From NCBI GenBank assembly GCA_947476745.1, contig CANJRG010000019.1, positions 1,556 to 65,555 of the forward strand: a stretch of 64,000 nt of DNA, given 5' to 3'. A program made the position numbers and the translations under genes. Under the pieces are notes generated by a model. The model made no database searches. It was not told where the DNA came from and saw nothing but the letters and a program-made list of their open reading frames with translations. This document shows, in pieces, positions 1 to 64,000 of the stretch (within the stretch, counting starts at the first letter, position 1; every line of letters begins with the position of its first letter). The DNA is from Acidimicrobiia bacterium. Lineage in GTDB: Bacteria; Actinomycetota; Acidimicrobiia; Acidimicrobiales; CAIXPF01.

Positions 1-719
1 TCCGCGAGGTGGTCTATCCCAACCTGGCGCGCATCAAGGACGACGACGAGGCCATGCGCACCACCTATCGTCGCACCGTCGGCGGCATCGCCCTGGTGAT
101 GGTCCCGCTGTGCCTGACCATCGCCGCGGTGGCCGGGCCGATGGTGCACGTGGTGCTGGGCCAGCAGTGGATACCGGCGATCCCGCTGATCTCCATCATC
201 GCCGTGGTCGGTGCGCTGCAGTCGCTCACCACCACCACCGGGCCGATCTACATTGCCAAAGGCCGGGTCGACCTGCTGCTGCGCTGGAGCAGCTTCAGTT
301 GCGTCGTGCTGCTCGGCTGCTACCTGATCGGCGCCCACTGGGGGGTGACGGGCGTCGGCCTGGGCTTCCTGGCCGGGATCACCGTGCTCAGCTATCCGGC
401 GTTCCGTATCCCGCTGCGGCTGATCGACGCCCGACCGGCCTACCTGGTGGGGGCGGTGGCCGGGCCGGTGTTCTGCGGGGTCGCCGGGGCGGCGGCCGCG
501 TTCGGGACGGTTCGGGCGTTCGCCGCGGCCGGCCGGCCGGAATGGGCGGCCCTGCTGGCCGGGCTCGCGGTGTCCGGCGTCGTGACCGTCGGGCTGCTGG
601 CGGTGTTGCGGCCCCCGGCCTGGCGCGACGGGCTGACGGTGCTGATGCATCGGCGCCGTTCGCCCCGGCCGGGCCGGCAGGATCCGGTGGCCGGCACCCC
701 CGCAGCGGAGGAGCGATGA
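1..719 (+). CDS. Polysaccharide/O-antigen flippase, MOP (Wzx-like) family; C-terminal part, 5' end lies outside the window
   Basis: The ORF is open from the window edge. It is a multi-TM hydrophobic protein with a Polysacc_synt_C-like pattern (GIALVMVPLCL..., GPIYIAKGRVDLLLRWS). Its stop overlaps the next start (ATGA at 716-719). Confidence 0.7.
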   Translation, partial: REVVYPNLARIKDDDEAMRTTYRRTVGGIALVMVPLCLTIAAVAGPMVHVVLGQQWIPAIPLISIIAVVGALQSLTTTTGPIYIAKGRVDLLLRWSSFSCVVLLGCYLIGAHWGVTGVGLGFLAGITVLSYPAFRIPLRLIDARPAYLVGAVAGPVFCGVAGAAAAFGTVRAFAAAGRPEWAALLAGLAVSGVVTVGLLAVLRPPAWRDGLTVLMHRRRSPRPGRQDPVAGTPAAEER

Positions 720-1654
720 CCCCGAACGGTGTCGTGGTCCGTGTCGCGGTCTGCGTGCTGACCTACCGGCGGCCCCAGGGGCTGGCCCGTCTGCTCGCGG
801 CGCTGGCCGCCCTCGAGGTCCGTCCCGAGGTCGCGGTCACCGTGGTGGTGGTCGACAACGATGCCGACGGGTCGGGCGAGCCGACGGTGGAGGCGGCCCG
901 GCAGGGCCTGGCCTATCCGTTGCGCTACGTCGTCGAGTCGTCGCGGTCGATCTCCATCGCCCGCAACCGGGCGGTACGCGAGGCCGGCGACGCCGAGTTC
1001 GTCGCCTTCATCGACGACGACGAGTGGCCCGAGCCCGACTGGCTGAACCAGTTGCTCGACAGCCGGCAGCAGACCGGTGCCGACATCGTCGCCGCCGGGG
1101 TGCTGCCGGTGTTCGCGTCCGACCCCGAGGCCTGGGTGGTGCAGGGCGGCTTCTTCGACCGTCGGCGCCACGACCACAACGAGGCGATCCGCTACGCCAC
1201 GACCAGCAATGTGCTGATCCGCCGGCGGTGCCTCGAGGTGGTCGAGGGTCCCTTCGACGAGGCCTTCGGGCTGTCCGGCGGTGAGGACACCCATCTCTTC
1301 GCCCAACTGCGGGAGGCCGGCTGCTCGATCGTATGGTGCGATCGCGCCGCGGTGCAGGAGCTGATCCCCGACTCGCGGGTGTCGGCCCGCTGGCTGCTAC
1401 GACGCGAGTACCGGCGTGGCCAGACCCTCAGCCTGTCATTGCGGGCCCGGGGGACGACCCCGCTGCTGGTGGTGCGCCGGGTGGGCAACGGCTTGGGCAA
1501 CCTCGCGCTCGGCCTCGTCGGCACCGTCGCCGGGCTCCGGCAGGGACGGGCCGGGGTGCTGAGCGGGGTGCGACGGATCAACTTCGGGGCGGGGATGTTG
1601 ACCGGTCTCGCCGGGCTGCGACATCTCGAGTACAAGAAGGTGCACGGTGGCTGA
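716..1654 (+). CDS. Glycosyltransferase family 2 (GT2-a)
   Basis: The ATG at 716 overlaps the upstream stop. It has the GT-A motifs VAVCVLTYRRPQGL, VVVVDNDADGSG and FIDDDEWPEPDW. The longer ORF from 110 is rejected as a 5' extension. Confidence 0.85.
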   Translation: MTPNGVVVRVAVCVLTYRRPQGLARLLAALAALEVRPEVAVTVVVVDNDADGSGEPTVEAARQGLAYPLRYVVESSRSISIARNRAVREAGDAEFVAFIDDDEWPEPDWLNQLLDSRQQTGADIVAAGVLPVFASDPEAWVVQGGFFDRRRHDHNEAIRYATTSNVLIRRRCLEVVEGPFDEAFGLSGGEDTHLFAQLREAGCSIVWCDRAAVQELIPDSRVSARWLLRREYRRGQTLSLSLRARGTTPLLVVRRVGNGLGNLALGLVGTVAGLRQGRAGVLSGVRRINFGAGMLTGLAGLRHLEYKKVHGG

Positions 1655-2642
1655 CCAGTTGATCGGACCGGATTCGACCTACGTGCGGCTCGCTGCCCGC
1701 GGCCTGGCCCGCGAGCTGATCTGGTGGGCGACCTGCCGCCACCGGCAGGGCCCGCAGCGCAACATCTGCCTGTTCGCCACCCGACGCGGCGGCAGCACCT
1801 GGGCGATGGAGATGATCGCCGCCAACCGCGGGATCCGGCCGATGAACCAGCCGTTCGAGACGCTCAGCCGCAACCTCACCCTGGCCCAGGCCTTCGAGAT
1901 CCCGCGTTTCCCCCAGGGCCAGATCACCTCGTTGGGCGAGCCGGAAGCGGCGATGCTGGGCAGCTACGTGCGCCGGATGTTCTCCGGCGAGCTCGTCGTC
2001 AACGCCTCCCTCCGGTTCTGGCAGACCGGCTTCGAACGGGTTTCGAACCGTGTGGTGCTCAAGATCACCGACGCCAAGGCGGTGATCGGCTGGTTCGACG
2101 AGAACGTCGACGCCGACATCGTCTACCTGACCCGGCACCCGGTGTCGCAGTCGTTGTCGTGCATCCGCAACGGTTGGACGCTGACCACCCGCTCGTACCT
2201 GGCCGACCCGCGTTTCTGCGCCACGTTCCTCGGTACGGCCGAGGGCCGTTGCCGCGACGTGATGGACCACGGCTCCCCGCTCGAGCAGTGGGCGCTGAAC
2301 TGGGCGGTGGAGAACGTCGCCCCGATGACCCTGCTGCCGGAGCGTCCCGAGTGGCTGCACCTGCGCTACGAGGATGCCGTGCTACACGCCGAGCATGAGC
2401 TGACCCGGCTCGCCGAGCGGCTCGGGTTGCAGGACATGGACCGCATGGAGCAGGTGCTGCGCCGGCCGTCGGGGTCGTCGCGGCGGTCCCTCGGCGGGAC
2501 GCGCGACGCGATCAAGAAGGGCGACCGTGCCGGTGCCGTGGACGGCTGGCGCTCGAAGGTCAGCGCCGAGGACCTCAGCCGCACCGCGGCGGTGCTCGAG
2601 TTGGTCGGCATCGATCCGAAGGCCGTGGTCGAGCGCTGGTGA
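1647..2642 (+). CDS. Sulfotransferase family protein (ST-1)
   Basis: The GTG at 1647 overlaps the GT2-a stop by 8 nt. It has a PAPS 5'-phosphosulfate-loop-like motif (FATRRGGSTW) and a 3'-phosphate motif (YLTRHPVSQSLS). Confidence 0.65.
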   Translation: MADQLIGPDSTYVRLAARGLARELIWWATCRHRQGPQRNICLFATRRGGSTWAMEMIAANRGIRPMNQPFETLSRNLTLAQAFEIPRFPQGQITSLGEPEAAMLGSYVRRMFSGELVVNASLRFWQTGFERVSNRVVLKITDAKAVIGWFDENVDADIVYLTRHPVSQSLSCIRNGWTLTTRSYLADPRFCATFLGTAEGRCRDVMDHGSPLEQWALNWAVENVAPMTLLPERPEWLHLRYEDAVLHAEHELTRLAERLGLQDMDRMEQVLRRPSGSSRRSLGGTRDAIKKGDRAGAVDGWRSKVSAEDLSRTAAVLELVGIDPKAVVERW

Positions 2643-2803
2643 GCCGGCGAATCCTGTTCCGTCCGTTCGGTCGTGGAAAAGGGGGTCGGATGGCCGATGT
2701 CCACCGACGGCGCGAGCGGCGAGGCTGAGAGACCATGGTACGGCACGCACAGGAATCGGACGTCGGGTGGGAGAGCGATCCCGGCACCAGTACCCTCACG
2801 GGC

Positions 2804-4027
2804 ATGGCGGGCCTCCGGCGTGAGTTCCCCCTCATCGCCGTCCACGACTATTCGGGCCACCCTTTCCAGGTGCAGCTCAGCCGCGAGCTGGCGCGCCGTG
2901 GGTACCGGGTTACGCACTACCATTGTCCGTCGTTCTCGACGCCCAAGGGCAAGCTCGAGCGTGACGCGCACGATCCGGACACCTTCCGGGTAGAGCCGGT
3001 GAAGCTGCGCCGGCCCTTCGCCAAGTACTCCGGGGCGAGACGGTTCTTCCAGGAGATCGAGTACGGCTGGCGGCTCGGCACCCGGCTACGGCGGCAACGC
3101 CCGGAGTTGGTGCTGTCGAGCAACACGCCGCTGCTGGCCGCCGCGGTCCTGCAGGCCGTCCTGCTGGCCTCGCGTATCCCGGTGGTGTTCTGGCAGCAGG
3201 ACGTCTACAGCGTGGCCATGGCCAACCACGCACGCAGCCGGTTGCCCCGCCTCGGCGGTGTCGTGGCGGCCGTGTTCATGGCGGTCGAGAAGCTGCTGCT
3301 GCGGACCAGCCGCCGGGTCGTCACCATCAGCGCCGACTTCTCCGGCACCCTCGACGAGTGGGGTATCGCCCCCGATCGGGTCGACGTGGTGGAGAACTGG
3401 GCCCCGCTCGACGAGTTGCCGGTGCGTCCGCATCGCAACGCCTGGTCGCACCGCCACGGCCTCGACGACAAGAAGGTGCTGCTCTACTCGGGCACCCTGG
3501 GCCTCAAGCACGATCCGTCGTTGCTGCTGGCCCTGGCCGAGGACCTCGAAGGTCGGGGCGACGTGCGGGTGGCGGTGGCCTCCGAGGGCCGTGGTGCGGA
3601 CTGGCTGGCGGAGCACGGTGCGCACCTGAGCTCGTTGCTGCTGCTGGGCTTCCAGCCCTACGAGGACTTGCCCGACATGATGGCCTCCGCCGACGTGCTG
3701 GTGGCCTTGCTCGAACCCGACGCCAGTTGCTTCTCGGTGCCGTCCAAGGTGCTGACCTACCACTGCGCCGGCCGGGCGCTGCTCGCCGCCCTGCCGGCGG
3801 AGAACCTGGCAGCACGCATCATCGAGCACGAGCACTCCGGCATCGTGGTGTCACCGGCGGACCACGACGCCATGGTCGCCGCCGGGCGGAAGCTCATCGA
3901 CGACGAGGACCTGTGCCGCTCGATGGGGGAGATGGCCAGGAACTACGCGGTACGGACCTTCGACATCAACACCATCGGTGATCGCTTCGAGACGATCATC
4001 GAGCAGGTGTGCGGCAGCGCCCGGTAG
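2804..4027 (+). CDS. Glycosyltransferase family 4 (GT-B fold, WcaI-like)
   Basis: The N-terminus AVHDYSGHPFQVQLSRELARRGYRV and the C-terminal GT1/GT4 region (LLYSGTLGLKHD ... LLEPDASCFSVPSKVLTY) support the call. The start is either the ATG at 2804 or the upstream ATG at 2735. Confidence 0.8.
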   Translation: MAGLRREFPLIAVHDYSGHPFQVQLSRELARRGYRVTHYHCPSFSTPKGKLERDAHDPDTFRVEPVKLRRPFAKYSGARRFFQEIEYGWRLGTRLRRQRPELVLSSNTPLLAAAVLQAVLLASRIPVVFWQQDVYSVAMANHARSRLPRLGGVVAAVFMAVEKLLLRTSRRVVTISADFSGTLDEWGIAPDRVDVVENWAPLDELPVRPHRNAWSHRHGLDDKKVLLYSGTLGLKHDPSLLLALAEDLEGRGDVRVAVASEGRGADWLAEHGAHLSSLLLLGFQPYEDLPDMMASADVLVALLEPDASCFSVPSKVLTYHCAGRALLAALPAENLAARIIEHEHSGIVVSPADHDAMVAAGRKLIDDEDLCRSMGEMARNYAVRTFDINTIGDRFETIIEQVCGSAR

Positions 4028-4038
4028 CCGGCCCCGTC

Positions 4039-5463
4039 ATGCACCGACCTTCTCTCCTGCTCCTGGCCATCGGCGGCGTCGCCCTGCTGTGGGTTCTCGG
4101 CTGGTTCATCCGGCTTGAGCGCCGAAACGAGCGCCACACGATCTTCCTCGTCTTCGTCTCGGTGTACCTCGCCGAGGCGATCCTGGCGTCGCACTCCGCC
4201 GGTGTGGCCGTGGGCCTGCTGCGGCCGCAGATCGCCGGCCAGGACTTCCGCCTGCCCGACGTGGTGATCGCCCTGGTGGTGGCGGCCCGGTTCCTCGGGC
4301 CCTCGAAGGGCGGTCGCATACCGTCCGGTGTCCTGCCGTTGTGTGCCTTCGGGGCCTGGTACGCCACCGCCGTGGTGATCGGTCTGCTCAACCAGCTGCC
4401 CACCTCTGAGGTGCTCTTCCAGGGCAAGGCGATCTTCTACGTCCTCGGTGCCGTGGTCGCCGCCGCCGGCGCCGACACCCGACGGCTCGCCGACCAGCTG
4501 GCGGCCCCCGCGGTGGTGCTCGCAGCTGTCGTCGCCCTCGCCACCGTGCTGGGCTTCGTGGACCGGAGCCTCGCGCTGTCGACGCCGGTGCAACGGTTCG
4601 ATCACCTCGGGGTGCTCAGCAACGACACCGCCTCGGCGTTGGTCGTCATCGGCGGGCTGGTGTTGCTGGTCGAAGCGGTTCGGCCGCGCCGCCGCCTGGT
4701 GGTCGGAGTGGCCGGGATCGGGCTGCTCCTGGCCCCTTTGGCCGGTGACCACCGGGCCAGTTACCTGGTGTTGGCGGTCGTGCTCGGTGGCGTGGTCCTC
4801 GCCGTGCTGGGGCGCACCTGGACCCGTCGTTCGACGATCGGTGGTGCTGCGCTGATGCTGTCGATGAGCGGCGTGCTGGTCTTCGGCATGGCCGCGGCCG
4901 CCCTCACACCGCTCGCCGACGTGGTGGTGGCGCGCTTCGACACGGCGTTCGAGGGCGATGCGACGGTCCGCAGCGCCGAGTCCCGGGTGGAGCTCGCCCG
5001 CCGGGCGGTCGATCGGATCGCCGAGCACCCGATCATCGGTTGGGGTGCCGGCATGCAGGTCATCCGTACCGGTGAGTATGTCGATGACGACTTCGCGTCG
5101 GCCCACAACTTGATGCTCGACCTGGCGATGCGATCCGGCATGATCGGCCTGCTGCTGTTCCTGGTGGCGCTGGTGAGCACCGAACGCATCGGGGTGCAAC
5201 GGTGGCGCCGCGATGAGGACAACCGGACGGCGGCGGTCTGCTTGGCGGCGACACTGGGTGTGGCGGCGGTCGTGACCAAGGCGATGGTCGAACCGGCGCT
5301 CGACAAGTACCGGCTCAGCATGTTGGTCGGCCTGTGCGTGGGGCTGATCCTGTTCGCCGATCGCCGGCCTGCGGCGTCGACCTCGCCCGAGCGGGCCGCC
5401 CGCCCGCCGCTGATCCGCCCGCTGACCCCGCTCTCGGTCGACGCCGGCGCAGGCGCGCCATGA
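4039..5463 (+). CDS. O-antigen ligase/polymerase-like (Wzy_C) integral membrane protein
   Basis: About 10-12 predicted TM segments and a Wzy_C-like motif (AHNLMLDLAMRSGMIGLLLFLVAL). I chose the ATG at 4039; an alternative GTG is at 4009. Confidence 0.7.
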   Translation: MHRPSLLLLAIGGVALLWVLGWFIRLERRNERHTIFLVFVSVYLAEAILASHSAGVAVGLLRPQIAGQDFRLPDVVIALVVAARFLGPSKGGRIPSGVLPLCAFGAWYATAVVIGLLNQLPTSEVLFQGKAIFYVLGAVVAAAGADTRRLADQLAAPAVVLAAVVALATVLGFVDRSLALSTPVQRFDHLGVLSNDTASALVVIGGLVLLVEAVRPRRRLVVGVAGIGLLLAPLAGDHRASYLVLAVVLGGVVLAVLGRTWTRRSTIGGAALMLSMSGVLVFGMAAAALTPLADVVVARFDTAFEGDATVRSAESRVELARRAVDRIAEHPIIGWGAGMQVIRTGEYVDDDFASAHNLMLDLAMRSGMIGLLLFLVALVSTERIGVQRWRRDEDNRTAAVCLAATLGVAAVVTKAMVEPALDKYRLSMLVGLCVGLILFADRRPAASTSPERAARPPLIRPLTPLSVDAGAGAP

Positions 5464-6509
5464 GTGCCACGGCCATGAACAACGGGATCGCGACCACCAC
5501 GGCTGGCACGCGCGTGGTCGGAACGGGCGCCGCCGTGCACGAGCTTGCGCAGGGCGAGGAGCCGACGAGCGACCCGATGCCCGTCGACGTCGCCCTGTGC
5601 GTGATCACCTTCCGCCGTCCCGAGGGTCTGTCCCGGCTGCTCGATGCGCTCGGACGGCTCGACGTGCCGGCCGCGGTGCGTCTGTCGGTCGTGGTGGTCG
5701 ACAACGATCCCGAGGGCAGCGCCCGCACCGTGGTGGATGCGGCGACCACCGCGCTGCCGCACACCGTCCGCTACGCGGTGGAGTCGGCTCGGGGCATTCC
5801 CATGGCCCGCAATCGTGCGCTGAAGCTGGCGTTGGACCTGCAGCCGCAGTTCATCGCCTGGATCGACGACGACGAACACCCCGAGCCGGACTGGTTGTGC
5901 AACCTGTGGGAGACCCAGAACGCCACCGACGCGGACGTGGTGATGGGTCCGGGTGTGCCGTTGTTCGAACCGGGAACCCCGGCGTGGATCCAGGAGCCGG
6001 GCCTGTTCGACCACGTCCACTTCGAGACCGGCAGGGACTTCCCGTACTTCTACGCCCGTACCAGCGGCATCCTGGTCCGGGCGTCGGTGGTCCCCGCCGA
6101 ACGGTTCGACGAGCGGCTGGCCCTCACCGGTGGCGAGGACCGGCTGTTCTTCACCCGGATCCACCGAGCCGGTGGCCGCTTCGTGTGGGACGACCGGGCC
6201 GTCGTGCACGATCACATCCCCCGCAGCCGGGCCACCTCCGGTTGGCTGATCCGCCGTTGGTACCGCACCGGCGTCACCCGCAGCCTCACCATGGTCTACC
6301 TCGACCACCCCGGCGCACTGCGTCGGGCGCGTCGGGTACTGGGCGGTTTGGCGATGGCGGGCGGTGGTCTGGTCCGCACCCTCATCGGGTTGCGCCGCGG
6401 CCGTACCGAGGTGCTGCGCCGTTGGCGCATCGTCATGTTGGGCCTCGGCGCGTCGGCGGGCGCGCTCGGCATTCGCTATCAGGAGTATCGGTCGGTCCAT
6501 GGAAGCTGA
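5460..6509 (+). CDS. Glycosyltransferase family 2 (GT2-b), paralog of GT2-a
   Basis: The ATG at 5460 overlaps the upstream stop (ATGA). Motifs VALCVITFRRPEGL, VVVVDNDPEGSA and WIDDDEHPEPDW are present. The C-terminal ending YQEYRSVHGS parallels LEYKKVHGG of GT2-a. Confidence 0.85.
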   Translation: MSATAMNNGIATTTAGTRVVGTGAAVHELAQGEEPTSDPMPVDVALCVITFRRPEGLSRLLDALGRLDVPAAVRLSVVVVDNDPEGSARTVVDAATTALPHTVRYAVESARGIPMARNRALKLALDLQPQFIAWIDDDEHPEPDWLCNLWETQNATDADVVMGPGVPLFEPGTPAWIQEPGLFDHVHFETGRDFPYFYARTSGILVRASVVPAERFDERLALTGGEDRLFFTRIHRAGGRFVWDDRAVVHDHIPRSRATSGWLIRRWYRTGVTRSLTMVYLDHPGALRRARRVLGGLAMAGGGLVRTLIGLRRGRTEVLRRWRIVMLGLGASAGALGIRYQEYRSVHGS

Positions 6510-7455
6510 AGCCGGACAGTCACCCGCCACGACGACCGGGGCCGAACGGCCCGAGGTCATCTTCATCCTCGGCATGTTGCCGCGCACCGGCACCAACCAT
6601 CTCGCCGATCTGTTCGAACTGCACCGTGACGTGGCGGTGCTCAAGCCGGTCTTCGAGGACCACCTGGTCCGGTTCAGCCCGCTGCTCACCACCTACGTGG
6701 ACGAGGTGACCCGGCACTGGTCGCCCGAGTGGGAGGTGCCTGCCGACGAGCCGGCGAAGCTGCTGGCCGAGATCGGTGGTGGCGTGGTCCGCTGGATCCG
6801 CTCGCCGTTCCCCGGCAAGACCGTCGTCACCAAGATGCCGCGCGTCGAGAACGTCGGCCGGTTCTTCGACCTGTTCCCGAACTGCGGTCTGGTGATCCTC
6901 ACCCGCGACGGTCGCAGCGTGGTGGAGTCGGGGGTGCGCAGCTTCGACTGGCCCTACGAGTTCGCCTTCCGGATGTGGAACAACGCCGCCGAGGAGGTCC
7001 TGCGTTTCCGAGAGGCCAACGAGGACCAGCCCCGGTTGCAGATCGTGCGCTACGAGGATCTGATCGACGACGAGAGCACCGTCATGGCCCGCCTGTTCGG
7101 GGCCTTCGGCCTCGCCCCGCACGGGTTCAACCCCGCAGCGGTGGCGGAACTGCCGGTGCGCGGGTCCTCGCTGCTGGCGGAGAGCGGCTCGTTGCACTGG
7201 GACCCTGTGGCCCGACCCGACGGGTTCGACCCCCGGGAACGTTGGCGGAGCTGGGACCAGCATCTGCACCGCCGGTTCAACGCCGTGGCCGGCGCTGCGC
7301 AGCAGGACCTCGGTTACTCGGTGGAGCCGACCCCGGATGGGGACTCGGTGACCGAGCGGGCGGCCTCGCTGCAGGGTTCGGCTCTGGCCCGGTGGCGGGA
7401 GACCAAGGCCAGCTTGCGCCGGATGCGCCGTGTCGTGACCCGGACCTGGTGGTGA
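6499..7455 (+). CDS. Sulfotransferase family protein (ST-2)
   Basis: The ATG at 6499 overlaps the GT2-b stop by 11 nt. It has a 5'-PSB loop (LGMLPRTGTNHL) and a 3'-PB motif (VILTRDGRSVVES). Confidence 0.75.
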   Translation: MEAEAGQSPATTTGAERPEVIFILGMLPRTGTNHLADLFELHRDVAVLKPVFEDHLVRFSPLLTTYVDEVTRHWSPEWEVPADEPAKLLAEIGGGVVRWIRSPFPGKTVVTKMPRVENVGRFFDLFPNCGLVILTRDGRSVVESGVRSFDWPYEFAFRMWNNAAEEVLRFREANEDQPRLQIVRYEDLIDDESTVMARLFGAFGLAPHGFNPAAVAELPVRGSSLLAESGSLHWDPVARPDGFDPRERWRSWDQHLHRRFNAVAGAAQQDLGYSVEPTPDGDSVTERAASLQGSALARWRETKASLRRMRRVVTRTWW

Positions 7456-7573
7456 GGGCGCTCTGGACCGGGAGGCCCGTTGACGGCGTCGGACCGCCCG
7501 GTACGTTGGCGGGACTGACGGTGACAGGACCGAGGCTGACGGGACTGAGCATGGCACGGGCACGGAGGAACGG

Positions 7574-8473
7574 GTGATGGCCACAGCACGGGTGTCGATC
7601 GGCCTGCCGGTCTACAACGGTGAGAACCTGGTTGCGGAGGCGCTCGAGAGCCTGGTGAGCCAGACCTTCGAGGATCTCGAGATCGTGGTCGCCGACAACG
7701 CGTCGACCGATCGAACCTTGGAGGTCGTGCGCGAGTTCGCCGCACGCGATCGGCGGATCATCGTGCTGAGCAGCGACCGCAACCGCGGGGCGGCATGGAA
7801 CTACAACCGGGTGCTCGACGCCTGCAGCGGGGAGTACTTCCGCTGGCAGGCCCACGACGACCGGGTGCTGCCCACCGCCACCGAACGCTGCGTGCAGGCC
7901 CTCGATGGCGACCGCGGTGCCGTGCTGGCCCACCCCTACACCCGGCTCATCGAGGCATCAGGCCGGTTGGTGCGGGACTACCCCGACGATCTCGGCGCGG
8001 TCGGCGCCGACGCGGCCGCCCGGCTCCGTGCGACCGTGCAACGGCTCACGTTCTGCCACCCGGTGTTCGGCCTGGTGCGGCGCGACGCGCTGCAGCGCAC
8101 CGCGCGCATCGCACCGTTCGTCGGATCCGACGTGACCCTGCTGTACGAGTTGAGCCTGTACGGCCGCTTCGCCGTGGTGCCCGAGTATCTCTTCGTGGCC
8201 CGTCAGGCGAACTCGATCCGGGCCAACCCGACCAAGCGATCGCTGACCGCCTGGTTCGACCCGGACCGGTCGCGGCGTCCACCGGTGCCGGTCGATCATG
8301 CCTGGGCCACGGCGGTGGCGATCGGGCGTGCGCCGCTTGGCGGTGCCGACAAGGCCCGGTGCGCAGCGGTGCTGGCCACGGTCTGGCCGCAGGAGTACGG
8401 CCGGCGGGTCCGCCGGCGGCGCCGGCGTGAACGACTCGCCGGACAACCGGCCGGCGTCAACCCCGCAGTCTGA
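7574..8473 (+). CDS. Glycosyltransferase family 2 (GT2-c)
   Basis: VSIGLPVYNGENLVAEALESLVSQTFEDLEIVVADNASTD is a classic GT2 N-terminus. A GGAGGAA RBS lies at 7564-7570. The start is the GTG at 7574 or the ATG at 7577. Confidence 0.85.
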   Translation: MMATARVSIGLPVYNGENLVAEALESLVSQTFEDLEIVVADNASTDRTLEVVREFAARDRRIIVLSSDRNRGAAWNYNRVLDACSGEYFRWQAHDDRVLPTATERCVQALDGDRGAVLAHPYTRLIEASGRLVRDYPDDLGAVGADAAARLRATVQRLTFCHPVFGLVRRDALQRTARIAPFVGSDVTLLYELSLYGRFAVVPEYLFVARQANSIRANPTKRSLTAWFDPDRSRRPPVPVDHAWATAVAIGRAPLGGADKARCAAVLATVWPQEYGRRVRRRRRRERLAGQPAGVNPAV

Positions 8474-9669
8474 TGGTGCAGCGGCGCTGCCTGTGGCTGT
8501 CGGCCGAGCTGCCGGAGCGGCCCCGTAACGGGGGTCATGTCTACTCGCGTGGGCTGCGCGAGGGGCTCGCCGCGGCCGGGGTACGGGTGGAGGTGATGGG
8601 CCTCGGTCCCGACGACGGCGATGAGGGTGTCGGCGTCATCCGGCGTGCCGTGCCTGGCGGTATGCGACCGTGGTTCGGCAGCGTCATCTCGCCGCTGCCC
8701 AACCTCAGCTACATGCCGGCCACCTCCGCCTATCAGCTGTCCGTCGACGTGGCGCGACGCGAAGGCGGTTGGGACTTCGTGGTGGTCGACCATCTGCAGA
8801 TGGCCTGGGTGCCGAAGCGATGGCCCGAGCTCGGCATGGCCCAGGGCGGTGTGCCGTTGGTGTTCGCCACCCAGAACCACGAGGAGAGCGTGCGCCTGGC
8901 CGTGGCGGCCGGCCAGTCACGGCGCTCCCCGAAGGGCATGATCCTGCGTGCCGATGCCCGCAAGGCGGTGGCGTCGGAACGGCGCATGGTGGCCGCCGCT
9001 GACCTGGTGACCGCCATCACCGACGCTGACGCCGCGGCGTTCGCCGCAGGGTCGCCCGATACCGCGGTGGTGGTGTTGCCGCCCGGCTACGCCGATCCCC
9101 GGGTGGTGCCGGTACCCGCCGCCGCAAGGTCGCGCCGGGTGGCCATCGTGGGCAGCTTCGACTGGCACGTGAAGGCGGCCAACTTCCGCCAGTTCGTGCG
9201 GGCGGCCGACCCGGTTTTCGCCGCGGCGGGGATCCGCCTCAGCGTGGTCGGACGGGTACCCGACAGCGTGGCGGCCGAGCTCGGTCCGCTGCAGGCGACG
9301 GAGTTGCTGGGCTGGGTCGACGATCTCGCAGCCGTTCTCGGGGACTGTCGCGTCGCCGTGGTGTCAGAACCGGATGGCGGTGGTTTCAAGATGAAGGCGC
9401 TGGACTACCTGTTCCATCACGTGCCGCTGGCAGTGACGCTGGGCAGCGTCGAGGGAATCGACCTCGCAGACGGGCGGGCCGTGGCCCGGGCCGATGACGC
9501 CGAGTCGCTCGCCCGGGCCATCGTGACCTGTATCGAGGACACCGACCGCCTCGATGCGGTCGCCGCTCGGGCCTATCGCTGGGCCGTCGACCGGTTCGAT
9601 TGGCCGTCGACCGGGGTGGCCCTGGCGCAGGCGGTCGAAGACCGGTTCATGGCCCGTTCGACGGCCTGA
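8473..9669 (+). CDS. Glycosyltransferase, GT-B fold (GT4/GT1 family)
   Basis: The ATG overlaps the upstream TGA by 1 nt (TGATG). The N-terminus GGHVYSRGLREGLAAAGVRVEV and a C-terminal nucleotide-sugar-binding-like region support the call. Confidence 0.65.
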   Translation: MVQRRCLWLSAELPERPRNGGHVYSRGLREGLAAAGVRVEVMGLGPDDGDEGVGVIRRAVPGGMRPWFGSVISPLPNLSYMPATSAYQLSVDVARREGGWDFVVVDHLQMAWVPKRWPELGMAQGGVPLVFATQNHEESVRLAVAAGQSRRSPKGMILRADARKAVASERRMVAAADLVTAITDADAAAFAAGSPDTAVVVLPPGYADPRVVPVPAAARSRRVAIVGSFDWHVKAANFRQFVRAADPVFAAAGIRLSVVGRVPDSVAAELGPLQATELLGWVDDLAAVLGDCRVAVVSEPDGGGFKMKALDYLFHHVPLAVTLGSVEGIDLADGRAVARADDAESLARAIVTCIEDTDRLDAVAARAYRWAVDRFDWPSTGVALAQAVEDRFMARSTA

Positions 9670-9889
9670 TCTCACGGCTGTCCCTGCGACTCCCAGCCGC
9701 CCTGCCCGGCGGGTTTCCGTCCGATTCCTCTCGCGTTGCCCACTATTGGGGGAATGGGGGTAGGCCCGGAGTCACGGAACGAGCCCATCGTTACCCTGAA
9801 TCCAACGGCATGCGCCTCCCGGCTCGGAGGGGTGCGCACCTGGTTCCTGCCCTCGGGCGCGGACGGCCGGCGGAAGAAGGCGGACAGGT

Positions 9890-11611
9890 ATGGGTCATCC
9901 CGACGGTGGACAGGTCGAGTTGAGTCCCGGCGGTGGGCTTCGGCCCGCCGGCCGGCGGTCGGCACGGCTGCTGATGGTTGGGTTGGTGGCCGCCGGGGCG
10001 ATCCTGGTCCAGGCCGTGGTGGCCAACGGCCAGGAGTTGCCGACCCGTGAGCAACCGGCCGGAACGCTCGGGATGCGGGTGAGCGGCGGCAAGTTCAGCC
10101 GGGTCCGCTTCGACGCCGCCGAACGGTGGCTCGGCCGTCCGATCTCCTGGACGACGTTGTTCGCCGACCGGGCGTCGCCCACGGCGATGGTCGCCTCGGT
10201 CTGGGGGGAGATGGTCAACCCGGCCGGATCGCTGCCGGAGCTGGCGCGCCGTCTCGACGTGGTGATGACCGTTCCGTTGGCGTTTGGTACGGGCTCGTCT
10301 CGTGACGAGGCCGGCCGTGCGGCGATCCGGGCCAAGCTGCAGGAGACTGCGGCAGGCGCCTGGGACGACCAGTACCGCGTCGTGGCCCGCAACCTCGCGG
10401 TCGGTGGGTACGGCGATGCGGTGATCCGACTCGGTCACGAGATGACCGGACCGTTCTACCCCTGGTCATCCCAGGGCAATGCCGATGCGTACATCGCGGC
10501 GTTCCGGCACGTGCACGACGTGATGGCCGCAGTCGGGCCGCAGCTGCGTTTCGAGTGGAACGCCGCCCGCAACACCTTCGCCGAGTTCGGGCCGCCGTCC
10601 TATCCCGGTGACGCCTATGTGGACGTGATCGGCCTCGACGCCTATTACAACCCGTTGAAGGGCGACCCGGTGCCGCTCTCCGAGGACGTGTGGAACCGTC
10701 GGTATCTGAAGGTGCTCAACGCCCACCTGACCTTCGCCCAGGAGCACGGCAAGCCGGTGAGCTACGCCGAATGGGCCATCGGCGGCGTCGACGACCCGAC
10801 CTACGTCCAGCGGATGCGCGGCTGGTTCGCCGGCCTGCCCGCCGCCGGACCCGGCCGCCTGCTCTACCAGTCGTACTGGAACGTGACCAAGGACCACTAC
10901 GACCTGGCGCAGTTGCCCCGCAACGCCATGGCGTTCCGGGCGGCCTTCGGTGCGGCCAGGCCGTCGGGTCCTCAGGATATCTTCGCCGTCGAGGACGACG
11001 CAGGCAGCCCCGCCGGGACCCGGCCGCCGCCGACGTGGACGTCCTCCCCGGTCTCCACCGTGCCTCCTGGAACCACCGTGCCTCCTGGAACCACCGTGCC
11101 TCCTGGAACCACCGTGCCGCCAGCGACCACGACGTTCGCCGGGGGAGCGGGTCCCCGCATCCTGCTCGACGACGAGGTGAGCCACAGCACCGAGCGGACC
11201 GTGGAGATCCCTCTGGCGGATCCGATCGAGTGGACCGGGCCGGCGTCGCTGCGCAGTGCCTCCTTCCGGGTTGGTGCCGACGTGACCGAACGACGCTACG
11301 ACGGTCCGGTCGACCTGCAGATCTGCTTCTGGCAGGACGACCGTGCGGCCCAGGCGTGCGCCCGGCCGGTCCGACTCGAGGGTGCCGTCACCCAAGCCGA
11401 TCTGGCCCCGACCAGCGACTGGTGGACCGGCGACGGCTGGCAATGGGACCGGCCTGCGGAGACCATCCGGGTGCTGTTCAAGGACCCCGAGACGGGCACG
11501 TTGCTGAACGAGCAACTGTGTGGTTCGGTGTGCTTCAGCCGTGGGGACCTGCCGGCAGGGGTCCTGCTGAGCGCCCGTGTCTGGGTGGTGGCCACCCCGG
11601 CTGCCGGCTGA
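9890..11611 (+). CDS. Secreted glycoside hydrolase, clan GH-A, GH26-like (mannanase-type), with a Pro/Thr linker and an unknown C-terminal beta-domain
   Basis: It has a signal-like N-terminus. RLGHEMTGPFYPW is a candidate acid/base Glu motif and PVSYAEWA a candidate nucleophile Glu motif. The linker reads TVPPGTTVPPGTTVPPGTTVPPATTT. Confidence 0.6.
   Translation: MGHPDGGQVELSPGGGLRPAGRRSARLLMVGLVAAGAILVQAVVANGQELPTREQPAGTLGMRVSGGKFSRVRFDAAERWLGRPISWTTLFADRASPTAMVASVWGEMVNPAGSLPELARRLDVVMTVPLAFGTGSSRDEAGRAAIRAKLQETAAGAWDDQYRVVARNLAVGGYGDAVIRLGHEMTGPFYPWSSQGNADAYIAAFRHVHDVMAAVGPQLRFEWNAARNTFAEFGPPSYPGDAYVDVIGLDAYYNPLKGDPVPLSEDVWNRRYLKVLNAHLTFAQEHGKPVSYAEWAIGGVDDPTYVQRMRGWFAGLPAAGPGRLLYQSYWNVTKDHYDLAQLPRNAMAFRAAFGAARPSGPQDIFAVEDDAGSPAGTRPPPTWTSSPVSTVPPGTTVPPGTTVPPGTTVPPATTTFAGGAGPRILLDDEVSHSTERTVEIPLADPIEWTGPASLRSASFRVGADVTERRYDGPVDLQICFWQDDRAAQACARPVRLEGAVTQADLAPTSDWWTGDGWQWDRPAETIRVLFKDPETGTLLNEQLCGSVCFSRGDLPAGVLLSARVWVVATPAAG
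11057..11128 (+). repeat. 18-nt in-frame tandem repeat (ACCGTGCCTCCTGGAACC x3 plus one degenerate copy) encoding the (TVPPGT)n linker
   Basis: Three perfect consecutive copies were read directly from the sequence. Confidence 0.9.
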
Positions 11612-11700
11612 GGACGCGCACCGAACCGTCGCGGCCTTGCTAACGTCCGCAGTGGGTCAAACGTCCTGCTCGTGTCAGCGAGACCGGGCGGCGTTCGGCG

Positions 11701-14700
11701 GTGATGCAGGCGGGCGGGCAGGCGATGCGGGAGCGGACTCGCGCAGGGAAGGCGCGCGGCGGCGCGGTCCGGCGGTGGAGTGTTCGGGGTTCGGCGCTCG
11801 TCGTCGTCCTCGCTCTTGCCGTGGTGACCACGGCCACCGTGCTGGGTTCCCGTGCGGTCGAGGCGGCCAGCGGCCCGGCGACCCTCGGGATGCGCACTGC
11901 CGGCGGTCTGCCCACGGCGGAGCGCTTCGCTGCCGCCGAGGCCTGGTTGCGCCGTCCGCTCGCATGGACCGTGGTCATGACCGACCGGGACAGCCCGTCG
12001 GCCATGCGCAGCTCCACCTGGGCGCAGCTCGGACGGTCCGATGCAGTGCTGCCACGCCTGGCGGACCGGCTCGACCTCGACCTGACCGTTCCGCTGGCCT
12101 TCGGCACCGGCTCGGCCCGCGACAGCGACGGCCGGGCGGCGATCCGCGAGAACTTGCTCGAGACCGCGTCCGGACGTTGGGACGCCGATTACGCCTTCGT
12201 GGCCGACATGCTCGCCGCCTCCGGCTATGGCGATGGTGTCGTCCGTCTCGGTCACGAGATGACCGGCCCGTTCTACCCGTGGTCGGCCCAGGGCAATGGT
12301 GACGCCTACATCGCGGCGTTCCAGCACGTGCGCGACGTGATGCGGGCCGAGGCCCCGGGTCTGCGCTTCGAGTGGAATGCCGCCCGGAACACCTTCATCG
12401 CCCACGGGCCCTCCGCCTATCCCGGCGACGACTACGTCGACGTGATCGGGCTCGACGTCTACTACGAGCCGACCAAGGGCGACCCGGTCCCGCTCGACGA
12501 CACGGCGTGGGCCCGGCGGTACCAGCCGGTGCTGCAGGCCCACCTCGACTTCGCGGTGATGCACGGCAAGCCGGTCAGCTACGCCGAGTGGGCCAGCGGC
12601 GATGTCGACGATCCGCGTTTCATCGAGCGGATGCACCAGTGGTTCTCCGCACTGCCCGCCGTCGGGCCGGGCCGGCTGCTGTACCAGTCCTACTTCAACG
12701 TCACCCGCTCGACCTACGACCTGGCGGGCTATCCCCGCTCGGCCTGGGCCTACCAGCGCCTTTTCGGGGTGGTCGCCGACGGCACGCCGATGTACACCGG
12801 CGCCGGGTCCGACGAGGTGCTGCACCTGTATCGCAGCGGTACCGAGATCGGGACGATGACCCTGGCGACGGTGAGTTCCGCCGGAGACACCGTGGTCCGT
12901 CCCCGTGCCGCCGGGGTTGCCGACGGGCCGCAACCTGCCGGGTTCCGTCTGGGTAGGGCCGAGCCGGTCCTGCTCGACTTGAGCACCACGGCGACGTACT
13001 CCGGTCCGATCTCGGTGTGCCTGCGCTTCGCCCCCGAGGGGTTCGACCCTGCACAGACCCCGCAGATGCTGGCCGCCGACGCCACGACCGGAACCGGGGC
13101 GTGGGAGAACGTGACCCGTGCGCTCGACCGCGCCAGCGGCGTGGTGTGTGGTGCGCCGCCGAGCGTGGCGACGCTGGCGATCGGGACCGGCTTCGACACC
13201 GCCCCGGACGCCGCCGGCGTGGCCGCGTCGCTGGGCGAGGACACCGCAACCGAACTGACCCTCCGGGCGACCGACCGCGACGGCGACGACCTCGTCTTCG
13301 AGGTCGGCGATGCCGCCTCGGGCGCGGTCGGGGTGCCCTCGCCGCCGACCTGCAGCGGCACCTATCCCCGGGTGTGCACCGCCACCGTGGCGTACCGGCC
13401 CGACGCCGACTTCTTCGGTGCCGACGGGTTCGCGGTGCGGGCCGGTGACGGCCGGAACTGGTCGAACGCGGCCCGGGTGTCGCTGCAGGTGGAGGCGAGC
13501 CCCGACCTGCCCCGGGCGATCGCCGGCGAGGTGCACACCATGGAGGACCGCGTCGCGGTGCTCACCCTGACCGGACGCGACCCTGACGGGGGGACCATGG
13601 CCATCGAGCTCGTGGATGGCCCGCAGCATGGATCGGTGGGGCTTGCCGGAGCGCCGTCGTGCCAGACGGTGCTCGCCAGGACCTGCACCGCCGAGGTGCG
13701 CTACGTCCCGGCCGAGGACTGGTCGGGGACCGACGCGTTCAGCTGGGTCGCGCGCACGGCGGCCGGTGCGGTGACCGCGGCCGTCCCGGTGTTCGTCGAG
13801 CCGGTCAACGACGCGCCGAGCTGTGCTGCGCTGACCCTCGGCACCCCCGAGGACGGCGTGGGGGAGGTGCCGCTGCAGTGTGCTGACGTCGACGGCGATC
13901 CGCTGGGCTACCGGCTGGTGACGGAAGCCGGGCGCGGGTCACCGGAGATCGCCGGGTCGCAGCTGAGCTATCGGCCGCAGCCCGACTTCCACGGTGCCGA
14001 TACCTTCGCCTACGCGGCCTTCGACGGGCTCGACAGCTCGTTGCCGGCCACCGTGGGGGTCACCGTCGCCCCGGTGCAGGACGTCCCGCAGGCCGACGAT
14101 GTCCGGGCCACGGTCGTGGAGGACGTCGCGGGCCCCGTGGTGCTCGGAGGCACCGACGCCGACGGTGAGGCACTCGCCTTCGAGATCACCTCGCCGCCGA
14201 CCCACGGTACGCTCGACCCGGTCGGCGTGCCGGGTTGCAGCGGTGCCGGCCCGAGCGTGTGCCGGGCGTCGGTCCTCTACCGGCCGGAGGTGGGCTACGA
14301 CGGGGTCGACGCCTTCCGCTACCGGGTGAGCGACGGGATCGGCATGTCGGAGGAGCGCACGGCGGCGATCGAGGTCACCGCAGTGCTCGACCCGACGACG
14401 GTCACGGCGGTGGTGCCGGCGGTCGATGCCGACGGCAACGGGTTCAGCACCGTCTCGGCCGCGCTGGTTTCGGCCGATCCCACGTGCATCGCCGGCCAGC
14501 CGCTGCAGGTCGAGGCGTCCACCGACGGCAGCACCTGGACCGCGGTCGCCTCCGCCCGTACCGGCGCCGAAGGCCGGGCCGTGGCCGAGGTCGCGTTCGC
14601 ACCCGGGGTGTTCGAGGTGCGGGTGCGTTTTCCGGGCAACGCCGGCTGCGCGGCGAGCCTCGACCGGTCCTCGCCGCTCGCCGTCGGCGTGCCGGGTGAC

Positions 14701-15195
14701 CGCGTACTCGGCGGCGGCTGGTACCGGTCGCCCTTGTCGCCTGTCGTGCGTACCGGTTTCGCGGTCGCTGTGCCGGGTCTGTCCGGCCTGCCGACTCCGG
14801 TGAGGGCGACCGCTACAGACCTCAGCTCGCCCGGCGCGCTGCTGTGGATCCAGCCGGGCGCTCTCCGCCTGCGTAGTACGTCGATCGATGCGGTCCGCCC
14901 GGCGCGGTCGTGCAACACCGTGCGTTATCGCCGCTGCAGCGTGATCACCGGCAAGGCGCTGGTCTCCCGATGGCGGCCCGACGCAGCGGCACCGGACGGC
15001 GGCATGTGGTCGGCGGCCACCGACGTGGCCTTCACCGTCACCGTCGGCGACGGTGGTAGCGGCTCGAGCTGCACCGGGGCCGTCTGTTCTACGGTGGACC
15101 GCCCGGACGGCTTCGCGGCGAGCGTGTCGCCCAAGCTGTTCAGCGGCCAGGGCACACCGGTACCGCTGCTCAGCGGATCGTTGTCGCTCGGCTGA
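11701..15195 (+). CDS. Secreted GH26-like hydrolase paralog fused to about four cadherin-like tandem-95-type repeats and a C-terminal beta-rich region
   Basis: The N-terminal domain is collinear with the 9890 gene (RLGHEMTGPFYPWSAQGNGDAYIAAFQHV, PVSYAEWA). Repeats at about 13195-14385 show the VNDAP / D.DGD / Y.P..DF.G.D.F.Y pattern. Alternative starts are at 11704 and 11725. Confidence 0.65.
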   Translation: MMQAGGQAMRERTRAGKARGGAVRRWSVRGSALVVVLALAVVTTATVLGSRAVEAASGPATLGMRTAGGLPTAERFAAAEAWLRRPLAWTVVMTDRDSPSAMRSSTWAQLGRSDAVLPRLADRLDLDLTVPLAFGTGSARDSDGRAAIRENLLETASGRWDADYAFVADMLAASGYGDGVVRLGHEMTGPFYPWSAQGNGDAYIAAFQHVRDVMRAEAPGLRFEWNAARNTFIAHGPSAYPGDDYVDVIGLDVYYEPTKGDPVPLDDTAWARRYQPVLQAHLDFAVMHGKPVSYAEWASGDVDDPRFIERMHQWFSALPAVGPGRLLYQSYFNVTRSTYDLAGYPRSAWAYQRLFGVVADGTPMYTGAGSDEVLHLYRSGTEIGTMTLATVSSAGDTVVRPRAAGVADGPQPAGFRLGRAEPVLLDLSTTATYSGPISVCLRFAPEGFDPAQTPQMLAADATTGTGAWENVTRALDRASGVVCGAPPSVATLAIGTGFDTAPDAAGVAASLGEDTATELTLRATDRDGDDLVFEVGDAASGAVGVPSPPTCSGTYPRVCTATVAYRPDADFFGADGFAVRAGDGRNWSNAARVSLQVEASPDLPRAIAGEVHTMEDRVAVLTLTGRDPDGGTMAIELVDGPQHGSVGLAGAPSCQTVLARTCTAEVRYVPAEDWSGTDAFSWVARTAAGAVTAAVPVFVEPVNDAPSCAALTLGTPEDGVGEVPLQCADVDGDPLGYRLVTEAGRGSPEIAGSQLSYRPQPDFHGADTFAYAAFDGLDSSLPATVGVTVAPVQDVPQADDVRATVVEDVAGPVVLGGTDADGEALAFEITSPPTHGTLDPVGVPGCSGAGPSVCRASVLYRPEVGYDGVDAFRYRVSDGIGMSEERTAAIEVTAVLDPTTVTAVVPAVDADGNGFSTVSAALVSADPTCIAGQPLQVEASTDGSTWTAVASARTGAEGRAVAEVAFAPGVFEVRVRFPGNAGCAASLDRSSPLAVGVPGDRVLGGGWYRSPLSPVVRTGFAVAVPGLSGLPTPVRATATDLSSPGALLWIQPGALRLRSTSIDAVRPARSCNTVRYRRCSVITGKALVSRWRPDAAAPDGGMWSAATDVAFTVTVGDGGSGSSCTGAVCSTVDRPDGFAASVSPKLFSGQGTPVPLLSGSLSLG

Positions 15196-15407
15196 TCCGG
15201 CTGGTCAGCCTCGACAGGACGGGTGCGGCAGAGCCGTTCGACACGGGCTTGGGAGAAATGGACCCTACCGCTGCGGCGGGTCGATCCTTACGGTGGTCAC
15301 ACCCGCTCATGTCGCGGTGGGTTTCGGGTCCGATCGGACGAAACCGTCGGATGCGCTAACGGTCGGTGTCCGATCGGCCGAAATACTCCGTAGGAGGAAC
15401 GAACACG

Positions 15408-16385
15408 ATGCGAGTTCTTGTTGCAGGCGGTGGCGGTTTCATCGGTGGGCATCTGGTCCGCCGGCTCTTGGACGAGGGCCACTCGGTCCGTGCCGTCGAC
15501 CTCAAGCCGATGGACGAGTGGTGGCAGGTCCACCCCGGTGCCGAGAGCCTCGACCGGTTCGACCTGCGCCGACTCGGCCCGTGTGAGGCTGCAGTCGACG
15601 GCGTCGACCACGTGTACAACCTCGCGGCCGACATGGGCGGCATGGGGTTCATCGAGAACAACAAGGCCGCCTGCATGCTCAGCGTGATGATCAACACGCA
15701 CCTGCTCGAGACCTCGTTGGCCGCGAACGTGCAGCGGTTCTTCTACGCCAGCTCGGCCTGCGTGTACGCCGCCGAGCACCAGACCGATCCCAACGTCACC
15801 GCGCTGCGCGAGCAGGACGCCTACCCGGCCCAACCGGAGGACGGCTACGGCTGGGAGAAGCTGTTCTCCGAGCGGATGTGCCGCCACTTCCGTGAGGACT
15901 TCGGCCTCGAGACCCGGGTGGCCCGTTACCACAACGTGTACGGCCCCATCGGCACCTGGAAGGGTGGTCGCGAGAAGGCGCCGGCAGCGATCTGCCGCAA
16001 GATCGCCACGGCCGAGCTGACCGGCGACACCGTGATCGACGTGTGGGGCGACGGGCACCAGACCCGCAGCTTCATGTTCGTCGACGACTGTGTCGAGGGC
16101 ACTCGCCGCTTGCTCGACTCCGACATCATCGAGCCGCTCAACATCGGCTCGTCCGAGCTGGTCTCCATCAACCAACTGGTCGACCTGGTGGCCGACATTG
16201 CCGGCATCAGCGTGACCCGCCGCCACGACCTCAGCGCCCCGCAGGGTGTGCGTGGTCGAAACAGCGACAACACCCTGATCCTGGAGAAGATGGGCTGGGA
16301 GCCCTCGATCAAGCTGCGCGACGGCTTGACCCGCACCTACGACTGGGTTCGTGCCCAGGTCCGGGCGGAGCTGGCCCGGGGCTGA
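15408..16385 (+). CDS. gme: GDP-mannose 3,5-epimerase (SDR family)
   Basis: AGGAGGA lies upstream of the ATG at 15408. Rossmann motif GGGGFIGGHL is present. Long collinear matches to plant/bacterial GME as I recall it: YHNVYGPIGTWKGGREKAPAAICRK, WGDGHQTRSFMFVDDCVEG, GVRGRNSDN. Confidence 0.8.
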   Translation: MRVLVAGGGGFIGGHLVRRLLDEGHSVRAVDLKPMDEWWQVHPGAESLDRFDLRRLGPCEAAVDGVDHVYNLAADMGGMGFIENNKAACMLSVMINTHLLETSLAANVQRFFYASSACVYAAEHQTDPNVTALREQDAYPAQPEDGYGWEKLFSERMCRHFREDFGLETRVARYHNVYGPIGTWKGGREKAPAAICRKIATAELTGDTVIDVWGDGHQTRSFMFVDDCVEGTRRLLDSDIIEPLNIGSSELVSINQLVDLVADIAGISVTRRHDLSAPQGVRGRNSDNTLILEKMGWEPSIKLRDGLTRTYDWVRAQVRAELARG

Positions 16386-16431
16386 CCCCGCCGGCGCGTG
16401 GCGCGCCGTCGAGTCCAAGCGCTTCTGACTG

Positions 16432-16469
16432 CAGCCCGCCGGTTCTCCGGCGGGCTGTGTTCTGTTTCC
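16432..16469 (+). terminator. Rho-independent terminator after gme
   Basis: An 11-bp GC stem (CAGCCCGCCGG / CCGGCGGGCTG) with loop TTCT is followed by the T-rich TGTTCTGTTTCC. Confidence 0.6.
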
Positions 16470-16867
16470 GGTCCGTAACAATCCGTCGGCGCGGATCGGC
16501 GTCGGCTACCGGCAGCCACGTTCGCGACGTCGCAACCCGGCCGCCTACAGCCTGATCCGCACGGTTCGTGTGGGGGACACCGCGTGTCGTGGTGGATCGT
16601 CCGCCCCGCGTGACGGCTGCACCGGTGCTGCCCGTCGCCGATCGTTACACCTCGTCATCTGACCCGATTCTGGTCTTTCGGCCCGACCGAGTTGGCGTTA
16701 GCTGGTCGATATACTTCGGGGCAACTTCAGCCCGGCGCGGCGAAACCGGCGGGCGTTGACGTTCGGTGTGCGGGCACCAGTGGGTCGGTTTCCCTGTATC
16801 GACGGATGAACCCGTCGTGGAGGATGGATCCGGTTCAACGGCGGGACAGCGATAAGGCGGACAGTTC

Positions 16868-19800
16868 ATGGCGACATTTGCGGCCAGACGGTCGGCGCTC
16901 GTGCGTCACCTGGGCATGGCGGGTCTGGTCCTCGCGGTGCTCAGCCTGTCGCTGATCACCGCAGCGGTGAAGAGCGAGCCGGCCGGTGCGGGCATCTTCT
17001 TCAACGATGTCGAGTACACCTACAAGGAGTACTGGGCCAGCCACGCCACCTTCACCGCCGGCTGCGGCGAACACGCGGTGTCCGGCAGCAGCTGGTACGT
17101 CGAGCCGCTGAACTGCGCCAAGTCGATCACCCTCAACATCCCCGACAACGTGCAGGGCGCCATCGCCGCGGTGCTCTACGTCGACCTGTGGCGTAACGGG
17201 ACCGCCCGCTCGGCCCGCCTCAACATCAACAACGGTCCGGAGATCCGCCCCGAGCGGGGCAGCCAGAACAGCCGTGACCCGTACACCACGCCGATCCCGT
17301 TGACGCAGCTCCGGCAGGGGACGAACACGATCAGCCTGCAGGAGACCACCGGCGCCTACCACCTTCACGACCTGATGGTCCGGGTGTACTACAGCCCCAC
17401 GCAGCCGCTCATCGCCGGGCCGGGCAGCGACGTCACCCCGCCGAGCGGTTCGCTCGATCTCATCAGCGCCGGCGGAACCAACCGCACCCCGGCGGAGGGC
17501 GGGACCCTCAACGTCGACAACAACCAGATCACGCTGTCCGCCGGCGCCAACGATGCCGCCTACGTCGAGTTCCACGGCTACTACGACGGCTTCGACGAGG
17601 ACAACGACGGCCAGACGCTCGACTGGCACAACTTCACCCGCAACAACTGGGGCCCGGGCGGAACGCTGGCCAAGGCGACCGGCGCCACCATCGGCCACAT
17701 CGGCACCGACAGCGTCGCCCCCTACCAGGTGACGTGGAACCTCCCCGAGGTCAAGAACCAGTCCGGGGTGAAGTTCAAGGTGCGCATCGTCGACAACGCC
17801 GGCAACGTGCGGGAGGCCCCGGGCGGTGTCTCGGCCCCGTTCACGCTCGCCAGATCCTACCTGGTGGAGAACTACACGATCCCGAACTTCGACGATGCCG
17901 GCATGTTCTTCAACGGCACGGCGCCGCAGCTCGCGACGCGATCCATCACGTTGCCGTCCGATCTCAGCAACGTCAGCCGGGCGTACCTCCTGGGCAACTT
18001 CTGGGAGAACCCGGGCATCTCGCTCAACGACAACACCTACTTCCGGGCCTTCACCAACGCCGAGGACACCTGGCAGACCTCGAAGCGCGAGCTCGCCGTC
18101 AACCAGTTGAAGCCCGGGGTCAACACCATCCGGTACAGCTTCGTGCCGCCGGGGTTCGGCCAGCTCATCGAGAAGCCCGGCCCGATGGTGGTCATCCACC
18201 GCACCGCGCCGGCCGGCTCGCCGGCCATCACCACCCAGCCGGTGGCGACGGTGGTCAGCCAGGGCCGTCAGGCGACCTTCACGGCCACTGCGTCGGGAGC
18301 GCCCGATCTTGCCTACCAGTGGCGCAAGAACGAGGTGGCGATCCCCGGGGCCACCGACCTCTCGTTCACGACCCCACCATTGCAGCCCGCCGACAGCGGC
18401 AGCGCCTACAGCGTGGTGGTGACCAACGGGCAGGGTTCGGCGACCAGCAGCTCGGCCAAGGCGACCGTGCTGCGGACCGGTGTGGCCACCGGAGCGTGGT
18501 GGAACGCCGGCTGGGATTTCCGGGTGCCGGTGACGGTCTCGCCCGGTGACACCGCCCGGACCAACAAGATGGTCGAGGTGCTGCTCAACTTCACCGAGTT
18601 GATGCGCACCGCCGGGAGCGGCGGGCCGAGCTTCGACCCCAACTCGGTGCGGGTGGTCGAGGTCGACGGGTCGGGCAACGTCATCGACGCCGGCGTGGCC
18701 CGCCAGGTCGATCCGGCCGAGGGCTACAACGCGGCGACCAACGCCAAGGCCAACGTCATCTTCCTGATGACCGGTACGACGAACCCCGAGACGTCGCGGA
18801 CCTACCACATCTACTTCGACAAGACGAGCAAGAACATCCCCGCCCCGACAGTGGCGCCGCTCGTCACGGTGACCGACAACGTGGTCGACCGGGGATTCCC
18901 GGCCTACCAGTTCAACGGCCAGGGATCGACCTGGGTCTACCACAAGGAGGGCGGCGGCTTCGCCAAGCTGCTCGACGCCCAGGGGATCGACTGGATCGAC
19001 TGGACGTCGGCGACCGGTGCCGCCGGTGACTACCGCGGGGTGCCCAATGCCGTCATGCCCGGCAACGGCGGGTTCTTCCACCCCGGGCGTGCCGGCGCCG
19101 GCACCTCGAAGATCGTGTCGAGCGGCCCGCTGAAGATCACCATCGAGACCGAGAGCTCCGACAAGCTCTGGGTCGCCCGCTGGGAGGTCTACCCGACCTA
19201 CGCCACCTTCAGCATGGTGCGGGCGGCCAAGCTCTTCTGGTTCCTCTACGAGGCCGTACCCGGCGGTACGTTGGACTTCAACGGCAACGACGTCGTGGTC
19301 CGTTCCGACGGCGTGTCGGTGAACATGGCCGGGAGCTGGCACACCGACCTCCCGGGCCAGGAGTGGGCCTACGTCGGCGACAAGGCCAAGGGCCGTTCCT
19401 TCTACGTGGCGCATCACCAGGACGAGGGCTCGGTCGAGTCGTACTGGCTGCTCCAGAACCAGATGCCGGTCCTCGGCTTCGGCCGCGGTGGCAACGCCCT
19501 GAACGAGTCCTTCCTCGATCCGACGGTCAATGGCCAGCCGCAGACCTTCACGGTGGGCCTGGTCGACTCGACCGACTTCTCGGTCGCCGGCAACGGCATC
19601 CGGGCGGCGTACCGGCCACTCGTGCTGCAGACCGGTGGCGCCGAGTTCAACGGGGTGTTCACCGGGCTGCGCAGTGACGACTTCTCCAGCGGCTCGCTGA
19701 ACCCGATGTGGACAATCTACGACCCCGTCGGTGACACCGCCGTCAGCACGACCGGCACCGACGTGCAGCTGGCCATTCCCGGCGTTGGTACCCACGATCT

Positions 19801-22800
19801 GTGGACCGGACGAAACAAGGCCCCGCGTCTGCTCCAGACCGTTTCGAACGGTGACGTCGGGATCGAGGCCAAGTTCAACTCGACGCCAACCCAGCGCTTC
19901 AGCGGCCATGGCCTGGTGTTCCAGGCCGACGCCAACAACCTGATCCGCTTCGGGGTCGAGAACACCGGCACGACGACGCGGGCGACGGCCACGGTCATGG
20001 TCAACGGCCAGGCGCAGATGCTGCAGGCCAAGTACCTCGAATCCGGTGTGCCGCAGTACCTGCGGGTGCTCCGTACCGGGAACTCGTGGGTGTTCGGTCG
20101 CTCCTTCGACGGCATCAACTGGATCAACCTGCCGCCGGTGACCTTCTCCCTGGTGGTAAGCGCGGCCGGGGTCTATGCGTTGTCCCACGGCACCCCCGGC
20201 CCGGCGTACACCGCATCGCTCGACTACATCGAGAACTACGCCCAGGCGCCCATCGTCGACGACGCGCCCAGGATGAGCAACGTCATCATCACGCCGAAGG
20301 CCCACCGGGCCGTGGTCTCGTGGACCACCAACGTGCCGGCCACGACCACGGTGCGGCACGGCTCGTCCGCCCTCGTCACGAACACCGTCGAGGACGCCAC
20401 GCTCACGACCAACCACCAGGCCACGGTGGACTTCCTGGCCTGCAACACGCCGTACTACCTGCAGCCGGTCACCGCCGCCGCCGACGGGGTGACGACGGAG
20501 GGCACGGTCACCCTGTTCTCCACCACGACCTGCACCGAGGCGTTCTCCGACGATTTCTCGGGACCGTTGGCCGATCCGCGGTGGATGAGCGCCGACCCGC
20601 TCGGCGACACCTTGACCACCCGAACGGGAACGAACGCGTTGTTCTCGATCCCCGCCGGGGTCGATCACAACCTCTACGCCGGCGCCAACCGGGCCCCGCG
20701 TCTGCGCCAGGACGGCCCCGAGGGGGACTTCTCCGTCGAGGCCAAGTTCGATTCGGTGCTCACCGCCGGCTACCAGATGCAGGGCATAGCCGTGGAACAG
20801 AACACCAACTCGTTCCTGCGGGTGGAGATCCACCATGACGGCACGGGTCCCAAGGCCTATGTCGTCGCGGTGATCGACGGGGTGGCCACCACACTGCTCA
20901 ACCCGGTGACGCTGCCGGCGAGCACGACGCACTATGTGCGCCTCGCCCGGGTCGGCAACGCCTGGACCGTGGGCCACTCGGTGAACGGCACCACGTGGAA
21001 CACCGTTGGCACCTTCAACCTGTCGTTGCGTTCGACCTACCTGTCCCCGTACATCGGCACGACGTCCACCGGTGGTGCGTCGACGCCGGCGTTCGTGGGG
21101 TCGATCGACTACTTCTTCAACACCGCAACCCCGATCGTGCCGGAGGACGGTGGTGCCGGTCCGGACACCACCCCGCCGGTCATGAGCAGCATCGTCGCCA
21201 CCACCAACCCGGCCAATGCGCAGGAGGCGACGGTCACCTGGACCTCGAACGAGCTCGCCTCGAGCCGGGTCGAGTGGGGTCTGACGACCGCTTACAGCCT
21301 GCCGGTGGTGACCGACAACACCGCGGTGCTCACCCACAGCGCCAAGCTCGCGCCCATCTCCTGCGGGAAGACCTACAACTTCCGGGTCGTCGGCAACGAC
21401 GCGGCAGCCAACACCGGTGCGAGCATCAACCAGACCTTTGTCGGTCCGGCATGTCCGGCCGGGCCCGTTTCCGACGACTTCAGCTCGGCGGCGCTCAACC
21501 AGCGCTGGCTGGTGGTGGACAAGGTCGGTGACGGCACGGTCACCCAGTCCGGTGGTCTGCTCAAGCTGAAGGTGCCGGCGGCGTCCCGCCACGATCTGGC
21601 CCCGACCAACAGCAAGGCCCTCCGGGTCCTCGAGGCGATCACCAACACCGATCTCGACGTCGAGGTGGGCTTCGAGTCGGTGGTCAACCTGCCGACCCAG
21701 ATCCAGGGTCTGGTCTTCGAGGCCGACAACGGGAACCTGGTCCGCTTCGACCTGTCCTCGACCGGGACCGAGACCAAGGCCTTTGTCGGCCGCCTGAACG
21801 GTACCGGCTTGGCGCAGCTCGCCTACGTGACGGTGCCGGGCTCGTCGGCGAGCCGGTTGCAAGTGTCCCGCGTCGGTTCGGTGTGGACGTTCGGGCACTC
21901 CTCCGACGGGACTACCTATACGACGATCTATAGCGGCGATCTGGGCACCTTCGCCCCCTCCCGGGTGGGTCCCTTCGCCGGCAACGCCAACGCCGTGCTG
22001 GGCTCGGTTCCGCCGCACACCGCGGTGGTGGACTACTTCTTCAACTCGGCGTCGCCCATTGTTCCCGAGGACGGAGGCTTCGTCGGCGCCCCCGAGTTCG
22101 AGCTGTACAGCGGCTCGTCGATGACGTTCGGCACGGTGGGTCTGACCCAGCCCGACATCAACATCCTCGGGCGGGTCATCGACCCCGACGGGGTGTCGTC
22201 GCTGACCTACAGCATCAACGGCGGTGCGCCGGTCGCCATGGGCGTCGGGCCGGACTCCCGGCGGCTGACCACGCCGGGCGAGTTCAACGCGGCCATCGTG
22301 GCGACCGACCTGCAGGCCGGGCTGAACACGGTGACCCTGCGGGCGGTGGACGCCTATTCGCACACGTCCTCGACGACCGTCGAGGTCACCTGGACGCCGG
22401 GTAACACCTGGCCGATGCCGTACAACGTCGACTGGTCCAACACCGCCAACCTGCTCGACGTCGTGCAGCCGATCGACGGCAAGTGGGCCATCGAGGGCGA
22501 CACGGTGCACAACACCGAGGTCGGCTACGACCGCATCCTCACCCTCGGCGACGACACCTGGAAGTCCTTTGAGGTCACCGTGCCGATCACGGTCAACTCG
22601 GTCGATCCGGCCGGCAACGCACCGCCCAACGGGGGACCGGCCATCGGCTTCATCCCCCACTGGAAGGGCCACATCGACGCCGAGTTCAGCCAGCCCCACT
22701 GGGGGTTCGCCGGCCAGCTCGGCGGCTGCGTGTGGTACCGCTACAAGGCCGACGGCATCAGCGAACGACTCGAGATCCGCGACTCCCAGGCGGTGCTGAC

Positions 22801-25177
22801 CGCGCAGGACCTCAGCGGCAAGACGCTGACGGCAGGGGTCACCTACCTGTTCAAGATGCGGGCCGAGTCCACGATCGGCAACGGGCCGCTCTACCAGCTC
22901 AAGGTGTGGCCGGCGAGCGATCCCGAGCCGACGCGTTGGGACGTGATCAGCCAGCTGCCGCCGGGTGGGCCCGATTCGGGTTCCCTGGTCCTGGTGGCGC
23001 ATTACGTCGACGCCAGCTTCGGTGACATCTCCGTGACCAAGCTGACCGCGGCCATGCCCACCATCAGCCCGGCCGGTGGCACCTTCGCCGGTCTGTCCAA
23101 GGTCACGCTGATCGCGGAGACGCCGGGTTCGGAGATCCGTTACACGCTCGATGGTTCCGCTCCCGGGCCGGATTCGACGCTGTACACCGAGCCGTTCTTC
23201 CTGTCGCAGTCTGCGGTGGTGCGGTCCAAGGCGTTCAAGGTCGGCAACGAGCCGAGCGCCGAGCGTCAGGCCACCTTCACCATCACCGCTGCACCGAACC
23301 GGGTGACGGACTCCCTGCGTGCCCTGTACCACTTCAACGAGGGCGCCGGGACGACGGCGTACGACGGCTCCGGGGTCAGCCCGGCGGCGAACCTGCGGAT
23401 CGAATCCGGCTCGGTGAGCTGGCTGCCGTCCGGTGCGCTGCGTCTGGACTCGGCGTCGGTGATCCGTACCGCCGGGGATGTCGGCAAGATCAGCTCGGCC
23501 GTGGCCGCCAGCGGGGCCTACAGCTTCGAGGCCTGGGTCGAACCGAAGGACCTCCTCCAGGGCCCGTCGGCACTGGTCGGCATCGGCCCGGTCTCCGGGA
23601 CCGAGCGCAATGCCTCGCTGGCCCAGAACGGCGTCGACTACCGCTCGGTGCTGCGGACCGGGACGACCGGACTCAGCGGCGCAGCGCAGAGCGCTCTGGC
23701 TGCGGCGCAGCAGTCGTTGCACCACGTCGTGTTCACCCGGGACTCTTCGGGCAACACCAAGATGTGGATCGACGGGGTGCAGGTCGCCGGCGGCACCCAA
23801 CGTGGGGTGCTGACCAACTGGAACACCGCGTTCCGGCTCGGGGTCGGCGGCATGCCGAACGGTACGGAGTCGTGGCTGGGTGATCTCTACCTCGTAGCGG
23901 TGTACAGCCGGCCGCTCACCCAGAACCAGGTGCTGCAGAACTTCCGGGCCGGCCCGTTCCCGCCGGTGCCCAACACCGCCCCGGTGGTGGCCGCCGGCCC
24001 GGCGGTGTCGATCCCGGTGGGCCAGAACGTCCTACTCGGCGGCACGGTGAGCGACGACGGCTTCCCCAAGCCGCCGAACGCCACCTCCGTCACCTGGTCG
24101 AAGGTGTCGGGTCCGGGCACGGTGACCTTCGCCTCGCCGAATGCCACGGACACACTGGCCTCCTTCTCGGCGGCCGGCTCCTACGTGCTGTGGCTCACCG
24201 CTTCGGACGGCGCACTGAGCAGTTCCGCCACCGTGGCGGTCACAGTCACCGCGGCCATCACCACGGTGCCGAACCCCGTCATCACGCCGGCTGCGGGTAC
24301 GTACTACGGCTCGGTCGCTGTGACGATCTCCAACAGCCTCAGCGGGGCGGAGATCCGCTACACGACCGACGGGTCGGCGGTGACCGGTACCTCGCCCCTC
24401 TACACGGCACCGGTCACCCTCACCTCCTCGGCGACGGTGCGGGCGAAGGCCTTCAAGAGCGGCCTCACCGAGTCGTCGCCGGTCAACGCGGCCTACACGA
24501 TCGCCGCAGTGCCACCCCGGGTGACTGCCGGTCTGGTGGCCTTCTACGACCTCGAAGAGGGCACGGGCGCCACCATCGGGGACACGTCTGGCGTGGGGAC
24601 GGCCGTCGACCTGACCGTGGCCGATCCCACCCGTACCTCCTGGGTCGCCGGAGGTCTGCGGTTCGACCAGGCCACCGTCGCACTGACCCCGGGGAGCGGG
24701 GCCAAGGTGACCGACGCGGTCAAGGCGTCGGGTGCGATGACCGTCGAGGCGTGGATCACCCCGGCGAACGTCACGCAGAGCGGGCCGGCGATGATCGTGA
24801 GCATGGCGGGCAGTTCGGCCAGGAACTGGGCATTGGGACAGACCGGCTCGAGTTACTCGACCAAGTTCCGCACCAGTACCACGACGGCGGACGGTGAGGT
24901 GGCCACCGCCACCCTCGGCGTCACGGCCGCCCGCCAGCACGTCGTCTACACCCGGGATGCGGCCGGTGCGGTCCGGGTCTACCTCAACGGTGCCCTGGTC
25001 ACCTCGCGGACCCTGACCGGCAACCTGTCCGGCTGGGTGTCGACGCAACGGCTCTCCTTCGGCGCCGATCGCGACGGGACCAAGCCGTGGCTGGGAACCA
25101 TCTACACGGTCGGTATCTACAGCCGTGCCCTTTCCGCAGTCGAAGTCAGTCAGAACTTCGCCGCTGGTGAGGCCTGA
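16868..25177 (+). CDS. Giant (2769 aa) secreted multidomain carbohydrate-binding protein
   Basis: It has an RBS and a signal peptide. Approximate domain positions:
- Ig I-set-like domain, about 18221-18470
- DUF2341-like start WWNAGWDFRVPVTV
- three paralogous ConA-like units beginning DDFS. and ending (L/I/V)DY(I/F)(E/F)N, at 19675-20243, 20549-21128 and 21470-22052, interleaved with FN3-like units
- two CHB_HEX_C-like plus LamG modules, at 23053-23960 and 24265-25174. Confidence 0.85.
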   Translation: MATFAARRSALVRHLGMAGLVLAVLSLSLITAAVKSEPAGAGIFFNDVEYTYKEYWASHATFTAGCGEHAVSGSSWYVEPLNCAKSITLNIPDNVQGAIAAVLYVDLWRNGTARSARLNINNGPEIRPERGSQNSRDPYTTPIPLTQLRQGTNTISLQETTGAYHLHDLMVRVYYSPTQPLIAGPGSDVTPPSGSLDLISAGGTNRTPAEGGTLNVDNNQITLSAGANDAAYVEFHGYYDGFDEDNDGQTLDWHNFTRNNWGPGGTLAKATGATIGHIGTDSVAPYQVTWNLPEVKNQSGVKFKVRIVDNAGNVREAPGGVSAPFTLARSYLVENYTIPNFDDAGMFFNGTAPQLATRSITLPSDLSNVSRAYLLGNFWENPGISLNDNTYFRAFTNAEDTWQTSKRELAVNQLKPGVNTIRYSFVPPGFGQLIEKPGPMVVIHRTAPAGSPAITTQPVATVVSQGRQATFTATASGAPDLAYQWRKNEVAIPGATDLSFTTPPLQPADSGSAYSVVVTNGQGSATSSSAKATVLRTGVATGAWWNAGWDFRVPVTVSPGDTARTNKMVEVLLNFTELMRTAGSGGPSFDPNSVRVVEVDGSGNVIDAGVARQVDPAEGYNAATNAKANVIFLMTGTTNPETSRTYHIYFDKTSKNIPAPTVAPLVTVTDNVVDRGFPAYQFNGQGSTWVYHKEGGGFAKLLDAQGIDWIDWTSATGAAGDYRGVPNAVMPGNGGFFHPGRAGAGTSKIVSSGPLKITIETESSDKLWVARWEVYPTYATFSMVRAAKLFWFLYEAVPGGTLDFNGNDVVVRSDGVSVNMAGSWHTDLPGQEWAYVGDKAKGRSFYVAHHQDEGSVESYWLLQNQMPVLGFGRGGNALNESFLDPTVNGQPQTFTVGLVDSTDFSVAGNGIRAAYRPLVLQTGGAEFNGVFTGLRSDDFSSGSLNPMWTIYDPVGDTAVSTTGTDVQLAIPGVGTHDLWTGRNKAPRLLQTVSNGDVGIEAKFNSTPTQRFSGHGLVFQADANNLIRFGVENTGTTTRATATVMVNGQAQMLQAKYLESGVPQYLRVLRTGNSWVFGRSFDGINWINLPPVTFSLVVSAAGVYALSHGTPGPAYTASLDYIENYAQAPIVDDAPRMSNVIITPKAHRAVVSWTTNVPATTTVRHGSSALVTNTVEDATLTTNHQATVDFLACNTPYYLQPVTAAADGVTTEGTVTLFSTTTCTEAFSDDFSGPLADPRWMSADPLGDTLTTRTGTNALFSIPAGVDHNLYAGANRAPRLRQDGPEGDFSVEAKFDSVLTAGYQMQGIAVEQNTNSFLRVEIHHDGTGPKAYVVAVIDGVATTLLNPVTLPASTTHYVRLARVGNAWTVGHSVNGTTWNTVGTFNLSLRSTYLSPYIGTTSTGGASTPAFVGSIDYFFNTATPIVPEDGGAGPDTTPPVMSSIVATTNPANAQEATVTWTSNELASSRVEWGLTTAYSLPVVTDNTAVLTHSAKLAPISCGKTYNFRVVGNDAAANTGASINQTFVGPACPAGPVSDDFSSAALNQRWLVVDKVGDGTVTQSGGLLKLKVPAASRHDLAPTNSKALRVLEAITNTDLDVEVGFESVVNLPTQIQGLVFEADNGNLVRFDLSSTGTETKAFVGRLNGTGLAQLAYVTVPGSSASRLQVSRVGSVWTFGHSSDGTTYTTIYSGDLGTFAPSRVGPFAGNANAVLGSVPPHTAVVDYFFNSASPIVPEDGGFVGAPEFELYSGSSMTFGTVGLTQPDINILGRVIDPDGVSSLTYSINGGAPVAMGVGPDSRRLTTPGEFNAAIVATDLQAGLNTVTLRAVDAYSHTSSTTVEVTWTPGNTWPMPYNVDWSNTANLLDVVQPIDGKWAIEGDTVHNTEVGYDRILTLGDDTWKSFEVTVPITVNSVDPAGNAPPNGGPAIGFIPHWKGHIDAEFSQPHWGFAGQLGGCVWYRYKADGISERLEIRDSQAVLTAQDLSGKTLTAGVTYLFKMRAESTIGNGPLYQLKVWPASDPEPTRWDVISQLPPGGPDSGSLVLVAHYVDASFGDISVTKLTAAMPTISPAGGTFAGLSKVTLIAETPGSEIRYTLDGSAPGPDSTLYTEPFFLSQSAVVRSKAFKVGNEPSAERQATFTITAAPNRVTDSLRALYHFNEGAGTTAYDGSGVSPAANLRIESGSVSWLPSGALRLDSASVIRTAGDVGKISSAVAASGAYSFEAWVEPKDLLQGPSALVGIGPVSGTERNASLAQNGVDYRSVLRTGTTGLSGAAQSALAAAQQSLHHVVFTRDSSGNTKMWIDGVQVAGGTQRGVLTNWNTAFRLGVGGMPNGTESWLGDLYLVAVYSRPLTQNQVLQNFRAGPFPPVPNTAPVVAAGPAVSIPVGQNVLLGGTVSDDGFPKPPNATSVTWSKVSGPGTVTFASPNATDTLASFSAAGSYVLWLTASDGALSSSATVAVTVTAAITTVPNPVITPAAGTYYGSVAVTISNSLSGAEIRYTTDGSAVTGTSPLYTAPVTLTSSATVRAKAFKSGLTESSPVNAAYTIAAVPPRVTAGLVAFYDLEEGTGATIGDTSGVGTAVDLTVADPTRTSWVAGGLRFDQATVALTPGSGAKVTDAVKASGAMTVEAWITPANVTQSGPAMIVSMAGSSARNWALGQTGSSYSTKFRTSTTTADGEVATATLGVTAARQHVVYTRDAAGAVRVYLNGALVTSRTLTGNLSGWVSTQRLSFGADRDGTKPWLGTIYTVGIYSRALSAVEVSQNFAAGEA

Positions 25178-25272
25178 CGGCGACGGTGCGCGGCGGGTCG
25201 GCCCGATCGGGCCGGTCCCGCCGCCACCTCGTCCGTCACCGAGCCGGCGTGAGATTCAGAGAGTGGGTAATC

Positions 25273-26721
25273 GTGGACATAGCGGAACTTCGCTACATCC
25301 TGAGTCGTTATGCGCCGATCGGCATCGCCACGTTCGCCGTGTGCATGCTCTTGGGTATGGCTGCGGCGTACGTGCCGGCACGGACCTATCAGACCCATGC
25401 GACCGTGACCATCGAGCCGGGAGGCCCGTCCGGGCCGACCACGCCGACCACCGCCTCGATTAGCCAGGTGAACTTCTCCCTCCTGGCGTTGCAGGAGAGG
25501 GCCTCGGCCGAGACCCTCAAGACCGCCGCCGCCGAGGACGTGCCGGTGGAGTTGCGGGATGAGCAGGTGCGGGTCGCGGCGGTGGTCGAGACCAGCGTGC
25601 TCAAGATCACCGGCACGGGCCATTCGCCGGAGGCCGTCGCCGCCTACGTGAACGCCATGGCGCAACGACTCGCCGGGGCGACCGTCCCGCTGGTCGTGGT
25701 GCGGCTCACCGTGCTCGATCCCGCACCGGTACCGATCCAGGCAATCTCGCCGAATGTGAAGGCGACCCTGCTCGCAGCAGCCGTGTTCGGTTTGCTCAGT
25801 GCGGTGTTCGTGTGCCTGCTGGTGCGCAAGGTGCGGGCCGCCTCCGACCCCGAGACCGTGGTCCGCGAGCGGTTCGGAGCTCCGGTGCTCGGTGAGATCC
25901 CGCGGCTGGGCGCGCTGCGCCGCGGTCGCAGTGACGTCGTGTCGATGCTGGATTCCGGTGCACCCGCAGAGCTGCGGGTGGCGTTCGAACAGGTTCGGAC
26001 GAACCTGGAGATCCGCCTGGCGCAGCTGCGCGGTACGGGCCTGGCGGTGGTCGCCGCCGAAGCCGGCGTCGGGTGTTCGACGGTTGCCGCGGGTCTTGGC
26101 TACTCGTTTGCGTCGGTGGGCCGCGACGTCGTGCTGATCGACTCCGACCTCCGTGTCCCGAGCCTGGCCAAGGTGTTCGGGGTGCCCGACGACCACGGGC
26201 TCGGGGCCCGCGCCGCGGTGGGCGGATCGCCCAGGACGCAGGCCACCCGGTACGCCGGTCTGCGGGTGTTGCCCGCCGGGGAGCTGTCCGGTCGTGCCGC
26301 CGACGTGGTCAGCGCCAGCCTTCCCCGTGCCGTCGAGGAGTTGCGCGACGACGCACGGCTGCTGTTGATCGACACGCCCCCGCAGCGGGAGGCGCCCGAG
26401 GCGGCGTTGGCCGCCGCGCTGGCCGGGGCGGTGGTGCTGGTGGTCGGTCCGAAGCCGGTCGATCAACTCGACGCGGCGTCGACGATCCGGCGCCTCGAGG
26501 AGTCGGGCGCGGTCCTGCTCGGTGTGGTGGTCAACGGCGTCTCGCTGCGCCGGTTCCGGCGCGCCCACCGGGTCCGCCGGCCCGAGATCGCACGGAGCAC
26601 GGTGTCCGTCGACGAGCTCGAGCGGCGCCTGGCCGACGTCAACGATCTCACCGACGACGCCGCGAAAGGCGACGGCAGCGGAGAGCAGACCAGCCTGAGC
26701 GGTCTGACTCGTCATCGCTGA
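25273..26721 (+). CDS. Polysaccharide co-polymerase (Wzz-like N-terminus) fused to a BY-kinase/MinD-like P-loop domain with degenerate Walker A
   Basis: It has an N-terminal TM plus periplasmic domain, a second TM, and then AAEAGVGCST (Walker A lacking Lys), VLIDSDLR (Walker A') and LLLIDTPP (Walker B). The GTG start at 25273 is inferred; the ORF is open from 25186. Confidence 0.7.
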   Translation: MDIAELRYILSRYAPIGIATFAVCMLLGMAAAYVPARTYQTHATVTIEPGGPSGPTTPTTASISQVNFSLLALQERASAETLKTAAAEDVPVELRDEQVRVAAVVETSVLKITGTGHSPEAVAAYVNAMAQRLAGATVPLVVVRLTVLDPAPVPIQAISPNVKATLLAAAVFGLLSAVFVCLLVRKVRAASDPETVVRERFGAPVLGEIPRLGALRRGRSDVVSMLDSGAPAELRVAFEQVRTNLEIRLAQLRGTGLAVVAAEAGVGCSTVAAGLGYSFASVGRDVVLIDSDLRVPSLAKVFGVPDDHGLGARAAVGGSPRTQATRYAGLRVLPAGELSGRAADVVSASLPRAVEELRDDARLLLIDTPPQREAPEAALAAALAGAVVLVVGPKPVDQLDAASTIRRLEESGAVLLGVVVNGVSLRRFRRAHRVRRPEIARSTVSVDELERRLADVNDLTDDAAKGDGSGEQTSLSGLTRHR

Positions 26722-26918
26722 TGGTCGCGGCGCCGGGCCCACCTTCGCTGAGCGGCGGCGGCGGTCCGCCAGTGCTCGGCCGACGCGGCTGATCGTCGCG
26801 ATCGCCGGCTGGTCTGGCCGCGGTCCATCGCGATCGCCGTAGGCCCCGTCGGCCTTCCGGTCGACCCGGCTCGCTCGCACAATGCCGGCTCGGGTCGAGG
26901 CCGGATACGCAGTCGCGT

Positions 26919-27078
26919 GCGGGGCCCTCGTGCGTGTCGCGGCCCGGTTCGTGGTAGCGCGCACACCTCGGCCGTATCGCAGCCCGGTTCTCGGTAACGC
27001 GCACACCTCGGCCGTATCGCAGCCCGGTTCTCGGTGGCGCGCACGCAGCTTGGCGGTGTCGGGGCCCGGTCCCGGCTC
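26919..27078. repeat. Four tandem 40-bp repeats (two central copies nearly identical, outer copies degenerate) directly upstream of the Rrf2 gene
   Basis: GCGCACACCTCGGCCGTATCGCAGCCCGGTTCTCGGT(AAC/GGC) occurs at 26959-26998 and 26999-27038. Diverged copies flank it on both sides. Confidence 0.8.
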
Positions 27079-27086
27079 GTGGCAGG

Positions 27087-27554
27087 ATGCATGCCATGCA
27101 GGTGACGGCGCGGGTCGACTACGCGGTACGGACGTTGCTCGAGCTCGCTGCTCGACCCGGTGAACGTCTGACCCGGGACGAGATCGCCGGGGCCCAGGAC
27201 ATTCCCCGTCGGTACCTCGAGGTGGTGCTGAGCCAGCTGCGCATCACCGGGCTGGTCACCGGCCAGCGCGGTGCCTCGGGCGGCTACACCCTGGGTCGAC
27301 CGGCCGCTCAGATCTCGGTGGCCGAGGTCACCCGGGCGGTCGACGGGCCGCTGACGCTGGTCCAGGGACAGCGCCCCGAGGAAGTGTCCTACTCGGGGCC
27401 GAGTGTGCACCTGCCCGAGCTGTGGATCGGGCTTCGGGCGTCGCTGCGAGCGGTTCTGGAGTCGGTGACGATCGAGGACCTACTCACCGGTCGCCTTCCG
27501 GCGGCGGTGCAGGTCCTCGTGGATGATCCCGATGCCTGGGCTCCGCGGCGTTGA
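27087..27554 (+). CDS. Rrf2 family transcriptional regulator (no cysteines)
   Basis: RVDYAVRTLLELA ... IPRRYLEVVLSQLRITGLVTGQRGASGGYTL is the Rrf2 winged-helix signature. An alternative ATG is at 27096. Confidence 0.85.
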   Translation: MHAMQVTARVDYAVRTLLELAARPGERLTRDEIAGAQDIPRRYLEVVLSQLRITGLVTGQRGASGGYTLGRPAAQISVAEVTRAVDGPLTLVQGQRPEEVSYSGPSVHLPELWIGLRASLRAVLESVTIEDLLTGRLPAAVQVLVDDPDAWAPRR

Positions 27555-27605
27555 CCGCCGGCCTGGTACCGGCTGAGAGCCGGCCGGTTGCCGTAGGGCG
27601 TTCGA

Positions 27606-28520
27606 TCAGCCGGCGTTGGCGTTGGCCTCGGCGTCGAGGGCCTGCTGCTGACGGCGCCGGCGCTGCAGCGGCGGTTTCACCGCGGCGAAGATGACGATAC
27701 AGGGGATCGTCAGGTAGGCGATCCAGCGGCTTCCGGGCAGGTCGGTCGTGCCGGCCAATTCCCGGGTCTGGGTGATGAGCAGCAGGCCGGAGACGGCGAG
27801 GCCGAGCAGCCGGGGCCTGAAGAAGCGAACCGCGTAGGCCGCGATCGGCGAGGCGATCACCCCGCCGAGGAGCATGGCGCCGATCACGTCGAAGCGGAGC
27901 CCGTCCTTGCCCATGGTGCTGATGAGGCTGCCCGCTGCCACGAACGCCACGGCCACCTCGGCGGTGTTCACACAGCCGATCGCGTAGCGCGGTGGCACGC
28001 CCCGGTGCAGCAGGAACGGGGTCACGACCGGCCCCCAGGCGCCGACCAGGCCGTTGGTGACGCCACCGGCGAGGCCCGCCACCTCGGTGCCGCGGGTGTC
28101 GGCATCGATGACCGGGCTCGTGGCACCCTGCTCCGGCTCGGCGGCGGTTCGGATGGGGGAACTGAAGCGGATCAGGATGCGGACACCCACCAGGAGCAGC
28201 AGGACGGCCAGGAAGGGTCGCAGTTTGGCGGCGTCGACGTTGGCCAGCACGGTGGTGCCGATGAGCGCTCCGATCGAGCCGGGGATGGCCAGACGGGCGA
28301 CGAGCCGTTTGTCGATGTTGCCGAGCCGCCAGTGCGACACGCCGGCGGCGACGCCGGTCACCACCTTGGCCACGTTGATCGAGGCCGAGACCGCCCCGGG
28401 GGCGATCCCCATGCTCAGCATGATGCTCGAGGAGGTCGGGCCGAAACCCATGCCGAGCGCCCCGTCCACCATGGAGGCCACGAAGCCGGCGAGCGCAACA
28501 AAGATGAGTTCCTTGGACAT
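27606..28520 (-). CDS. Sulfite/anion exporter TauE/SafE family membrane protein
   Basis: An 8-TM duplicated 4-TM architecture. The N-terminus FVASMVDGALGMGFGPTSSSIMLSMG is typical of TauE/SafE. Confidence 0.8.
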   Translation of the reverse strand: MSKELIFVALAGFVASMVDGALGMGFGPTSSSIMLSMGIAPGAVSASINVAKVVTGVAAGVSHWRLGNIDKRLVARLAIPGSIGALIGTTVLANVDAAKLRPFLAVLLLLVGVRILIRFSSPIRTAAEPEQGATSPVIDADTRGTEVAGLAGGVTNGLVGAWGPVVTPFLLHRGVPPRYAIGCVNTAEVAVAFVAAGSLISTMGKDGLRFDVIGAMLLGGVIASPIAAYAVRFFRPRLLGLAVSGLLLITQTRELAGTTDLPGSRWIAYLTIPCIVIFAAVKPPLQRRRRQQQALDAEANANAG

Positions 28521-28649
28521 GGCGCAAATCCTACCGGAGAACCGGTATTCAGCAAAGAGGGCGTTTTGCCCACGCGGTCCGGCCCTTCCGGCCCGTCCCG
28601 CCGGTCCCTGAGCGGCGGTCCTGGTGGGCCCGTCCGGCCGTTCGAGGGG

Positions 28650-29447
28650 TCAGCGTCCCTGCCAGTCGGGTTCCCGGCGTTCGGCGTAGGCGGCCCGGCC
28701 TTCCCGGGCGTCATCGGTGGCCTGGGCGACGATACGCAGGGTCTCCCCGAAGCGCACCGCATCGACCCAGGGCAGCTCCCGGCTGCGCACGGCCACCTCC
28801 TTGGTGGTGCGCACCGCCAGCGGCGCGACCCGGCACAACCGTTCGGCGAGTGCCCTGGCCTCGGCCAGCACCCGGTCCTGGGGCACGACCCGGCCGACGA
28901 GGCCCATTTCCTTCGCCCGTACCGCGTCGACGGGGTCGCCGAGTAGCAAGAGTTCCATGGCGTCCTCCCAGCGCAGCCGCTGGGGCATGCGGATCGCCCC
29001 GACGATCGTGGGCACCCCGAGCCGGACTTCGGGGAAGCCGAAGGTGGCCTGCTCCGAGGCGATGACGAAGTCGCAGAACGACACCGCGGTGACCGCGTAG
29101 CCGAGGCACACCCCGTTGACCGCGGCGATGGTGGGTTTGAACAGCTCGAGGCCGCTCTCGAAGGAGTTGATGGTGGGCTTCTCCCAGAACGTTCCCTTGA
29201 ACGTGCCGGCCGCGCCCGCGCCGTCGCGCACGTCGGCCCCGGAGCAGAACGCCCGCCCGGCGCCCGTGAGGATGGCCACCCAGGCGTCGGGGTCCTCGAG
29301 GAACCGGGTCCAGGCTGCGTTGAGGCCCTCGCGCATGGCCCCGTTGATGGCGTTGAGCCGCTCGGGCCGGTTGTAGGTGATCGTCACGACATGGCCGTCC
29401 TGCTCGTAGAGGACGGGTGGTTGCGTTTCGGCGGCGACGTCGGTCAT
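28650..29447 (-). CDS. Enoyl-CoA hydratase/isomerase (crotonase) family
   Basis: VTITYNRPERLNAING, GRAFCSGADV and TIAAVNGVCLGYAV are crotonase motifs. Confidence 0.85.
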   Translation of the reverse strand: MTDVAAETQPPVLYEQDGHVVTITYNRPERLNAINGAMREGLNAAWTRFLEDPDAWVAILTGAGRAFCSGADVRDGAGAAGTFKGTFWEKPTINSFESGLELFKPTIAAVNGVCLGYAVTAVSFCDFVIASEQATFGFPEVRLGVPTIVGAIRMPQRLRWEDAMELLLLGDPVDAVRAKEMGLVGRVVPQDRVLAEARALAERLCRVAPLAVRTTKEVAVRSRELPWVDAVRFGETLRIVAQATDDAREGRAAYAERREPDWQGR

Positions 29448-29500
29448 GGCCGCGCAGGCTAGGTGGCCGTGGGTGTGGCCGTGGCCGAGTCGCGACGGCC

Positions 29501-29563
29501 GGTGGACGGTGGCCGGTGGACGGTGGACGGTGGCCGGTGGACGGTGGACGGTGGACGGTGGCG
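29501..29563. repeat. Nine tandem heptamers GGTGG(A/C)C in a divergent intergenic region
   Basis: Read directly from the sequence as GGTGGAC GGTGGCC GGTGGAC GGTGGAC GGTGGCC GGTGGAC GGTGGAC GGTGGAC GGTGGCG. Confidence 0.9.
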
Positions 29564-29607
29564 GTCCCCGGCAGGGCGGCTGCTGGCGGTGCGGCCCGGC
29601 TCGGGGG

Positions 29608-29626
29608 TGTCACCGGGTCGGTGACA
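29608..29626. promoter_or_regulatory. Candidate operator: inverted repeat TGTCACC-N5-GGTGACA
   Basis: A perfect 7-bp inverted repeat lies about 105 nt upstream of the acyl-CoA dehydrogenase start. No cognate regulator is identified. Confidence 0.3.
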
Positions 29627-29732
29627 GGCGGTAGCGTCTGGCTCGTAGTTCCCCCGCACGGGCTGCCGGTCGCCTCCGGGGCGCGACGCGCCGGGGACGA
29701 GTTCGATCACCGCACGAAGGACGGGCAGACCC

Positions 29733-30977
29733 ATGAGCGACAACGTCGAATCCGAGCTCAGCGTCGAAGAGGCCGAGGCGTTCCGGGCTCGCTGCCGGGC
29801 CTTTCTCGAGGACCACGCCACCGGCATCTCCATCGACGGGCCCGATTCCCGCAGCGAGAAGGAGATCGCCGCCAACAAGGCCTTTCAGCAGAAGGTTGCC
29901 GCCGCAGGCCTGGCGGGGATCATCTATCCGGCCGAGTACGGCGGTGCCGGGCTCTCCAGGGCCCACGAGCGGATCTGGCGGGAGGAGTACGGCCACGTTC
30001 CCGACATGACCGCGCAGCTCACCATCAGCCACGGCATGTGCATGCCGATGCTGGCCGAGTACGGCAGCCACGAGCAGAAGGCCCAGTTCCTCGGCGATTG
30101 CATCGCGGCGCGCACCGTGTGGTGCCAGATGTTCTCCGAACCGGGTGCCGGCTCCGACGTGGCGTCGTTGCAGACCAAGGCCACCCTCGACGGTGACGAG
30201 TGGACGATCAACGGTCAGAAGGTGTGGACCACGCTGGCCCACGTGTGCGACTACGGCATCGTCATCGCCCGCACCGATGCCGAGCAGGTCAAGCACCGCG
30301 GCATCTCGATGTTCATCGTCGACATGAAGGCCCCCGGGGTCGAGATCCGGGCCATCAACCAGATCGACGGCGGCAAGCACTTCAACGAGATCTTCTTCAC
30401 CGACGTGCGCATCCCCAAGGCGTGGCAGGTCGGCCCGCTCAACGAGGGCTGGCGGCTGGCCACCGCCATGCTGATGTACGAACGCGTGGCCATCGGCACC
30501 GGGTCCAAGAGCGGGGTGTCCACGCCGACCTACAAGTACCTGGCCGGCGAGGCGACAAGGCGTGGGGTCATCACCGACCCCGTCGTGCGTCAGGACCTGA
30601 TGCGCCTATACACCGAGGAGACCACCAAGAGCCTGGTGGCCATGCGCACTCGGGCCGAATTGAAGTCCGGCAAGACCCCCGGGCCGGGTGGGTCCTTGGG
30701 CAAGTTGCAAACCGCGGTCATCGCCAAGCTGGCCCGCCGCATCACCCTCGGCATCGCCGGCCCGGCCGGGGTGGCCTGGGAGGAAGGTGTCGGCGACGGC
30801 GACAAGCACGCCCGCAGCGTGCTGCGCAGCTTTTCCGCCACCATCGCCGGCGGCACCGACGAGATCCAGAAGAACATCATCGGCGACCGCGTCCTCGGCC
30901 TACCCCGGGACATCGCCACCGACATCGACGTGCCGTTCAAGGACCTCAAGGTCGGCACCCAGAAGTCGGCGGGCTGA
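29733..30977 (+). CDS. Acyl-CoA dehydrogenase
   Basis: Full-length ACAD pattern (CQMFSEPGAGSDVASL, WTINGQKVWTT, GGTDEIQKNIIG). Confidence 0.9.
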   Translation: MSDNVESELSVEEAEAFRARCRAFLEDHATGISIDGPDSRSEKEIAANKAFQQKVAAAGLAGIIYPAEYGGAGLSRAHERIWREEYGHVPDMTAQLTISHGMCMPMLAEYGSHEQKAQFLGDCIAARTVWCQMFSEPGAGSDVASLQTKATLDGDEWTINGQKVWTTLAHVCDYGIVIARTDAEQVKHRGISMFIVDMKAPGVEIRAINQIDGGKHFNEIFFTDVRIPKAWQVGPLNEGWRLATAMLMYERVAIGTGSKSGVSTPTYKYLAGEATRRGVITDPVVRQDLMRLYTEETTKSLVAMRTRAELKSGKTPGPGGSLGKLQTAVIAKLARRITLGIAGPAGVAWEEGVGDGDKHARSVLRSFSATIAGGTDEIQKNIIGDRVLGLPRDIATDIDVPFKDLKVGTQKSAG

Positions 30978-31000
30978 CCGGCCCGCTAGGGTCGGCGTAC

Positions 31001-31762
31001 ATGACCGTGCCCACCCTGCACATCGACGGCCACGTCGCCACCATCGAGCTCCAGCGCCCCGACAAGCGCAATCGCATCGAACCCGACGACCTCGTCGAGC
31101 TGCTGGCGCTGTTCGACCGGATCGTCGAGGCCGACGACGTGCGAGCGGTGGTGCTGGCGGCCCGTGGGCCATCGTTCTGCTCAGGGTTTCATCTGGGGGC
31201 GCTGACCGAGGGAACCCGATCGCCGGTGTCCTTCGGCGAGATGTGCGACCGGCTGGCGCGTCTGCCGATGCCGACGATCGCGCAGATCGAGGGCAACATC
31301 CACGGCGGTGGCACCGACCTGGCCCTGTCGTGCGACTTCCGGATCGCCGCCGAGCACATCCACCTGCTCATGCCCGCGGCCCGCTTCGGCCTGCAGTACT
31401 ACGGCAGTGGCCTACAGCGGTTCGTGGCGGCCATCGGCCCGTCGGCGACCAAGAAGTTGTTCCTCACGGCCCTGCCGGCTGATTCGGCCACGTTGCTGCG
31501 GGTGGGCTACCTAGACGAGGTGGTGTCAGACGACTTCGTGGGGACCCGGGTGGGGGAGCTCGCCGACGCCATCTGCCTGCTCGGCCCCGAGGCGGTGACC
31601 CGGACCAAGGCCGCCATCGACGGGTTCGCCTCGGGGACCGCGGACGTGGCCGCGGTCGACGAGTCGGCGCGGGCCTCGATGCGTTCGTCCGAGCACCGCG
31701 AGGGTCTGCGGGCCCTGGCCGAGAAACGTCCGCCGGTGTTCTTGCCCTCGACGTTGCGCTGA
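31001..31762 (+). CDS. Enoyl-CoA hydratase/isomerase family protein
   Basis: The ATG is at 31001. Motifs ATIELQRPDKRNRI, GPSFCSGFHLG and IAQIEGNIHGGGTDLAL are present. The long upstream extension from 30200 is rejected. Confidence 0.8.
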   Translation: MTVPTLHIDGHVATIELQRPDKRNRIEPDDLVELLALFDRIVEADDVRAVVLAARGPSFCSGFHLGALTEGTRSPVSFGEMCDRLARLPMPTIAQIEGNIHGGGTDLALSCDFRIAAEHIHLLMPAARFGLQYYGSGLQRFVAAIGPSATKKLFLTALPADSATLLRVGYLDEVVSDDFVGTRVGELADAICLLGPEAVTRTKAAIDGFASGTADVAAVDESARASMRSSEHREGLRALAEKRPPVFLPSTLR

Positions 31763-31801
31763 GCGCGGGCGGGCGCCGGCCCGGCCCGGCGTGGCAGGCT
31801 C

Positions 31802-33226
31802 GTGGCCATGGCCGCCACCGAACCCAAGCGACTGTCGCTGAACGCGTTCTCCATGAACTGCGTTTCGCACATCAACCAGGGACTCTGGGTGCGCGAGGAC
31901 ACCCGCAACATCGAGTACCGCACCCTGGCCCCGTGGATGGAGCTGGCCAAGATCCTCGAGGCCGGCTGCTTCGACGCTCTGTTCCTCGCCGACGTGGTGG
32001 GCCTCTACGACGCCTACCGGGGTGGTCCGGAGGTGTCCATCCGTGAGGGCATGCAGGTCCCGGTGAACGACCCGATGCTGTTGATCCCGGCCATGGCCAC
32101 GGTCACCGAACACCTCGGGTTCGCCTTCACCTCGTCGATCCTGCAGACCCATCCGTTCACCTTCGCCCGGCAGGTGTCGACCCTCGATCACCTCACCGGC
32201 GGGCGGGTCGGCTGGAACATCGTCACGTCCTACCTGCCCAACGCCGCCGCCAGCCTGGGCCTGAAGGACCTGCCCGGCCACGACGAGCGTTACGACATGG
32301 CCGATGAGTACCTCGAGGTCCTCTACAAGCTGTGGGAGGCCTCCTGGGAGGAGGATGCGGTGCTGGCGGACAAGGCGCACCGTATCTACGCCGACCCGGA
32401 CAAGGTGCACCGCATCGACCATGTCGGCCGCTACTACGAGGTCGCCGGTCCCCACCTGTGCGAACCGTCGCCGCAGCGCACGCCGCTGTTGTTCCAGGCC
32501 GGTTCGTCGCCCCGCGGCCGGGAGTTCGCCGCCCGCCACGCCGAGTGCGCCTTCGTGTTGTCCAGCCGCCGCCAGCTCGCTGCCGGCAAGGGCCCGGTGG
32601 CGGACATCCGGGCCCGGGCGGCCCGCTACGGCCGCAACCCCGACGACATCCGCTTCTACCAGGGCCTCTCGCCGGTGGTCGGCGGCACCGAGGCCGAGGC
32701 CAAGGCCAAGGCCGCGGAGTACCTCGAGCAGCTCAGCACCGAGGCCGCGCTGGCCCACCTGTGCGGCTCGGTCGGAGTGGACCTCGGTGCCATCGACCCG
32801 GACCGGCCGCTCGAGACCTTCGACGGCAACGGCATGACCGGGGTGGTCAAGGGCCTGCTCGACAGCGCTCCTCCGGGGACCCGGACCTTCCGCGACCTGG
32901 CCAAGGCCAACATGGCCGGACAGTTCGTGGTCGGCACGCCCGAGCAGCTCGCGGACACGCTGGCCGAGTTCGGCTCGCTCGGCATCGACGGGTTCAACCT
33001 GGTGTACGCCACGACCCCGGGAACCTTCGTCGACTTCATCGACGGCGTGGTGCCGGTGCTGCAGCAGCGAGGCCTGGTCCGCACCGACTACGAGCCGGTC
33101 CCGCTACGGGAACGCCTCTTCGGTACGCCGCGGCTCCCGGACCGTCATCCGGCCGGGCAGACCCGCATCGAGGCGGCCCGCCGCCGGGCCGCGGGCCGGG
33201 CCGGGCAGCCGATCGCCCAGGGCTGA
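31802..33226 (+). CDS. LLM-class flavin-dependent monooxygenase, NtaA/SnaA/DszA family
   Basis: LSLNAFSMNCVSHINQGLW, FLADVVGLYD, TLDHLTGGRVGWNIVTSY and RTPLLFQAGSSPRGREFAARHAE are typical of this family. Confidence 0.85.
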   Translation: MAMAATEPKRLSLNAFSMNCVSHINQGLWVREDTRNIEYRTLAPWMELAKILEAGCFDALFLADVVGLYDAYRGGPEVSIREGMQVPVNDPMLLIPAMATVTEHLGFAFTSSILQTHPFTFARQVSTLDHLTGGRVGWNIVTSYLPNAAASLGLKDLPGHDERYDMADEYLEVLYKLWEASWEEDAVLADKAHRIYADPDKVHRIDHVGRYYEVAGPHLCEPSPQRTPLLFQAGSSPRGREFAARHAECAFVLSSRRQLAAGKGPVADIRARAARYGRNPDDIRFYQGLSPVVGGTEAEAKAKAAEYLEQLSTEAALAHLCGSVGVDLGAIDPDRPLETFDGNGMTGVVKGLLDSAPPGTRTFRDLAKANMAGQFVVGTPEQLADTLAEFGSLGIDGFNLVYATTPGTFVDFIDGVVPVLQQRGLVRTDYEPVPLRERLFGTPRLPDRHPAGQTRIEAARRRAAGRAGQPIAQG

Positions 33227-33318
33227 CCGCTGGGTTCGGCCGGGTCTGCGGCCGGGGTGGAGCGAGTCACGGTCCGGCCGACGTGCCGGTGGTCACGCGA
33301 TCGGCGAGACTGTCGGGC

Positions 33319-35691
33319 ATGGGTGCTTTGGAAGGTGTTCGGGTCCTCGAGCTCGCCGGCGGTATCGGCGTGGCCTACGCCGCCAAGTTGTTGGCCGACC
33401 TCGGCGCGGACGTCGTCCGGGTCGAGGACGAGGGTGACCTGGTGCGGGCCCGGCCGTTCGAGGTCCATCGCTGGTTGAATACCAACAAGCGGTCGATGCG
33501 CAGCGGCGACGGGCTGCTGGCCGGGGCCGACCTGCTGCTGCACGACCTGAAGCCCTCGGCCGCCGCCGTCGCCGGTCTGGACGCACCGTCCCTGCTCGCC
33601 GCCCACCCGCGGCTGGTGGTGGGGACCATCACGCCCTACGGTTCGACGGGCCCGTGGGCCGAGTTCGCGGCGACCGAGCTCAACGTGATCCACGCCAGCA
33701 GCTGGGGCTACCTCTCGCCCGCGGCGGCCACCGACCCCGAGTTGCCGCCGCTCAAGGCCCCCGGCCATCACGCCACGATCCTCACCGCCACCGTCGGGGC
33801 CACCGCCTGTCTCGCCGCAGTGGACCGGGCGGCGCGGACCGGGCAGGGCGAGCACGTCGACTTCTCGATGTTCGCCGCCGGTGCCCGGATGACGGAGACC
33901 GCCCCCGCTGCGGCAAACTTCCAGCATGCCGATGCCTCCCGCCTCGGAACCCGGACCGTGGTGCCGTGGTCGATCTACCGGTGCCGTGACGGGCTGATCC
34001 AGCTCATCTGCGTGGAACAGGCCCAGTGGGAAGCCCTGCTCGGGCTGATGGGTAACCCCGAGTGGAGCGAGCTCGAGGTGTTCGCCGAGAACAACTCCCG
34101 ACGTGAGAACGCCGACCTGGTGCAGCTGTACGTGTCGGAGTGGATGGCCGAGCAGGAGGTGGTCGACCTGTACCGGCGTGGTCAAGCAGCCCGCGTCTGC
34201 TTGACGCCGGTGTACACGATGGCGCAACTCGCCGAGGACGCCCACTTCGTCGAACGGGGCTTCTTCGTCGAGGACCCCGACGGGTTGCGTCTGCCGTCGT
34301 GCGGGTTCAAGTTCGATCAGCCGTGGTGGGCCCTGCGTACCGCCGCGCCGGCCGTCGGTGCCCACGACGGCGAGGGCTGGCGTGACCGGTCGGCGTCGGT
34401 GGTCCCGGCGGAGACGCCAGAGGCTGTGGCACCGGGCCGGCCTCTCGAAGGGGTACGGGTCTGCGACTTCACCTGGGTATGGGCCGGTCCGTACTGCACC
34501 CAGTTGCTGGCCCATCTCGGTGCCGACGTGGTCCGCCTGGAATCGCCCGACCACCTGTGCCTGTTCCGCCGCCTGCCGTTCAACCCGCCGGAGTTGCCGC
34601 TGACTCCCGACTCCAACGGGCTGTTCCAGCTCTACAACTCGGACAAGCGCAGCCTCGGTATCGACCTGCGCCGAGCCGAGGCACGCGCCGTGGTGGAGCG
34701 GATGGTGGCCCGCAGCGACGTGGTGGTGGAGAACTTCGCGGTGGGGACCCTCGCCGATCTCGGCTACACGGTCGAGGCGTTGCGGGCCATCAACCCGGAG
34801 GTGATCGTGGTGTCCCTGAGCGGGTTCGGCCAGACCGGCCCGTATGCGAGCTACATGGCCTACGGACCCTCTGGAGGCGCAGCGGCCGGTCTGTACGCAG
34901 CCACCGGTTATGAGGGTGGCGACGCCGCCGAGACCGGTGTCGCCATCGGTGACCCCGGGACCGGCCTCACCGCGGCGTGGGCCACGGTCGCCGCGCTGGT
35001 GGGTCGCCGCCTGACCGGCGTCCCGGCCCGGGTCGATGTCGGCATGGTGGAGGCCATCGCCGCCACCGTCGGCGAGCTGTGGATGCAGTACCTCAGTGAC
35101 GGCGTACCGCCCGGTCCGTCGGGTAACCGGGACCCGCAGTGGGCACCGCACGGGGTGTACGCCACGGCTGAGGACGAATGGATCACCATCGCCGTCACCG
35201 GCGATGCCCAGTGGCAGGCATTGGTGCGCGCGGTGGGGGCCGACAGGGGGGACACCGGCAGCGGTCTCGCCGACGGACGCTTCGCCACGGTCGCCGGCCG
35301 CAAAGCCCACGAGGCCGAGATCGACGACCTGCTGCAACGATGGGTCACCGGCGAGGACCGTTGGGAACTCACCGGACGGTTGCAGGCCGTGGGGGTGGCG
35401 GCAGTGCCGTCGATCTCCCCGTTGGAGCTGTGGGCCGGCAACGAGCAGCTCGCGGCGATCGCCATGTTGGAACAGCCCGACCATCCGGTCACCGGGCGCC
35501 ACACGGTGCCCGGCGTTCCGTGGCGTTTGGCCAATGGCCCGAACGGCCTGCGTCGAGCGGCCCCGATACTGGGCCAGCACACGGTCGAGGTGCTCGACGA
35601 GCTGGGCTTCACCCCGGCCGAGGTCGACGAGCTGAAGGCCGCCGGCGCGGTGCGGGTCCCTGCGTCGAGCGCGGAGCGCGCCACGGGCTGA
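33319..35691 (+). CDS. Tandem-fused double family-III CoA-transferase (two CaiB/BaiF domains in one 790-aa chain)
   Basis: The first domain starts LEGVRVLELAGGIGVAYAAKLLADLGADVVRVE. The second starts near nt 34440 with LEGVRVCDFTWVWAGPYCTQLLAHLGADVVRLE. Confidence 0.8.
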   Translation: MGALEGVRVLELAGGIGVAYAAKLLADLGADVVRVEDEGDLVRARPFEVHRWLNTNKRSMRSGDGLLAGADLLLHDLKPSAAAVAGLDAPSLLAAHPRLVVGTITPYGSTGPWAEFAATELNVIHASSWGYLSPAAATDPELPPLKAPGHHATILTATVGATACLAAVDRAARTGQGEHVDFSMFAAGARMTETAPAAANFQHADASRLGTRTVVPWSIYRCRDGLIQLICVEQAQWEALLGLMGNPEWSELEVFAENNSRRENADLVQLYVSEWMAEQEVVDLYRRGQAARVCLTPVYTMAQLAEDAHFVERGFFVEDPDGLRLPSCGFKFDQPWWALRTAAPAVGAHDGEGWRDRSASVVPAETPEAVAPGRPLEGVRVCDFTWVWAGPYCTQLLAHLGADVVRLESPDHLCLFRRLPFNPPELPLTPDSNGLFQLYNSDKRSLGIDLRRAEARAVVERMVARSDVVVENFAVGTLADLGYTVEALRAINPEVIVVSLSGFGQTGPYASYMAYGPSGGAAAGLYAATGYEGGDAAETGVAIGDPGTGLTAAWATVAALVGRRLTGVPARVDVGMVEAIAATVGELWMQYLSDGVPPGPSGNRDPQWAPHGVYATAEDEWITIAVTGDAQWQALVRAVGADRGDTGSGLADGRFATVAGRKAHEAEIDDLLQRWVTGEDRWELTGRLQAVGVAAVPSISPLELWAGNEQLAAIAMLEQPDHPVTGRHTVPGVPWRLANGPNGLRRAAPILGQHTVEVLDELGFTPAEVDELKAAGAVRVPASSAERATG

Positions 35692-35754
35692 GCGCTCCGC
35701 GGGCCGGTCGGGAGCCGCGGGACCCCCCCCACCCAGTAGCATCTCGCCATCAGG

Positions 35755-36237
35755 GTGTCCCGGGTGGTGTCGGTGGCCGTGCTCTGCATCGGCATGGTGA
35801 CCGGTGGCTTCGCCTGCGCCGATGACGTCCCCGAGGTGAGCCCGGTCGGCGAGATCTACGGTGCCGTCCTGGCCGCGCTGGTGGCCGAACAACCGGTGGC
35901 CACGACGGCGCCGGGGGCGATGCCGGTGGTGTACGTGGCGCCGCTGGACAAACGCTATCGGATCGGCCTCGGTGACCAGGCCGAGGTGCTCGAGCGCCTC
36001 CGGCTCGTCGTCGATGTGCGCTTCGTCGATGACCGGGCCGAGGCGATCGACGACAAACGGCCGGAGCGTCCGGTGCGCGACGGTGCGGTCCTGGTGGAGC
36101 TCGGCCCGGTCATCAACGAGAAGGACGGGTACTCGTTGCACCTGCGCCGTTCCGGCGACGTGACCGTGCCCCAGGAGCGCTCGGCCGTTGTTACCCGGGC
36201 GGACGGGACGTGGGCCGTCGTGCTGGGCGCTCGCTGA
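35755..36237 (+). CDS. Hypothetical lipoprotein
   Basis: The signal carries a lipobox-like VTGGFAC. I recognise no family. The start codon is uncertain because several GTGs are available. Confidence 0.4.
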   Translation: MSRVVSVAVLCIGMVTGGFACADDVPEVSPVGEIYGAVLAALVAEQPVATTAPGAMPVVYVAPLDKRYRIGLGDQAEVLERLRLVVDVRFVDDRAEAIDDKRPERPVRDGAVLVELGPVINEKDGYSLHLRRSGDVTVPQERSAVVTRADGTWAVVLGAR

Positions 36238-37672
36238 GCGTGGCGGCCGCCCGTACGGCCTGGCCCGCGTCGCCTTCGTCCACCTCGCGTTCGATCGCCT
36301 GTTGCTGCAGCTCCCGCAGGGTGCGGATCGCGGCGATTGCGACGTCGTCCTGTCCGTCGGGCTCGACCAACTCGGCGAGCAGCGCGGCCTCGACCACGGC
36401 GTGAGCGTGGTGACCGGCGATCTGCAGACGCCGGGCCTGTTCGAGGACCGAACGACGGAGGTCGACCGGGGGCAGCATCGCGAGGCGCCGACTGCGCAGT
36501 ACGTTGCGTTCGACGTTGCCGGCGACCGCGCCGCCGGCCAACAGCGAGGACACCACCAGCAACCCCAGCCATGCGGGCAGGCGGATCCCCACGGGGACGA
36601 CGGCGCCGGCCACCCAGGCCAGCTGAAAGCGGGTCTCGAAGCGGGCGAAGGTACGCGCCCGGTCGATGTCGGGTGCATGGCTCTGGAGGATGCTGTCGAA
36701 CGCCAGCCGTCCGATGCTGGAGCCCATTCCGACGACCAGCACGCACCCGGCCACCACCGCGGGCAGTACCCGGACCGACGCAAGCAGACAGCAGACCGCG
36801 GGCACGACCAGGCCGGCCCGCAACAGGGTGGCCTCGTCGTAGCGCCGGCGCAACGCAGGACCGACGAAGGTGCCGAGCAGGGCCCCGGCGGTGGCCGTGG
36901 CGGCGACCAGGCCGAACATCCACGGTGCGGCGCCGGACCGCTTCAACTCGAACGCGACGAAGAAGGACAGGAACCCGCTCGCGGCGCGCAGCACGGCGAT
37001 GCCCGTCGCCGATCCGACCACGTCGGGGTCGAGTAGTTCCTCGAGTTCCTCGCCAGGCGTGGCGAAGGTCGGGACGGTCCCGGGCTGTTGGAGGCCTATC
37101 GACAGCCATGCGGCGGCGGCGAATGCGCCGCCGGCCAGTACCACGGTGGCTGCCGAGCCGGTCAACTGCGACAAGCCGACCCCGACCGCCCCGCCCAGCG
37201 TGCCGCCGACCGCGCTCAGCCGGGCCAGCCGGGCGTTGGCGGCGAGCAGGTCGCGCCGTTGCGGTTCGAGCCGGGGGACCAGCGCCGCCTTGGCCACCGA
37301 GTACGTCTTGCCGGCGACGAGCACGGCGAGGGCCTCGGGGAAGAACAGCACGGTGCGCAGGTGGAATGCCAACAGCAGGCACAGACCGGCGCGCACGGCG
37401 TTGGCCAGCGTCACCACCCGGGGGTAGCCCTGCGCGACCCGGTCGATGAACGGTCCGACGAGCGGGGCGAACACCGCGAACGGTGCCACGGTGAGGAGCA
37501 GGTACAGCAGGATGTTGGGCCGCGCCGCGTCGGTGGAGGCGTTGAAGAACAGTGACCCGGCGAGGGAGACCACGAACAGGCCGTCGCCGAACGCCTGCAC
37601 GATATGGACGACGCCGAGGCGACGGATCGGGCCCGGTCCGAGCAGCAGGCGACCGAGATGAAGCCGGCCCAT
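36191..37672 (-). CDS. MFS transporter with a roughly 100-aa soluble C-terminal tail
   Basis: About 12 TM segments. The 3' end overlaps the convergent lipoprotein ORF by 47 nt. Confidence 0.7.
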   Translation of the reverse strand: MGRLHLGRLLLGPGPIRRLGVVHIVQAFGDGLFVVSLAGSLFFNASTDAARPNILLYLLLTVAPFAVFAPLVGPFIDRVAQGYPRVVTLANAVRAGLCLLLAFHLRTVLFFPEALAVLVAGKTYSVAKAALVPRLEPQRRDLLAANARLARLSAVGGTLGGAVGVGLSQLTGSAATVVLAGGAFAAAAWLSIGLQQPGTVPTFATPGEELEELLDPDVVGSATGIAVLRAASGFLSFFVAFELKRSGAAPWMFGLVAATATAGALLGTFVGPALRRRYDEATLLRAGLVVPAVCCLLASVRVLPAVVAGCVLVVGMGSSIGRLAFDSILQSHAPDIDRARTFARFETRFQLAWVAGAVVPVGIRLPAWLGLLVVSSLLAGGAVAGNVERNVLRSRRLAMLPPVDLRRSVLEQARRLQIAGHHAHAVVEAALLAELVEPDGQDDVAIAAIRTLRELQQQAIEREVDEGDAGQAVRAAATLSERPARRPTSRPPG

Positions 37673-37744
37673 GGGGAGACGGTAGCGGCCCTGGGGCGCC
37701 GAGCCGGTGGCCTGGCGGCTGCGTGTCTCCCCGGGCGGCGTCGC

Positions 37745-38152
37745 TCAGACGGTGCTGGTTCGCGACAGCGCTTGCTGGAGGACCGTTTGGGTATCCACCG
37801 ATTCGGACAGGGTGCGTTTCAGCTCGCTGCGCCGCGTGGCGATGAGCTCGAGGGTCTCGGTCACGATCAGCCGGGCCGTGGGGTCCTCGCCGAGCTCGAG
37901 TGCGTCCATGGCCTGTAGGACCGACAGCGCGGTATCCAGCCCGATGCCGAGCGATCGGAACGGCCTGATGAGCTGGAAGCGCCTGATGTCGGCCTCGGTG
38001 TAGAGGCGGAAGCCACCGGCGGTCCTCGCCGAGGGTTTGACGATCCCGAGGTCGTCGTAGTGGCGGATGGTCCTTTGGGACATCCCCAGCCGCTCCGCGA
38101 CCTCGCCGATCTGGTAGACGACCAGACCCTCCGGTCCAGTGACATCTGTCAT
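37745..38152 (-). CDS. MerR family transcriptional regulator
   Basis: YQIGEVAERLGMSQRTIRHYDDLGIVKPSARTAGGFRLYTEADI is the MerR HTH signature. Confidence 0.85.
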   Translation of the reverse strand: MTDVTGPEGLVVYQIGEVAERLGMSQRTIRHYDDLGIVKPSARTAGGFRLYTEADIRRFQLIRPFRSLGIGLDTALSVLQAMDALELGEDPTARLIVTETLELIATRRSELKRTLSESVDTQTVLQQALSRTSTV

Positions 38153-38267
38153 AGTTTCAGTGTAGGGAAGATCGCGCCGTCGTGTACGCGATTGGTCTCC
38201 GAGAAGCTACGAGAACCGGTGGATCGGGAGCCGATGGACCGGGTCTAGGCGTGTACGGTGTGCCGCC

Positions 38268-40412
38268 ATGCTCGCGTCGTTGCTCGGCCAGCGCTTGATC
38301 GACGGGATCTCCAACGGGGCGCTCTATGGCTCGTTGGCCTTGGCGATCACGTTGGTGTTCCGATCCACCGGGCGGGTCAACCTCGCCCAGGGCGAACTGG
38401 CCACCGTCGGCACCTATCTGTCGCTGGTACTCGCCACCCCGGCCACCGCGGCCCTCGCCGGCACCGCATTCGCCGCCCGGTGGGTGCCCGCCGCACCGTG
38501 GCCACAATGGCTGGCCATACCGGTCGCCATGGTGTGTTCGGCGGGGATCGCGGCGCTGCTCGAACGCTTCGTCCTGCGCCGCGCCCCCGAGCGGGACGAC
38601 CGGGCCGCCCTGAGCCTCACGGTTGCCCTGTTGCTGCTGCTCAATGCCGGTACGACGCAGCTGTTCGGCAGCGGGGGTAAGGCGTACCGGTCGCCGTTCC
38701 CGAACGCTCCCACCGATCAGTGGCTGGTCGCCGGCGTTCGGGTGCGTTACACCACGGTCGGCACGTGGCTGACCTTGCTCGTGGTACTCGGCCTGCTGCA
38801 CCTGTTCCTGCTGCGCAGCCGGTTCGGCCTGGCATTCAGGGCGGTATCGTCCAACCGAACCAACAGTGCACTGTGCGGTATCCGGGTGAGTCGCACGCTG
38901 AGCGGCGCCTGGGCACTGGCCGCGGCGTTGGGCACCATGGTCGGATGCCTGGCCGCCAACCGGCTGGTGCTCTCACCATCGATGATGACCCGGCTGTTGG
39001 TCTACTCGCTGGTGGCGGCCACCATCGGCGGCCTGTCGAGCCCCAGTGGCGCCCTGGTCGGCGGCATCGTCGTCGGCGTCGGTCAGAGCCTGCTCGGGGG
39101 CTACGTGCCGCACGTCGACTCGGTGCTGGCCTTCCCGCTGCTGGTGCTGGCCATGGTGATCATGCTCTACGTCCGGCCGGGCGGACTGTTCGGTTCTGCC
39201 GGACTGCGGGCGCAGCGCTCCGACAGCGATCTCGGCGGCGCAGCCGTGGCTGCGGCGCTCGACGGCGAGCGACGAGCCCGGTGGGTGCTGGTGCGTCACA
39301 GCCGCCCTTGGTGGTGGGTGCGGATCATCGGGGCGGTGGGGTTGGTGGCCGTCGCGGTGGTGCCGGTGTTCGTCCTGCCCTTCGTCGAGGCCCGGTTGTT
39401 GACCGAGGTCGTGGCCACCACCATCGCCCTGTGGGGCTTGGGATTCCTGGTGGGCGACGGTGGCCGGATCTCCTTCGCCAATGCCACCTTCATGGGTGTC
39501 GGCGCCTACACCACGGCCATCGTCGCCGCTCGTTACGGCATCCACCCCTTCCTCGGCGTGGCCATCGCCGCGGCCGTGGGCTTCGTCGCCGGTGGGCTGC
39601 TGTCGGTCCCGGCGCTGCGGATCCGCGGCCAATACCTGGCCATGGTGACCTTCTGTCTGGCGGTGATCTTCCCGTCGTTGCTGAACCGCTTCAAATGGTT
39701 CACCGGTGGCGAGTATGGCCCCCCGCCGACCAACATGCCGGTCGGTCCGTCCTGGCTGGGCCTGGACCCTCGCCGCCCCTTCGAGTGGCTGCACCTGGTG
39801 ACGGTGGCAGTCGCCCTGCTGCTGGGTTGGATGCTGTCGAACCTGCGCCGCGGGGTCGTCGGCCGGGCGGTGCGGGCCAGCGCCCAGCACGAGGCTGCCG
39901 CCGCGTCGGTGGGGGTGGACACCACCCGGGTCCGGGCCCTGACCTTCGCCTTCTCCGCCGCGTTGGCGGCCATCGGTGGCGCCTTCGTGGCCCTGCAGAC
40001 CCAGGCGGTGACCGCATCGCGCTACGACGTGATGCGCTCCCTGGCCCTGTACGCGCTGCTGGCGATGTTCGGGGTCGGGTCGTTGCTGGGTTCGACGCTG
40101 GCCGCCCTGGCCTTCGTCGGCACGCCGTACCTCATCATCGAGCTGGACCTGCCGATCGGGGGGCGTGGGGTGCCGCCGGACGCGCCTGGCGGCGGGGCCT
40201 ACCTGGTGTGGGGGTTCGCCTTGGTGATCCTCACCATCGTGGCCCCCGATGGCGTGGTGCCCAAGGTGCGCCGCCTCCTGGCCCGGGTGGTGCGGGTGGT
40301 CGATCCTGGCCCCGACGCCGCGACAGTCCGCCCTGCCGATGGGTATGGCGGGCCGGCCGGCCGAGCCGGGTTGTCCGCGGAGGGGGACGGGATCAGCCGT
40401 TCGTCGGGCTGA
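38268..40412 (+). CDS. Fused branched-chain-amino-acid/urea-type ABC permease (LivH-like plus LivM-like halves)
   Basis: The N-terminal half has LIDGISNGALYGSLALAITLVFRSTGRVNLAQGE. The C-terminal half has IALWGLGFLVGDGGRISFANATFMGVGAY. No ATPase or binding-protein gene is adjacent. Confidence 0.75.
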   Translation: MLASLLGQRLIDGISNGALYGSLALAITLVFRSTGRVNLAQGELATVGTYLSLVLATPATAALAGTAFAARWVPAAPWPQWLAIPVAMVCSAGIAALLERFVLRRAPERDDRAALSLTVALLLLLNAGTTQLFGSGGKAYRSPFPNAPTDQWLVAGVRVRYTTVGTWLTLLVVLGLLHLFLLRSRFGLAFRAVSSNRTNSALCGIRVSRTLSGAWALAAALGTMVGCLAANRLVLSPSMMTRLLVYSLVAATIGGLSSPSGALVGGIVVGVGQSLLGGYVPHVDSVLAFPLLVLAMVIMLYVRPGGLFGSAGLRAQRSDSDLGGAAVAAALDGERRARWVLVRHSRPWWWVRIIGAVGLVAVAVVPVFVLPFVEARLLTEVVATTIALWGLGFLVGDGGRISFANATFMGVGAYTTAIVAARYGIHPFLGVAIAAAVGFVAGGLLSVPALRIRGQYLAMVTFCLAVIFPSLLNRFKWFTGGEYGPPPTNMPVGPSWLGLDPRRPFEWLHLVTVAVALLLGWMLSNLRRGVVGRAVRASAQHEAAAASVGVDTTRVRALTFAFSAALAAIGGAFVALQTQAVTASRYDVMRSLALYALLAMFGVGSLLGSTLAALAFVGTPYLIIELDLPIGGRGVPPDAPGGGAYLVWGFALVILTIVAPDGVVPKVRRLLARVVRVVDPGPDAATVRPADGYGGPAGRAGLSAEGDGISRSSG

Positions 40413-41181
40413 CCGCGTCCCTCCAGCGCAGCACCCGGCGCCCGGCGACCGGATCGCCGGCCAGCGTGCGGCGGCTGAACCCGCCGCCGGCCAGCGCCGG
40501 CCAGCCGCTGCTGAACGGGTCGGGGTCCGCCATGGCCCGCTGTGGGCCCGCCGGAGCGCTACCGGCCGGCCCGCCGCAGCCACCGCGGCCGACCGGTCCG
40601 GTGTCGATCGGGCTCGGACCGCGGCCCGTCCCGCCGGGGCCGACCGCCACCTCGGCCGCGACATACCGAGCGGTACCGAGTACGGCGGGTCCGGTCCAGC
40701 CCGGGCCGGTGGCCAGCCCGTCGCGCCAACGCGGACGTCCGGCCACGTCGAGCCGCCAGGTGCTGTCGAGCGCGAGGTCGGTGGGGTCCTCGCCGCTGCG
40801 GCCGAGCACCAGTTCGTCGGTCCAGTGCAGGAGGGCGTCGTCGCCGCAGTCCAGCGTGACCCGGCTGCGGTACCGTGCCGACGCCGCCACGATCACCGGT
40901 TCGGGGTGCCAACGCAGCGACGATCCGCCGCCAACTGTCGCATCGACAGCGACCGTGGCCCAGCCGCCGTCGAGGCAGGGATGGATCAGCTGGGCGCCCA
41001 TGCTGGTCACCGTCACCCGCGCCCCCTCGGTGAGCCGCAGACAGATGGTGAGCTCGTCGCCCTCGAGGACCATGGCCCCCGAGCTGACCTGCATGAGGGT
41101 GAGGCTCCCGTCGGGCTCGCGGCGGATCTTCCCGCCGAGCGGGGGATCGCAGGCGAAGCGGGTGACGGCCGAGCCGCACAC
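40393..41181 (-). CDS. ureD: Urease accessory protein UreD/UreH
   Basis: The UreD-like pattern (SGAMVLEGDELTICLRLTEGARVTVTSMGAQ) and operon position support the call. The GTG start at 41181 is inferred, as there is no in-frame ATG. Confidence 0.65.
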   Translation of the reverse strand: MCGSAVTRFACDPPLGGKIRREPDGSLTLMQVSSGAMVLEGDELTICLRLTEGARVTVTSMGAQLIHPCLDGGWATVAVDATVGGGSSLRWHPEPVIVAASARYRSRVTLDCGDDALLHWTDELVLGRSGEDPTDLALDSTWRLDVAGRPRWRDGLATGPGWTGPAVLGTARYVAAEVAVGPGGTGRGPSPIDTGPVGRGGCGGPAGSAPAGPQRAMADPDPFSSGWPALAGGGFSRRTLAGDPVAGRRVLRWRDAVSPTNG

Positions 41182-41201
41182 CTCGAGATGCAGTGCGGCC
41201 C

Positions 41202-41895
<694 letters not shown>

Positions 41896-41906
<11 letters not shown>

Positions 41907-42255
41907 AGAGACGCACCTCCCAGGCGCGATGGACCTCGGCCCGCAGCTCGCGCCAGGCCGGCGAGGGCTGGTGGGCCTCCGCCTCCTCCTCGAGACGATC
42001 CAAGGCGTCGGGTTCGAGCCCGGCCCGGCAGGCGTTGGCGGCCAGCCAGGCCTCGAGCGTGCCGCCGTGGTGCAGCCGGCCTACCAGGAAGGCCCGCAGG
42101 CTCGCCGGGTCGGTGACGGCGCCGGCGCCGACCGCGGCTTCGAGCCCACCGGAGTGGGCGAAGCCACCACCGGGGAAGCGGCCGTCGGCGAGCAACAGCT
42201 CGATCACGGCCGATCCGTCGGTGGGCCCCGCGGCGAGTCCGTTCGGTGCAGCCAT
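41896..42255 (-). CDS. ureF: UreF-like urease accessory protein, only 119 aa (internally deleted or truncated)
   Basis: The N-terminal UreF pattern [23 protein letters not shown] and the family-typical C-terminal ending RLFAS are both present. About 100 residues between them are missing relative to my recollection of typical 205-250-aa UreF. Confidence 0.6.
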
Positions 42256-44148
42256 CAGAACAGGCTGTAGCGCTGGGCCAGGGGGAGTGAGGAGACCGGG
42301 TCCTCCACGATCAGCCGGCCGTCGATGCGCACGGCGAAGCTACGGGGGTCGATGTCGATCTGCGGGCAGGTGCCGTTCTCGGGCAGATCGGCCTTGCCCA
42401 GGCCGCGCCTGTTGCGCACCGGCAGCAGCGACCGTCGCACGGCCAGGCGGTCGGCCAGCCCGTCCTCGAGGGCGGCCGGCGCCACCCAGGCCACGGACGT
42501 ACCTGACGGTATTGTGGCACCGAACATCGGCCGGGCCATCACCGGTTGGGGGGGTGGGGTGGGAGGCGTTGGCGTCGCCCATCTGGGCCCAGGCGATGAC
42601 CCCGCCCTTGAGTACCACCGAGGGCCGTACTCCGAAGAATGCCGGCTCCCAAAGGCAGAGGTCGGCGAGCTTGCCCGGTTCCACCGAGCCGACCTCGCCG
42701 TCGAGGCCGTGGGTCATGGCCGGGCCGATGGTGACCTTGGCGATGTAGCGGCGAGCTCGCAGGTTGTCGGCCCCGGCCACCGGCTCGCCGTCCAAGGCGC
42801 CCCGCCGGTCCTTCATCACGTGGGCGGTCTGGAAGGTCCGGGTGACCACCTCGCCGATGCGGCCCATGGCTTGTGAGTCCGAGCCGATGATGGAGATGGC
42901 CCCGAGGTCGTGCAACCAGTCCTCTGCGGCGATGGTCGAGGGACGGACCCGGCTCTCGGCGAAGGCGAGGTCCTCGGGCACGTTGGGGTTGAGGTGGTGG
43001 CACACCATGAGCATGTCGAGGTGTTCGGCGATGGTGTTGACGGTGTGCGGCCGGGTCGGGTTGGTCGAGGACGGCAGGATGTTGGGGAACGACGACACCG
43101 TCATGATGTCGGGGGCGTGGCCGCCGCCGGCGCCCTCGGTGTGGTAGCTGTGGATGTTCCGGCTGCCGATGGCGGCCAGCGTCGACCGCACGTAACCGGC
43201 TTCGTTGAGGGTGTCGGTGTGCAGGGCTGCCTGCAGTCCCCAACGGTCGCAGGCCCGTAGGCAGGCGTCGATGGCGGCGGGGGTGGTTCCCCAGTCCTCG
43301 TGCAGCTTGTAGCCGACGGCGCCGCTACGGGCCGCCAGGTCGAGCTCGTCGGCGGAGACGGTGTTGCCCTTCGCCAGCAGCGCCACGTTGACGGGCCAGG
43401 CGTCCAGCGCCTCGAGCATACGATCGAGATACCACGGGCCAGGGGTCACGGTGGTGGCCTTGGTGCCCTCGGCGGGGCCGGTGCCGCCGCCGATCAGCGT
43501 GGTGATGCCTGCGGCCAGCGCCTCGGGGATGACCTGCGGGCAGATGAGATGCACGTGGCTGTCGAAGGCTCCTGCGGTGAGGATGCGGCCCCCGCCGGCG
43601 AGGATCTCGGTGGACGGCCCGATCACCAGGTCGGGGTGCACCCCGTCGGAGGTGTCGGGGTTGCCGGCCTTGCCGAGCGCCACGATCCGCCCGCCGCGCA
43701 CGCCGACGTCGCACTTGACGACGCCCCAGTGGTCGAGCACCAGCACGTTGGTGATGACCAGGTCGGCCCCGGAGTGGGTGGCCTGGCCCATCGATTCACG
43801 GATGACCTTGCCGCCGCCGAACACCGCCTCGTCGCCGGGTCCGCCCGGGCCCATGGTGCGATCCTCGGTGGGCGAGATGAACAGGTTGGTGTCACCCAAC
43901 CGGACCAGGTCGACGTCGCGTGCCAGGCCGGGCTCGAAGCGCATGCCCGTACCTACTGGTACGTCGAGGCGGAAGCCGTCTGCGGCCGCACGGTCGAAGG
44001 CCAACGCGGCGTTGGTGTCCGCGAAATGGAAGTGGCTGCCGACCTGGATCGGACGGTCGCCGGTGTTCTCGACCCGCACCGTGATGCGGTCGCGTCCGGG
44101 GCTCAACTCGAGGTCGCCCTCGGCGGCGATGCACTCGCCTGGTTGCAT
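42255..44148 (-). pseudogene. ureC: Urease beta-alpha fusion (UreB N-terminal about 85 aa joined in frame to UreC), interrupted by a +1 frameshift near the 3' end
   Basis: UreB motif [12 protein letters not shown] is present, followed by UreC motifs [60 protein letters not shown] and MVCHHL. The C-terminal 95 aa ([10 protein letters not shown]...AQRYSLF) lie in another frame after the G7 run at 42548-42554. Confidence 0.75.
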
Positions 44149-44170
44149 GCTGGGGTTCCTTCCGGGTCGG

Positions 44171-44473
44171 TCAGACGATGGGGTGGTGAAGGGTGACGAG
44201 CTTGGTGCCGTCGGGGAAGGTGGCTTCGACCTGGACCTCGTGGATCAGCTCGGCCACCCCATCCATGACGTCGTCACGTCCGAGCACGGCCCGGCCGGTC
44301 TCCATCAGCTCGACCACGGTCCGCCCGTCGCGGGCGCCTTCCATCACGAAGCTCGACAGCAACGCCACGGCCTCGGGGTAGTTGAGCTTGAGGCCGCGCG
44401 CCCGTCGCTGCTGGGCGACCAGCCCGGCCATGGACAGCAACAGCTTGTCGACATCACGGGGTGCGAGATGCAT
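44171..44473 (-). CDS. ureA: Urease gamma subunit
   Basis: [39 protein letters not shown]...; 100 aa. The long upstream extension to 45148 is rejected. Confidence 0.9.
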
Positions 44474-44693
44474 GGGGTGAACACCAACCCTTTGCGGTCG
44501 CCGTCGGTCATGACGAGTTCCTGAACGACGGAACCGTAGGAGCGCCAGGTGACCGCGGCATCTCAGCCTCGTGAACGCCGGATTTTCGGAACCTGACACG
44601 ACCCCGGCCCGGTGCGTCTCGTCGGCGGTCCGGCCCGCGGTGCGCCGGTCGGGCCTGCGGCCGCGTGACCGACCGGTCCGACGATCCGTCCGG

Positions 44694-45599
44694 TCAGTGG
44701 CCGGGGGGCAGACGGCGGGGTTGTTCCGCCGGAGCCACGCCGGGATGGCCGTGGCCGTGGCGGTGGTCGTCGCCGGCGGGATGGTCGTGCCCGTGGTCGT
44801 CGCCGGTGCGCAGCAGTTCGCCGTCGACGTTGCGCAGCGCGATGCCGAAGGTCTCGAGCAGTTTGTCGGGCACCAGCACGACCGGCGGCGGTCCGTAGGC
44901 CACGACCCGCTGGGCCAGCAACATGACCTGGTCGGCCCGGGCGGCCTCGCCGATGTCATGGGTCGCGACGACCACGGCTGCCCCACGGGCGGTCTCGTCG
45001 GCCACGGCCTGCTCGTAGCGCTCCTGACCGGGGGCATCGAGGCCCGCCGTCGGCTCGTCGAGCAGTAGCAGGTCGGCCTCGGCGGCGAGGACCTGGGCGA
45101 GATGGACCCGCTGGCGCTGCCCGCCCGACAGGGCACGCAGAGCGGCATCGGCGAGGTGCTCGATACCCATCCGTGCCATGGCCGCGGCCACGGCGTCGTG
45201 ATCGGCCTGGCGCAACCGGCCCCACAGACCGTGGCGGGCGAAGCGGCCCATGCGCACCACGTCGCGTGCCCGCAACGGCAGGGCGCTGCGCTCGAGGTGG
45301 AACTGGCTGAGGTACGCCACGGCGGCGGCCCGGCCGGGGGAGGGTCGGTGATGACTGGGGCCGGCGGGCTGTCCGAGTACCTGCAGGTCGCCGTCGAGCG
45401 GGGCGAGGAGGCCGACGAGGGTCTTGAGCAGGGTCGACTTGCCCGACCCGTTGGAGCCGACCAGGGCCAGCACGGCGCCGCGGGGCAGGTCGAGGTCGAT
45501 GCCGGTAACGACCGGGGCGCTGCGGTAGCCGATGGTCAGCCCGGTCGCCTGCAGCGCCGGGCCGTCGTTCGGGTGGGCGTGGTGGTGGGCGGCAATCAT
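44694..45599 (-). CDS. Metal (Zn/Mn-type) ABC transporter ATP-binding protein with a His-rich C-terminal tail
   Basis: Walker [10 protein letters not shown], signature LSGGQRQR and Walker B LLLLDEP are present. The tail reads [22 protein letters not shown]. The start overlaps the permease stop (ATGA). Confidence 0.85.
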
Positions 45600-46468
45600 G
45601 CCGACACGCCGCTGGTCGCTGTGGTGGTGTTCGACGGTGCCGACCGACGACGGGACTCGAGCACGCCGGTGACGGCGAAGGTGACGAAGAACAGGCCGAC
45701 CGCGACGAGCACGACGCTGGCCCCGGCCGCGAGGTCGAAGTGGTAGCTGGCCAGCAGGCCCAGATACACCGACAGCGATCCCAGCGCCGCAGCAATCAGC
45801 ATCATCGAGGAGATCCGGCGGGCCACGAGCGCTCCGGCACCGGCGGGGGCGAGCAGCATGCCGAACACCAGCAGCGTGCCGACCGTCTGGAACGACACGA
45901 TCACGGTGGCGGCCACCAGCACCAGCATGATCACGTGGTAGCGCTGCGAGGGGAAACCGGCCACGTCGGCCTGCTCGGGGTCGATGCACAGCAGCAGGAA
46001 CGGTCGCGCCAGCAACAGGGTCGTGGCCACCACGACCATGGTGGCGACGGCCTGCAGCGCGAGATCGGCGCGGCTCACCCCCAGCAGCTCACCGAAGAGG
46101 ATGCGGACCAGGTCCCCGGTGAAGGAGTCCGAGCGCGAGACCATGACCACGCCGAGGGCGAGCATCCCGACGAAGAGCAGGCCGATGGCGGTGTCGGCCG
46201 ACAGCTGTGAGCGCCGGGTCACCAGTGAGACCCCGCCGATCATCGCTGCGGCACCGAGGGCGGCACCGGCGAGGCCGGGCATACCGAGCAGGATGGCCAG
46301 CGCCACCCCGGGCAGGACCCCGTGGGCCAGGGCGTCGCCGATGAACGCCAGCCCCCGCAGGACCACGAAGGTGCCGACCACCGCGCAGGCCAGAGCCACC
46401 AGGACACCGGCCAGCAGCGCCCGCTGCAGGAACTCGTTGTCGAGGAAGGGCTGCAGCAGCGGACCCAT
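45596..46468 (-). CDS. Metal ABC transporter permease (ABC-3 / ZnuB-MntB family)
   Basis: FLQRALLAGVLVALACAVVGTFVVLRGLAFIGDALAHGVLPG is typical of ABC-3 permeases. The ATG is at 46468. Confidence 0.85.
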   Translation of the reverse strand: MGPLLQPFLDNEFLQRALLAGVLVALACAVVGTFVVLRGLAFIGDALAHGVLPGVALAILLGMPGLAGAALGAAAMIGGVSLVTRRSQLSADTAIGLLFVGMLALGVVMVSRSDSFTGDLVRILFGELLGVSRADLALQAVATMVVVATTLLLARPFLLLCIDPEQADVAGFPSQRYHVIMLVLVAATVIVSFQTVGTLLVFGMLLAPAGAGALVARRISSMMLIAAALGSLSVYLGLLASYHFDLAAGASVVLVAVGLFFVTFAVTGVLESRRRSAPSNTTTATSGVSA

Positions 46469-46481
46469 CGGGCGTCTCCGG

Positions 46482-47465
46482 TCAGGCCGACAGGGCGGCG
46501 ACGATACGGTCGGCCAGCTCGGCGATGAACGTACGGTACTTCCCGTCGGCGGGCAGCGTAAGGGTGGCCAGCGGCACCAGGGTGGCGTCGGTTTCCCTGG
46601 CCACCGCCTTGGCCACCGCGGCGGGGGTGCCGATCTCGGTGAAGACCACCGACACCCCGGCGCGACGGATCTGCTCGTCGAGCTCGGCCAGCTGCGCGGC
46701 GGAGGACTCGGCCTGGCTGGACAGCGACGGGACCACCGCACCGATCTGTTCGAAGCCGTACCGATCGGCGAAGTAGCCGAGCGATTCGTGGCCGGTGACC
46801 AGCTTGCGTCTCGTCTCGGCAAGGGTGGCGACCTTGGTTCTGGTCTGCTCGTCGAGGGTGGCGAGCCCGGCGCGTACCTCGGTGGCCCGCGCGGTCACGT
46901 CGAGGCCGAGTTCGTCCGCCAGCGTGGTGGCGAGCCCGCCCACGACGGAGGACATCGAGACCGGGTCGACCCAGAAGTGCGGGTCTCCGCCGTGGCGCTC
47001 GTCGCCGTGGTCCTTGGCCGGGACGCCGTCGCCGCGCTCGAGGGAGCGGACGGTGAGATGGTCGGTGGCCTCGAACACGGGCACGCCGGCAGCCTCGGCC
47101 TCGGCCAGGGCGTCGTGGAGGCCCTCCTCGAGGTCGAGGCCGTTGACCACCACCAGGTCGGCGTTGCGCACGGCGGCGATGTCCTTGGCCGAGGGCGACC
47201 AGTCGTGGGGGTCCGCGCCGTTGCCCATCAGTACCCGGACCTGGGCCTGATCGCCCACGACCTCGGCCACCACCGCAGCCAGCACCGGGTAGGACACGAC
47301 GATGACCGGCCGGCCGCCGTCGCCGGCCGAGCCCGGGCCGGTGCTGCATGCCGCGGTCACCAGGGCCACGACGAGCAGCAGACAGCTGGTTCCGGCCCCG
47401 AGCAGCCGTCGGTTGCGGCGGTGGCCGTCCCGCCCCTCGGTTTCGGAAATGATTCTCAGAATCAT
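46482..47465 (-). CDS. Metal ABC transporter substrate-binding lipoprotein (ZnuA/TroA cluster A-I)
   Basis: Lipobox LVTAAC, GADPHDW, GGDPHFWVDP and a short His/Asp loop (KDHGDERHGGD) are present. The ATG at 47465 is inferred. Confidence 0.8.
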   Translation of the reverse strand: MILRIISETEGRDGHRRNRRLLGAGTSCLLLVVALVTAACSTGPGSAGDGGRPVIVVSYPVLAAVVAEVVGDQAQVRVLMGNGADPHDWSPSAKDIAAVRNADLVVVNGLDLEEGLHDALAEAEAAGVPVFEATDHLTVRSLERGDGVPAKDHGDERHGGDPHFWVDPVSMSSVVGGLATTLADELGLDVTARATEVRAGLATLDEQTRTKVATLAETRRKLVTGHESLGYFADRYGFEQIGAVVPSLSSQAESSAAQLAELDEQIRRAGVSVVFTEIGTPAAVAKAVARETDATLVPLATLTLPADGKYRTFIAELADRIVAALSA

Positions 47466-47478
47466 GATGGGCACTATA
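47449..47478 (-). promoter_or_regulatory. Fur-family-like palindrome ATGATTCT-C-AGAATCAT overlapping the start codon, plus a TATAGT -10 hexamer (possible leaderless promoter)
   Basis: An AT-rich island in GC-rich DNA. It holds a perfect 8-1-8 inverted repeat at 47449-47465. On the minus strand TATAGT sits at 47478-47473, 7 nt upstream of the ATG. Confidence 0.45.
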
Positions 47479-47643
47479 GGCCACCGGGCCGAGCGGCCGC
47501 AGGTCGCCACCGGCCGGTGCCCACGGCCGGTGCCCACGGCCGTTGGGGTCGACCGGGTCGACCGGGTCGACCGGATCGGTCGGATCGGTCGGGTCTCACC
47601 GGGTGGTCGGGCAGGCTGGCCGTCGGTCCGGACAACGTTCAGC

Positions 47644-48438
47644 TCAGGCCGTTGGTGGGGAGGTCGGGGGGCGCCGGCGTCGCAGCAGCACCGCTGCGAG
47701 GGCCACGCCGAGTGCCACCAGCGCCGCTACCGCCAGGACCGCCGACGGCGCCGAGGACCCGCCGTCGTCCGGCGCCGCGTCCGTCCGCTGCGTTGTGCTC
47801 GGTACTGCCGGGGCAGAGGTGGACGTCGGGCCGGTCGAGCCGTTCGGTGCCCCCGTGGTCGTCACGGTGGTGCTGCCCGCCCAGTTGGTGACCACCGGCA
47901 ACGGCGGCTCGGTCGAGGGAGGCTTGGTCCCGCCGGGCACGGCGACCGTGATCGGGGGGTCGGACCCGGAAATCACCACGGCAGGTGCGGGGTGGGCCGG
48001 CTCTGCCGTACCGGGTTCCGGCAGGGCGATCCAGGCCAGCTCGCCGGTGGAACAGGTCTGCACCAGGGGGAAGTACACGGTTCGAGCCGCCCCGGTGGCG
48101 GTGAAGGCGAGATCGAAGTGGTCGACTGCCGTGGCGGTGAGCTCCCCACCGGAGAAGGTCACGGTCTTGGCGGTGTTCTCGACCTTCCATCCGGCCTTGG
48201 GTGCGCCGCCGACGCCGATCAGGCCGTCGGGGACGGCGAAGCGCAGGCGGACGGTGGGCGAGCCGTCGCAGCCATGTTTGACGGTGAAGGCCACGATGAC
48301 CGGGCGGTCCGCCGGGATCAAGGCCGGATCGGCGCTGACGTGAGCGGCGGCGGTACCCGCGCCGACGACGAGGATCGCCACGGCGACAAGGGCCACGCGG
48401 GCCACCAGCCGTGGTTGGCGGATGCGGGACGGGGCCAT
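47644..48438 (-). CDS. YcnI-family (DUF1775) copper-binding protein with a Pro/Thr-rich spacer and a C-terminal TM anchor
   Basis: The signal peptide ends AAAHVSADP, giving a His at the mature N-terminus. VKHGCDGSPT is present, with a C-terminal hydrophobic anchor followed by RRRR. Confidence 0.7.
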   Translation of the reverse strand: MAPSRIRQPRLVARVALVAVAILVVGAGTAAAHVSADPALIPADRPVIVAFTVKHGCDGSPTVRLRFAVPDGLIGVGGAPKAGWKVENTAKTVTFSGGELTATAVDHFDLAFTATGAARTVYFPLVQTCSTGELAWIALPEPGTAEPAHPAPAVVISGSDPPITVAVPGGTKPPSTEPPLPVVTNWAGSTTVTTTGAPNGSTGPTSTSAPAVPSTTQRTDAAPDDGGSSAPSAVLAVAALVALGVALAAVLLRRRRPPTSPPTA

Positions 48439-48585
48439 GGAAACCTCGGTGGCGGGTTACGGACGGGTGGAATGCGCTCGCACGCTACTCGCGCCTGCGG
48501 TCCCGACCTCCGGTGTTGCCATCCCAGTCGCTCGCCCGGTGCCGGGCCCGACACAGCCGGCCGGAACCCGGGCGGTCGACGCGCG

Positions 48586-49845
48586 ATGCTGAACGGCATG
48601 AGCGATGGTCCTGGCCCCACCGGCGCACTCCACGGCATCCGGGTTGTCGATCTGACCACGGTGATGATGGGGCCGCTCGCGGCGCGCATCCTCGGCGACC
48701 ACGGTGCCGACGTGGTCCGCATCGAGAGCCTCGAGGGTGATACGACCCGGAACTCGCCGCCGTTCCGTCACCCGGGGATGAGCGCCAGCGCCCTCAACCT
48801 GCAGCGCAACAAGCGGTCGGTGTCGCTGGACCTGAAGGACCCGGCGGGTCGTCGCGCCGCGTTCGAGCTGATGACCGGTGCGGACGTGGTCGTCACCAAC
48901 ATGCGCCGTGGGGCCCTCGAACGCCTCGGCCTCGACTCCGCCACGGTGCGCACGGCGCGCCCGGAGGTGATCTACTGCGTAGCCAACGGGTATGGCTCGA
49001 CCGGGCCGTACGCCGACCGGCCGGCCTACGACGACGCCATCCAGGCCGCGTCGGGATCGGCTTGGTTGATGGGCAGGATGCTCGGTGAGCCCCGCTACCT
49101 GCCGACCATCGTGGCGGACAAGGTGGTCGGCATGGCGTTGGCCCAGGCGGTGCTCGCTGCGCTGGTGCACCGCCTGCGCACCGGCGAGGGTCAGACCGTC
49201 GAGGTGCCGATGTTCGAGACGATGGTGGCGTTCAACCTCGTCGAGCACCACCGGGGCCACACCTTCGAGCCGCCGATCGGTCCGGTCGGCCACGAGCGGG
49301 TGCTGTCGGACCGACGACGGCCCTGCCGCAGCAAGGACAGCTGGATCGGCATCCTGCCCTACACCGACGCCCACTGGCGGGACTTCTTCGCCATCGCCGG
49401 CCGGCCCGAGCTCGCCACCGATCCGCGTTTCACCGGGTTCAACAACCGGCTGGCGAACATCGACGCGGCCTACGGCTTCATCGCCGAGGTGTGCCCGACG
49501 CGAACGACGGCGGACTGGCTGGCCGCATGCGATGCGCATTCGATCCCGGCGATGGCGGTGCTCGATCTAAACGACGCGGCCGCTGACCCGCAACTGGCGG
49601 CGGTGGGTCTGCTCGAGGTGGTCGACCATCCCAGCGAGGGCCCGTACCGTTACGTGCGGGACGCCACCAGCTTCAGCTCGTCGCCGACGGGGTTGTTCCG
49701 CAACGCGCCACGGCTGGGGGAGCACACCGCCGAGGTGCTCAGCGAGATCGGCTGGTCGGACACCGAGATCGCCGCACTGCTGGCATCGGGAGCCGGGCTG
49801 CAGGCAGCGCGGTCCGATACCGCTCGGTCCGATACCGCTCGGTAG
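48586..49845 (+). CDS. Family-III CoA-transferase (CaiB/BaiF)
   Basis: LHGIRVVDLTTVMMGPLAARILGDHGADVVRIE and the C-terminal LGEHTAEVL are present. The ATG is at 48586 (alternative 48598). The upstream part of the 47302 ORF is rejected. Confidence 0.85.
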   Translation: MLNGMSDGPGPTGALHGIRVVDLTTVMMGPLAARILGDHGADVVRIESLEGDTTRNSPPFRHPGMSASALNLQRNKRSVSLDLKDPAGRRAAFELMTGADVVVTNMRRGALERLGLDSATVRTARPEVIYCVANGYGSTGPYADRPAYDDAIQAASGSAWLMGRMLGEPRYLPTIVADKVVGMALAQAVLAALVHRLRTGEGQTVEVPMFETMVAFNLVEHHRGHTFEPPIGPVGHERVLSDRRRPCRSKDSWIGILPYTDAHWRDFFAIAGRPELATDPRFTGFNNRLANIDAAYGFIAEVCPTRTTADWLAACDAHSIPAMAVLDLNDAAADPQLAAVGLLEVVDHPSEGPYRYVRDATSFSSSPTGLFRNAPRLGEHTAEVLSEIGWSDTEIAALLASGAGLQAARSDTARSDTAR

Positions 49846-51206
49846 GTGGAGGCGTAGGCGGCGGCCGGCTCGGTCCAACTCCAGTCGGACCGCATGGCCC
49901 GCTGCTGCACGGTGCGCCGACGTTGGTCGTTGCGGTGGGCGCGCAGGGCCCGGTGCACCGCGTCCATCAGGTGCAGCGGCCCGGGTCGGTGGGCCAGGAA
50001 CCCGTTGCCACGGTCCGGCTCGGCGTCCGCGTCGATGACCGTGTCGCGGAGGCCGCCGACGCCGTTCACCACCGGGATCGAGCCGTAGGCCATGGCCTCC
50101 ATCTGGGTCAGCCCGCAGGGCTCGAACCGGCTGGGGACCAGCATCAGGTCCGAACCGGCGGCCACGAGGTGGGCCAGCTCGTCCCGGTAGGGCGACACGA
50201 ACACCCGGTCGGGGTGGCGTTCGGCCAGGGCGCGGGCGAGCTCCACCAGGCGGGCCTCGCCGTCGCCGACCAGCACCATACGGGCCGGTAGGTTGGCGAG
50301 CAGCGGTACCAGGTCGAGCGCAACGTCGATGCCCTTCTGCTCGACCAGACGGGCCACGACGCCGATGATCGGCTCGTGATCGTCGGGAAAGCCGGCCAGC
50401 CGGCGCAGTGAGCGGCCGCACACCTCGCGCCCGTCGAGTTCGGCCGCGGTGAACGCCGCAGGCAGATACCGGTCGGTGGCGGGGTTCCAGCGTTCGGTGT
50501 CGATCCCGTTGCGGATACCGGTGAGCCGGTCGCCGGCGGCCTCCAGCAGCTCGTCGAGGCCCTCAGCGTGCTCGGGCCGGCCGATCTCCGCGGCGTAGGT
50601 CGGCGACACCGCGACGATTCGGCCGGCGAGGCGGATGGCCCCGGCCATCGGGTTGCAGGCGCCGCCATGGCGGAACGCCTCGCCGCGTGGCCCGAGGGCG
50701 ACCAGCCAGCCTTCGTCGGCCCAGCCCTGGTAGGCGAGGTTGTGGATGGTGAACACCGTCGGCATGGCCGGGTCGAGCGCGGCGAGCGCGGTGGCGGTGT
50801 GCCAGTCGTTGAGGTGCACGACGTCGGGCCGCCATTCGCCGGCGAGCGCGGCCACGGCCTGGGAGAAGGCGAAGAACCGTCGGTCGTTGTCCGCCCACCC
50901 CTCGCCGGTATCGGGGTGCACGTAGGGATGACGGCGCGCCATCCCTACGACGTCGACGGCGTGGACCGGTCCAAGCCCGTCGAGGGTGAAGCTGCGCACG
51001 GTGGCCGGCCCGGCCCAGGCCGGGACGGGCACCGGTCGCGGCGGTGTCGGGTCGAGCTCCAGGGGGCTGGGCCCGTAGTCGGGGACGATGACGTCGACCC
51101 GGTGTCCGGCCCGGCGCAGGCTGCGCACCAGGCCACAGGCAGCCTCCCCGAGCCCGCCGACCTTGATCAGCGGGGCGAGTTCGGCGGCGGCGAACAGGAC
51201 GTGCAT
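49650..51206 (-). CDS. glgA: Glycogen/starch synthase (GT5)
   Basis: MHVLFAAAELAPLIKVGGLGEA is the KXGGL motif. PSRFEPCGLTQMEAMAYGSIPV is also present. A roughly 65-aa non-conserved tail runs antisense to the CoA-transferase 3' end. Confidence 0.85.
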   Translation of the reverse strand: MHVLFAAAELAPLIKVGGLGEAACGLVRSLRRAGHRVDVIVPDYGPSPLELDPTPPRPVPVPAWAGPATVRSFTLDGLGPVHAVDVVGMARRHPYVHPDTGEGWADNDRRFFAFSQAVAALAGEWRPDVVHLNDWHTATALAALDPAMPTVFTIHNLAYQGWADEGWLVALGPRGEAFRHGGACNPMAGAIRLAGRIVAVSPTYAAEIGRPEHAEGLDELLEAAGDRLTGIRNGIDTERWNPATDRYLPAAFTAAELDGREVCGRSLRRLAGFPDDHEPIIGVVARLVEQKGIDVALDLVPLLANLPARMVLVGDGEARLVELARALAERHPDRVFVSPYRDELAHLVAAGSDLMLVPSRFEPCGLTQMEAMAYGSIPVVNGVGGLRDTVIDADAEPDRGNGFLAHRPGPLHLMDAVHRALRAHRNDQRRRTVQQRAMRSDWSWTEPAAAYASTYRAVSDRAVSDRAACSPAPDASSAAISVSDQPISLSTSAVCSPSRGALRNNPVGDELKLVASRT

Positions 51207-51299
51207 CGCGCTCCTCGGCCTTCGGGTGACCTCGCCCACCGAGACCACCGCTGTAGTCGGTATCGGCACCGTTGGGCCGCCGGTTGAGCGCAGGGCCCC

Positions 51300-51860
51300 T
51301 CAGGTTCGAATGAACGCGGCGACGACGGGGTCGCGTCGCAGGGCTGCGAGCTCTTCGTCGGTCGGCAGGATCGGCCGGTCGCGTTCGGCGTTGACCATGC
51401 ACAGGAAGCCCAGCGGCTCGTCGCCGCCGGCCCGGAACTGGTGCCAGGTCAGGGGGGGCACGGTCACCAGGTCGTTGGTGGCGAGCTCGATGACCGTGTC
51501 GTGCACCAGGCACGCACCGCGGCCGCGCAGCACCATGACCCCGTGGACGTGTTCGTGGCGTTCGAGGGTGGAGTGCCCGCCCGGGGCGACCTCGAAGTAC
51601 CGCAGCTGGCAGCCCAGCTCGGGACGCTCGATGAGCACCTGGCGGGTCACGTCGCGGAACGGCGCGGAGCCCTCGGCCTTGTAGGCCAGCAGCTCGACCT
51701 GCTCCCACCGGAAGCTGCCGTCGTGGCGACGGTGCGGTGCCGGTCCGTCCTGCACCGCCGGGCCACCGGCCGCGGTCGGGCCGGTGTTCGCCGCCGGGCC
51801 GGTCGGGCCGGCGGCAACGGTCGTGTCGGTCTGGCGGTGCTCGTCGTCTTTGGGGGTCAT
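51300..51860 (-). CDS. Cupin domain protein with a low-complexity N-terminus
   Basis: The cupin core is APGGHSTLERHEHVHGVMVLRG...LTWHQFRA. It starts 7 nt downstream of the RLP stop. Confidence 0.7.
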   Translation of the reverse strand: MTPKDDEHRQTDTTVAAGPTGPAANTGPTAAGGPAVQDGPAPHRRHDGSFRWEQVELLAYKAEGSAPFRDVTRQVLIERPELGCQLRYFEVAPGGHSTLERHEHVHGVMVLRGRGACLVHDTVIELATNDLVTVPPLTWHQFRAGGDEPLGFLCMVNAERDRPILPTDEELAALRRDPVVAAFIRT

Positions 51861-51867
51861 GGCGGAC

Positions 51868-53022
51868 TCAGGCCGCTGCGTCGGTCACTGCGGTGACGAA
51901 TCGGCGCGCTTCGTCGTCGAGCCGGTCGCCTGCGGCGAGCAGCGCCCCGCCGATGAGCAGCATGATGTCGTTGCCGTAGGCGGCGATCATATCGCCGGCC
52001 CGGTCGGGGGTCATGCCGCCGGCCGGCACCGGTAGGCAGGTCGCCAGATGGGCCCACGGCCGTCGGGCCCGTTCAGCGATGGCGTCACAGCGTTCGGCCG
52101 AGTACGAGAACCGTCCGCCGACGTTGGGGAAGATCGTGGCATCGGCGCCGAACAGGCGGAACAGTCCGCCGAGCAGCAGCGGCGGGTCGACGCGGGCGGC
52201 CCCGGCGTAGGCCGGGTGGGCGAGCACCGCCACACCGTCGAGGTCCTCGTCGACCAGCTCGCGGAAGGTGCCGAGGCCGATCAGGCTGGGCGCCACCAGC
52301 ACCGCCCGGACCCCGAGGTCGCGGGCCAACAGGGCCTGGCGGGCCAGGGTCCGCGGCGATCCGACCAGGCTGGGCACGTAGCGGGTGGACCCGCCGGTTC
52401 GCCGGTTGGCCCGTTCGACTGCGGCCTGGCAAGCCGCCACCCGCTCGGCGAAGGGAGCAGCGACCTGGTCGGCGAGGCCGTGGTCGTCCTTGACGAAGTC
52501 CAGGCCGGCGAGGGCGAATCGCTCGCACAGCGCCGCCAGCGCCGTTGCGTTCAGGCCCTGCGGCTTCAGCGCCGTGCAGGTGAGCGGCCGGCCGTCCGCC
52601 CCGCACAGTCTTCGCAGCCCGTCGATGCCGTGGCGTGGCCCGCGGAAGGACGCCAGCAGCGCCGGGGGTAGGTCGACCTCGACGAGGCGGACGGCGTCGT
52701 GCAGCGAGCAGTTGCCGAACAGCATGTTGAGCAGCTGGGCGGTCTCGGTGCCGACGGTCTCCGCGGCGAGGCCGAGGGTGACCGCGTAGCAGCCCGGCGA
52801 GTGTTCGGTGACGGCCTCGACGCGACCGGCCACCTCGGCGAGCACCCGCCGGTCGGTGATGGCGTCGAGGGGCATCTCGACGCTCTGCTCAGTGGCCAGG
52901 GCGCGTGCCACGGCGTCGATCTCGTCGGCCTCAGCGGACACCAGGTAGGTGGCCCGGATCCAGGCCGGCGCGTCGTGGTTCACCGGAGGTGCATCCTTCC
53001 ATCCGCCGCGGCGGGTCGCCAA
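51868..53022 (-). CDS. RuBisCO-like protein (form IV large-subunit homolog)
   Basis: LNMLFGN, TALKPQGL, LDFVKDDHGL and a C-terminal GG-containing region are collinear with the RuBisCO large-subunit active-site motifs. The start is the TTG at 53022 or the GTG at 52983. Confidence 0.75.
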   Translation of the reverse strand: MATRRGGWKDAPPVNHDAPAWIRATYLVSAEADEIDAVARALATEQSVEMPLDAITDRRVLAEVAGRVEAVTEHSPGCYAVTLGLAAETVGTETAQLLNMLFGNCSLHDAVRLVEVDLPPALLASFRGPRHGIDGLRRLCGADGRPLTCTALKPQGLNATALAALCERFALAGLDFVKDDHGLADQVAAPFAERVAACQAAVERANRRTGGSTRYVPSLVGSPRTLARQALLARDLGVRAVLVAPSLIGLGTFRELVDEDLDGVAVLAHPAYAGAARVDPPLLLGGLFRLFGADATIFPNVGGRFSYSAERCDAIAERARRPWAHLATCLPVPAGGMTPDRAGDMIAAYGNDIMLLIGGALLAAGDRLDDEARRFVTAVTDAAA

Positions 53023-53076
53023 CCCCCACCGGTTCAGGCGAGCAGGCCGGGCGCACCCACCAGCCCGAGGTCGGCC

Positions 53077-53111
53077 GGGGCCGGGTCGGGTCGGGCCGGG
53101 TCGGGCCGGGG
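53077..53111 (+). other. G-quadruplex-forming motif: seven G3-4 tracts separated by 2-nt loops
   Basis: GGGGCCGGGTCGGGTCGGGCCGGGTCGGGCCGGGG was read directly, in the divergent RLP/qor intergenic region. Confidence 0.6.
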
Positions 53112-53179
53112 TCGAACTAGGGTCGGCGGGGCACGGTCGTACCGGTCACGCCGGTCGGATCACGGGACCAGGAGGCGTC

Positions 53180-54160
53180 ATGCGCGCGGTGGTGTTGAAC
53201 GGGTACGGCGGGCCCGAGGTCATGGCGGTACAGGAGTTGCCGGACCTGCAGGCCGGGCCTGAGGAGGTCGTCGTCGACATCGCGGCCACTGCGGTCAACC
53301 GCGCCGATCTCCTCCAACGCATCGGTCGCTACCCGCAGCCGGGGCCAAAGCCCGAACACGAGATCCCGGGCCTGGAGTTCGCCGGGCGGGTCGGCTCGGT
53401 CGGTCCCCGGGTGACCGCCTGGAAGGTCGGCGACGCGGTGATGGGAATCCTGGCCGGCGGCGGCTACGCCTCGCAGGTCACCATCCACGAACGGCAGGCG
53501 ATCGCGGTGCCCGTCGGGGTCGACGTGGCGGACGCCGCGGCGATCCCCGAGGTGTGGCTCACCGCGTGGGACGCCTTGGTGTTGCAGGGCGGGCTGGGCC
53601 CCGGGGGCGTGGCGTTGGTGCACGGCGGCGCATCCGGCGTGGGCACGGCGGCGATCCAGATAGCCCGCTGGGCCGGCGCCCGGGTGGTGGTCACCTGTTC
53701 CGCCGGCAAGATCGACCGCTGCCTGGCCCTCGGCGCCGATGCTGCCGTCGACTACCGCGGCGGCGACGTGCTGGCCGCGGTGCGCGAGGTGTCCGGCGGC
53801 CGTGGCGTCGATGCCGTGCTGGATGTGGTCGGCGGGGAGAATCTCGACCTCAACCTCGATGCGCTCGCCCTGAAGGGCCGCATCGTGCAGGTCGGCACCA
53901 TGGGCGAGGCCAGTGCGCCGCTGGCACTGGGCAAGCTGATGATGAAGCGGGCGTCGCTCATCGGCACCGTGCTGCGGGCCCGGCCGCTCGAGGAGAAGGC
54001 GGCGCTGGCCCAACGCTTCGCCAAGGAGCTGCTGCCGGCCTTCGCCGACGGCCGCTTCCGGCCGGTCATCGACCGTCGCTTCCCGCTTGCCGAGATCGGC
54101 GCGGCGCACGACTACGTGGCGACCAACGCCAACGTCGGCAAGGTCGTCATCGACATCTGA
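53180..54160 (+). CDS. NAD(P)H:quinone oxidoreductase (zeta-crystallin/MDR family)
   Basis: A GGAGG RBS is present. MRAVVLNGYGGPEVM..., VNRADLLQRIGRYP and HGGASGVGTAAIQIA support the call. Confidence 0.85.
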   Translation: MRAVVLNGYGGPEVMAVQELPDLQAGPEEVVVDIAATAVNRADLLQRIGRYPQPGPKPEHEIPGLEFAGRVGSVGPRVTAWKVGDAVMGILAGGGYASQVTIHERQAIAVPVGVDVADAAAIPEVWLTAWDALVLQGGLGPGGVALVHGGASGVGTAAIQIARWAGARVVVTCSAGKIDRCLALGADAAVDYRGGDVLAAVREVSGGRGVDAVLDVVGGENLDLNLDALALKGRIVQVGTMGEASAPLALGKLMMKRASLIGTVLRARPLEEKAALAQRFAKELLPAFADGRFRPVIDRRFPLAEIGAAHDYVATNANVGKVVIDI

Positions 54161-54165
54161 GCCCG

Positions 54166-54191
54166 CCGACCTCGGGTCGACCCGAGGTCGG
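54166..54191. terminator. Perfect 26-nt palindrome (11-bp stem, TCGA loop) between convergent genes; an I-shaped terminator candidate
   Basis: CCGACCTCGGG TCGA CCCGAGGTCGG lies 6 nt after the qor stop. It has no U-tail. Confidence 0.5.
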
Positions 54192-54309
54192 GCCAGGCCC
54201 GACCCGAGTCGGCGCGATCCCACCGGACTCTTGCCGGGACGCCGCTTCAGGCCGAGCCGACGGGCGCGTCCCGCCGGGCCTGGCGCGGTCCCGCCCGGTG
54301 GGCCGTCGC

Positions 54310-55038
54310 TCAGCGTTGCAGGTTGCGGGCGAACAGGGCGTGGAGGCGTTCCCAGTGCCGTTCGGCCGAGGGCTTGTCGTATGCCCCGTCTCGCTGGGGG
54401 AAGGCGAAGCCGTGATGGGCACCCGGATACCACTCGACGCGGGCGTTGGCCTCGACAGCGCGGAGGTGGGCCTCGAGCCCGTCGATCATGTCCTTCGGGG
54501 CGTAGTCGTCGAACTCGGCGCAGGCGAAGTACAGCTCACCCTTGACCGAGGCGGCGAGATGGGCCGGGGACTTCTCGCCGAACAACCGCACGCCGTACAT
54601 CGACGCCGCAGCGGCGATCCGTTCGGCGAACATGCCGGCCATGGCGAAGGAGAACGGCCCGCTCATGCAGTAGCCGACGCAGCCCACCCGGGTGGCATCA
54701 GCGGCGGGGTCGGCGTCGACATGGGCGAACATCACCCCGGTGTCCGCGGCGACCATCAGGTCGCTGAGGCCGTTCATCAGGCCGAACATGACGTCACGGG
54801 AGCCCGGGTCGTTGCGGTCGAGGACGAAGTCGCGGCTGCTGCGGTAGTACAGGTTCGGCAGCACCACGTAGTAGCCGGTCGTGGCGATGCGTCGGGCCAT
54901 GTCGTGCAGCTCCTCGCGCTTGCCCGGGGCGTCCATGTAGAAGAACACCACGGGATGAGGCCCGTCTTCTTCCGGATGGGTGATGAAGGTGTTCATCGCG
55001 CCGTCCGCGGTCTGCAGGTCCAGGTGGTGCTCGATCAT
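54310..55038 (-). CDS. Dienelactone hydrolase family protein
   Basis: An alpha/beta-hydrolase with nucleophile motif GYCMSG and PGAHHGF near the C-terminus. An alternative upstream start is at 55140. Confidence 0.75.
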   Translation of the reverse strand: MIEHHLDLQTADGAMNTFITHPEEDGPHPVVFFYMDAPGKREELHDMARRIATTGYYVVLPNLYYRSSRDFVLDRNDPGSRDVMFGLMNGLSDLMVAADTGVMFAHVDADPAADATRVGCVGYCMSGPFSFAMAGMFAERIAAAASMYGVRLFGEKSPAHLAASVKGELYFACAEFDDYAPKDMIDGLEAHLRAVEANARVEWYPGAHHGFAFPQRDGAYDKPSAERHWERLHALFARNLQR

Positions 55039-55249
55039 GGTCGGGAATGTAGCCGTCACCGCCTTGGCGCGTTCCGCCGAATCGACGTCGATTCGCTGCG
55101 AGTACGGAGACGTAGCGCCGGCCGACGATCCGGACTGCAACCAAGCGTGGCGCGCCGGCTGCGCAGGGGTGCGCGGAGGTGGTGGGACGAAAACGGCGGA
55201 ACGCCCCGGGCGAACCCGGGGCGTTCCGCCGATCGTCCGGTGTGAGCGA

Positions 55250-56515
55250 TCAGCGCGCGGTCATCGGGACGTAGTCGCGAACGGACTCGCCGATGTAGAG
55301 CTGCCGGGGCCGGGCGATCCGCTGGTCCTGCGTCAGCATCTCGTCCCAGTGGGCGAGCCAGCCGGTGATGCGCGGGATGCCGAACAGCACGGTGAACATC
55401 TCGATGGGGAAGCCCATGGCCTGGTAGATCAAGCCGGAGTAGAAGTCCACGTTCGGGTACAGACGACGGCTGATGAAATAGTCGTCGGACAGCGCCACCT
55501 CTTCGAGCTTGAGGGCGATGTCGAGCAACGGGTTCGTGCCGGTCACCTCGAAGACGTCGTAGGCGATCTTCTTGATGATCGTGGCCCGGGGGTCGTAGTT
55601 CTTGTACACCCGGTGGCCGAAGCCGAAGATGCGGAACTCACCGCTCTTGGCCCGGGCGACGGCCTCGTCGACTCGGTCGTAGCTGCCGATGTCGGTCAGC
55701 ATGCGGATGACCTGCTCGTTGGCGCCGCCGTGACGGGGGCCGTAGAGGCCGGCTGCGGCGCCGGCGGCGGCCGAGTAGGGGTCGGCATGGGCCGAGCCGA
55801 TGACCCGCATGGCGGTGGTGCCACAGTTCTGCTCATGGTCGGCGTGCAGCATGAACAGCACGTCCATGGCCCGCGCCAGGACGGGGTTGATCTCGTAGTC
55901 GTTGCCGATCCGCCACATCATGTTGAGGAAGTTGGCGGGGAATTCGGCGCTGTTGTCCGGGTAGACGAAGGGCAGGCCCTGGCTGAAGCGGTAGCAGCAG
56001 GCGGCGATGGTGGGCGACTTGGCCACCAGGCGCACTATCTGCTTCATGCGGTTCGCCGGGTCCTCGACGTCCTTCGCCTCGGGGTACAGCGTGGAGAGGG
56101 CACCGAGGGTCGACACGAACATGCCCATCGGGTGGGCGTCGTAGTGGAAGCCCTCCATGAAGCGCTTGCGCACCTGCTCGTGGATGAACGTGTGGTGCGT
56201 GATGTCGTACTTCCACGCCTCGTACTGCGCCGGGGTCGGCAGCTCGCCGTGCAGCAGCAGGTAGGCCACCTCGAGGTAGGTCGACTTCTCGGCCAGCTGC
56301 TCGATCGGGTACCCGCGGTAGCGGAGGATTCCGTTGTCACCGTCGAGTTCGGTGATGGCACTCGACGTCGATGCGGTCGCCCCGAAGCTTGGATCGAAGA
56401 ACCAGATCCCCGGGAGTAGCTTGCTCCATTCCTTGGCGTCGACGCCGCCGTCGGCGATGGGGACCTCCACGGAGTTCCCGGTGCGATTGTCGGTGATGGT
56501 AATGCTGTCGGCCAC
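55250..56515 (-). CDS. gltA: Citrate synthase (type II)
   Basis: LHADHEQNCGT, GPRHGGANE and GFGHRVYKNYDPR are present. Confidence 0.95.
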   Translation of the reverse strand: MADSITITDNRTGNSVEVPIADGGVDAKEWSKLLPGIWFFDPSFGATASTSSAITELDGDNGILRYRGYPIEQLAEKSTYLEVAYLLLHGELPTPAQYEAWKYDITHHTFIHEQVRKRFMEGFHYDAHPMGMFVSTLGALSTLYPEAKDVEDPANRMKQIVRLVAKSPTIAACCYRFSQGLPFVYPDNSAEFPANFLNMMWRIGNDYEINPVLARAMDVLFMLHADHEQNCGTTAMRVIGSAHADPYSAAAGAAAGLYGPRHGGANEQVIRMLTDIGSYDRVDEAVARAKSGEFRIFGFGHRVYKNYDPRATIIKKIAYDVFEVTGTNPLLDIALKLEEVALSDDYFISRRLYPNVDFYSGLIYQAMGFPIEMFTVLFGIPRITGWLAHWDEMLTQDQRIARPRQLYIGESVRDYVPMTAR

Positions 56516-56752
56516 CCGAGCTCCCTCAGCCCTGCGTTAGGAAAGAACGAGGGTGGACTCGACGCTGAGTCCGACCCGAGGGTGCAACATAGCCCCTGCG
56601 GTCACTGATCGGTAGGTATGCCGTCCTAGATCCCACAACGGGAGGACGCCAGGGCCCTCCGGCAGAGGTGCTTCGGCCGAATCCTGGCCGTCCGCAAGCC
56701 CACGTTCCCGGCACCACCCGACCGCGAGCGGGTCCGGCTCGGCTGAGGTCGC

Positions 56753-58177
56753 TCAGAGCGGGGTGTTGTCGTGGCGCCGGCCGACCAGGCGTTCCTGTTT
56801 GGTCTCGAGCGCCTCGATGGCGTGGCACAGTTCCCGGCGGGTGTCGGCTGGGTCGATGACCGCGTCGACCGTGCCGCGCCCGGCGGCTATGTAGGGGTTG
56901 AGCAGCCGGGACTCGTAGGAGGCCACGAACTCCTCGCGCTCCTCGGCGCTACCGCGCCGCATCAGGATCTCGGCGGCCTGGCGGGCGCCCATCACCGCGA
57001 TCTCGGCCGAGGGCCACGCCAGCATCAGGTCGTTGCCCATGAAGCGGGAGTCCATGACGATGTAGGCCCCGCCGTAGGACTTGCGCAGGGTGACACCGAT
57101 GCGTGGCACCGTGGCCCGGGCGTAGGCGAAGGCGAGCTGTGCCCCGTGGCGGATCATGCCGCGCCACTCGAGGTCTTTGCCGGGGTAGAAGCCGGGGGTG
57201 TCCACCAGGGTGATCAGTGGCAGGTTGAAGGCGTCGCAGAAGGCCACGAAGCGGGCCCCCTTCTGCGATGCCGGGATGTCGAGCGTGCCGGCGACGGACT
57301 GCGGCTGGTTGGCGATCAGTCCGACCGGGCGGCCCCCGAAGCTGGTCAGCGCGGTCACCAGGTTGGGCGCCCAGCCGGCTCGCAGCTCGAGCACCGCGGC
57401 GTCGTCGGCGAGGCAGGCGATGACCTTGCGGATGTCGTAGCTGCCGGTCGCGCCGACGGGGAGGAGGTCACCGGCCTCGGGGGTGGGACGGTCGATGGGA
57501 TCGTCGGTGGCCAGGCGGGCCGGTAGGTCGTCGCAATGGTCGGGCAGGTAGCCGAGCAGTTCGGTCAGCAGTGCGAGGGCGGCCTCGCGGTCGGGGACCA
57601 CGTCGATCGCCGTACCGGAGTCGCGGGCGTGGACCCAGGCACCACCGAGTTCGGCGGGGGAGACCTCCTCGCCGGTGAACGCCTTGACCATGTTCGGCCC
57701 GCTGACGTAGGCGTAGGCGGCGGCGGTCATCACCACCTGGTCGGCGAGGCCCAGCAGCAGGGCCGGGCCACTGATGGCCGGGCCGTCGACGGCCACGAGG
57801 ATCGGCACGATCCCCGAGCAGCGCACCACCGCCCGGGCCGCGGTACCCCAGCCGTGCAGGGCGGGAAGGCCTTCGCCGATGTCGGCCCCGGAGGAGGCCA
57901 GGATCAGCACCAGAGGCAGGCGCATGGTGCGGGCGGCATCGGCGGCAGCGGCGATCCGGACGCCGTCGGCGGCCTGCAGTGCCCCAAGGTGTGCCCCGAA
58001 ATGCGATTCGACGAGGACGACCTCACGGTCGCCGAGCCGGCGTACGTCGGCCCGGGTGGAACCGGCCATCCGCGAGCGGAACGACAACGCCGGAGGGGGG
58101 ACCACGTCGGTAACCGACCTGCCGGGATGCGGAACGGTTACGTCCGGGGGGTGATTTCCCACGAACGTGCCGTTCAC
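56753..58177 (-). CDS. Acyl-CoA carboxylase carboxyltransferase (beta) subunit
   Basis: The carboxyl_transferase two-domain pattern is present (PLVLILASSGADIGEG..., PLITLVDTPGFYPGKDLEWRGMIRHGA). The GTG start overlaps the LysR stop (GTGA). Confidence 0.85.
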   Translation of the reverse strand: MNGTFVGNHPPDVTVPHPGRSVTDVVPPPALSFRSRMAGSTRADVRRLGDREVVLVESHFGAHLGALQAADGVRIAAAADAARTMRLPLVLILASSGADIGEGLPALHGWGTAARAVVRCSGIVPILVAVDGPAISGPALLLGLADQVVMTAAAYAYVSGPNMVKAFTGEEVSPAELGGAWVHARDSGTAIDVVPDREAALALLTELLGYLPDHCDDLPARLATDDPIDRPTPEAGDLLPVGATGSYDIRKVIACLADDAAVLELRAGWAPNLVTALTSFGGRPVGLIANQPQSVAGTLDIPASQKGARFVAFCDAFNLPLITLVDTPGFYPGKDLEWRGMIRHGAQLAFAYARATVPRIGVTLRKSYGGAYIVMDSRFMGNDLMLAWPSAEIAVMGARQAAEILMRRGSAEEREEFVASYESRLLNPYIAAGRGTVDAVIDPADTRRELCHAIEALETKQERLVGRRHDNTPL

Positions 58178-59100
58178 AGCTCGCGCTGAGTCGGGTGGAT
58201 GCCGATCTGGCCGGCCGATTCGGCACGCACCGCGTCGTGGATGACCCGGTGTACCGCGCGGGCAGCAGCCGAGGGTAGGCCGCGTCGCCGCCGGACCAGG
58301 CCGACCGATCGTGGCGTCATGCCGGCAATGGGGATCCGCTTCCAGTGGCCCAGGCTGAGCAGCCAGTCGGGGGCGGCGCTGGCGGGGACGATGGCGGCCC
58401 CGAAGCCCTGGAAGGCGAGGGTGGCGACCAGGCGTAGGCCGTCGATCTCGGCTTTGGGTCGCAGCGTCACCCCGGCGGCCGCGGCGGCGGCGTCGAGCTC
58501 GGAGCGGAACACGGTGCCGACCGCCGCCAGCAGCAGCTCGTGGTCGGCCACGTCGGTGAGGGTGACCTGCTGGCGGTCGGCCAGGGGGTGGTCCCCGGGG
58601 GCGATCATGACCCGGTCCTCGTCGAAGAGCGGTTCCTCGAACACGTCGGGGTCGTCGGTGGGCAGGTTGACCACGGCGAGATCGATCTCGCCGCGGCCCA
58701 GCTGGGGGAGAAGCATCGAGGTGGTGGCGTCGACCACGACCAGGCGCACCTGGGGGTGTTCCCTCGACAGGCGGTCGAACACCAGGGGGACCAGCCAGCG
58801 GGCGGTGGTGCCGATCACCCCCACCCGGGCGGACCCGGAGATCTCGTCGTGCATCGATGCCACGTCGGAGGTGAGGGCCTCGAGCTCGCCGCGGATGCGC
58901 CGGGCCCGCTCCACCACCACCCGGCCTTCCTCGGTCACGGTGCTGTTGGCCCGGTCGACGAGCACCACCCCGAGCTCGCGCTCGAGGCGGGCCACGTGGG
59001 TGGACACATTCGATTGCACCGTGTGCAAGGCGCGGGCCGCCGCGGAGAACGTTCCATGGTCGGCCACGGCGAGCAGAGCGGAGAGCTGGCGGAGGTCCAT
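58174..59100 (-). CDS. LysR-family transcriptional regulator
   Basis: MDLRQLSALLAVADHGTFSAAARALHTVQSNVSTHVARLE is the LTTR HTH. The ATG is at 59100. Confidence 0.85.
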   Translation of the reverse strand: MDLRQLSALLAVADHGTFSAAARALHTVQSNVSTHVARLERELGVVLVDRANSTVTEEGRVVVERARRIRGELEALTSDVASMHDEISGSARVGVIGTTARWLVPLVFDRLSREHPQVRLVVVDATTSMLLPQLGRGEIDLAVVNLPTDDPDVFEEPLFDEDRVMIAPGDHPLADRQQVTLTDVADHELLLAAVGTVFRSELDAAAAAAGVTLRPKAEIDGLRLVATLAFQGFGAAIVPASAAPDWLLSLGHWKRIPIAGMTPRSVGLVRRRRGLPSAAARAVHRVIHDAVRAESAGQIGIHPTQREL

Positions 59101-59135
59101 CGCTTGCAATGATGGCACATATCGCCGACTACTGT

Positions 59136-59164
59136 TTGACAGATCTTGTGCGCTGGTGCACAAT
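59136..59164 (+). promoter_or_regulatory. Sigma-70-like promoter TTGACA-17 nt-CACAAT, overlapped by the LTTR-box-like palindrome TTGTGC-N6-GCACAA (59146-59163)
   Basis: A consensus -35 hexamer, unusual in this GC-rich DNA, with exact 17-nt spacing. The palindrome lies 46-63 nt upstream of the divergent LysR ATG. Confidence 0.4.
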
Positions 59165-59170
59165 GTCCCT

Positions 59171-59308
59171 ACACAAGTTGGACGCTTTGATCCGGAACCC
59201 CCACCGGAGGCGTACAGCAGGCGCAGCACCAGGTCCCCCCCGACGTGCTGACAGCCGAGAAGCGCCTGGTCCTCCTTCCCCCCTTGGACCAGGCGCTTCG
59301 TGTTTTCC
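59171..59308 (+). ncRNA. Candidate small RNA with three C-rich hairpin loops (6C-motif-like), ending in an intrinsic terminator
   Basis: Three hairpins are visible:
- 59191-59208, loop AACCCCCA
- 59224-59250, loop CCCCCC
- 59259-59299, a 14-bp perfect stem with loop UCCUUCCCCCCUU, followed by GUGUUUUCC
I found no convincing ORF or RBS. Confidence 0.5.
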
Positions 59309-59357
59309 GCCGGCCGGGTCGGTGCTCGGCCCGGCACGTTGCGAACCGGCCCCGCCC

Positions 59358-59405
59358 GATTCAGTGGCGGTCGGATTCAGTGGCGGTCGGATTCAGTGGC
59401 GGTCG
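59358..59405. repeat. Three perfect tandem copies of the 16-mer GATTCAGTGGCGGTCG
   Basis: Read directly from the sequence. The repeat spans the stop codon of the MauE-like gene. Confidence 0.95.
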
Positions 59406-59922
59406 GGTTCGACCGGCGTGGTGAGATCGGACCGGCCCGTCCCCTGCGGCGCAGCGCCCGCGTCGACGTCACCGCGGTCAGGGCCACCACCACGGCCACC
59501 ACGACCGCGGCGGTGCTCGGCCATCGCGGCCAGTCACCGACGCACGCCACGGTTGCGGTGGCGATCAACCACACGTTGCGGACCACGTCGGCGACCGACA
59601 GCGGGTCGGTGCCCCGCCCGCCGAAGCAGTGGCAGGCCGCGCTGACCCCCGCCCTCAGCCGCAGGCTCAGGAAAACGGTGAAGGCCACCAGCAGGGCCGC
59701 GGCGAGCAGGGCCATACCGGCGGGGACGAGCAGCAGCCCCACGGCCAGGGCGGCCTCGACCGCGGGCACGGTTCGCGCCGCGGTCCAGGGGCGGGGCACG
59801 CCGAGCGCCCGGAACCCCCTGGCGGTGCCGGCTGGGTCGCGCCACTTGGCCGCGGCGGCCACCAGGAACACGCCCGCCAGCACGACGGCGGCGAGGTAGG
59901 GCAGGCCGCGCAGCGCGCTCAT
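59377..59922 (-). CDS. MauE/DoxX-family membrane protein
   Basis: A 4-TM protein with FLVAAAAKWRDP and a CHCFG motif. The ATG is at 59922. Confidence 0.6.
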   Translation of the reverse strand: MSALRGLPYLAAVVLAGVFLVAAAAKWRDPAGTARGFRALGVPRPWTAARTVPAVEAALAVGLLLVPAGMALLAAALLVAFTVFLSLRLRAGVSAACHCFGGRGTDPLSVADVVRNVWLIATATVACVGDWPRWPSTAAVVVAVVVALTAVTSTRALRRRGRAGPISPRRSNPTATESDRH

Positions 59923-59938
59923 CGCCCGCCTTGCCGGA

Positions 59939-60856
59939 TCAGAGTTCGGGCCAGCGCCGCCGGGTCGGCTTGCCGGTCCCGTTGCGCGACGCGCTCTTGG
60001 CCCAGGCTCGGCGCCACGACACCGCGTTCGGACCGGACAGCGAGGGGGTGGTCCCGGCATGGGCCCGCTTGCGGGCCTGCCACCAGTCGGAGGTGGCCTC
60101 GTCGGCGAGGGTGGCGACGGCCTGTTCGATCCGTTGGGCCATACGCCGGGCGTCCTCGCCTGGCTGGGCGTGCAGCGGCGGGCCGAAGGTCAGCGTGGTC
60201 GAGCCGGGGGTGGGAAAGCTCTTGCCCTTGGGCATGATGCGGTCGGTGCCGGCGACGTACACCGGCACCACCGGGACCTCACAGCGGATGGCCAGGTAGG
60301 CGGCTCCGCCCTTGAACTCCTGGCCCCAGCCGTCGGGGCTGCGCCCGCCCTCGGGGTAGATCAGCAGCGACCAGCCGGCGTCGATCAGCGAGGCCGCGTG
60401 CATGGCCGACCGGCGGTTGACCTTGGTCCGCTCGATGGGGATGGCGTTGAGGGCCAGTGCCGAGGCGATGCCGGCGAGGCGGTTGGGGAAGAAGTAGTCG
60501 GCCGCGGCCCCGACGAACATCTTGGTACGCCACGGCTTGGGAAGCCGCCGCAGCAGCAGCGGGGTGTCGACGTGGCTGTGGTGGTTCGCAACGAAGATCA
60601 GCGGCTGGTCCTCGTCGAGGTCCTCGAGCCGGTCGAGGCCCCGCAGGTTGGGGTCGGCGACGACCCGGACGACCGGCTCGACGACGACCTCGTGCAGGAC
60701 CCGTCGGGCGATCCGGGCGGCCGGCTTGCGGGCCCACGCGGTCTCGAAGTCGACCCCGGTTCGCGGCGGTTCGGCCTTGGGCTGCACCGATGCGGGCACC
60801 GACGGGGAACGCAACGGGAACGACATCCGCCGGGCCCACTGCCTCGGGGTCATCAC
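59939..60856 (-). CDS. 1-acyl-sn-glycerol-3-phosphate (lysophospholipid) acyltransferase, PlsC family
   Basis: The HX4D motif FVANHHSHVDTP and the YPEGGRSPDG motif are present. Confidence 0.85.
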   Translation of the reverse strand: MMTPRQWARRMSFPLRSPSVPASVQPKAEPPRTGVDFETAWARKPAARIARRVLHEVVVEPVVRVVADPNLRGLDRLEDLDEDQPLIFVANHHSHVDTPLLLRRLPKPWRTKMFVGAAADYFFPNRLAGIASALALNAIPIERTKVNRRSAMHAASLIDAGWSLLIYPEGGRSPDGWGQEFKGGAAYLAIRCEVPVVPVYVAGTDRIMPKGKSFPTPGSTTLTFGPPLHAQPGEDARRMAQRIEQAVATLADEATSDWWQARKRAHAGTTPSLSGPNAVSWRRAWAKSASRNGTGKPTRRRWPEL

Positions 60857-62448
60857 GTCACGTCCGCCATGAGCACGGGCGGGTTGTGGTAGTGGGTGAT
60901 CGTCGGATGCCGGCCGACCACGTCGGAGGCCATCTCGAGGGCGTCGGCGAAGGTCGACGCCGGCATGAAGCCCAGCCGCCGCACCGCCCGTGGGTCACCA
61001 CCGACGATGATGACCCGGCCGAGGTGTGCCATCGCGTGGCTGCCCCAATACCACATGTAGAACGGGTGCACGCCGTGGTAGGCGTAGCTGGTGCGGTAGA
61101 GGTGGCGGTACCACTCGTCCTCGGCGAAGGACTTCTCGTACTTCTGCTCGATGACCAGCGGGTCGGTGGTCTCCGAGAGCACCTGCTCGAAGAAGTCGAT
61201 GTAGCTGGGGTGGTGCACCGGGTGGAACTCCCACGGGGTGGGATGGCTCATGATGAGCACCCCGCCCTCGCGCACCAGCGGCCGGCCACGGTAGAGGTTG
61301 AAGAAGTACCCCAGACCCAGGCACATGACCAGGATCGGGTTCATGATCGAGTTCACGTTGTACGGGCAGATGTACGGCAGACCCATGGTGAGGATGTCGG
61401 TCTGGCCCTCGACCGGCACCAGGTGCTGGCGGTACACGTGCTCGGTGGTGACCTTGTGCACCGACTCGACGTCGCCGGCCTGGATCGAGGTCATCTCGTA
61501 GGGTGCCTGCCAGGAGCTGAACATCTTGCGCCGGGCCGACGCCGGCATGCGCTTGAGGCCGGCCTGCATGCCGAGGAACGTGGCCCGGTCCTTGGCCGAC
61601 CATTCCCACTCGCGCTTCTGCAGCACCGACAGCGGGCCGCTGGTGCCGAAGCTGTTGTTGTTGACCGTGGTCTCGATCTGGAAGATCTTCGGCCCCGACT
61701 GGCGCAGCACCTTGCCCATCCGCCAGTTCGACGAGTGCAGCTCGGAGCGGTGCTGGTCCATGAAGCTCTTGGAGGCCTGCATGGTCTTGACGTTGTGGTT
61801 GTGGCGCAGGGCGGTGTAACCCGACAGACCGGTGGCGGTCGACTTCCAGCCACCGTCCATCGACACCAGGTTGATGTTGACGTACACCAGCAGGTCGCTC
61901 TCGGCGGCCCGCCGGTTCATCTGCACGTCCTCGCCGTGCGGCGTGGTGCCGAGGATGACCATGCCCTCGGGGTCCTCGGCGTCGTGGTTGTACAGCTTGC
62001 CAGTGGGGGCGAAGGCGTCGTACACCCGGTCGCCGACCGCATGGCGCAGCTCGGCCTCGGTCATGCGGCGGTGCAACGCCAGCGCGGCGATGATCTCCAC
62101 GTCGTCGACACCGGCCGCCGCGGCGCTGTCGAGCACGGCCTCGATGACCCGCTGGCGGATGTCCGGCCGCCGCATCGGCGGCAGGGGCAGCGAGATGTCG
62201 TCGAAGGCGATGGTCAACTTCATGCCCGGGAACAGCAACGCCGACAGCGGCTCGCTGTCGTAGGGGTGCTCGAGGGCGTGACGGATGGCGGTGTCGGGGT
62301 CCTTGAGGCCGGGCAGCGGTTCGGCCGGGTAGATGACCCGGCTCCGGCCGACCGGCAGCTTCTCGAGCCGGAAACCCTCACCGTGGTGGAACAGGATCGG
62401 CGGGGTCGAACCATCGACCTCCAACACGAAACCGGGACGGGGAGCCAT
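60853..62448 (-). CDS. Lactate-racemase-domain (LarA-like, DUF2088) protein
   Basis: LTIAFDDISLPLP, IIAALALHRRMT, YNHDAED, MDGGWKSTATGLSG and RHNHN are collinear with LarA N-terminal and catalytic-core motifs. At 531 aa it is longer than LarA as I recall it. Confidence 0.7.
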   Translation of the reverse strand: MAPRPGFVLEVDGSTPPILFHHGEGFRLEKLPVGRSRVIYPAEPLPGLKDPDTAIRHALEHPYDSEPLSALLFPGMKLTIAFDDISLPLPPMRRPDIRQRVIEAVLDSAAAAGVDDVEIIAALALHRRMTEAELRHAVGDRVYDAFAPTGKLYNHDAEDPEGMVILGTTPHGEDVQMNRRAAESDLLVYVNINLVSMDGGWKSTATGLSGYTALRHNHNVKTMQASKSFMDQHRSELHSSNWRMGKVLRQSGPKIFQIETTVNNNSFGTSGPLSVLQKREWEWSAKDRATFLGMQAGLKRMPASARRKMFSSWQAPYEMTSIQAGDVESVHKVTTEHVYRQHLVPVEGQTDILTMGLPYICPYNVNSIMNPILVMCLGLGYFFNLYRGRPLVREGGVLIMSHPTPWEFHPVHHPSYIDFFEQVLSETTDPLVIEQKYEKSFAEDEWYRHLYRTSYAYHGVHPFYMWYWGSHAMAHLGRVIIVGGDPRAVRRLGFMPASTFADALEMASDVVGRHPTITHYHNPPVLMADVT

Positions 62449-62481
62449 GGGTGCGAACGGTCCTTACTGGGCGTGGCCGGG

Positions 62482-64000
62482 TTACTTGGCGAGCTGGTCG
62501 GCGGTGGACAGGGGCAGCGCCGGGTGTCGGTACCCGGGCGCCTTCTCGAAATGTTCCACCAGCCAGCCCCGTTTGCGGGCGAGGGCGGCGAGGCGGGTCT
62601 CGGGATTGACCGCCACCGGGAAGCCGACGGCCTCGAGCATGGGCAGGTCGCTGGTGGAATCGGCGTAGGCGACGCCCTCAGCCGGGTCGAATCCGTGGGC
62701 CGCGGCGTAATCGTACAGCGCCTGGGCCCGGCTCTCGCCGGTCGGCGGTGCTGCGGTCAGCTCGCCGGTGTAGGCACCGTTGCGGATGGTCATCTCGGCC
62801 GCCACCACGTCGTCGAACAGCGGACGCAACGGTTCGATCACGAAGTCGAGGGCCCCGGTGATCAGCACCGTGCGGTGGCCCTTGGCCCGGTGTTCGCGCA
62901 CCCGGCGAAGGGCGGCGGGGAAGGAACGGGACAGGATGAGCTCCGAGAGCATCTCCGCGCTGTCGGCCCGGATGACGTCGACCGGGGCGCCGTCGTAACG
63001 CCGGTAGAAGTAGCGCAGGAAGTCGCTGCGATCGGCCCGGTCGAGCCGCAGCAGGGTGGGGCCCTCGGCCAGGGTCTTGGCCACGAAACGCAGCCGGTCG
63101 CGGCCTTCGAGGTGGCGGGAGGCCAGCCAGGCGTAGGAGGCCACCACGTTGGAGGAGATCAGGGTGTTCTCGAGGTCGAATGCCGCGAACTGCCGTTCGG
63201 GGGCCAGCACCTGGCGACGGAGCCGCTCGGTGCGGTTCTCGCCGCTGCGGCCACCGGGGGTGGTGCGGACCCGGGCGTTGCGCACCACCGACGGCAGGTG
63301 GACATTGCGCACGTAGTCGTCCCAGGCGATGACCCGGGGGTCGAACCCGAACTGCTCGTGGTCGTGCTCGTCGAGCAGGTCCTGTAGGGCCAGCAGCCGG
63401 TCGATGCCGTAGATGGCCTCGCACTCGGCGTACTTGCCGTACAACTCGACATAGCCGAGCGCCCGCTCGGCCATCTCCCGCTTCTCCTCGAGGTTGGCGG
63501 CGAACTCGGCCTGGCGGCCGCGTAGCGGCAGCGAGTTGAGGCCCTTCTCGGCCTTGGTGACCAGGTTCAGGCTGCGTCGCAGTTGGCCCTCGACCCGGCC
63601 GCGTCCGGGGAAGCTCCATTGGGGGACCTTGATGGGCTGGCCCAGGCTGTCGTAGAGCGGGTGCTCGGAGAACCAGCCCGACACCAGGTCGACGAGGCGG
63701 CGGTAGCGCAGCGGGTTGGCCGAGCCGGAGGCGACCTGGAACACCGGCGGGGCGACCGTCGGGTCGAGCCGGGGGTTGGCGGCCTCAGCGGCGGCCACCG
63801 CGATGATGCCGCCCACCACCAGATCGACCGGGATGACGTCGACGACGCCTTCGGGCACGCCGGGGAAGTCGCGCAGCAGGCCGCGGGCGTAGGAGATGAT
63901 GACGGGCTCGGCCATGCGGAAACCGCGGATCCAGCCGGGACTCGGTTCGGCCAGGGCCGATTCGATGATCGACGGCCGCACGATCGAGGTCGGCACCGCC
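62482..64000 (-). CDS. Fatty acyl-CoA reductase-like (NAD_binding_4) domain fused to a C-terminal HAD-IB hydrolase domain; 5' end lies outside the window
   Basis: The reductase part has RPSIIESALAEPSPGWIRGF. The HAD motif I-like is FAAFDLENTL and the HAD C-terminus is AYADSTSDLPMLE. The ORF is open to the window edge. Confidence 0.7.
   Translation of the reverse strand, partial: AVPTSIVRPSIIESALAEPSPGWIRGFRMAEPVIISYARGLLRDFPGVPEGVVDVIPVDLVVGGIIAVAAAEAANPRLDPTVAPPVFQVASGSANPLRYRRLVDLVSGWFSEHPLYDSLGQPIKVPQWSFPGRGRVEGQLRRSLNLVTKAEKGLNSLPLRGRQAEFAANLEEKREMAERALGYVELYGKYAECEAIYGIDRLLALQDLLDEHDHEQFGFDPRVIAWDDYVRNVHLPSVVRNARVRTTPGGRSGENRTERLRRQVLAPERQFAAFDLENTLISSNVVASYAWLASRHLEGRDRLRFVAKTLAEGPTLLRLDRADRSDFLRYFYRRYDGAPVDVIRADSAEMLSELILSRSFPAALRRVREHRAKGHRTVLITGALDFVIEPLRPLFDDVVAAEMTIRNGAYTGELTAAPPTGESRAQALYDYAAAHGFDPAEGVAYADSTSDLPMLEAVGFPVAVNPETRLAALARKRGWLVEHFEKAPGYRHPALPLSTADQLAK

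Follow-up and report, generated by a model that had tools for sequence, protein, structure and literature searches.

We found that a 64,000-nucleotide stretch of Acidimicrobiia DNA (the window, in which all positions below are counted) encodes a giant protein of 2769 residues that, judging by conserved co-location, appears to be a component of a Wzx/Wzy exopolysaccharide (EPS) gene cluster. The best explanation of this protein, to which we give a probability of about one half, is that it acts as an EPS-associated multivalent lectin scaffold. It also carries a single core domain (aa 541-925) that is confidently predicted from modelling to adopt a galactose-mutarotase-like supersandwich fold.

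Reading frame and export of the giant protein

The gene occupies 16868..25177 on the + strand and forms one uninterrupted frame from an ATG start, with a purine-rich AAGGCGG lying 8-14 nt upstream, in agreement with the ribosome-binding site claimed in a preliminary description of this DNA. The GC content is 70%, and high-GC genomes yield long spurious ORFs; a 2321-aa antisense ORF is such an artefact, given the GC3 of 0.92 in the + strand frame. That the long ORF is itself an artefact, a decaying gene or a gene not expressed as a single product is extremely improbable. Its GC3 of 0.92 stands against a GC2 of 0.53, Pfam domains are spread over the whole protein length, independent assemblies hold 11 near-identical intact variants of 2768-2769 aa, and full-length orthologues from Acidimicrobiales and Ilumatobacteraceae metagenome-assembled genomes, the nearest relatives of the protein, align co-linearly over 2800 aa at 46-47% identity. 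For the ORF itself, expression apart, the sequence evidence effectively refutes an artefact, and the 2769-aa ORF is genuine and intact, as the description of a single ORF had it. One locus (L084) carries a near-identical copy with 9 differences from the window copy, too few for dN/dS. At another (L001) the gene is fragmented, likely by assembly frameshift errors, because adjoining genes on the same contig are split as well. The source organism is known from metagenomes only.

The N-terminal region (aa 1-41; 16868..16990, + strand) was called heuristically as a signal peptide, with a basic n-region and a hydrophobic stretch at aa 9-37 followed by an AXA-like site, AGA/G, and orthologues showed the same layout (for example, VQA/G). 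Hydrophobic windows were confined to aa 9-37, the sequence contains no LPXTG-type motif, a sortase or exosortase anchor (C-terminal LPXTG or PEP-CTERM plus hydrophobic tail) was lacking, and the C-terminus is a LamG fold. These features, which match the signal peptide and missing anchor described before, support well that the protein is Sec-exported and carries no covalent anchor.

Domain architecture and the core family

The protein is built from about 19 all-beta modules, whose coordinates are all given on the + strand. Its N-terminal head was modelled with AF2 (pLDDT 87.7) as a jelly-roll, an Ig-like beta-sandwich and a second jelly-roll. The first, N1 (aa 42-180; 16991..17407), is galactose-binding-domain-like and paralogous to N3 (aa 331-447; 17858..18208) by hhalign (95%, E 4e-8), so the two jelly-roll-like units of the preliminary description stand. 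N2 between them (aa 181-330; 17408..17857), weakly matched by Big_7, contains a nearly invariant acidic loop, GYDEDNDG, and is the best-kept segment among orthologues (64-68%). In Foldseek the head matched reelin, GH2 sugar-binding domains and, repeatedly, the jelly-roll carbohydrate-binding domains of BcsB, the periplasmic subunit of bacterial cellulose synthase (E ~2e-6, probability ~1). The TM-scores to BcsB, however, were ~0.2, and the giant protein has neither flavodoxin-like domains nor the C-terminal membrane anchor; in these models the likeness is confined to single jelly-rolls and does not extend to the whole arrangement. The head is followed by an Ig domain (aa 448-540; 18209..18487), as had been proposed: Pfam placed Ig_2 and I-set at aa 452-534 (E 2e-9 and 8e-9), the isolated segment scored 38.1 bits for Ig_2 and 36.0 for I-set against gathering cut-offs of 27 and 23.7, and PDB Ig-like domain proteins were matched at E 1e-25.

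Three ConA-like repeats of ~200 aa (about 924-1130, 1227-1430 and 1517-1737) share 32-38% mutual identity, with E down to 1e-30, and are of the DUF1349/GH43_C2 type. Over the whole protein DUF1349 reached 58.0 bits (cut-off 32.4) and GH43_C2 47.8 (22.7), and unit 1 alone (aa 930-1128; 19655..20251) gave 28.9, just under the cut-off, and 23.2, respectively. Unit 2 (aa 1227-1428; 20546..21151) was assigned by Pfam and as an internal repeat, with no match in a single-sequence PDB search, and unit 3 (aa 1521-1738; 21428..22081) by its paralogy to the other two (E 1e-24 to 1e-28). The three paralogous ConA-like units described earlier are thus confirmed, whereas the FN3-like module said to follow each of them is present only after units 1 and 2. 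These FN3-like units, a (aa 1129-1226; 20252..20545) and b (aa 1429-1520; 21152..21427, weakly matched by Pur_ac_phosph_N), are paralogues (hhalign 99.9%). Unit 3 is followed instead by an Ig-like module that hhalign showed to be unrelated to them, here called IgX (aa 1739-1880; 22082..22507; Big_7 E 0.04). IgX always travels with a conserved, unannotated module, UnkD (aa 1881-2063; 22508..23056), which has 16 invariant positions and only 8 further members in database searches, with uninformative annotation. The proposal that this segment is a further ConA-like domain gained no support from sequence comparison: UnkD had no hhalign similarity to the ConA-like, LamG or N-terminal jelly-roll units, and its profile matched nothing in PDB or Pfam.

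The C-terminal part is a duplication (aa 2064-2362 and 2470-2767, 40-47% identity) of a CHB_HEX_C_1/Fn3_assoc plus Laminin_G_3 module, as had been recognized from the sequence. Copy 1 consists of aa 2064-2140 (23057..23287) and aa 2141-2365 (23288..23962), and copy 2 of aa 2469-2545 (24272..24502) and aa 2546-2769 with the stop codon (24503..25177). Each family was matched in two stretches above its Pfam cut-off: Laminin_G_3 (PF13385) at 125.7 bits (27.6), best at aa 2610-2761 over model positions 5-151 of 151, CHB_HEX_C_1 (PF13290) at 114.8 (22) and Fn3_assoc at 83.8 (23). Between the copies lies a K319L-like PKD domain (aa 2366-2468; 23963..24271; match at aa 2377-2460) that the earlier domain map lacked. 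A single-sequence PDB search of LamG copy 2 gave no match, and NCBIfam gave nothing meaningful for the whole protein. Giant secreted bacterial proteins of the LamG/ConA-like kind share PF13385, PF13290 and PF07081 (DUF1349), tandem-duplicated, with the C-terminal two thirds. The protein described here differs from them in that aa 42-925 (the Ig domain aside) and 1739-2063 lie outside any Pfam or NCBIfam family and in its conserved place within a Wzx/Wzy EPS cluster.

The core domain comprises a beta-sandwich, part A (aa 541-665; 18488..18862), which opens with WWNAGWDFRVPVTV, and part B, a beta-supersandwich (aa 666-925; 18863..19642). The opening motif, which had been taken for a DUF2341-like start, is real and kept across the family as WWxxxWxYRxP. 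The DUF2341 label did not hold, with no match of the PF10102 HMM at E<=1 for aa 540-935 or at E<=0.1 in 55 relatives; Foldseek against viral predicted structures gave only weak matches, including a DUF2341 protein (E 3.8e-3, TMq 0.23). No family match was obtained in Pfam or NCBIfam, and the family profile found nothing among all PDB chains even at E<=10, in accordance with the earlier description of a region of about 350 residues as uncharacterised. The family is large, with 2294 clusters at 50% identity (E<=1e-3) across bacteria, CPR and archaea. The core is single-copy in 81/81 locus proteins, and an N-terminal hydrophobic segment is present in 146/195 members. Among cultured organisms, Thiocapsa roseopersicina DSM 217 carries a member (locus L047). 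In short members (~500-700 aa) the core comes immediately behind the signal peptide, and the modules after it are CBM4_9, Calx-beta, PEP-CTERM, T9SS or dockerin-type ones. Across phyla the identity is 35-50%, with 13 invariant positions. Invariant polar residues are Q69, D71, R100, D159, R179 and N183, and H194, Y250, E251 and R329 are near-invariant (alignment positions; adding 544 gives the protein numbering). W833 in protein numbering belongs to this conserved set as well.

The AF2 model of the core (aa 545-935; pLDDT 93, pTM 0.92) showed the beta-sandwich joined to the mutarotase-like supersandwich. Foldseek matched it to the non-catalytic C-terminal beta domains of GH38 (E 2.5e-10, TMq ~0.5), to the PL26 exo-rhamnogalacturonan lyase 5xqg with the best TM-score (TMq 0.55, through one or other of its domains), to the mutarotases 3mwx, 4bze, 3nre and 2htb (probability 1.0, TMt 0.46-0.48), and to beta-galactosidase domain 5 and YidC P1 (probability 1.0, as for GH38). 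The core model shares the supersandwich with GH38, PL26 and galactose mutarotases, but at 9-12% identity, and no PDB chain was matched by the sequence profile; the catalytic domain of GH38 is absent, and the invariant residues of the family correspond to no known catalytic motif. Pfam, NCBIfam and PDB sequence comparisons matched aa 541-925 to no catalytic domain of a PL or GH. The earlier suggestion that the region at aa 560-930 is catalytic thus gained no support from fold comparison, in which the top matches were the GH38 accessory beta domains, with modest TM-scores.

The surrounding exopolysaccharide gene cluster

Both neighbours of the gene are as the preliminary description had them. 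Upstream is a true GDP-mannose 3,5-epimerase gene, gme (15408..16385, + strand), matched over its full length to PDB 8sg0/2c59 at E 1e-106, and downstream a Wzc-like chain-length determinant/tyrosine autokinase gene (25273..26721, + strand). Further upstream are the C-terminus of Wzx (3-719) and genes for a sulfotransferase, GT4, Wzy, GT2, a second sulfotransferase, GT2 and GT4, and two GH26-like genes (1602..15195, + strand). The product of the cluster is probably a Wzx/Wzy-dependent sulfated EPS containing L-galactose or L-gulose. The window showed no gene of a uronic-acid pathway.

A terminator-like hairpin after gme (16430..16459, + strand; a 13-bp stem with 10 GC pairs and a T-rich tail) parts the giant gene from gme, indicating that a separate transcription unit begins there with a leader of ~400 nt. 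Rfam detected no riboswitch or other RNA family in 16300-16950, and no sigma-70-like promoter was found in the leader. There was no terminator-like site between the giant gene and the Wzc-like gene, and the two are probably co-transcribed.

Sulfotransferase, GT2, GH26 and BY-kinase genes are kept around the orthologues at L001, L004, L005, L006 and L084, the first four of which are only 46-50% identical to the window copy. Together with the position of the hairpin, before the gene only, and with the occurrence of the core family beside glycan-biosynthesis genes in many phyla, this supports the earlier view that the protein belongs with the EPS system and is not a generic adhesin. Within <=10 kb at ~80 core-family loci from many phyla we found genes for C-methyltransferases (21), FG-GAP propeller proteins (16), GT2 (12+9), NAD-epimerase (9), Bac_transf (7) and Wzx (6), an enrichment argument that is qualitative. 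Many members sit outside any glycan cluster, and the C-methyltransferase and FG-GAP partners are absent from the window.

A characterised relative of the cluster is wps-1 of Actinoplanes missouriensis, which is genetically required for a matrix polysaccharide and is also of the Wzx/Wzy type, with genes for two sulfotransferases, GT2, GH26 and Wzz (PMC13390465). This core gene set is common to the cluster in the window. By contrast, wps-1 contains neither a giant lectin protein nor a GDP-mannose 3,5-epimerase, and its methyltransferase and kinase-like gene are absent from the window. A protein of this kind is accordingly not universal in pathways of this type, which counts against the scaffold reading.

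Proposed function, alternatives and significance

As a scaffold, the protein would bind the polymer made by its own cluster multivalently, through nine or more lectin-type modules (a pair each of galactose-binding-like jelly-rolls, LamG and CHB_HEX_C modules, and three DUF1349-type ConA-like units), with the Ig, FN3 and PKD modules as spacers. In this way it would serve the matrix at the cell surface by cross-linking the polymer or ordering it, and the single-copy, highly conserved segments aa 541-925 and aa 1881-2063 may form a specific core for recognising or handling the chain. The lectin-type assignments are made at the fold or family level, from Pfam matches, internal repeats and the AF2/Foldseek analysis of the head. 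LamG, ConA-like and Ig modules are also found in protein-binding adhesins, which counts against a lectin scaffold. Matrix proteins encoded with EPS genes and binding their own polymer include RbmC/Bap1 with VPS in Vibrio cholerae and CdrA/LecB with Psl in Pseudomonas. The resemblance to these is most likely functional, that of a secreted, EPS-gene-linked protein with lectin modules and multivalent binding; neither the sequences nor the domains are homologous, no beta-prism or beta-propeller is present here, and the giant protein is much larger.

An alternative that we consider possible, if doubtful, is that the protein is an extracellular polymer-processing enzyme, in which the core, alone or with aa 1881-2063, cleaves or modifies nascent EPS and the lectin modules only target it; the mutarotase-like supersandwich might serve as the frame of a lyase, as it does in PL4, or of a hydrolase or epimerase. 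Polymer-trimming enzymes such as PslG, AlgL and BcsZ are common in EPS clusters, and the order of signal peptide, core and accessory modules in short members is usual for secreted carbohydrate-active enzymes. The core is single-copy and strongly conserved in bacteria and archaea with invariant polar residues, a pattern (35-50% identity, 13 invariant positions, strict single copy) that fits an enzyme better than a lectin, and both PL26, with its best TM-score, and the galactose mutarotases are enzymes. Against this, the strongest fold matches were the non-catalytic GH38 domains, PL4 structures lay outside the top 50 Foldseek matches, and Pfam, NCBIfam and PDB gave no sequence link to CAZy-type families; in addition, the cluster already has two GH26-like trimming candidates, and the window offers no uronic-acid pathway gene to favour a lyase. 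Catalysis by the core is possible. We regard as rather unlikely the wider proposal that aa 541-925 defines a widespread and new family of carbohydrate-active enzymes working outside the cell on nascent exopolysaccharides, whether as lyase, hydrolase or polymer-level epimerase, and partnered in the giants with IgX-UnkD and DUF1349-type lectin units, in a module set shuffled between phyla.

Alternatively, the protein could be a generic adhesin or a foraging protein for foreign glycans or surfaces, such as polymers of plants, algae or other microbes, perhaps in concert with the secreted GH26-like enzymes encoded next to it, its proximity to EPS genes being accidental. Adhesins and the accessory parts of degradative enzymes typically contain LamG, ConA-like, CHB_HEX_C, PKD and Ig modules, a terminator-like site stands between the upstream genes and this gene, which has its own leader, and some core-family members lie in unrelated contexts. 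The conserved sulfotransferase, GT2, GH26 and BY-kinase neighbourhood at 46-50% orthologue identity speaks against it, as do the missing terminator-like site ahead of the Wzc-like gene and the recurrence of the core family by biosynthetic rather than catabolic genes (GT2, Wzx, Bac_transf, sugar methyltransferase, epimerase). Most GH26 enzymes are mannanases or lichenases, which would suit foraging, but GH26 is also a functional part of the wps-1 EPS cluster (PMC13390465). Overall we judge an adhesin or foraging role improbable and prefer the EPS-associated scaffold.

Bacterial sulfated exopolysaccharides have so far been seen as essentially cyanobacterial, and a 2026 study proposes actinomycete ones (PMC13390465). 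To these the window contributes a Wzx/Wzy cluster of Acidimicrobiia type that encodes two sulfotransferases together with a true GDP-mannose 3,5-epimerase, and in this lineage the 2769-aa multi-lectin protein is a conserved part of the cluster. The core family, which is large, has a confidently predicted fold and has no Pfam, NCBIfam or PDB sequence match, is a target in the search for a new EPS-binding module or carbohydrate-active enzyme family. If the protein is only a lectin scaffold, the result would be an ordinary one, yet it would still aid the annotation of 'hypothetical' giant proteins in environmental genomes.

Integrity and predicted export of the giant protein

The GC content of the window is about 70%, so that long spurious ORFs are plentiful, and a 2321-aa ORF on the antisense strand overlaps the giant ORF. 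ORF calling placed the latter (2769 aa) in a single frame of the + strand, with its ATG at 16868 and its stop codon ending at 25177, and we found that its GC1/2/3 values (0.60/0.53/0.92) carried the coding signature of the genome. A near-identical copy in a public collection, P0145, matched the product at 2763 of 2769 residues, and the 90%-identity cluster comprised 11 variants, 2768–2769 aa long, whose assemblies came from NCBI, ENA and Logan. Full-length co-linear orthologues were found in an Acidimicrobiales MAG (L004; 2820-aa ORF, 46.8% identity over 2800 aa) and an Ilumatobacteraceae MAG (L006; 46.2% identity), and a partial one at L005. Because the ORF is open over 8.3 kb at this divergence, its predicted product appears to be selected as one protein. 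The coding signature, variants and orthologues excluded an ORF artefact, and the single intact ORF of the preliminary description was borne out.

When the window protein was compared with P0145/L084, the first 2250 residues were identical and all six amino-acid differences fell within aa 2254–2688 (23627–24931), in the C-terminal LamG/PKD/CHB part; this clustering may be chance because there are nine nucleotide differences in total. The head and the core domain had their closest database match on one and the same contig (L001), where gene calling broke the orthologue into about 10 pieces. GT genes nearby also look split, suggesting assembly frameshift errors rather than a truly split gene.

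The sole hydrophobic window of the protein (aa 9–37) lies between a basic n-region and the sequence AGA↓GIFFND. Orthologues showed the same layout, the mature end beginning at a conserved G(I/V)(F/Y)FND (for example, VQA↓GVYFND). Neither an LPXTG-type motif nor a C-terminal hydrophobic tail was found in the giant protein, whose last LamG domain holds the C-terminus. These results agree with the signal peptide, here called heuristically from hydrophobic window, n-region and cleavage-site layout, and with the lack of a visible anchor described before, and suggest that the protein is secreted.

Module architecture and the core-domain family

The head (aa 42–447) was modelled by AF2 as jelly-roll, Ig-like and jelly-roll modules (pLDDT 87.7) and belongs to no Pfam family. 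Its two jelly-rolls, already proposed from the sequence, were paralogous (hhalign 95%, E 4e-8). Foldseek matched the model to BcsB carbohydrate-binding domains, reelin repeats and GH2 sugar-binding domains; the domain arrangement kept TM low. In the Ig-like module of the head (aa 181–330; 17408–17857), an acidic loop that hardly varies, (Y)VEFH.YY.GYDEDNDG...DWHN, resembles a calcium site. An I-set/Ig_2 domain follows at aa 448–540 (Pfam), as expected, and precedes the core domain (aa 541–925).

The domain list of the preliminary description was largely right and needed four corrections. DUF2341 was undetected at the start of the core. Three mutually paralogous ConA-like units, matching DUF1349 and GH43_C2, were confirmed at aa 930–1738; paralogous FN3-like units (hhalign 99.9%) follow the first and second of them and not the third, which is followed by an Ig-like module unrelated to them (aa 1739–1880). 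The putative 'further ConA-like domain' corresponds to a conserved module with 16 invariant positions (aa 1881–2063), for which no Pfam match, PDB match or profile relationship to other modules of the protein was found. The duplicated CHB_HEX_C_1 + Laminin_G_3 module was recovered at aa 2064–2769, with a previously missed K319L-like PKD domain between the copies.

A first search with aa 545–935 returned 66 matches, down to E 1e-23, none with a Pfam domain over the region. A 55-member profile retrieved 2294 representatives (50%-identity clusters) at E<=1e-3 and 923 at E<=1e-30 among 1.84 billion proteins, and a scan of species-representative genomes revealed at least 597 core-domain loci. Hosts included Acidimicrobiia, Chloroflexota, Bacteroidota, Ignavibacteria, Gammaproteobacteria, Deltaproteobacteria, Nitrospirota, Planctomycetota, Acidobacteriota, CPR (Dojkabacteria, Saccharibacteria) and Methanoperedens archaea. 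The AlphaFold model of the core (pLDDT 93, pTM 0.92) comprises a beta-sandwich of about 120 aa, opened by a family-wide WWxxxWxYRxP motif, and a beta-supersandwich of about 260 aa. The top Foldseek matches in the PDB were the C-terminal beta domains of GH38 alpha-mannosidases (E 2.5e-10, TMq ~0.5), followed by PL26 exo-rhamnogalacturonan lyase (TMq 0.55) and also galactose mutarotases (TMt 0.48), alpha-galactosidase N-domains and the YidC P1 domain. Because these matches came without any in Pfam, NCBIfam or a profile search of all PDB sequences, the core is predicted to form a family that is new at the sequence level and has the galactose-mutarotase-like fold.

Modules of the giant protein recurred among 81 core-domain proteins: the head in 8, DUF1349-type ConA units in 23, and the Ig-like and aa 1881–2063 modules, always together, in 15. 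This pair (aa 1739–2063; 22082–23056), whose ~180-aa module has the pattern GYDR...W.GH...QP...K...W...GS, is carried by bacteria and Methanoperedens. Module order was shuffled across Actinomycetota, Gammaproteobacteria, Deltaproteobacteria, Bacteroidota and Methanoperedens. Between orthologues, the head (52–68%; aa 181–330 highest at 64–68%), the aa 1881–2063 module (54–60%) and the core (46–52%) were most conserved, and the LamG, CHB and PKD modules least (32–43%). This pattern of conservation and shuffling suggests conserved functional heads with a fast-evolving, duplicating binding tail.

The EPS cluster and its counterparts

The genes at 3–26721, all on the + strand, encode in order a Wzx C-terminus, GT2, sulfotransferase, GT4, Wzy, GT2, sulfotransferase, GT2, GT4, a GH26-like protein, a GH26-like protein with Big_9/cadherin repeats, an SDR epimerase, the giant protein and a chain-length-determinant/tyrosine-autokinase (Wzc-like). 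Full-length matches to PDB 8sg0 (E 4.5e-106) and Arabidopsis GME 2c59 (8e-104) identify the epimerase as a genuine GDP-mannose 3,5-epimerase, and from this enzyme family the polymer probably contains L-galactose or L-gulose. The two adjacent GH26-like genes lie at 9800–15195, and in each the Pfam GH26 match spans only about 80 residues of the 311-position model. The second (about 1164–1183 aa) has four Big_9/tandem-95/cadherin-like repeats, and the cluster is therefore predicted to encode a second large secreted protein.

After gme, a GC-rich hairpin (13-bp stem, T tail; 16430–16459) resembles a terminator; no such hairpin was found in the gap that separates the giant gene from its Wzc-like neighbour (25273–26721), and we infer that these two are co-transcribed. 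The leader of about 400 nt from hairpin to start codon (16460–16867) gave no Rfam match or sigma-70-like promoter, and 1 of 480 positions differed from L084. Directly past the cluster, at 27087–28649, lie an Rrf2-type regulator gene (+; per L084 gene calls) and a TauE/SafE sulfite-exporter-family gene (−), which may bear on how a sulfated polymer is supplied with sulfur.

With Wzx/Wzy, two Sulfotransfer_3 genes, two GH26-like genes, the epimerase and the Wzc-like kinase, 1602–16385 plus 25273–26721 constitute a candidate pathway for a sulfated, L-galactose- or L-gulose-containing EPS in an Acidimicrobiia-like genome. The nearest characterised system, which the cluster resembles, is wps-1 of Actinoplanes missouriensis (Wzx/Wzy/Wzz, two sulfotransferases, GT2, GH26 and a methyltransferase), which is required for sporangium matrix formation and whose product its authors argue to be a sulfated EPS (PMC13390465). 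Unlike the window cluster, wps-1 is without a giant protein.

Orthologue loci keep sulfotransferase, GT2, GH26 and kinase genes nearby. At L004, L005 and L006 the orthologue adjoins sulfotransferase, GT2, GH26 and BY-kinase genes; at L001 its fragments lie among GT2, sulfotransferase, GT, GH26 and ParA-type kinase genes, followed by Bac_transf, CysQ-like phosphatase and PAPS_reduct-family genes; and L084, from the same species, has an identical gene order. This comparative evidence supports the earlier proposal that the giant protein is part of the EPS system.

We clustered all ORFs of about 80 core-domain loci, and the most recurrent neighbours, counted in loci, were proteins of sugar C-methyltransferase type (Methyltransf_23 + Methyltransf_14; 21), FG-GAP repeat proteins (16), two GT2 families (12 and 9), NAD-dependent sugar epimerases (9), Bac_transf priming transferases (7) and Wzx-type flippases (6). 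These neighbours are biosynthetic, not catabolic; their enrichment is claimed solely because such genes are rare in genomes, and some family members lie outside glycan-biosynthesis contexts. In Chloroflexota, Dojkabacteria, Acidobacteriota, Pirellulales and Methanoperedens, the core gene adjoins a large FG-GAP-repeat (beta-propeller) gene (L007, L008, L019, L027, L031, L036, L043, L044, L045, L049, L051, L066, L071, L073, L080), an arrangement suggestive of a conserved gene pair. Within the window, FG-GAP genes were absent. Bacteroidota and Ignavibacteria loci (L017, L028, L037, L062, L064, L068) carry three to four tandem core-family paralogues and are EPS-type, also with Bac_transf, two GT2 genes and Wzx.

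Possible roles of the giant protein

The best-supported reading, to which we give a probability of about 0.5, is that the giant protein is an exported, unanchored scaffold: produced together with the Wzc-like export regulator, its at least nine lectin-type modules would bind the EPS of their own cluster multivalently and organise the matrix. Of this reading, the analysis shows the ORF, the modules, the folds of two regions and the conserved synteny; export, co-transcription, sugar binding and the ligand are inferred. The main rival, somewhat unlikely in our view, is that the core is a new EPS-processing enzyme for which the rest of the protein provides targeting. Such a role would fit its 13 invariant positions and about 50 that are nearly so (with Q, D, R, D, R, N and H/Y/E/R among them), its strictly single copy in 81/81 proteins, and short members in which the core immediately follows the signal peptide and precedes CBM4_9, Calx-beta, PEP-CTERM, T9SS or dockerin modules. 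However, the best structural relatives of the core are non-catalytic, and two GH26-like genes are already in the cluster. The galactose-mutarotase-like fold nearly always handles carbohydrates, mostly as an accessory domain and at times catalytically, as in mutarotases and PL4. The preliminary description had suggested that this region may be catalytic; in Foldseek, Pfam, NCBIfam and PDB searches, none of the known lyase or hydrolase families was matched through its catalytic domain, which speaks neither for nor against that suggestion. A generic adhesin or foraging role is improbable, being disfavoured by the conserved synteny.

The findings to date hold no mechanistic surprise. Many giant secreted proteins consist of LamG, ConA-like and Ig modules, and matrix lectins encoded with EPS genes have precedents. 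What is new is the conserved integration of a giant lectin-module protein into a Wzx/Wzy cluster of Acidimicrobiia that carries sulfotransferase and GME genes, together with a second unannotated module (aa 1881–2063) and a large unannotated family, predicted to have the mutarotase fold, linked to glycan-biosynthesis loci.

Follow-up and report, generated by a model that had tools for sequence, protein, structure and literature searches.

Directed away from a LysR-type regulator gene in an Acidimicrobiia genome, there is a stand-alone structured non-coding RNA gene, predicted from the sequence to encode a transcript with three hairpins that each display a run of cytosines in the loop (Table 1). 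We put the probability at roughly 0.7 that it is the Acidimicrobiia form of the 6C RNA (B11/scr3558), which would act in trans on G-rich mRNA sites and would probably be activated by the divergent LysR protein. The 6C RNA (RF01066) is named B11 or ncRv13660c in M. tuberculosis, scr3558 in S. coelicolor and cgb_03605 in C. glutamicum. All positions refer to the window, the whole 64,000-nucleotide stretch that was analysed, from an Acidimicrobiia genome (70.6% GC).

Table 1. Features of the LysR/small RNA locus, in window coordinates.
Feature	Position	Strand	Details
LysR-type regulator gene	58174-59100	-	308 aa; ATG start 59100
Candidate LysR operator, ATC-N9-GAT-N7-ATC	59099-59123		Upstream of the -35
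Possible LysR mRNA -10, CATCAT	59109-59114	-	Overlaps the GAT half-site; read from sequence
Small RNA promoter	59136-59164	+	-35 TTGACA 59136-59141, 17-nt spacer, -10 CACAAT 59159-59164
Palindrome TTGTGC-N6-GCACAA	59146-59163		TTGTGC 59146-59151, GCACAA 59158-59163; spans spacer and -10
Predicted small RNA, about 135 nt	59171-59306	+	5' end from the -10, 3' end from the T-run
Hairpin 1	59177-59218	+	Loop AACCCCCA 59196-59203; minimum-energy fold
Hairpin 2	59220-59256	+	Loop CAGGUCCCCCCCGAC 59230-59244, 7 C; corresponds to hairpin 1 of Rfam 6C
Hairpin 3, terminator-like	59259-59308	+	14-bp stem, loop with 6 C; corresponds to hairpin 2 of Rfam 6C
Hairpin 3, 5' arm	59259-59272	+	GAAGCGCCTGGTCC
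Hairpin 3, loop	59273-59285	+	TCCTTCCCCCCTT / UCCUUCCCCCCUU, both given for this interval
Hairpin 3, 3' arm	59286-59299	+	GGACCAGGCGCTTC
Hairpin 3, tail	59300-59308	+	GTGTTTTCC

The promoter of the original prediction, a near-consensus TTGACA and CACAAT separated by 17 nt and directed away from the LysR gene, is indeed present. A promoter scan found it to be the sole sigma-70-like site in 56000-62000, where shuffles give 0.2, and in 74 of 81 sequences the same place holds a -35 of TTGACA, TGGACA or TTGCCA, then GAT and a -10 of CACAAT, CATACT or TANNNT. It is a strong, housekeeping-type promoter. The start and end of the RNA are predictions, as is its expression. Minimum-energy folding of 59172-59308 on the plus strand yielded -64.3 kcal/mol (z = -5.4; equalled by none of 200 shuffles) and recovered the three C-rich-loop hairpins that had been proposed between promoter and terminator, with the loops listed in Table 1; each holds 5-7 consecutive cytosines. 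The proposed terminator hairpin, a 14-bp stem with a TTTT-bearing tail, was likewise found in place. A strict terminator scan did not call it, because its loop measures 13 nt and its tail has only 4 T; together with the T-run, hairpin 3 probably also terminates transcription. The absence of a credible plus-strand ORF was borne out as well, in that the listed ORFs overlapping the RNA extend into non-conserved flanks. We rejected a small-ORF reading because no ORF is conserved and because the relatives of the RNA region vary by 1-2-nt indels and paired substitutions, which are unlike the changes of coding sequence.

Another explanation is that the hairpin at 59259-59299 serves only as the terminator of the minus-strand MauE-like operon, a case raised by the original prediction itself, and that everything else is chance. 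The MauE-like gene is convergent and ends at 59377, 78 nt from hairpin 3, and the stem, being a perfect palindrome, forms on both strands. On the minus strand, however, the stem is followed by TCGGCTGTC, without a T-run, and the opposite-strand fold of the RNA region reaches a z of -1.4 compared with -5.4 on the plus strand. Moreover, a MauE homolog occurs in only 4 of 80 related loci, while the promoter and all three hairpins are kept in dozens of loci that have no convergent MauE. The explanation fails on this point, since the RNA is retained where the convergent gene is missing, and we give it practically no chance.

These related loci are 80 Acidimicrobiia loci anchored on LysR orthologs (50-96% identity), with record titles that name Acidimicrobiia, Acidimicrobiales, Ilumatobacter, Microthrix or Iamiaceae. 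Because they were gathered through LysR, the linkage between LysR and the RNA is partly built into the sample. Identity over the RNA region is 71-92% in the nearest nine loci, and nearly every locus retains a recognisable architecture. An alignment of 11 sequences (MAFFT and RNAalifold) recovered the terminator helix alone, because the upstream hairpins were misaligned, and was replaced by a structure-guided covariance model, R1, built from the window's clade. R1 scores the window RNA at 159.8 bits and in about 64 of the 80 loci detects a homolog where one is expected, compared with a background of at most 15 bits for unrelated matches and at most 22 bits for antisense self-matches; the promoter and RNA are divergent from the LysR ortholog in the same manner in about 64 of the 80. 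R1 found no second copy of the RNA in the 64-kb window.

Covariation was assessed in 43 sequences, using an alignment that is itself fitted to the model: 93.6% of cells are paired, compared with 35-50% in slid-partner controls, and compensatory (double) changes are seen in all 38 modelled base pairs. The covariation score in this model-fitted alignment is 0.604 versus 0.05-0.09, a value reached by none of 500 shuffles. The conservation and covariation sought in relatives by the original prediction are thus both found. An alignment-free comparison gave 16.7 runs of at least 5 C per kb in the RNA zone versus 1.0 per kb elsewhere, with a stem of at least 5 bp flanking 78% of the runs in the RNA zone and 14% elsewhere (odds ratio 22, p 3e-75).

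Of 68 loci, 59 have three C-loop hairpins and 7 have two. Loops with at least 6 C number two or more in 42 of 68 relatives and one in 24; in the Ilumatobacter-like clade loops often have 5 C. Within hairpin 1, helices 1-2 are 88-96% paired with compensatory changes at every pair, and the inner stem has clade-specific sequences (tccgg/ccgga, gcactcc/ggagtgc, gaaca/tgttc) enclosing a conserved C-run. Helices 3-4, which form hairpin 2, are 85-89% paired with compensatory changes in all, and the helix of hairpin 3 is 99.1% paired with compensatory changes in 14 of its 14 pairs. A T-rich tail lies 3' of hairpin 3 in 52 of 68 loci and is absent from the Microthrix-like clade.

By definition, 6C has two consecutive hairpins with a run of at least six C in each loop (PMC1950547), an arrangement that the window RNA has in hairpin 2 (7 C) and hairpin 3 (6 C). 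In a permissive search, the Rfam 6C model aligned over its full length at 59217-59302 (31.1 bits, E 0.033 in 601 nt) and matched the same site with 34.1 bits in relative locus L056 and 32.1 bits in L041. The Infernal check with RF01066 that had been suggested therefore gave a complete alignment, yet one below the gathering score of 47 bits, which is an operational cut-off and not a biological feature; these scores lie 13-16 bits under it. No Rfam match at the gathering threshold was obtained in the window or in 20 related loci (L001-L020), and most of the ten relatives searched at the permissive threshold had no reported 6C match. In the other direction, R1 was run with filters off over 34.5 kb of actinomycete DNA, where its best match was the Nocardia farcinica 6C (27.6 bits, E 6e-6) and its next best scored 12.4 bits. 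The matched RNA is a canonical 6C, scoring 74.2 bits by Rfam, and it is the one canonical sequence in this reciprocal test. The sub-threshold Rfam match and the reciprocal R1 match both uphold the description "6C-like".

Whichever model is used, hairpin 2 is aligned with the first 6C hairpin, and hairpins 2 and 3 map one-to-one onto the two 6C hairpins. At the position of hairpin 1, the N. farcinica 6C also has a 5' hairpin, but without a C-run. The window RNA resembles 6C in phylum (Actinomycetota for both), in its two consecutive GC-rich hairpins with loops of at least 6 C, of which the second would end the transcript and which follow a 5' hairpin (PMC1950547, PMC6486639), and in its strong housekeeping-type promoter; in its relatives a HAD-IB hydrolase gene is usually a neighbour, as it is for 6C (PMC9130861). 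It differs in length (about 135 nt versus about 95 nt), in carrying a C-run in the 5' hairpin as well, so that there are three C-loops, as in 59 of 68 relatives, and in being paired with a LysR-type gene. Whereas 6C usually lies 200-300 nt from chromosome-partitioning or pilus-assembly (ssd/tad) genes (RF01066; Weinberg 2007), an arrangement present in Nocardia and Tsukamurella, no such genes adjoin the window RNA, and the annotated genes over 36 kb on its upstream side and 12 kb on its downstream side include none.

Could this be a convergent look-alike, a real Acidimicrobiia C-loop small RNA that is not a 6C homolog and arose from simple features in GC-rich genomes? Both cross-family matches lean largely on such features, GC-rich stems and C-run loops, and convergence could account for them. 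In addition, Rfam gives only 31-34 bits against 47 and misses most of the relatives searched even when permissive, the ssd/tad neighbour is absent, the orientation of the HAD-IB gene differs from that at the canonical (Nocardia) locus, and the unrelated C-loop families Scr3202 and CcsR1 also match weakly. Against this reading, each model picks out the other RNA as its top match (Rfam 6C this site, R1 the 74-bit 6C at 27.6 bits versus 12.4), hairpins 2 and 3 correspond one-to-one with those of 6C, a 5' hairpin is found in both (PMC6486639), and the two RNAs share a phylum and, where the relatives of the window are concerned, usually a HAD-IB neighbour. We consider convergence unlikely. Within Acidimicrobiia the RNA searches covered the LysR-anchored loci and the window; a canonical 6C may exist elsewhere in the same genomes and would make the LysR-linked RNA a paralog or analog.

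Other weak Rfam matches (Scr3202, Scr3920, CcsR1, ar7, Pxr and miRNA families) fell far below their thresholds and were set aside. When the Rfam 6C consensus and the window RNA were compared with plasmid records by BLAST, the matches were no more than chance, and Ms1 RNA was not found at the gathering threshold in the loci scanned. RsaE/RoxS in Firmicutes and CcsR1 in Rhodobacter are small RNAs with C-rich loops that act against G-rich ribosome-binding sites. They resemble the window RNA in exposing loop C-runs as seed regions, but differ from it in phylum, architecture and context; with 14 bits for CcsR1, whose gathering score is 65, there is no sign of homology.

A further comparison with 6C concerns the gene neighborhood. 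In actinomycetes the Ms1/6C locus adjoins a HAD-IB gene, of the Rv3661/SCO3558/MSMEG_6173 type in the case of 6C (PMC9130861, PMC3384566). In the Acidimicrobiia relatives, the gene directly 3' of the RNA is usually a HAD-IB (TIGR01490)/acyltransferase fusion; where the upstream sequence is long enough, it mostly lies on the same strand and begins 170-430 nt away from the LysR start. The RNA of relatives points toward this gene, unlike canonical 6C, which points away. In the window, a HAD-IB domain lies 3-5 kb away on the opposite strand. With the HAD domain as query, tblastn against "plasmids" retrieved the HAD-IB gene beside the Nocardia 6C (33% identity, E 5e-22). That search reached chromosomal DNA because some records there are mislabelled chromosomes. 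A homolog search with the HAD domain returned close Acidimicrobiia relatives only and no Rv3661-type proteins.

This neighbor raises the further possibility that the RNA is a cis-acting leader or attenuator of the HAD-IB/acyltransferase gene, through which LysR controls that gene. Rfam lists 6C as "Cis-reg", and the gene's position 3' of the RNA on the same strand in most loci would fit. However, in nearly all loci where the start of this gene could be placed, a TANNNT hexamer of its own stands 6-7 nt ahead of the start codon, which implies a separate, leaderless transcript. In 52 of 68 loci the RNA also finishes with a T-rich tail after its long GC hairpin, and the window clade has no same-strand gene after the RNA, although RNA and promoter are intact. 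A leader is very improbable, and a stand-alone RNA of the 6C type remains our preferred reading.

On the other side of the RNA, the LysR protein has the expected HTH_1 (PF00126, 1.6e-17) and LysR_substrate (PF03466, 2e-42) domains, and no NCBIfam equivalog passes its cut-off. Its nearest solved structures are OxyR proteins. We rejected an OxyR identity, given that the redox cysteines (Cys199 and Cys208 equivalents) are not present: the protein has no cysteines at all, its sensing position, GHC in C. glutamicum OxyR, reads GTV, and among the orthologs 49 of 81 are without cysteine and no cysteine column is conserved. A cysteine-free regulator cannot sense peroxide in the OxyR manner. The LysR mRNA is possibly leaderless or nearly so, with CATCAT as its -10; relatives have a TANNNT hexamer 6-8 nt ahead of the LysR start codon (for example TAGGCT in L070). 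LysR heads a conserved gene row of LysR, carboxyltransferase and citrate synthase. In the 80-locus set, 56 loci have the carboxyltransferase near LysR, in the same orientation and immediately downstream except in three of them, and 48 have the citrate synthase nearby. Together with the HAD-IB/acyltransferase gene, these conserved neighbors weakly suggest a link to acetyl-CoA and lipid metabolism.

The short region between the two genes holds two candidate operators. Relative to the predicted RNA start, the first, ATC-N9-GAT-N7-ATC, is centered at about -66 and -55, and its first dyad is a T-N11-A box (T59100 to A59112) centered at about -66, so that the sequence has a T-N11-A dyad near -65 over the regulator's own promoter. 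In 68 of the 72 distinct loci, all three half-sites keep a fixed register relative to the -35 (individually, ATC in 72, GAT in 71, ATC in 69). Because this site overlaps the LysR promoter, and its first ATC the LysR start codon, it could serve autoregulation only. The register also holds where the LysR start codon sits further upstream, and the divergent arrangement of LysR and RNA is kept in essentially all loci. The second site is the TTGTGC-N6-GCACAA palindrome over the -10, from which LysR control had originally been proposed. It is real in the window and perfect or nearly so in the window clade (L001-L010), but it is clade-restricted: the Ilumatobacter-like clade has another dyad there (ATGCAC-N8-GTGCAT), the Microthrix-like clade has none, and a perfect 6+6 dyad is found in 21 of 74 loci. 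The class-wide site is ATC-N9-GAT-N7-ATC, and the palindrome may be a second, putative operator. Control of the RNA by LysR is plausible from these arrangements.

In E. coli, the genes for the LysR-type regulators OxyR and GcvA each lie divergent from a small RNA gene, oxyS and gcvB respectively. As in those systems, the regulator and RNA genes here are back-to-back with dyad sites in a short shared control region, a layout that would let the regulator both activate the RNA gene and control its own expression. Neither OxyS nor GcvB is related to the RNA, and the protein, unlike OxyR, is cysteine-free. We infer from the conserved arrangement that the divergent LysR protein would bind ATC-N9-GAT-N7-ATC and, on a small-molecule signal, would activate the RNA promoter while repressing its own putative leaderless promoter, which overlaps the operator. 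In C. glutamicum, the factors reported at the 6C promoter are LexA, GlxR and RamA (PMC5014011).

For M. tuberculosis 6C, pairing between C-loops and G-rich mRNA has been demonstrated for 15 targets, using reporter fusions and loop mutants (PMC6486639). If the Acidimicrobiia RNA works as the Mycobacterium one does (PMC6486639), its C-rich loops would base-pair with G-rich sites that lie within or close to the ribosome-binding regions of several mRNAs, altering the translation or stability of these mRNAs without Hfq. A target scan within the window by duplex energy gave nothing above background, and a stretch before the RuBisCO-like gene with perfect 12-nt complementarity to hairpin 1 was dismissed as within chance expectation. 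Across relatives, the loops show extreme conservation, whereas stem sequences vary freely. This pattern and the lack of a convincing target in the window would also suit a structural RNA whose C-loops bind a protein instead of mRNAs, for instance RNA polymerase, a ribosomal protein or a poly(C)-binding factor, and the structure of 6C prompted a structural or protein-binding suggestion earlier (PMC3384566). Nothing in this analysis indicates a protein partner, however, and the 15 M. tuberculosis targets are engaged by loop pairing with G-rich mRNA sites. We find a protein-binding role quite improbable and favor the trans-acting 6C reading.

It is tempting, if doubtful, to speculate that LysR, the three-loop RNA and the flanking genes form one ancient unit, in which the cysteine-free, OxyR-like LysR protein senses a central-carbon or lipid intermediate and turns on the RNA, which in turn retunes the translation of many mRNAs with G-rich leaders. 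If so, the partitioning of acetyl-CoA and phospholipid synthesis would be coupled to growth state, the link between 6C and HAD-IB in Acidimicrobiia, Nocardia and, as reported, other Actinomycetes would reflect the ancestral function of 6C, and Acidimicrobiia would have kept a dedicated transcription factor that is apparently missing from model actinomycetes.

6C is among the few small RNAs conserved across Actinobacteria and is reported to be essential or growth-limiting in mycobacteria. Our reading would extend the family to Acidimicrobiia, a class that abounds in lakes, oceans and activated sludge and in which the RNA would go unannotated because the Rfam model misses it; the covariance model and alignment could be used to widen the Rfam seed. 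The Acidimicrobiia RNA would offer three C-rich seed loops in place of two. Its back-to-back position with the LysR gene, kept in about 64 of the 80 related loci, points clearly to a candidate transcription factor, and this fixed pairing, together with a strictly conserved candidate operator, would provide a testable candidate for the factor and signal behind a 6C-type RNA.

The promoter predicted for the RNA stands at 59136-59164: in a window with a GC content of 70.6%, no other sigma-70-like site occurs within 6 kb, with 0.2 expected from shuffled sequence. As had been proposed, the plus-strand fold of 59172-59308 has three hairpins, and their loops read AACCCCCA, CAGGUCCCCCCCGAC and UCCUUCCCCCCUU. 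At -64.3 kcal/mol, this fold lies 5.4 standard deviations under shuffles, and the opposite-strand fold is unremarkable (z = -1.4). The sequence features of the original description are thus correct, with one reservation on the strong intrinsic terminator: the 14-bp perfect stem and the tail are present, but the long loop and a tail of only four T kept a strict terminator scan from calling the last hairpin.

Features of the predicted RNA and its control region (window positions)
Feature	Position	Strand	Basis or detail
-35 TTGACA	59136-59141	+	sequence
-10 CACAAT	59159-59164	+	17-nt spacer after -35
Palindrome TTGTGC-N6-GCACAA	59146-59163		sequence
14-bp perfect stem	59259-59272 with 59286-59299	+	loop TCCTTCCCCCCTT, then GTGTTTTCC
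Candidate LysR half-sites	ATC 59099-59101, GAT 59111-59113, ATC 59121-59123		control-region alignment
LysR-type regulator gene	ATG 59100 to 58174	-	HTH_1 and LysR_substrate domains

We compared 80 loci from different species-level genomes, anchored on the LysR protein (96%-50% identity to that of the window). Just upstream of LysR and divergent from it, almost all share one module, in which a -35 with GAT after it and a -10 precede two or three C-run-loop hairpins; a long last hairpin, its loop also with a C-run, completes it. RNA identity to the window is 71-92% in the nearest nine loci; in distant clades, the stem sequences are wholly different and the loops are still C-rich. A covariance model, R1, trained on the window sequence plus five close relatives, locates the RNA at the expected position in about 64 of the 80 loci, where unrelated hits reach at most 15 bits and antisense self-hits at most 22, and it finds no second copy in the window. 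Among the 43 best R1 matches, 93.6% of cells are paired, compared to 35-50% after a shift of the partners by 1-3 columns, and covariation scores 0.604 versus 0.05-0.09, with none of 500 shuffles as high. All 38 pairs show two-sided changes in this alignment, which is fitted to R1; we therefore added an alignment-free test. Runs of at least five C occur at 16.7 per kb inside the RNA zone versus 1.0 per kb outside, and a stem of at least 5 bp surrounds 78% of them versus 14% (odds ratio 22, p ~3e-75).

Promoter and terminal hairpin are both clear in 68 loci; of these, 59 carry three C-loop hairpins, seven carry two, and 52 have a T-rich tail. The statement that this strand holds no credible ORF agrees with the relatives, among which no ORF is conserved in the RNA region; there, paired substitutions combine with indels of 1-2 nt in the loops, the pattern of a structured RNA. 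Judged by this comparison, which bears out the conservation and covariation named as checks in the original prediction, the predicted RNA gene is real and deeply conserved. A subset of loci (L040, L041, L043, L045, L056, L061, L062, L073) has a two-hairpin form resembling canonical 6C, which may be ancestral; the highest scores with the Rfam 6C model come from two of these, L056 and L041. Two metagenome-assembled genomes, labelled 'Ferrithrix thermotolerans DSM 19514' (L002) and 'Bifidobacterium breve' (L034), are probably mislabelled bins; their LysR-RNA loci resemble those of other Acidimicrobiia.

A 6C RNA has, by definition, two hairpins with covarying stems and six or more consecutive C in each loop; the family occurs widely in Actinobacteria, usually close to partitioning or pilus genes (PMC1950547). 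The Mycobacterium tuberculosis member, B11, is about 95 nt, lies in the Rv3660c/Rv3661 interval and is peroxide-induced (PMC3384566). Two C-rich loops of this RNA, L2 and L3, base-pair with G-rich sites in mRNAs, and conservation does not extend to a 5' loop, L1 (PMC6486639). Across Actinobacteria, the gene documented beside the 6C/Ms1 locus is of the HAD-IB type (PMC9130861, PMC3384566).

Neither the window nor any of 20 relatives matches the Rfam 6C model at the 47-bit gathering score. Under permissive settings, the model aligns full length to window hairpins 2 and 3 (31.1 bits, E 0.033 in 601 nt). It also aligns to the equivalent site in two relatives, scoring 34.1 bits in L056 and 32.1 bits in L041, and no other 6C match turned up in 66 kb. 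For the reverse comparison, we sought a canonical 6C by searching a plasmid collection with the Acidimicrobiia HAD-IB domain. A locus was found because that collection includes mislabelled actinomycete chromosomes: Nocardia farcinica 'plasmid 2' (L085, NZ_LN868939.1), 2.66 Mb, and Nonomuraea gerenzanensis 'plasmid I' (L086, NZ_LT559118.1), 11.85 Mb, are both evidently chromosomes. The N. farcinica HAD-IB match (33% identity, E 5e-22) is flanked by a divergent canonical 6C (74.2 bits by Rfam), which is followed by a TadA-like ATPase gene. With filters off, R1 returns this 6C as its top match in 34.5 kb (27.6 bits, E 6e-6; second best 12.4 bits), and window hairpins 2 and 3 correspond to its two hairpins. 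In Tsukamurella tyrosinosolvens (L087), which has the canonical TadA-Ssd / HAD-IB / oxidoreductase order, Rfam calls no 6C at the gathering score, and the Ssd/HAD-IB spacer (3811-3949) is free of C-loop hairpins.

A 5' hairpin is shared with the Nocardia RNA, but there it lacks the C-run that it bears in the window RNA. The window RNA further differs from 6C in being longer (about 135 nt), in lacking ssd/tad neighbours and in its orientation to HAD-IB, which is reversed relative to the canonical locus. Convergence or paralogy retains some probability, since the reciprocal test used one canonical sequence and the Acidimicrobiia scans covered loci around LysR. Given model matches in both directions and the HAD-IB gene beside the RNA in most relatives, the window RNA is best filed as a new 6C family member, divergent and sub-threshold, that has a third C-loop and a LysR gene as its conserved partner.

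Where the sequence reaches far enough upstream, most relatives have a same-strand gene 3' of the RNA that encodes a fusion of a HAD-IB hydrolase (TIGR01490) with a 1-acylglycerol-3-phosphate acyltransferase domain. A TANNNT hexamer (such as TAGGCT, TACGGT or TAGCGT) lies 6-7 nt before its start codon at nearly every locus with a locatable start (L012, L013, L036, L059 and about 28 others). TANNNT at this spacing marks leaderless mRNAs transcribed from a promoter of their own, so the gene appears leaderless. In the window clade (L001-L010), this gene is gone from the downstream side, and an opposite-strand operon of fatty-acyl reductase-HAD, LarA-like, acyltransferase and MauE-like genes converges on the RNA, which remains intact with its promoter. 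The RNA as a leader of the HAD-IB/acyltransferase gene is thus set aside: the gene has its own promoter signature, and the RNA persists where the gene no longer follows it. The scenario in which the hairpin serves only as terminator of the MauE-like operon fails as well, since a MauE homolog occurs in only four of 80 loci and the minus-strand side of the window hairpin has no T-run. The RNA is, as far as gene order and signals indicate, a separate transcript, neither leader nor mere terminator. A 16-nt tandem repeat, GATTCAGTGGCGGTCG (59358-59410, 3.3 copies, 97% matches), spans the MauE-like stop codon and 3' end; in L052 and L055 the RNA is followed by short tandem repeats (GGTCAGCGGTG...), and in L011 by a long direct repeat.

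In the control region shared by the RNA and LysR, alignment of 72 distinct sequences on the -35 reveals a near-invariant ATC-N9-GAT-N7-ATC (ATC 72/72, GAT 71/72, ATC 69/72; all in register in 68). Its first dyad is a T-N11-A box (T59100/A59112) centred at about -66 relative to the predicted RNA start near 59171. The T-N11-A box is the classic LysR-type motif, and about -66 is the usual recognition-site position of a LysR-type activator. In the window, the LysR start codon overlaps the first ATC, yet clades whose LysR start is 13-60 nt further upstream conserve this ATC equally well, which marks it as a DNA signal rather than a coding constraint. The candidate operator also overlaps the likely -10 of the LysR mRNA, which seems leaderless too, an overlap from which we infer a fit to LysR autoregulation. 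The palindrome over the RNA -10, originally proposed as the LysR site, is perfect or nearly so in the window clade, but a perfect dyad occupies its position in only 21 of 74 loci; an Ilumatobacter-like clade has a different dyad there (ATGCAC-N8-GTGCAT) and a Microthrix-like clade none. By this alignment, the palindrome is not the conserved LysR box and may be a second, lineage-specific operator.

The regulator has no specific NCBIfam equivalog match. Its nearest solved structures are OxyR proteins; an OxyR-type peroxide sensor is rejected because the regulator has no cysteine, and none is conserved among its orthologs. Of the 80 loci, 56 have a carboxyltransferase gene close to LysR, which, with three exceptions, is directly downstream and co-oriented; 48 have a citrate synthase gene nearby, and the order LysR, carboxyltransferase, citrate synthase is mostly kept. 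In the window (55250-59100, minus strand), the LysR stop and acyl-CoA carboxyltransferase start overlap by 4 nt (58174-58177), and citrate synthase comes next. This suggests that the regulator heads a central-carbon operon. The conserved cluster of HAD-IB/acyltransferase, RNA, LysR, carboxyltransferase and citrate synthase hints at, and proves nothing about, a link to acetyl-CoA and lipid metabolism. Elsewhere in the window, a very long plus-strand ORF (16868-25177, 2769 aa) has coding-like GC3.

By extension from 6C studies, the three C-rich loops would act as seeds on G-rich sites in mRNA leaders, and pairing would alter translation or stability of the mRNA. The arrangement resembles OxyR-oxyS and GcvA-gcvB; on this model, LysR bound at 59099-59123 would activate the RNA promoter upon ligand and repress its own gene. 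A target search inside the window was uninformative. One site, CCGGTGGGGGTT (53021-53032, minus strand), complements the loop and 3' arm of hairpin 1 perfectly over 12 nt and lies about 21 nt 5' of the Shine-Dalgarno of a RuBisCO-like gene (GTG 52983). It is the sole such site in the window apart from the RNA's own antisense strand, and the match is within chance (0.9 expected at up to one mismatch), making it a candidate lead only.

The RNA type itself is well known; its class-wide coupling to a LysR-type regulator is the added point. The window RNA exposes a gap in the Rfam 6C model, and the strictly conserved candidate operator, together with its LysR partner, offers a testable handle on the control of 6C-type RNAs.
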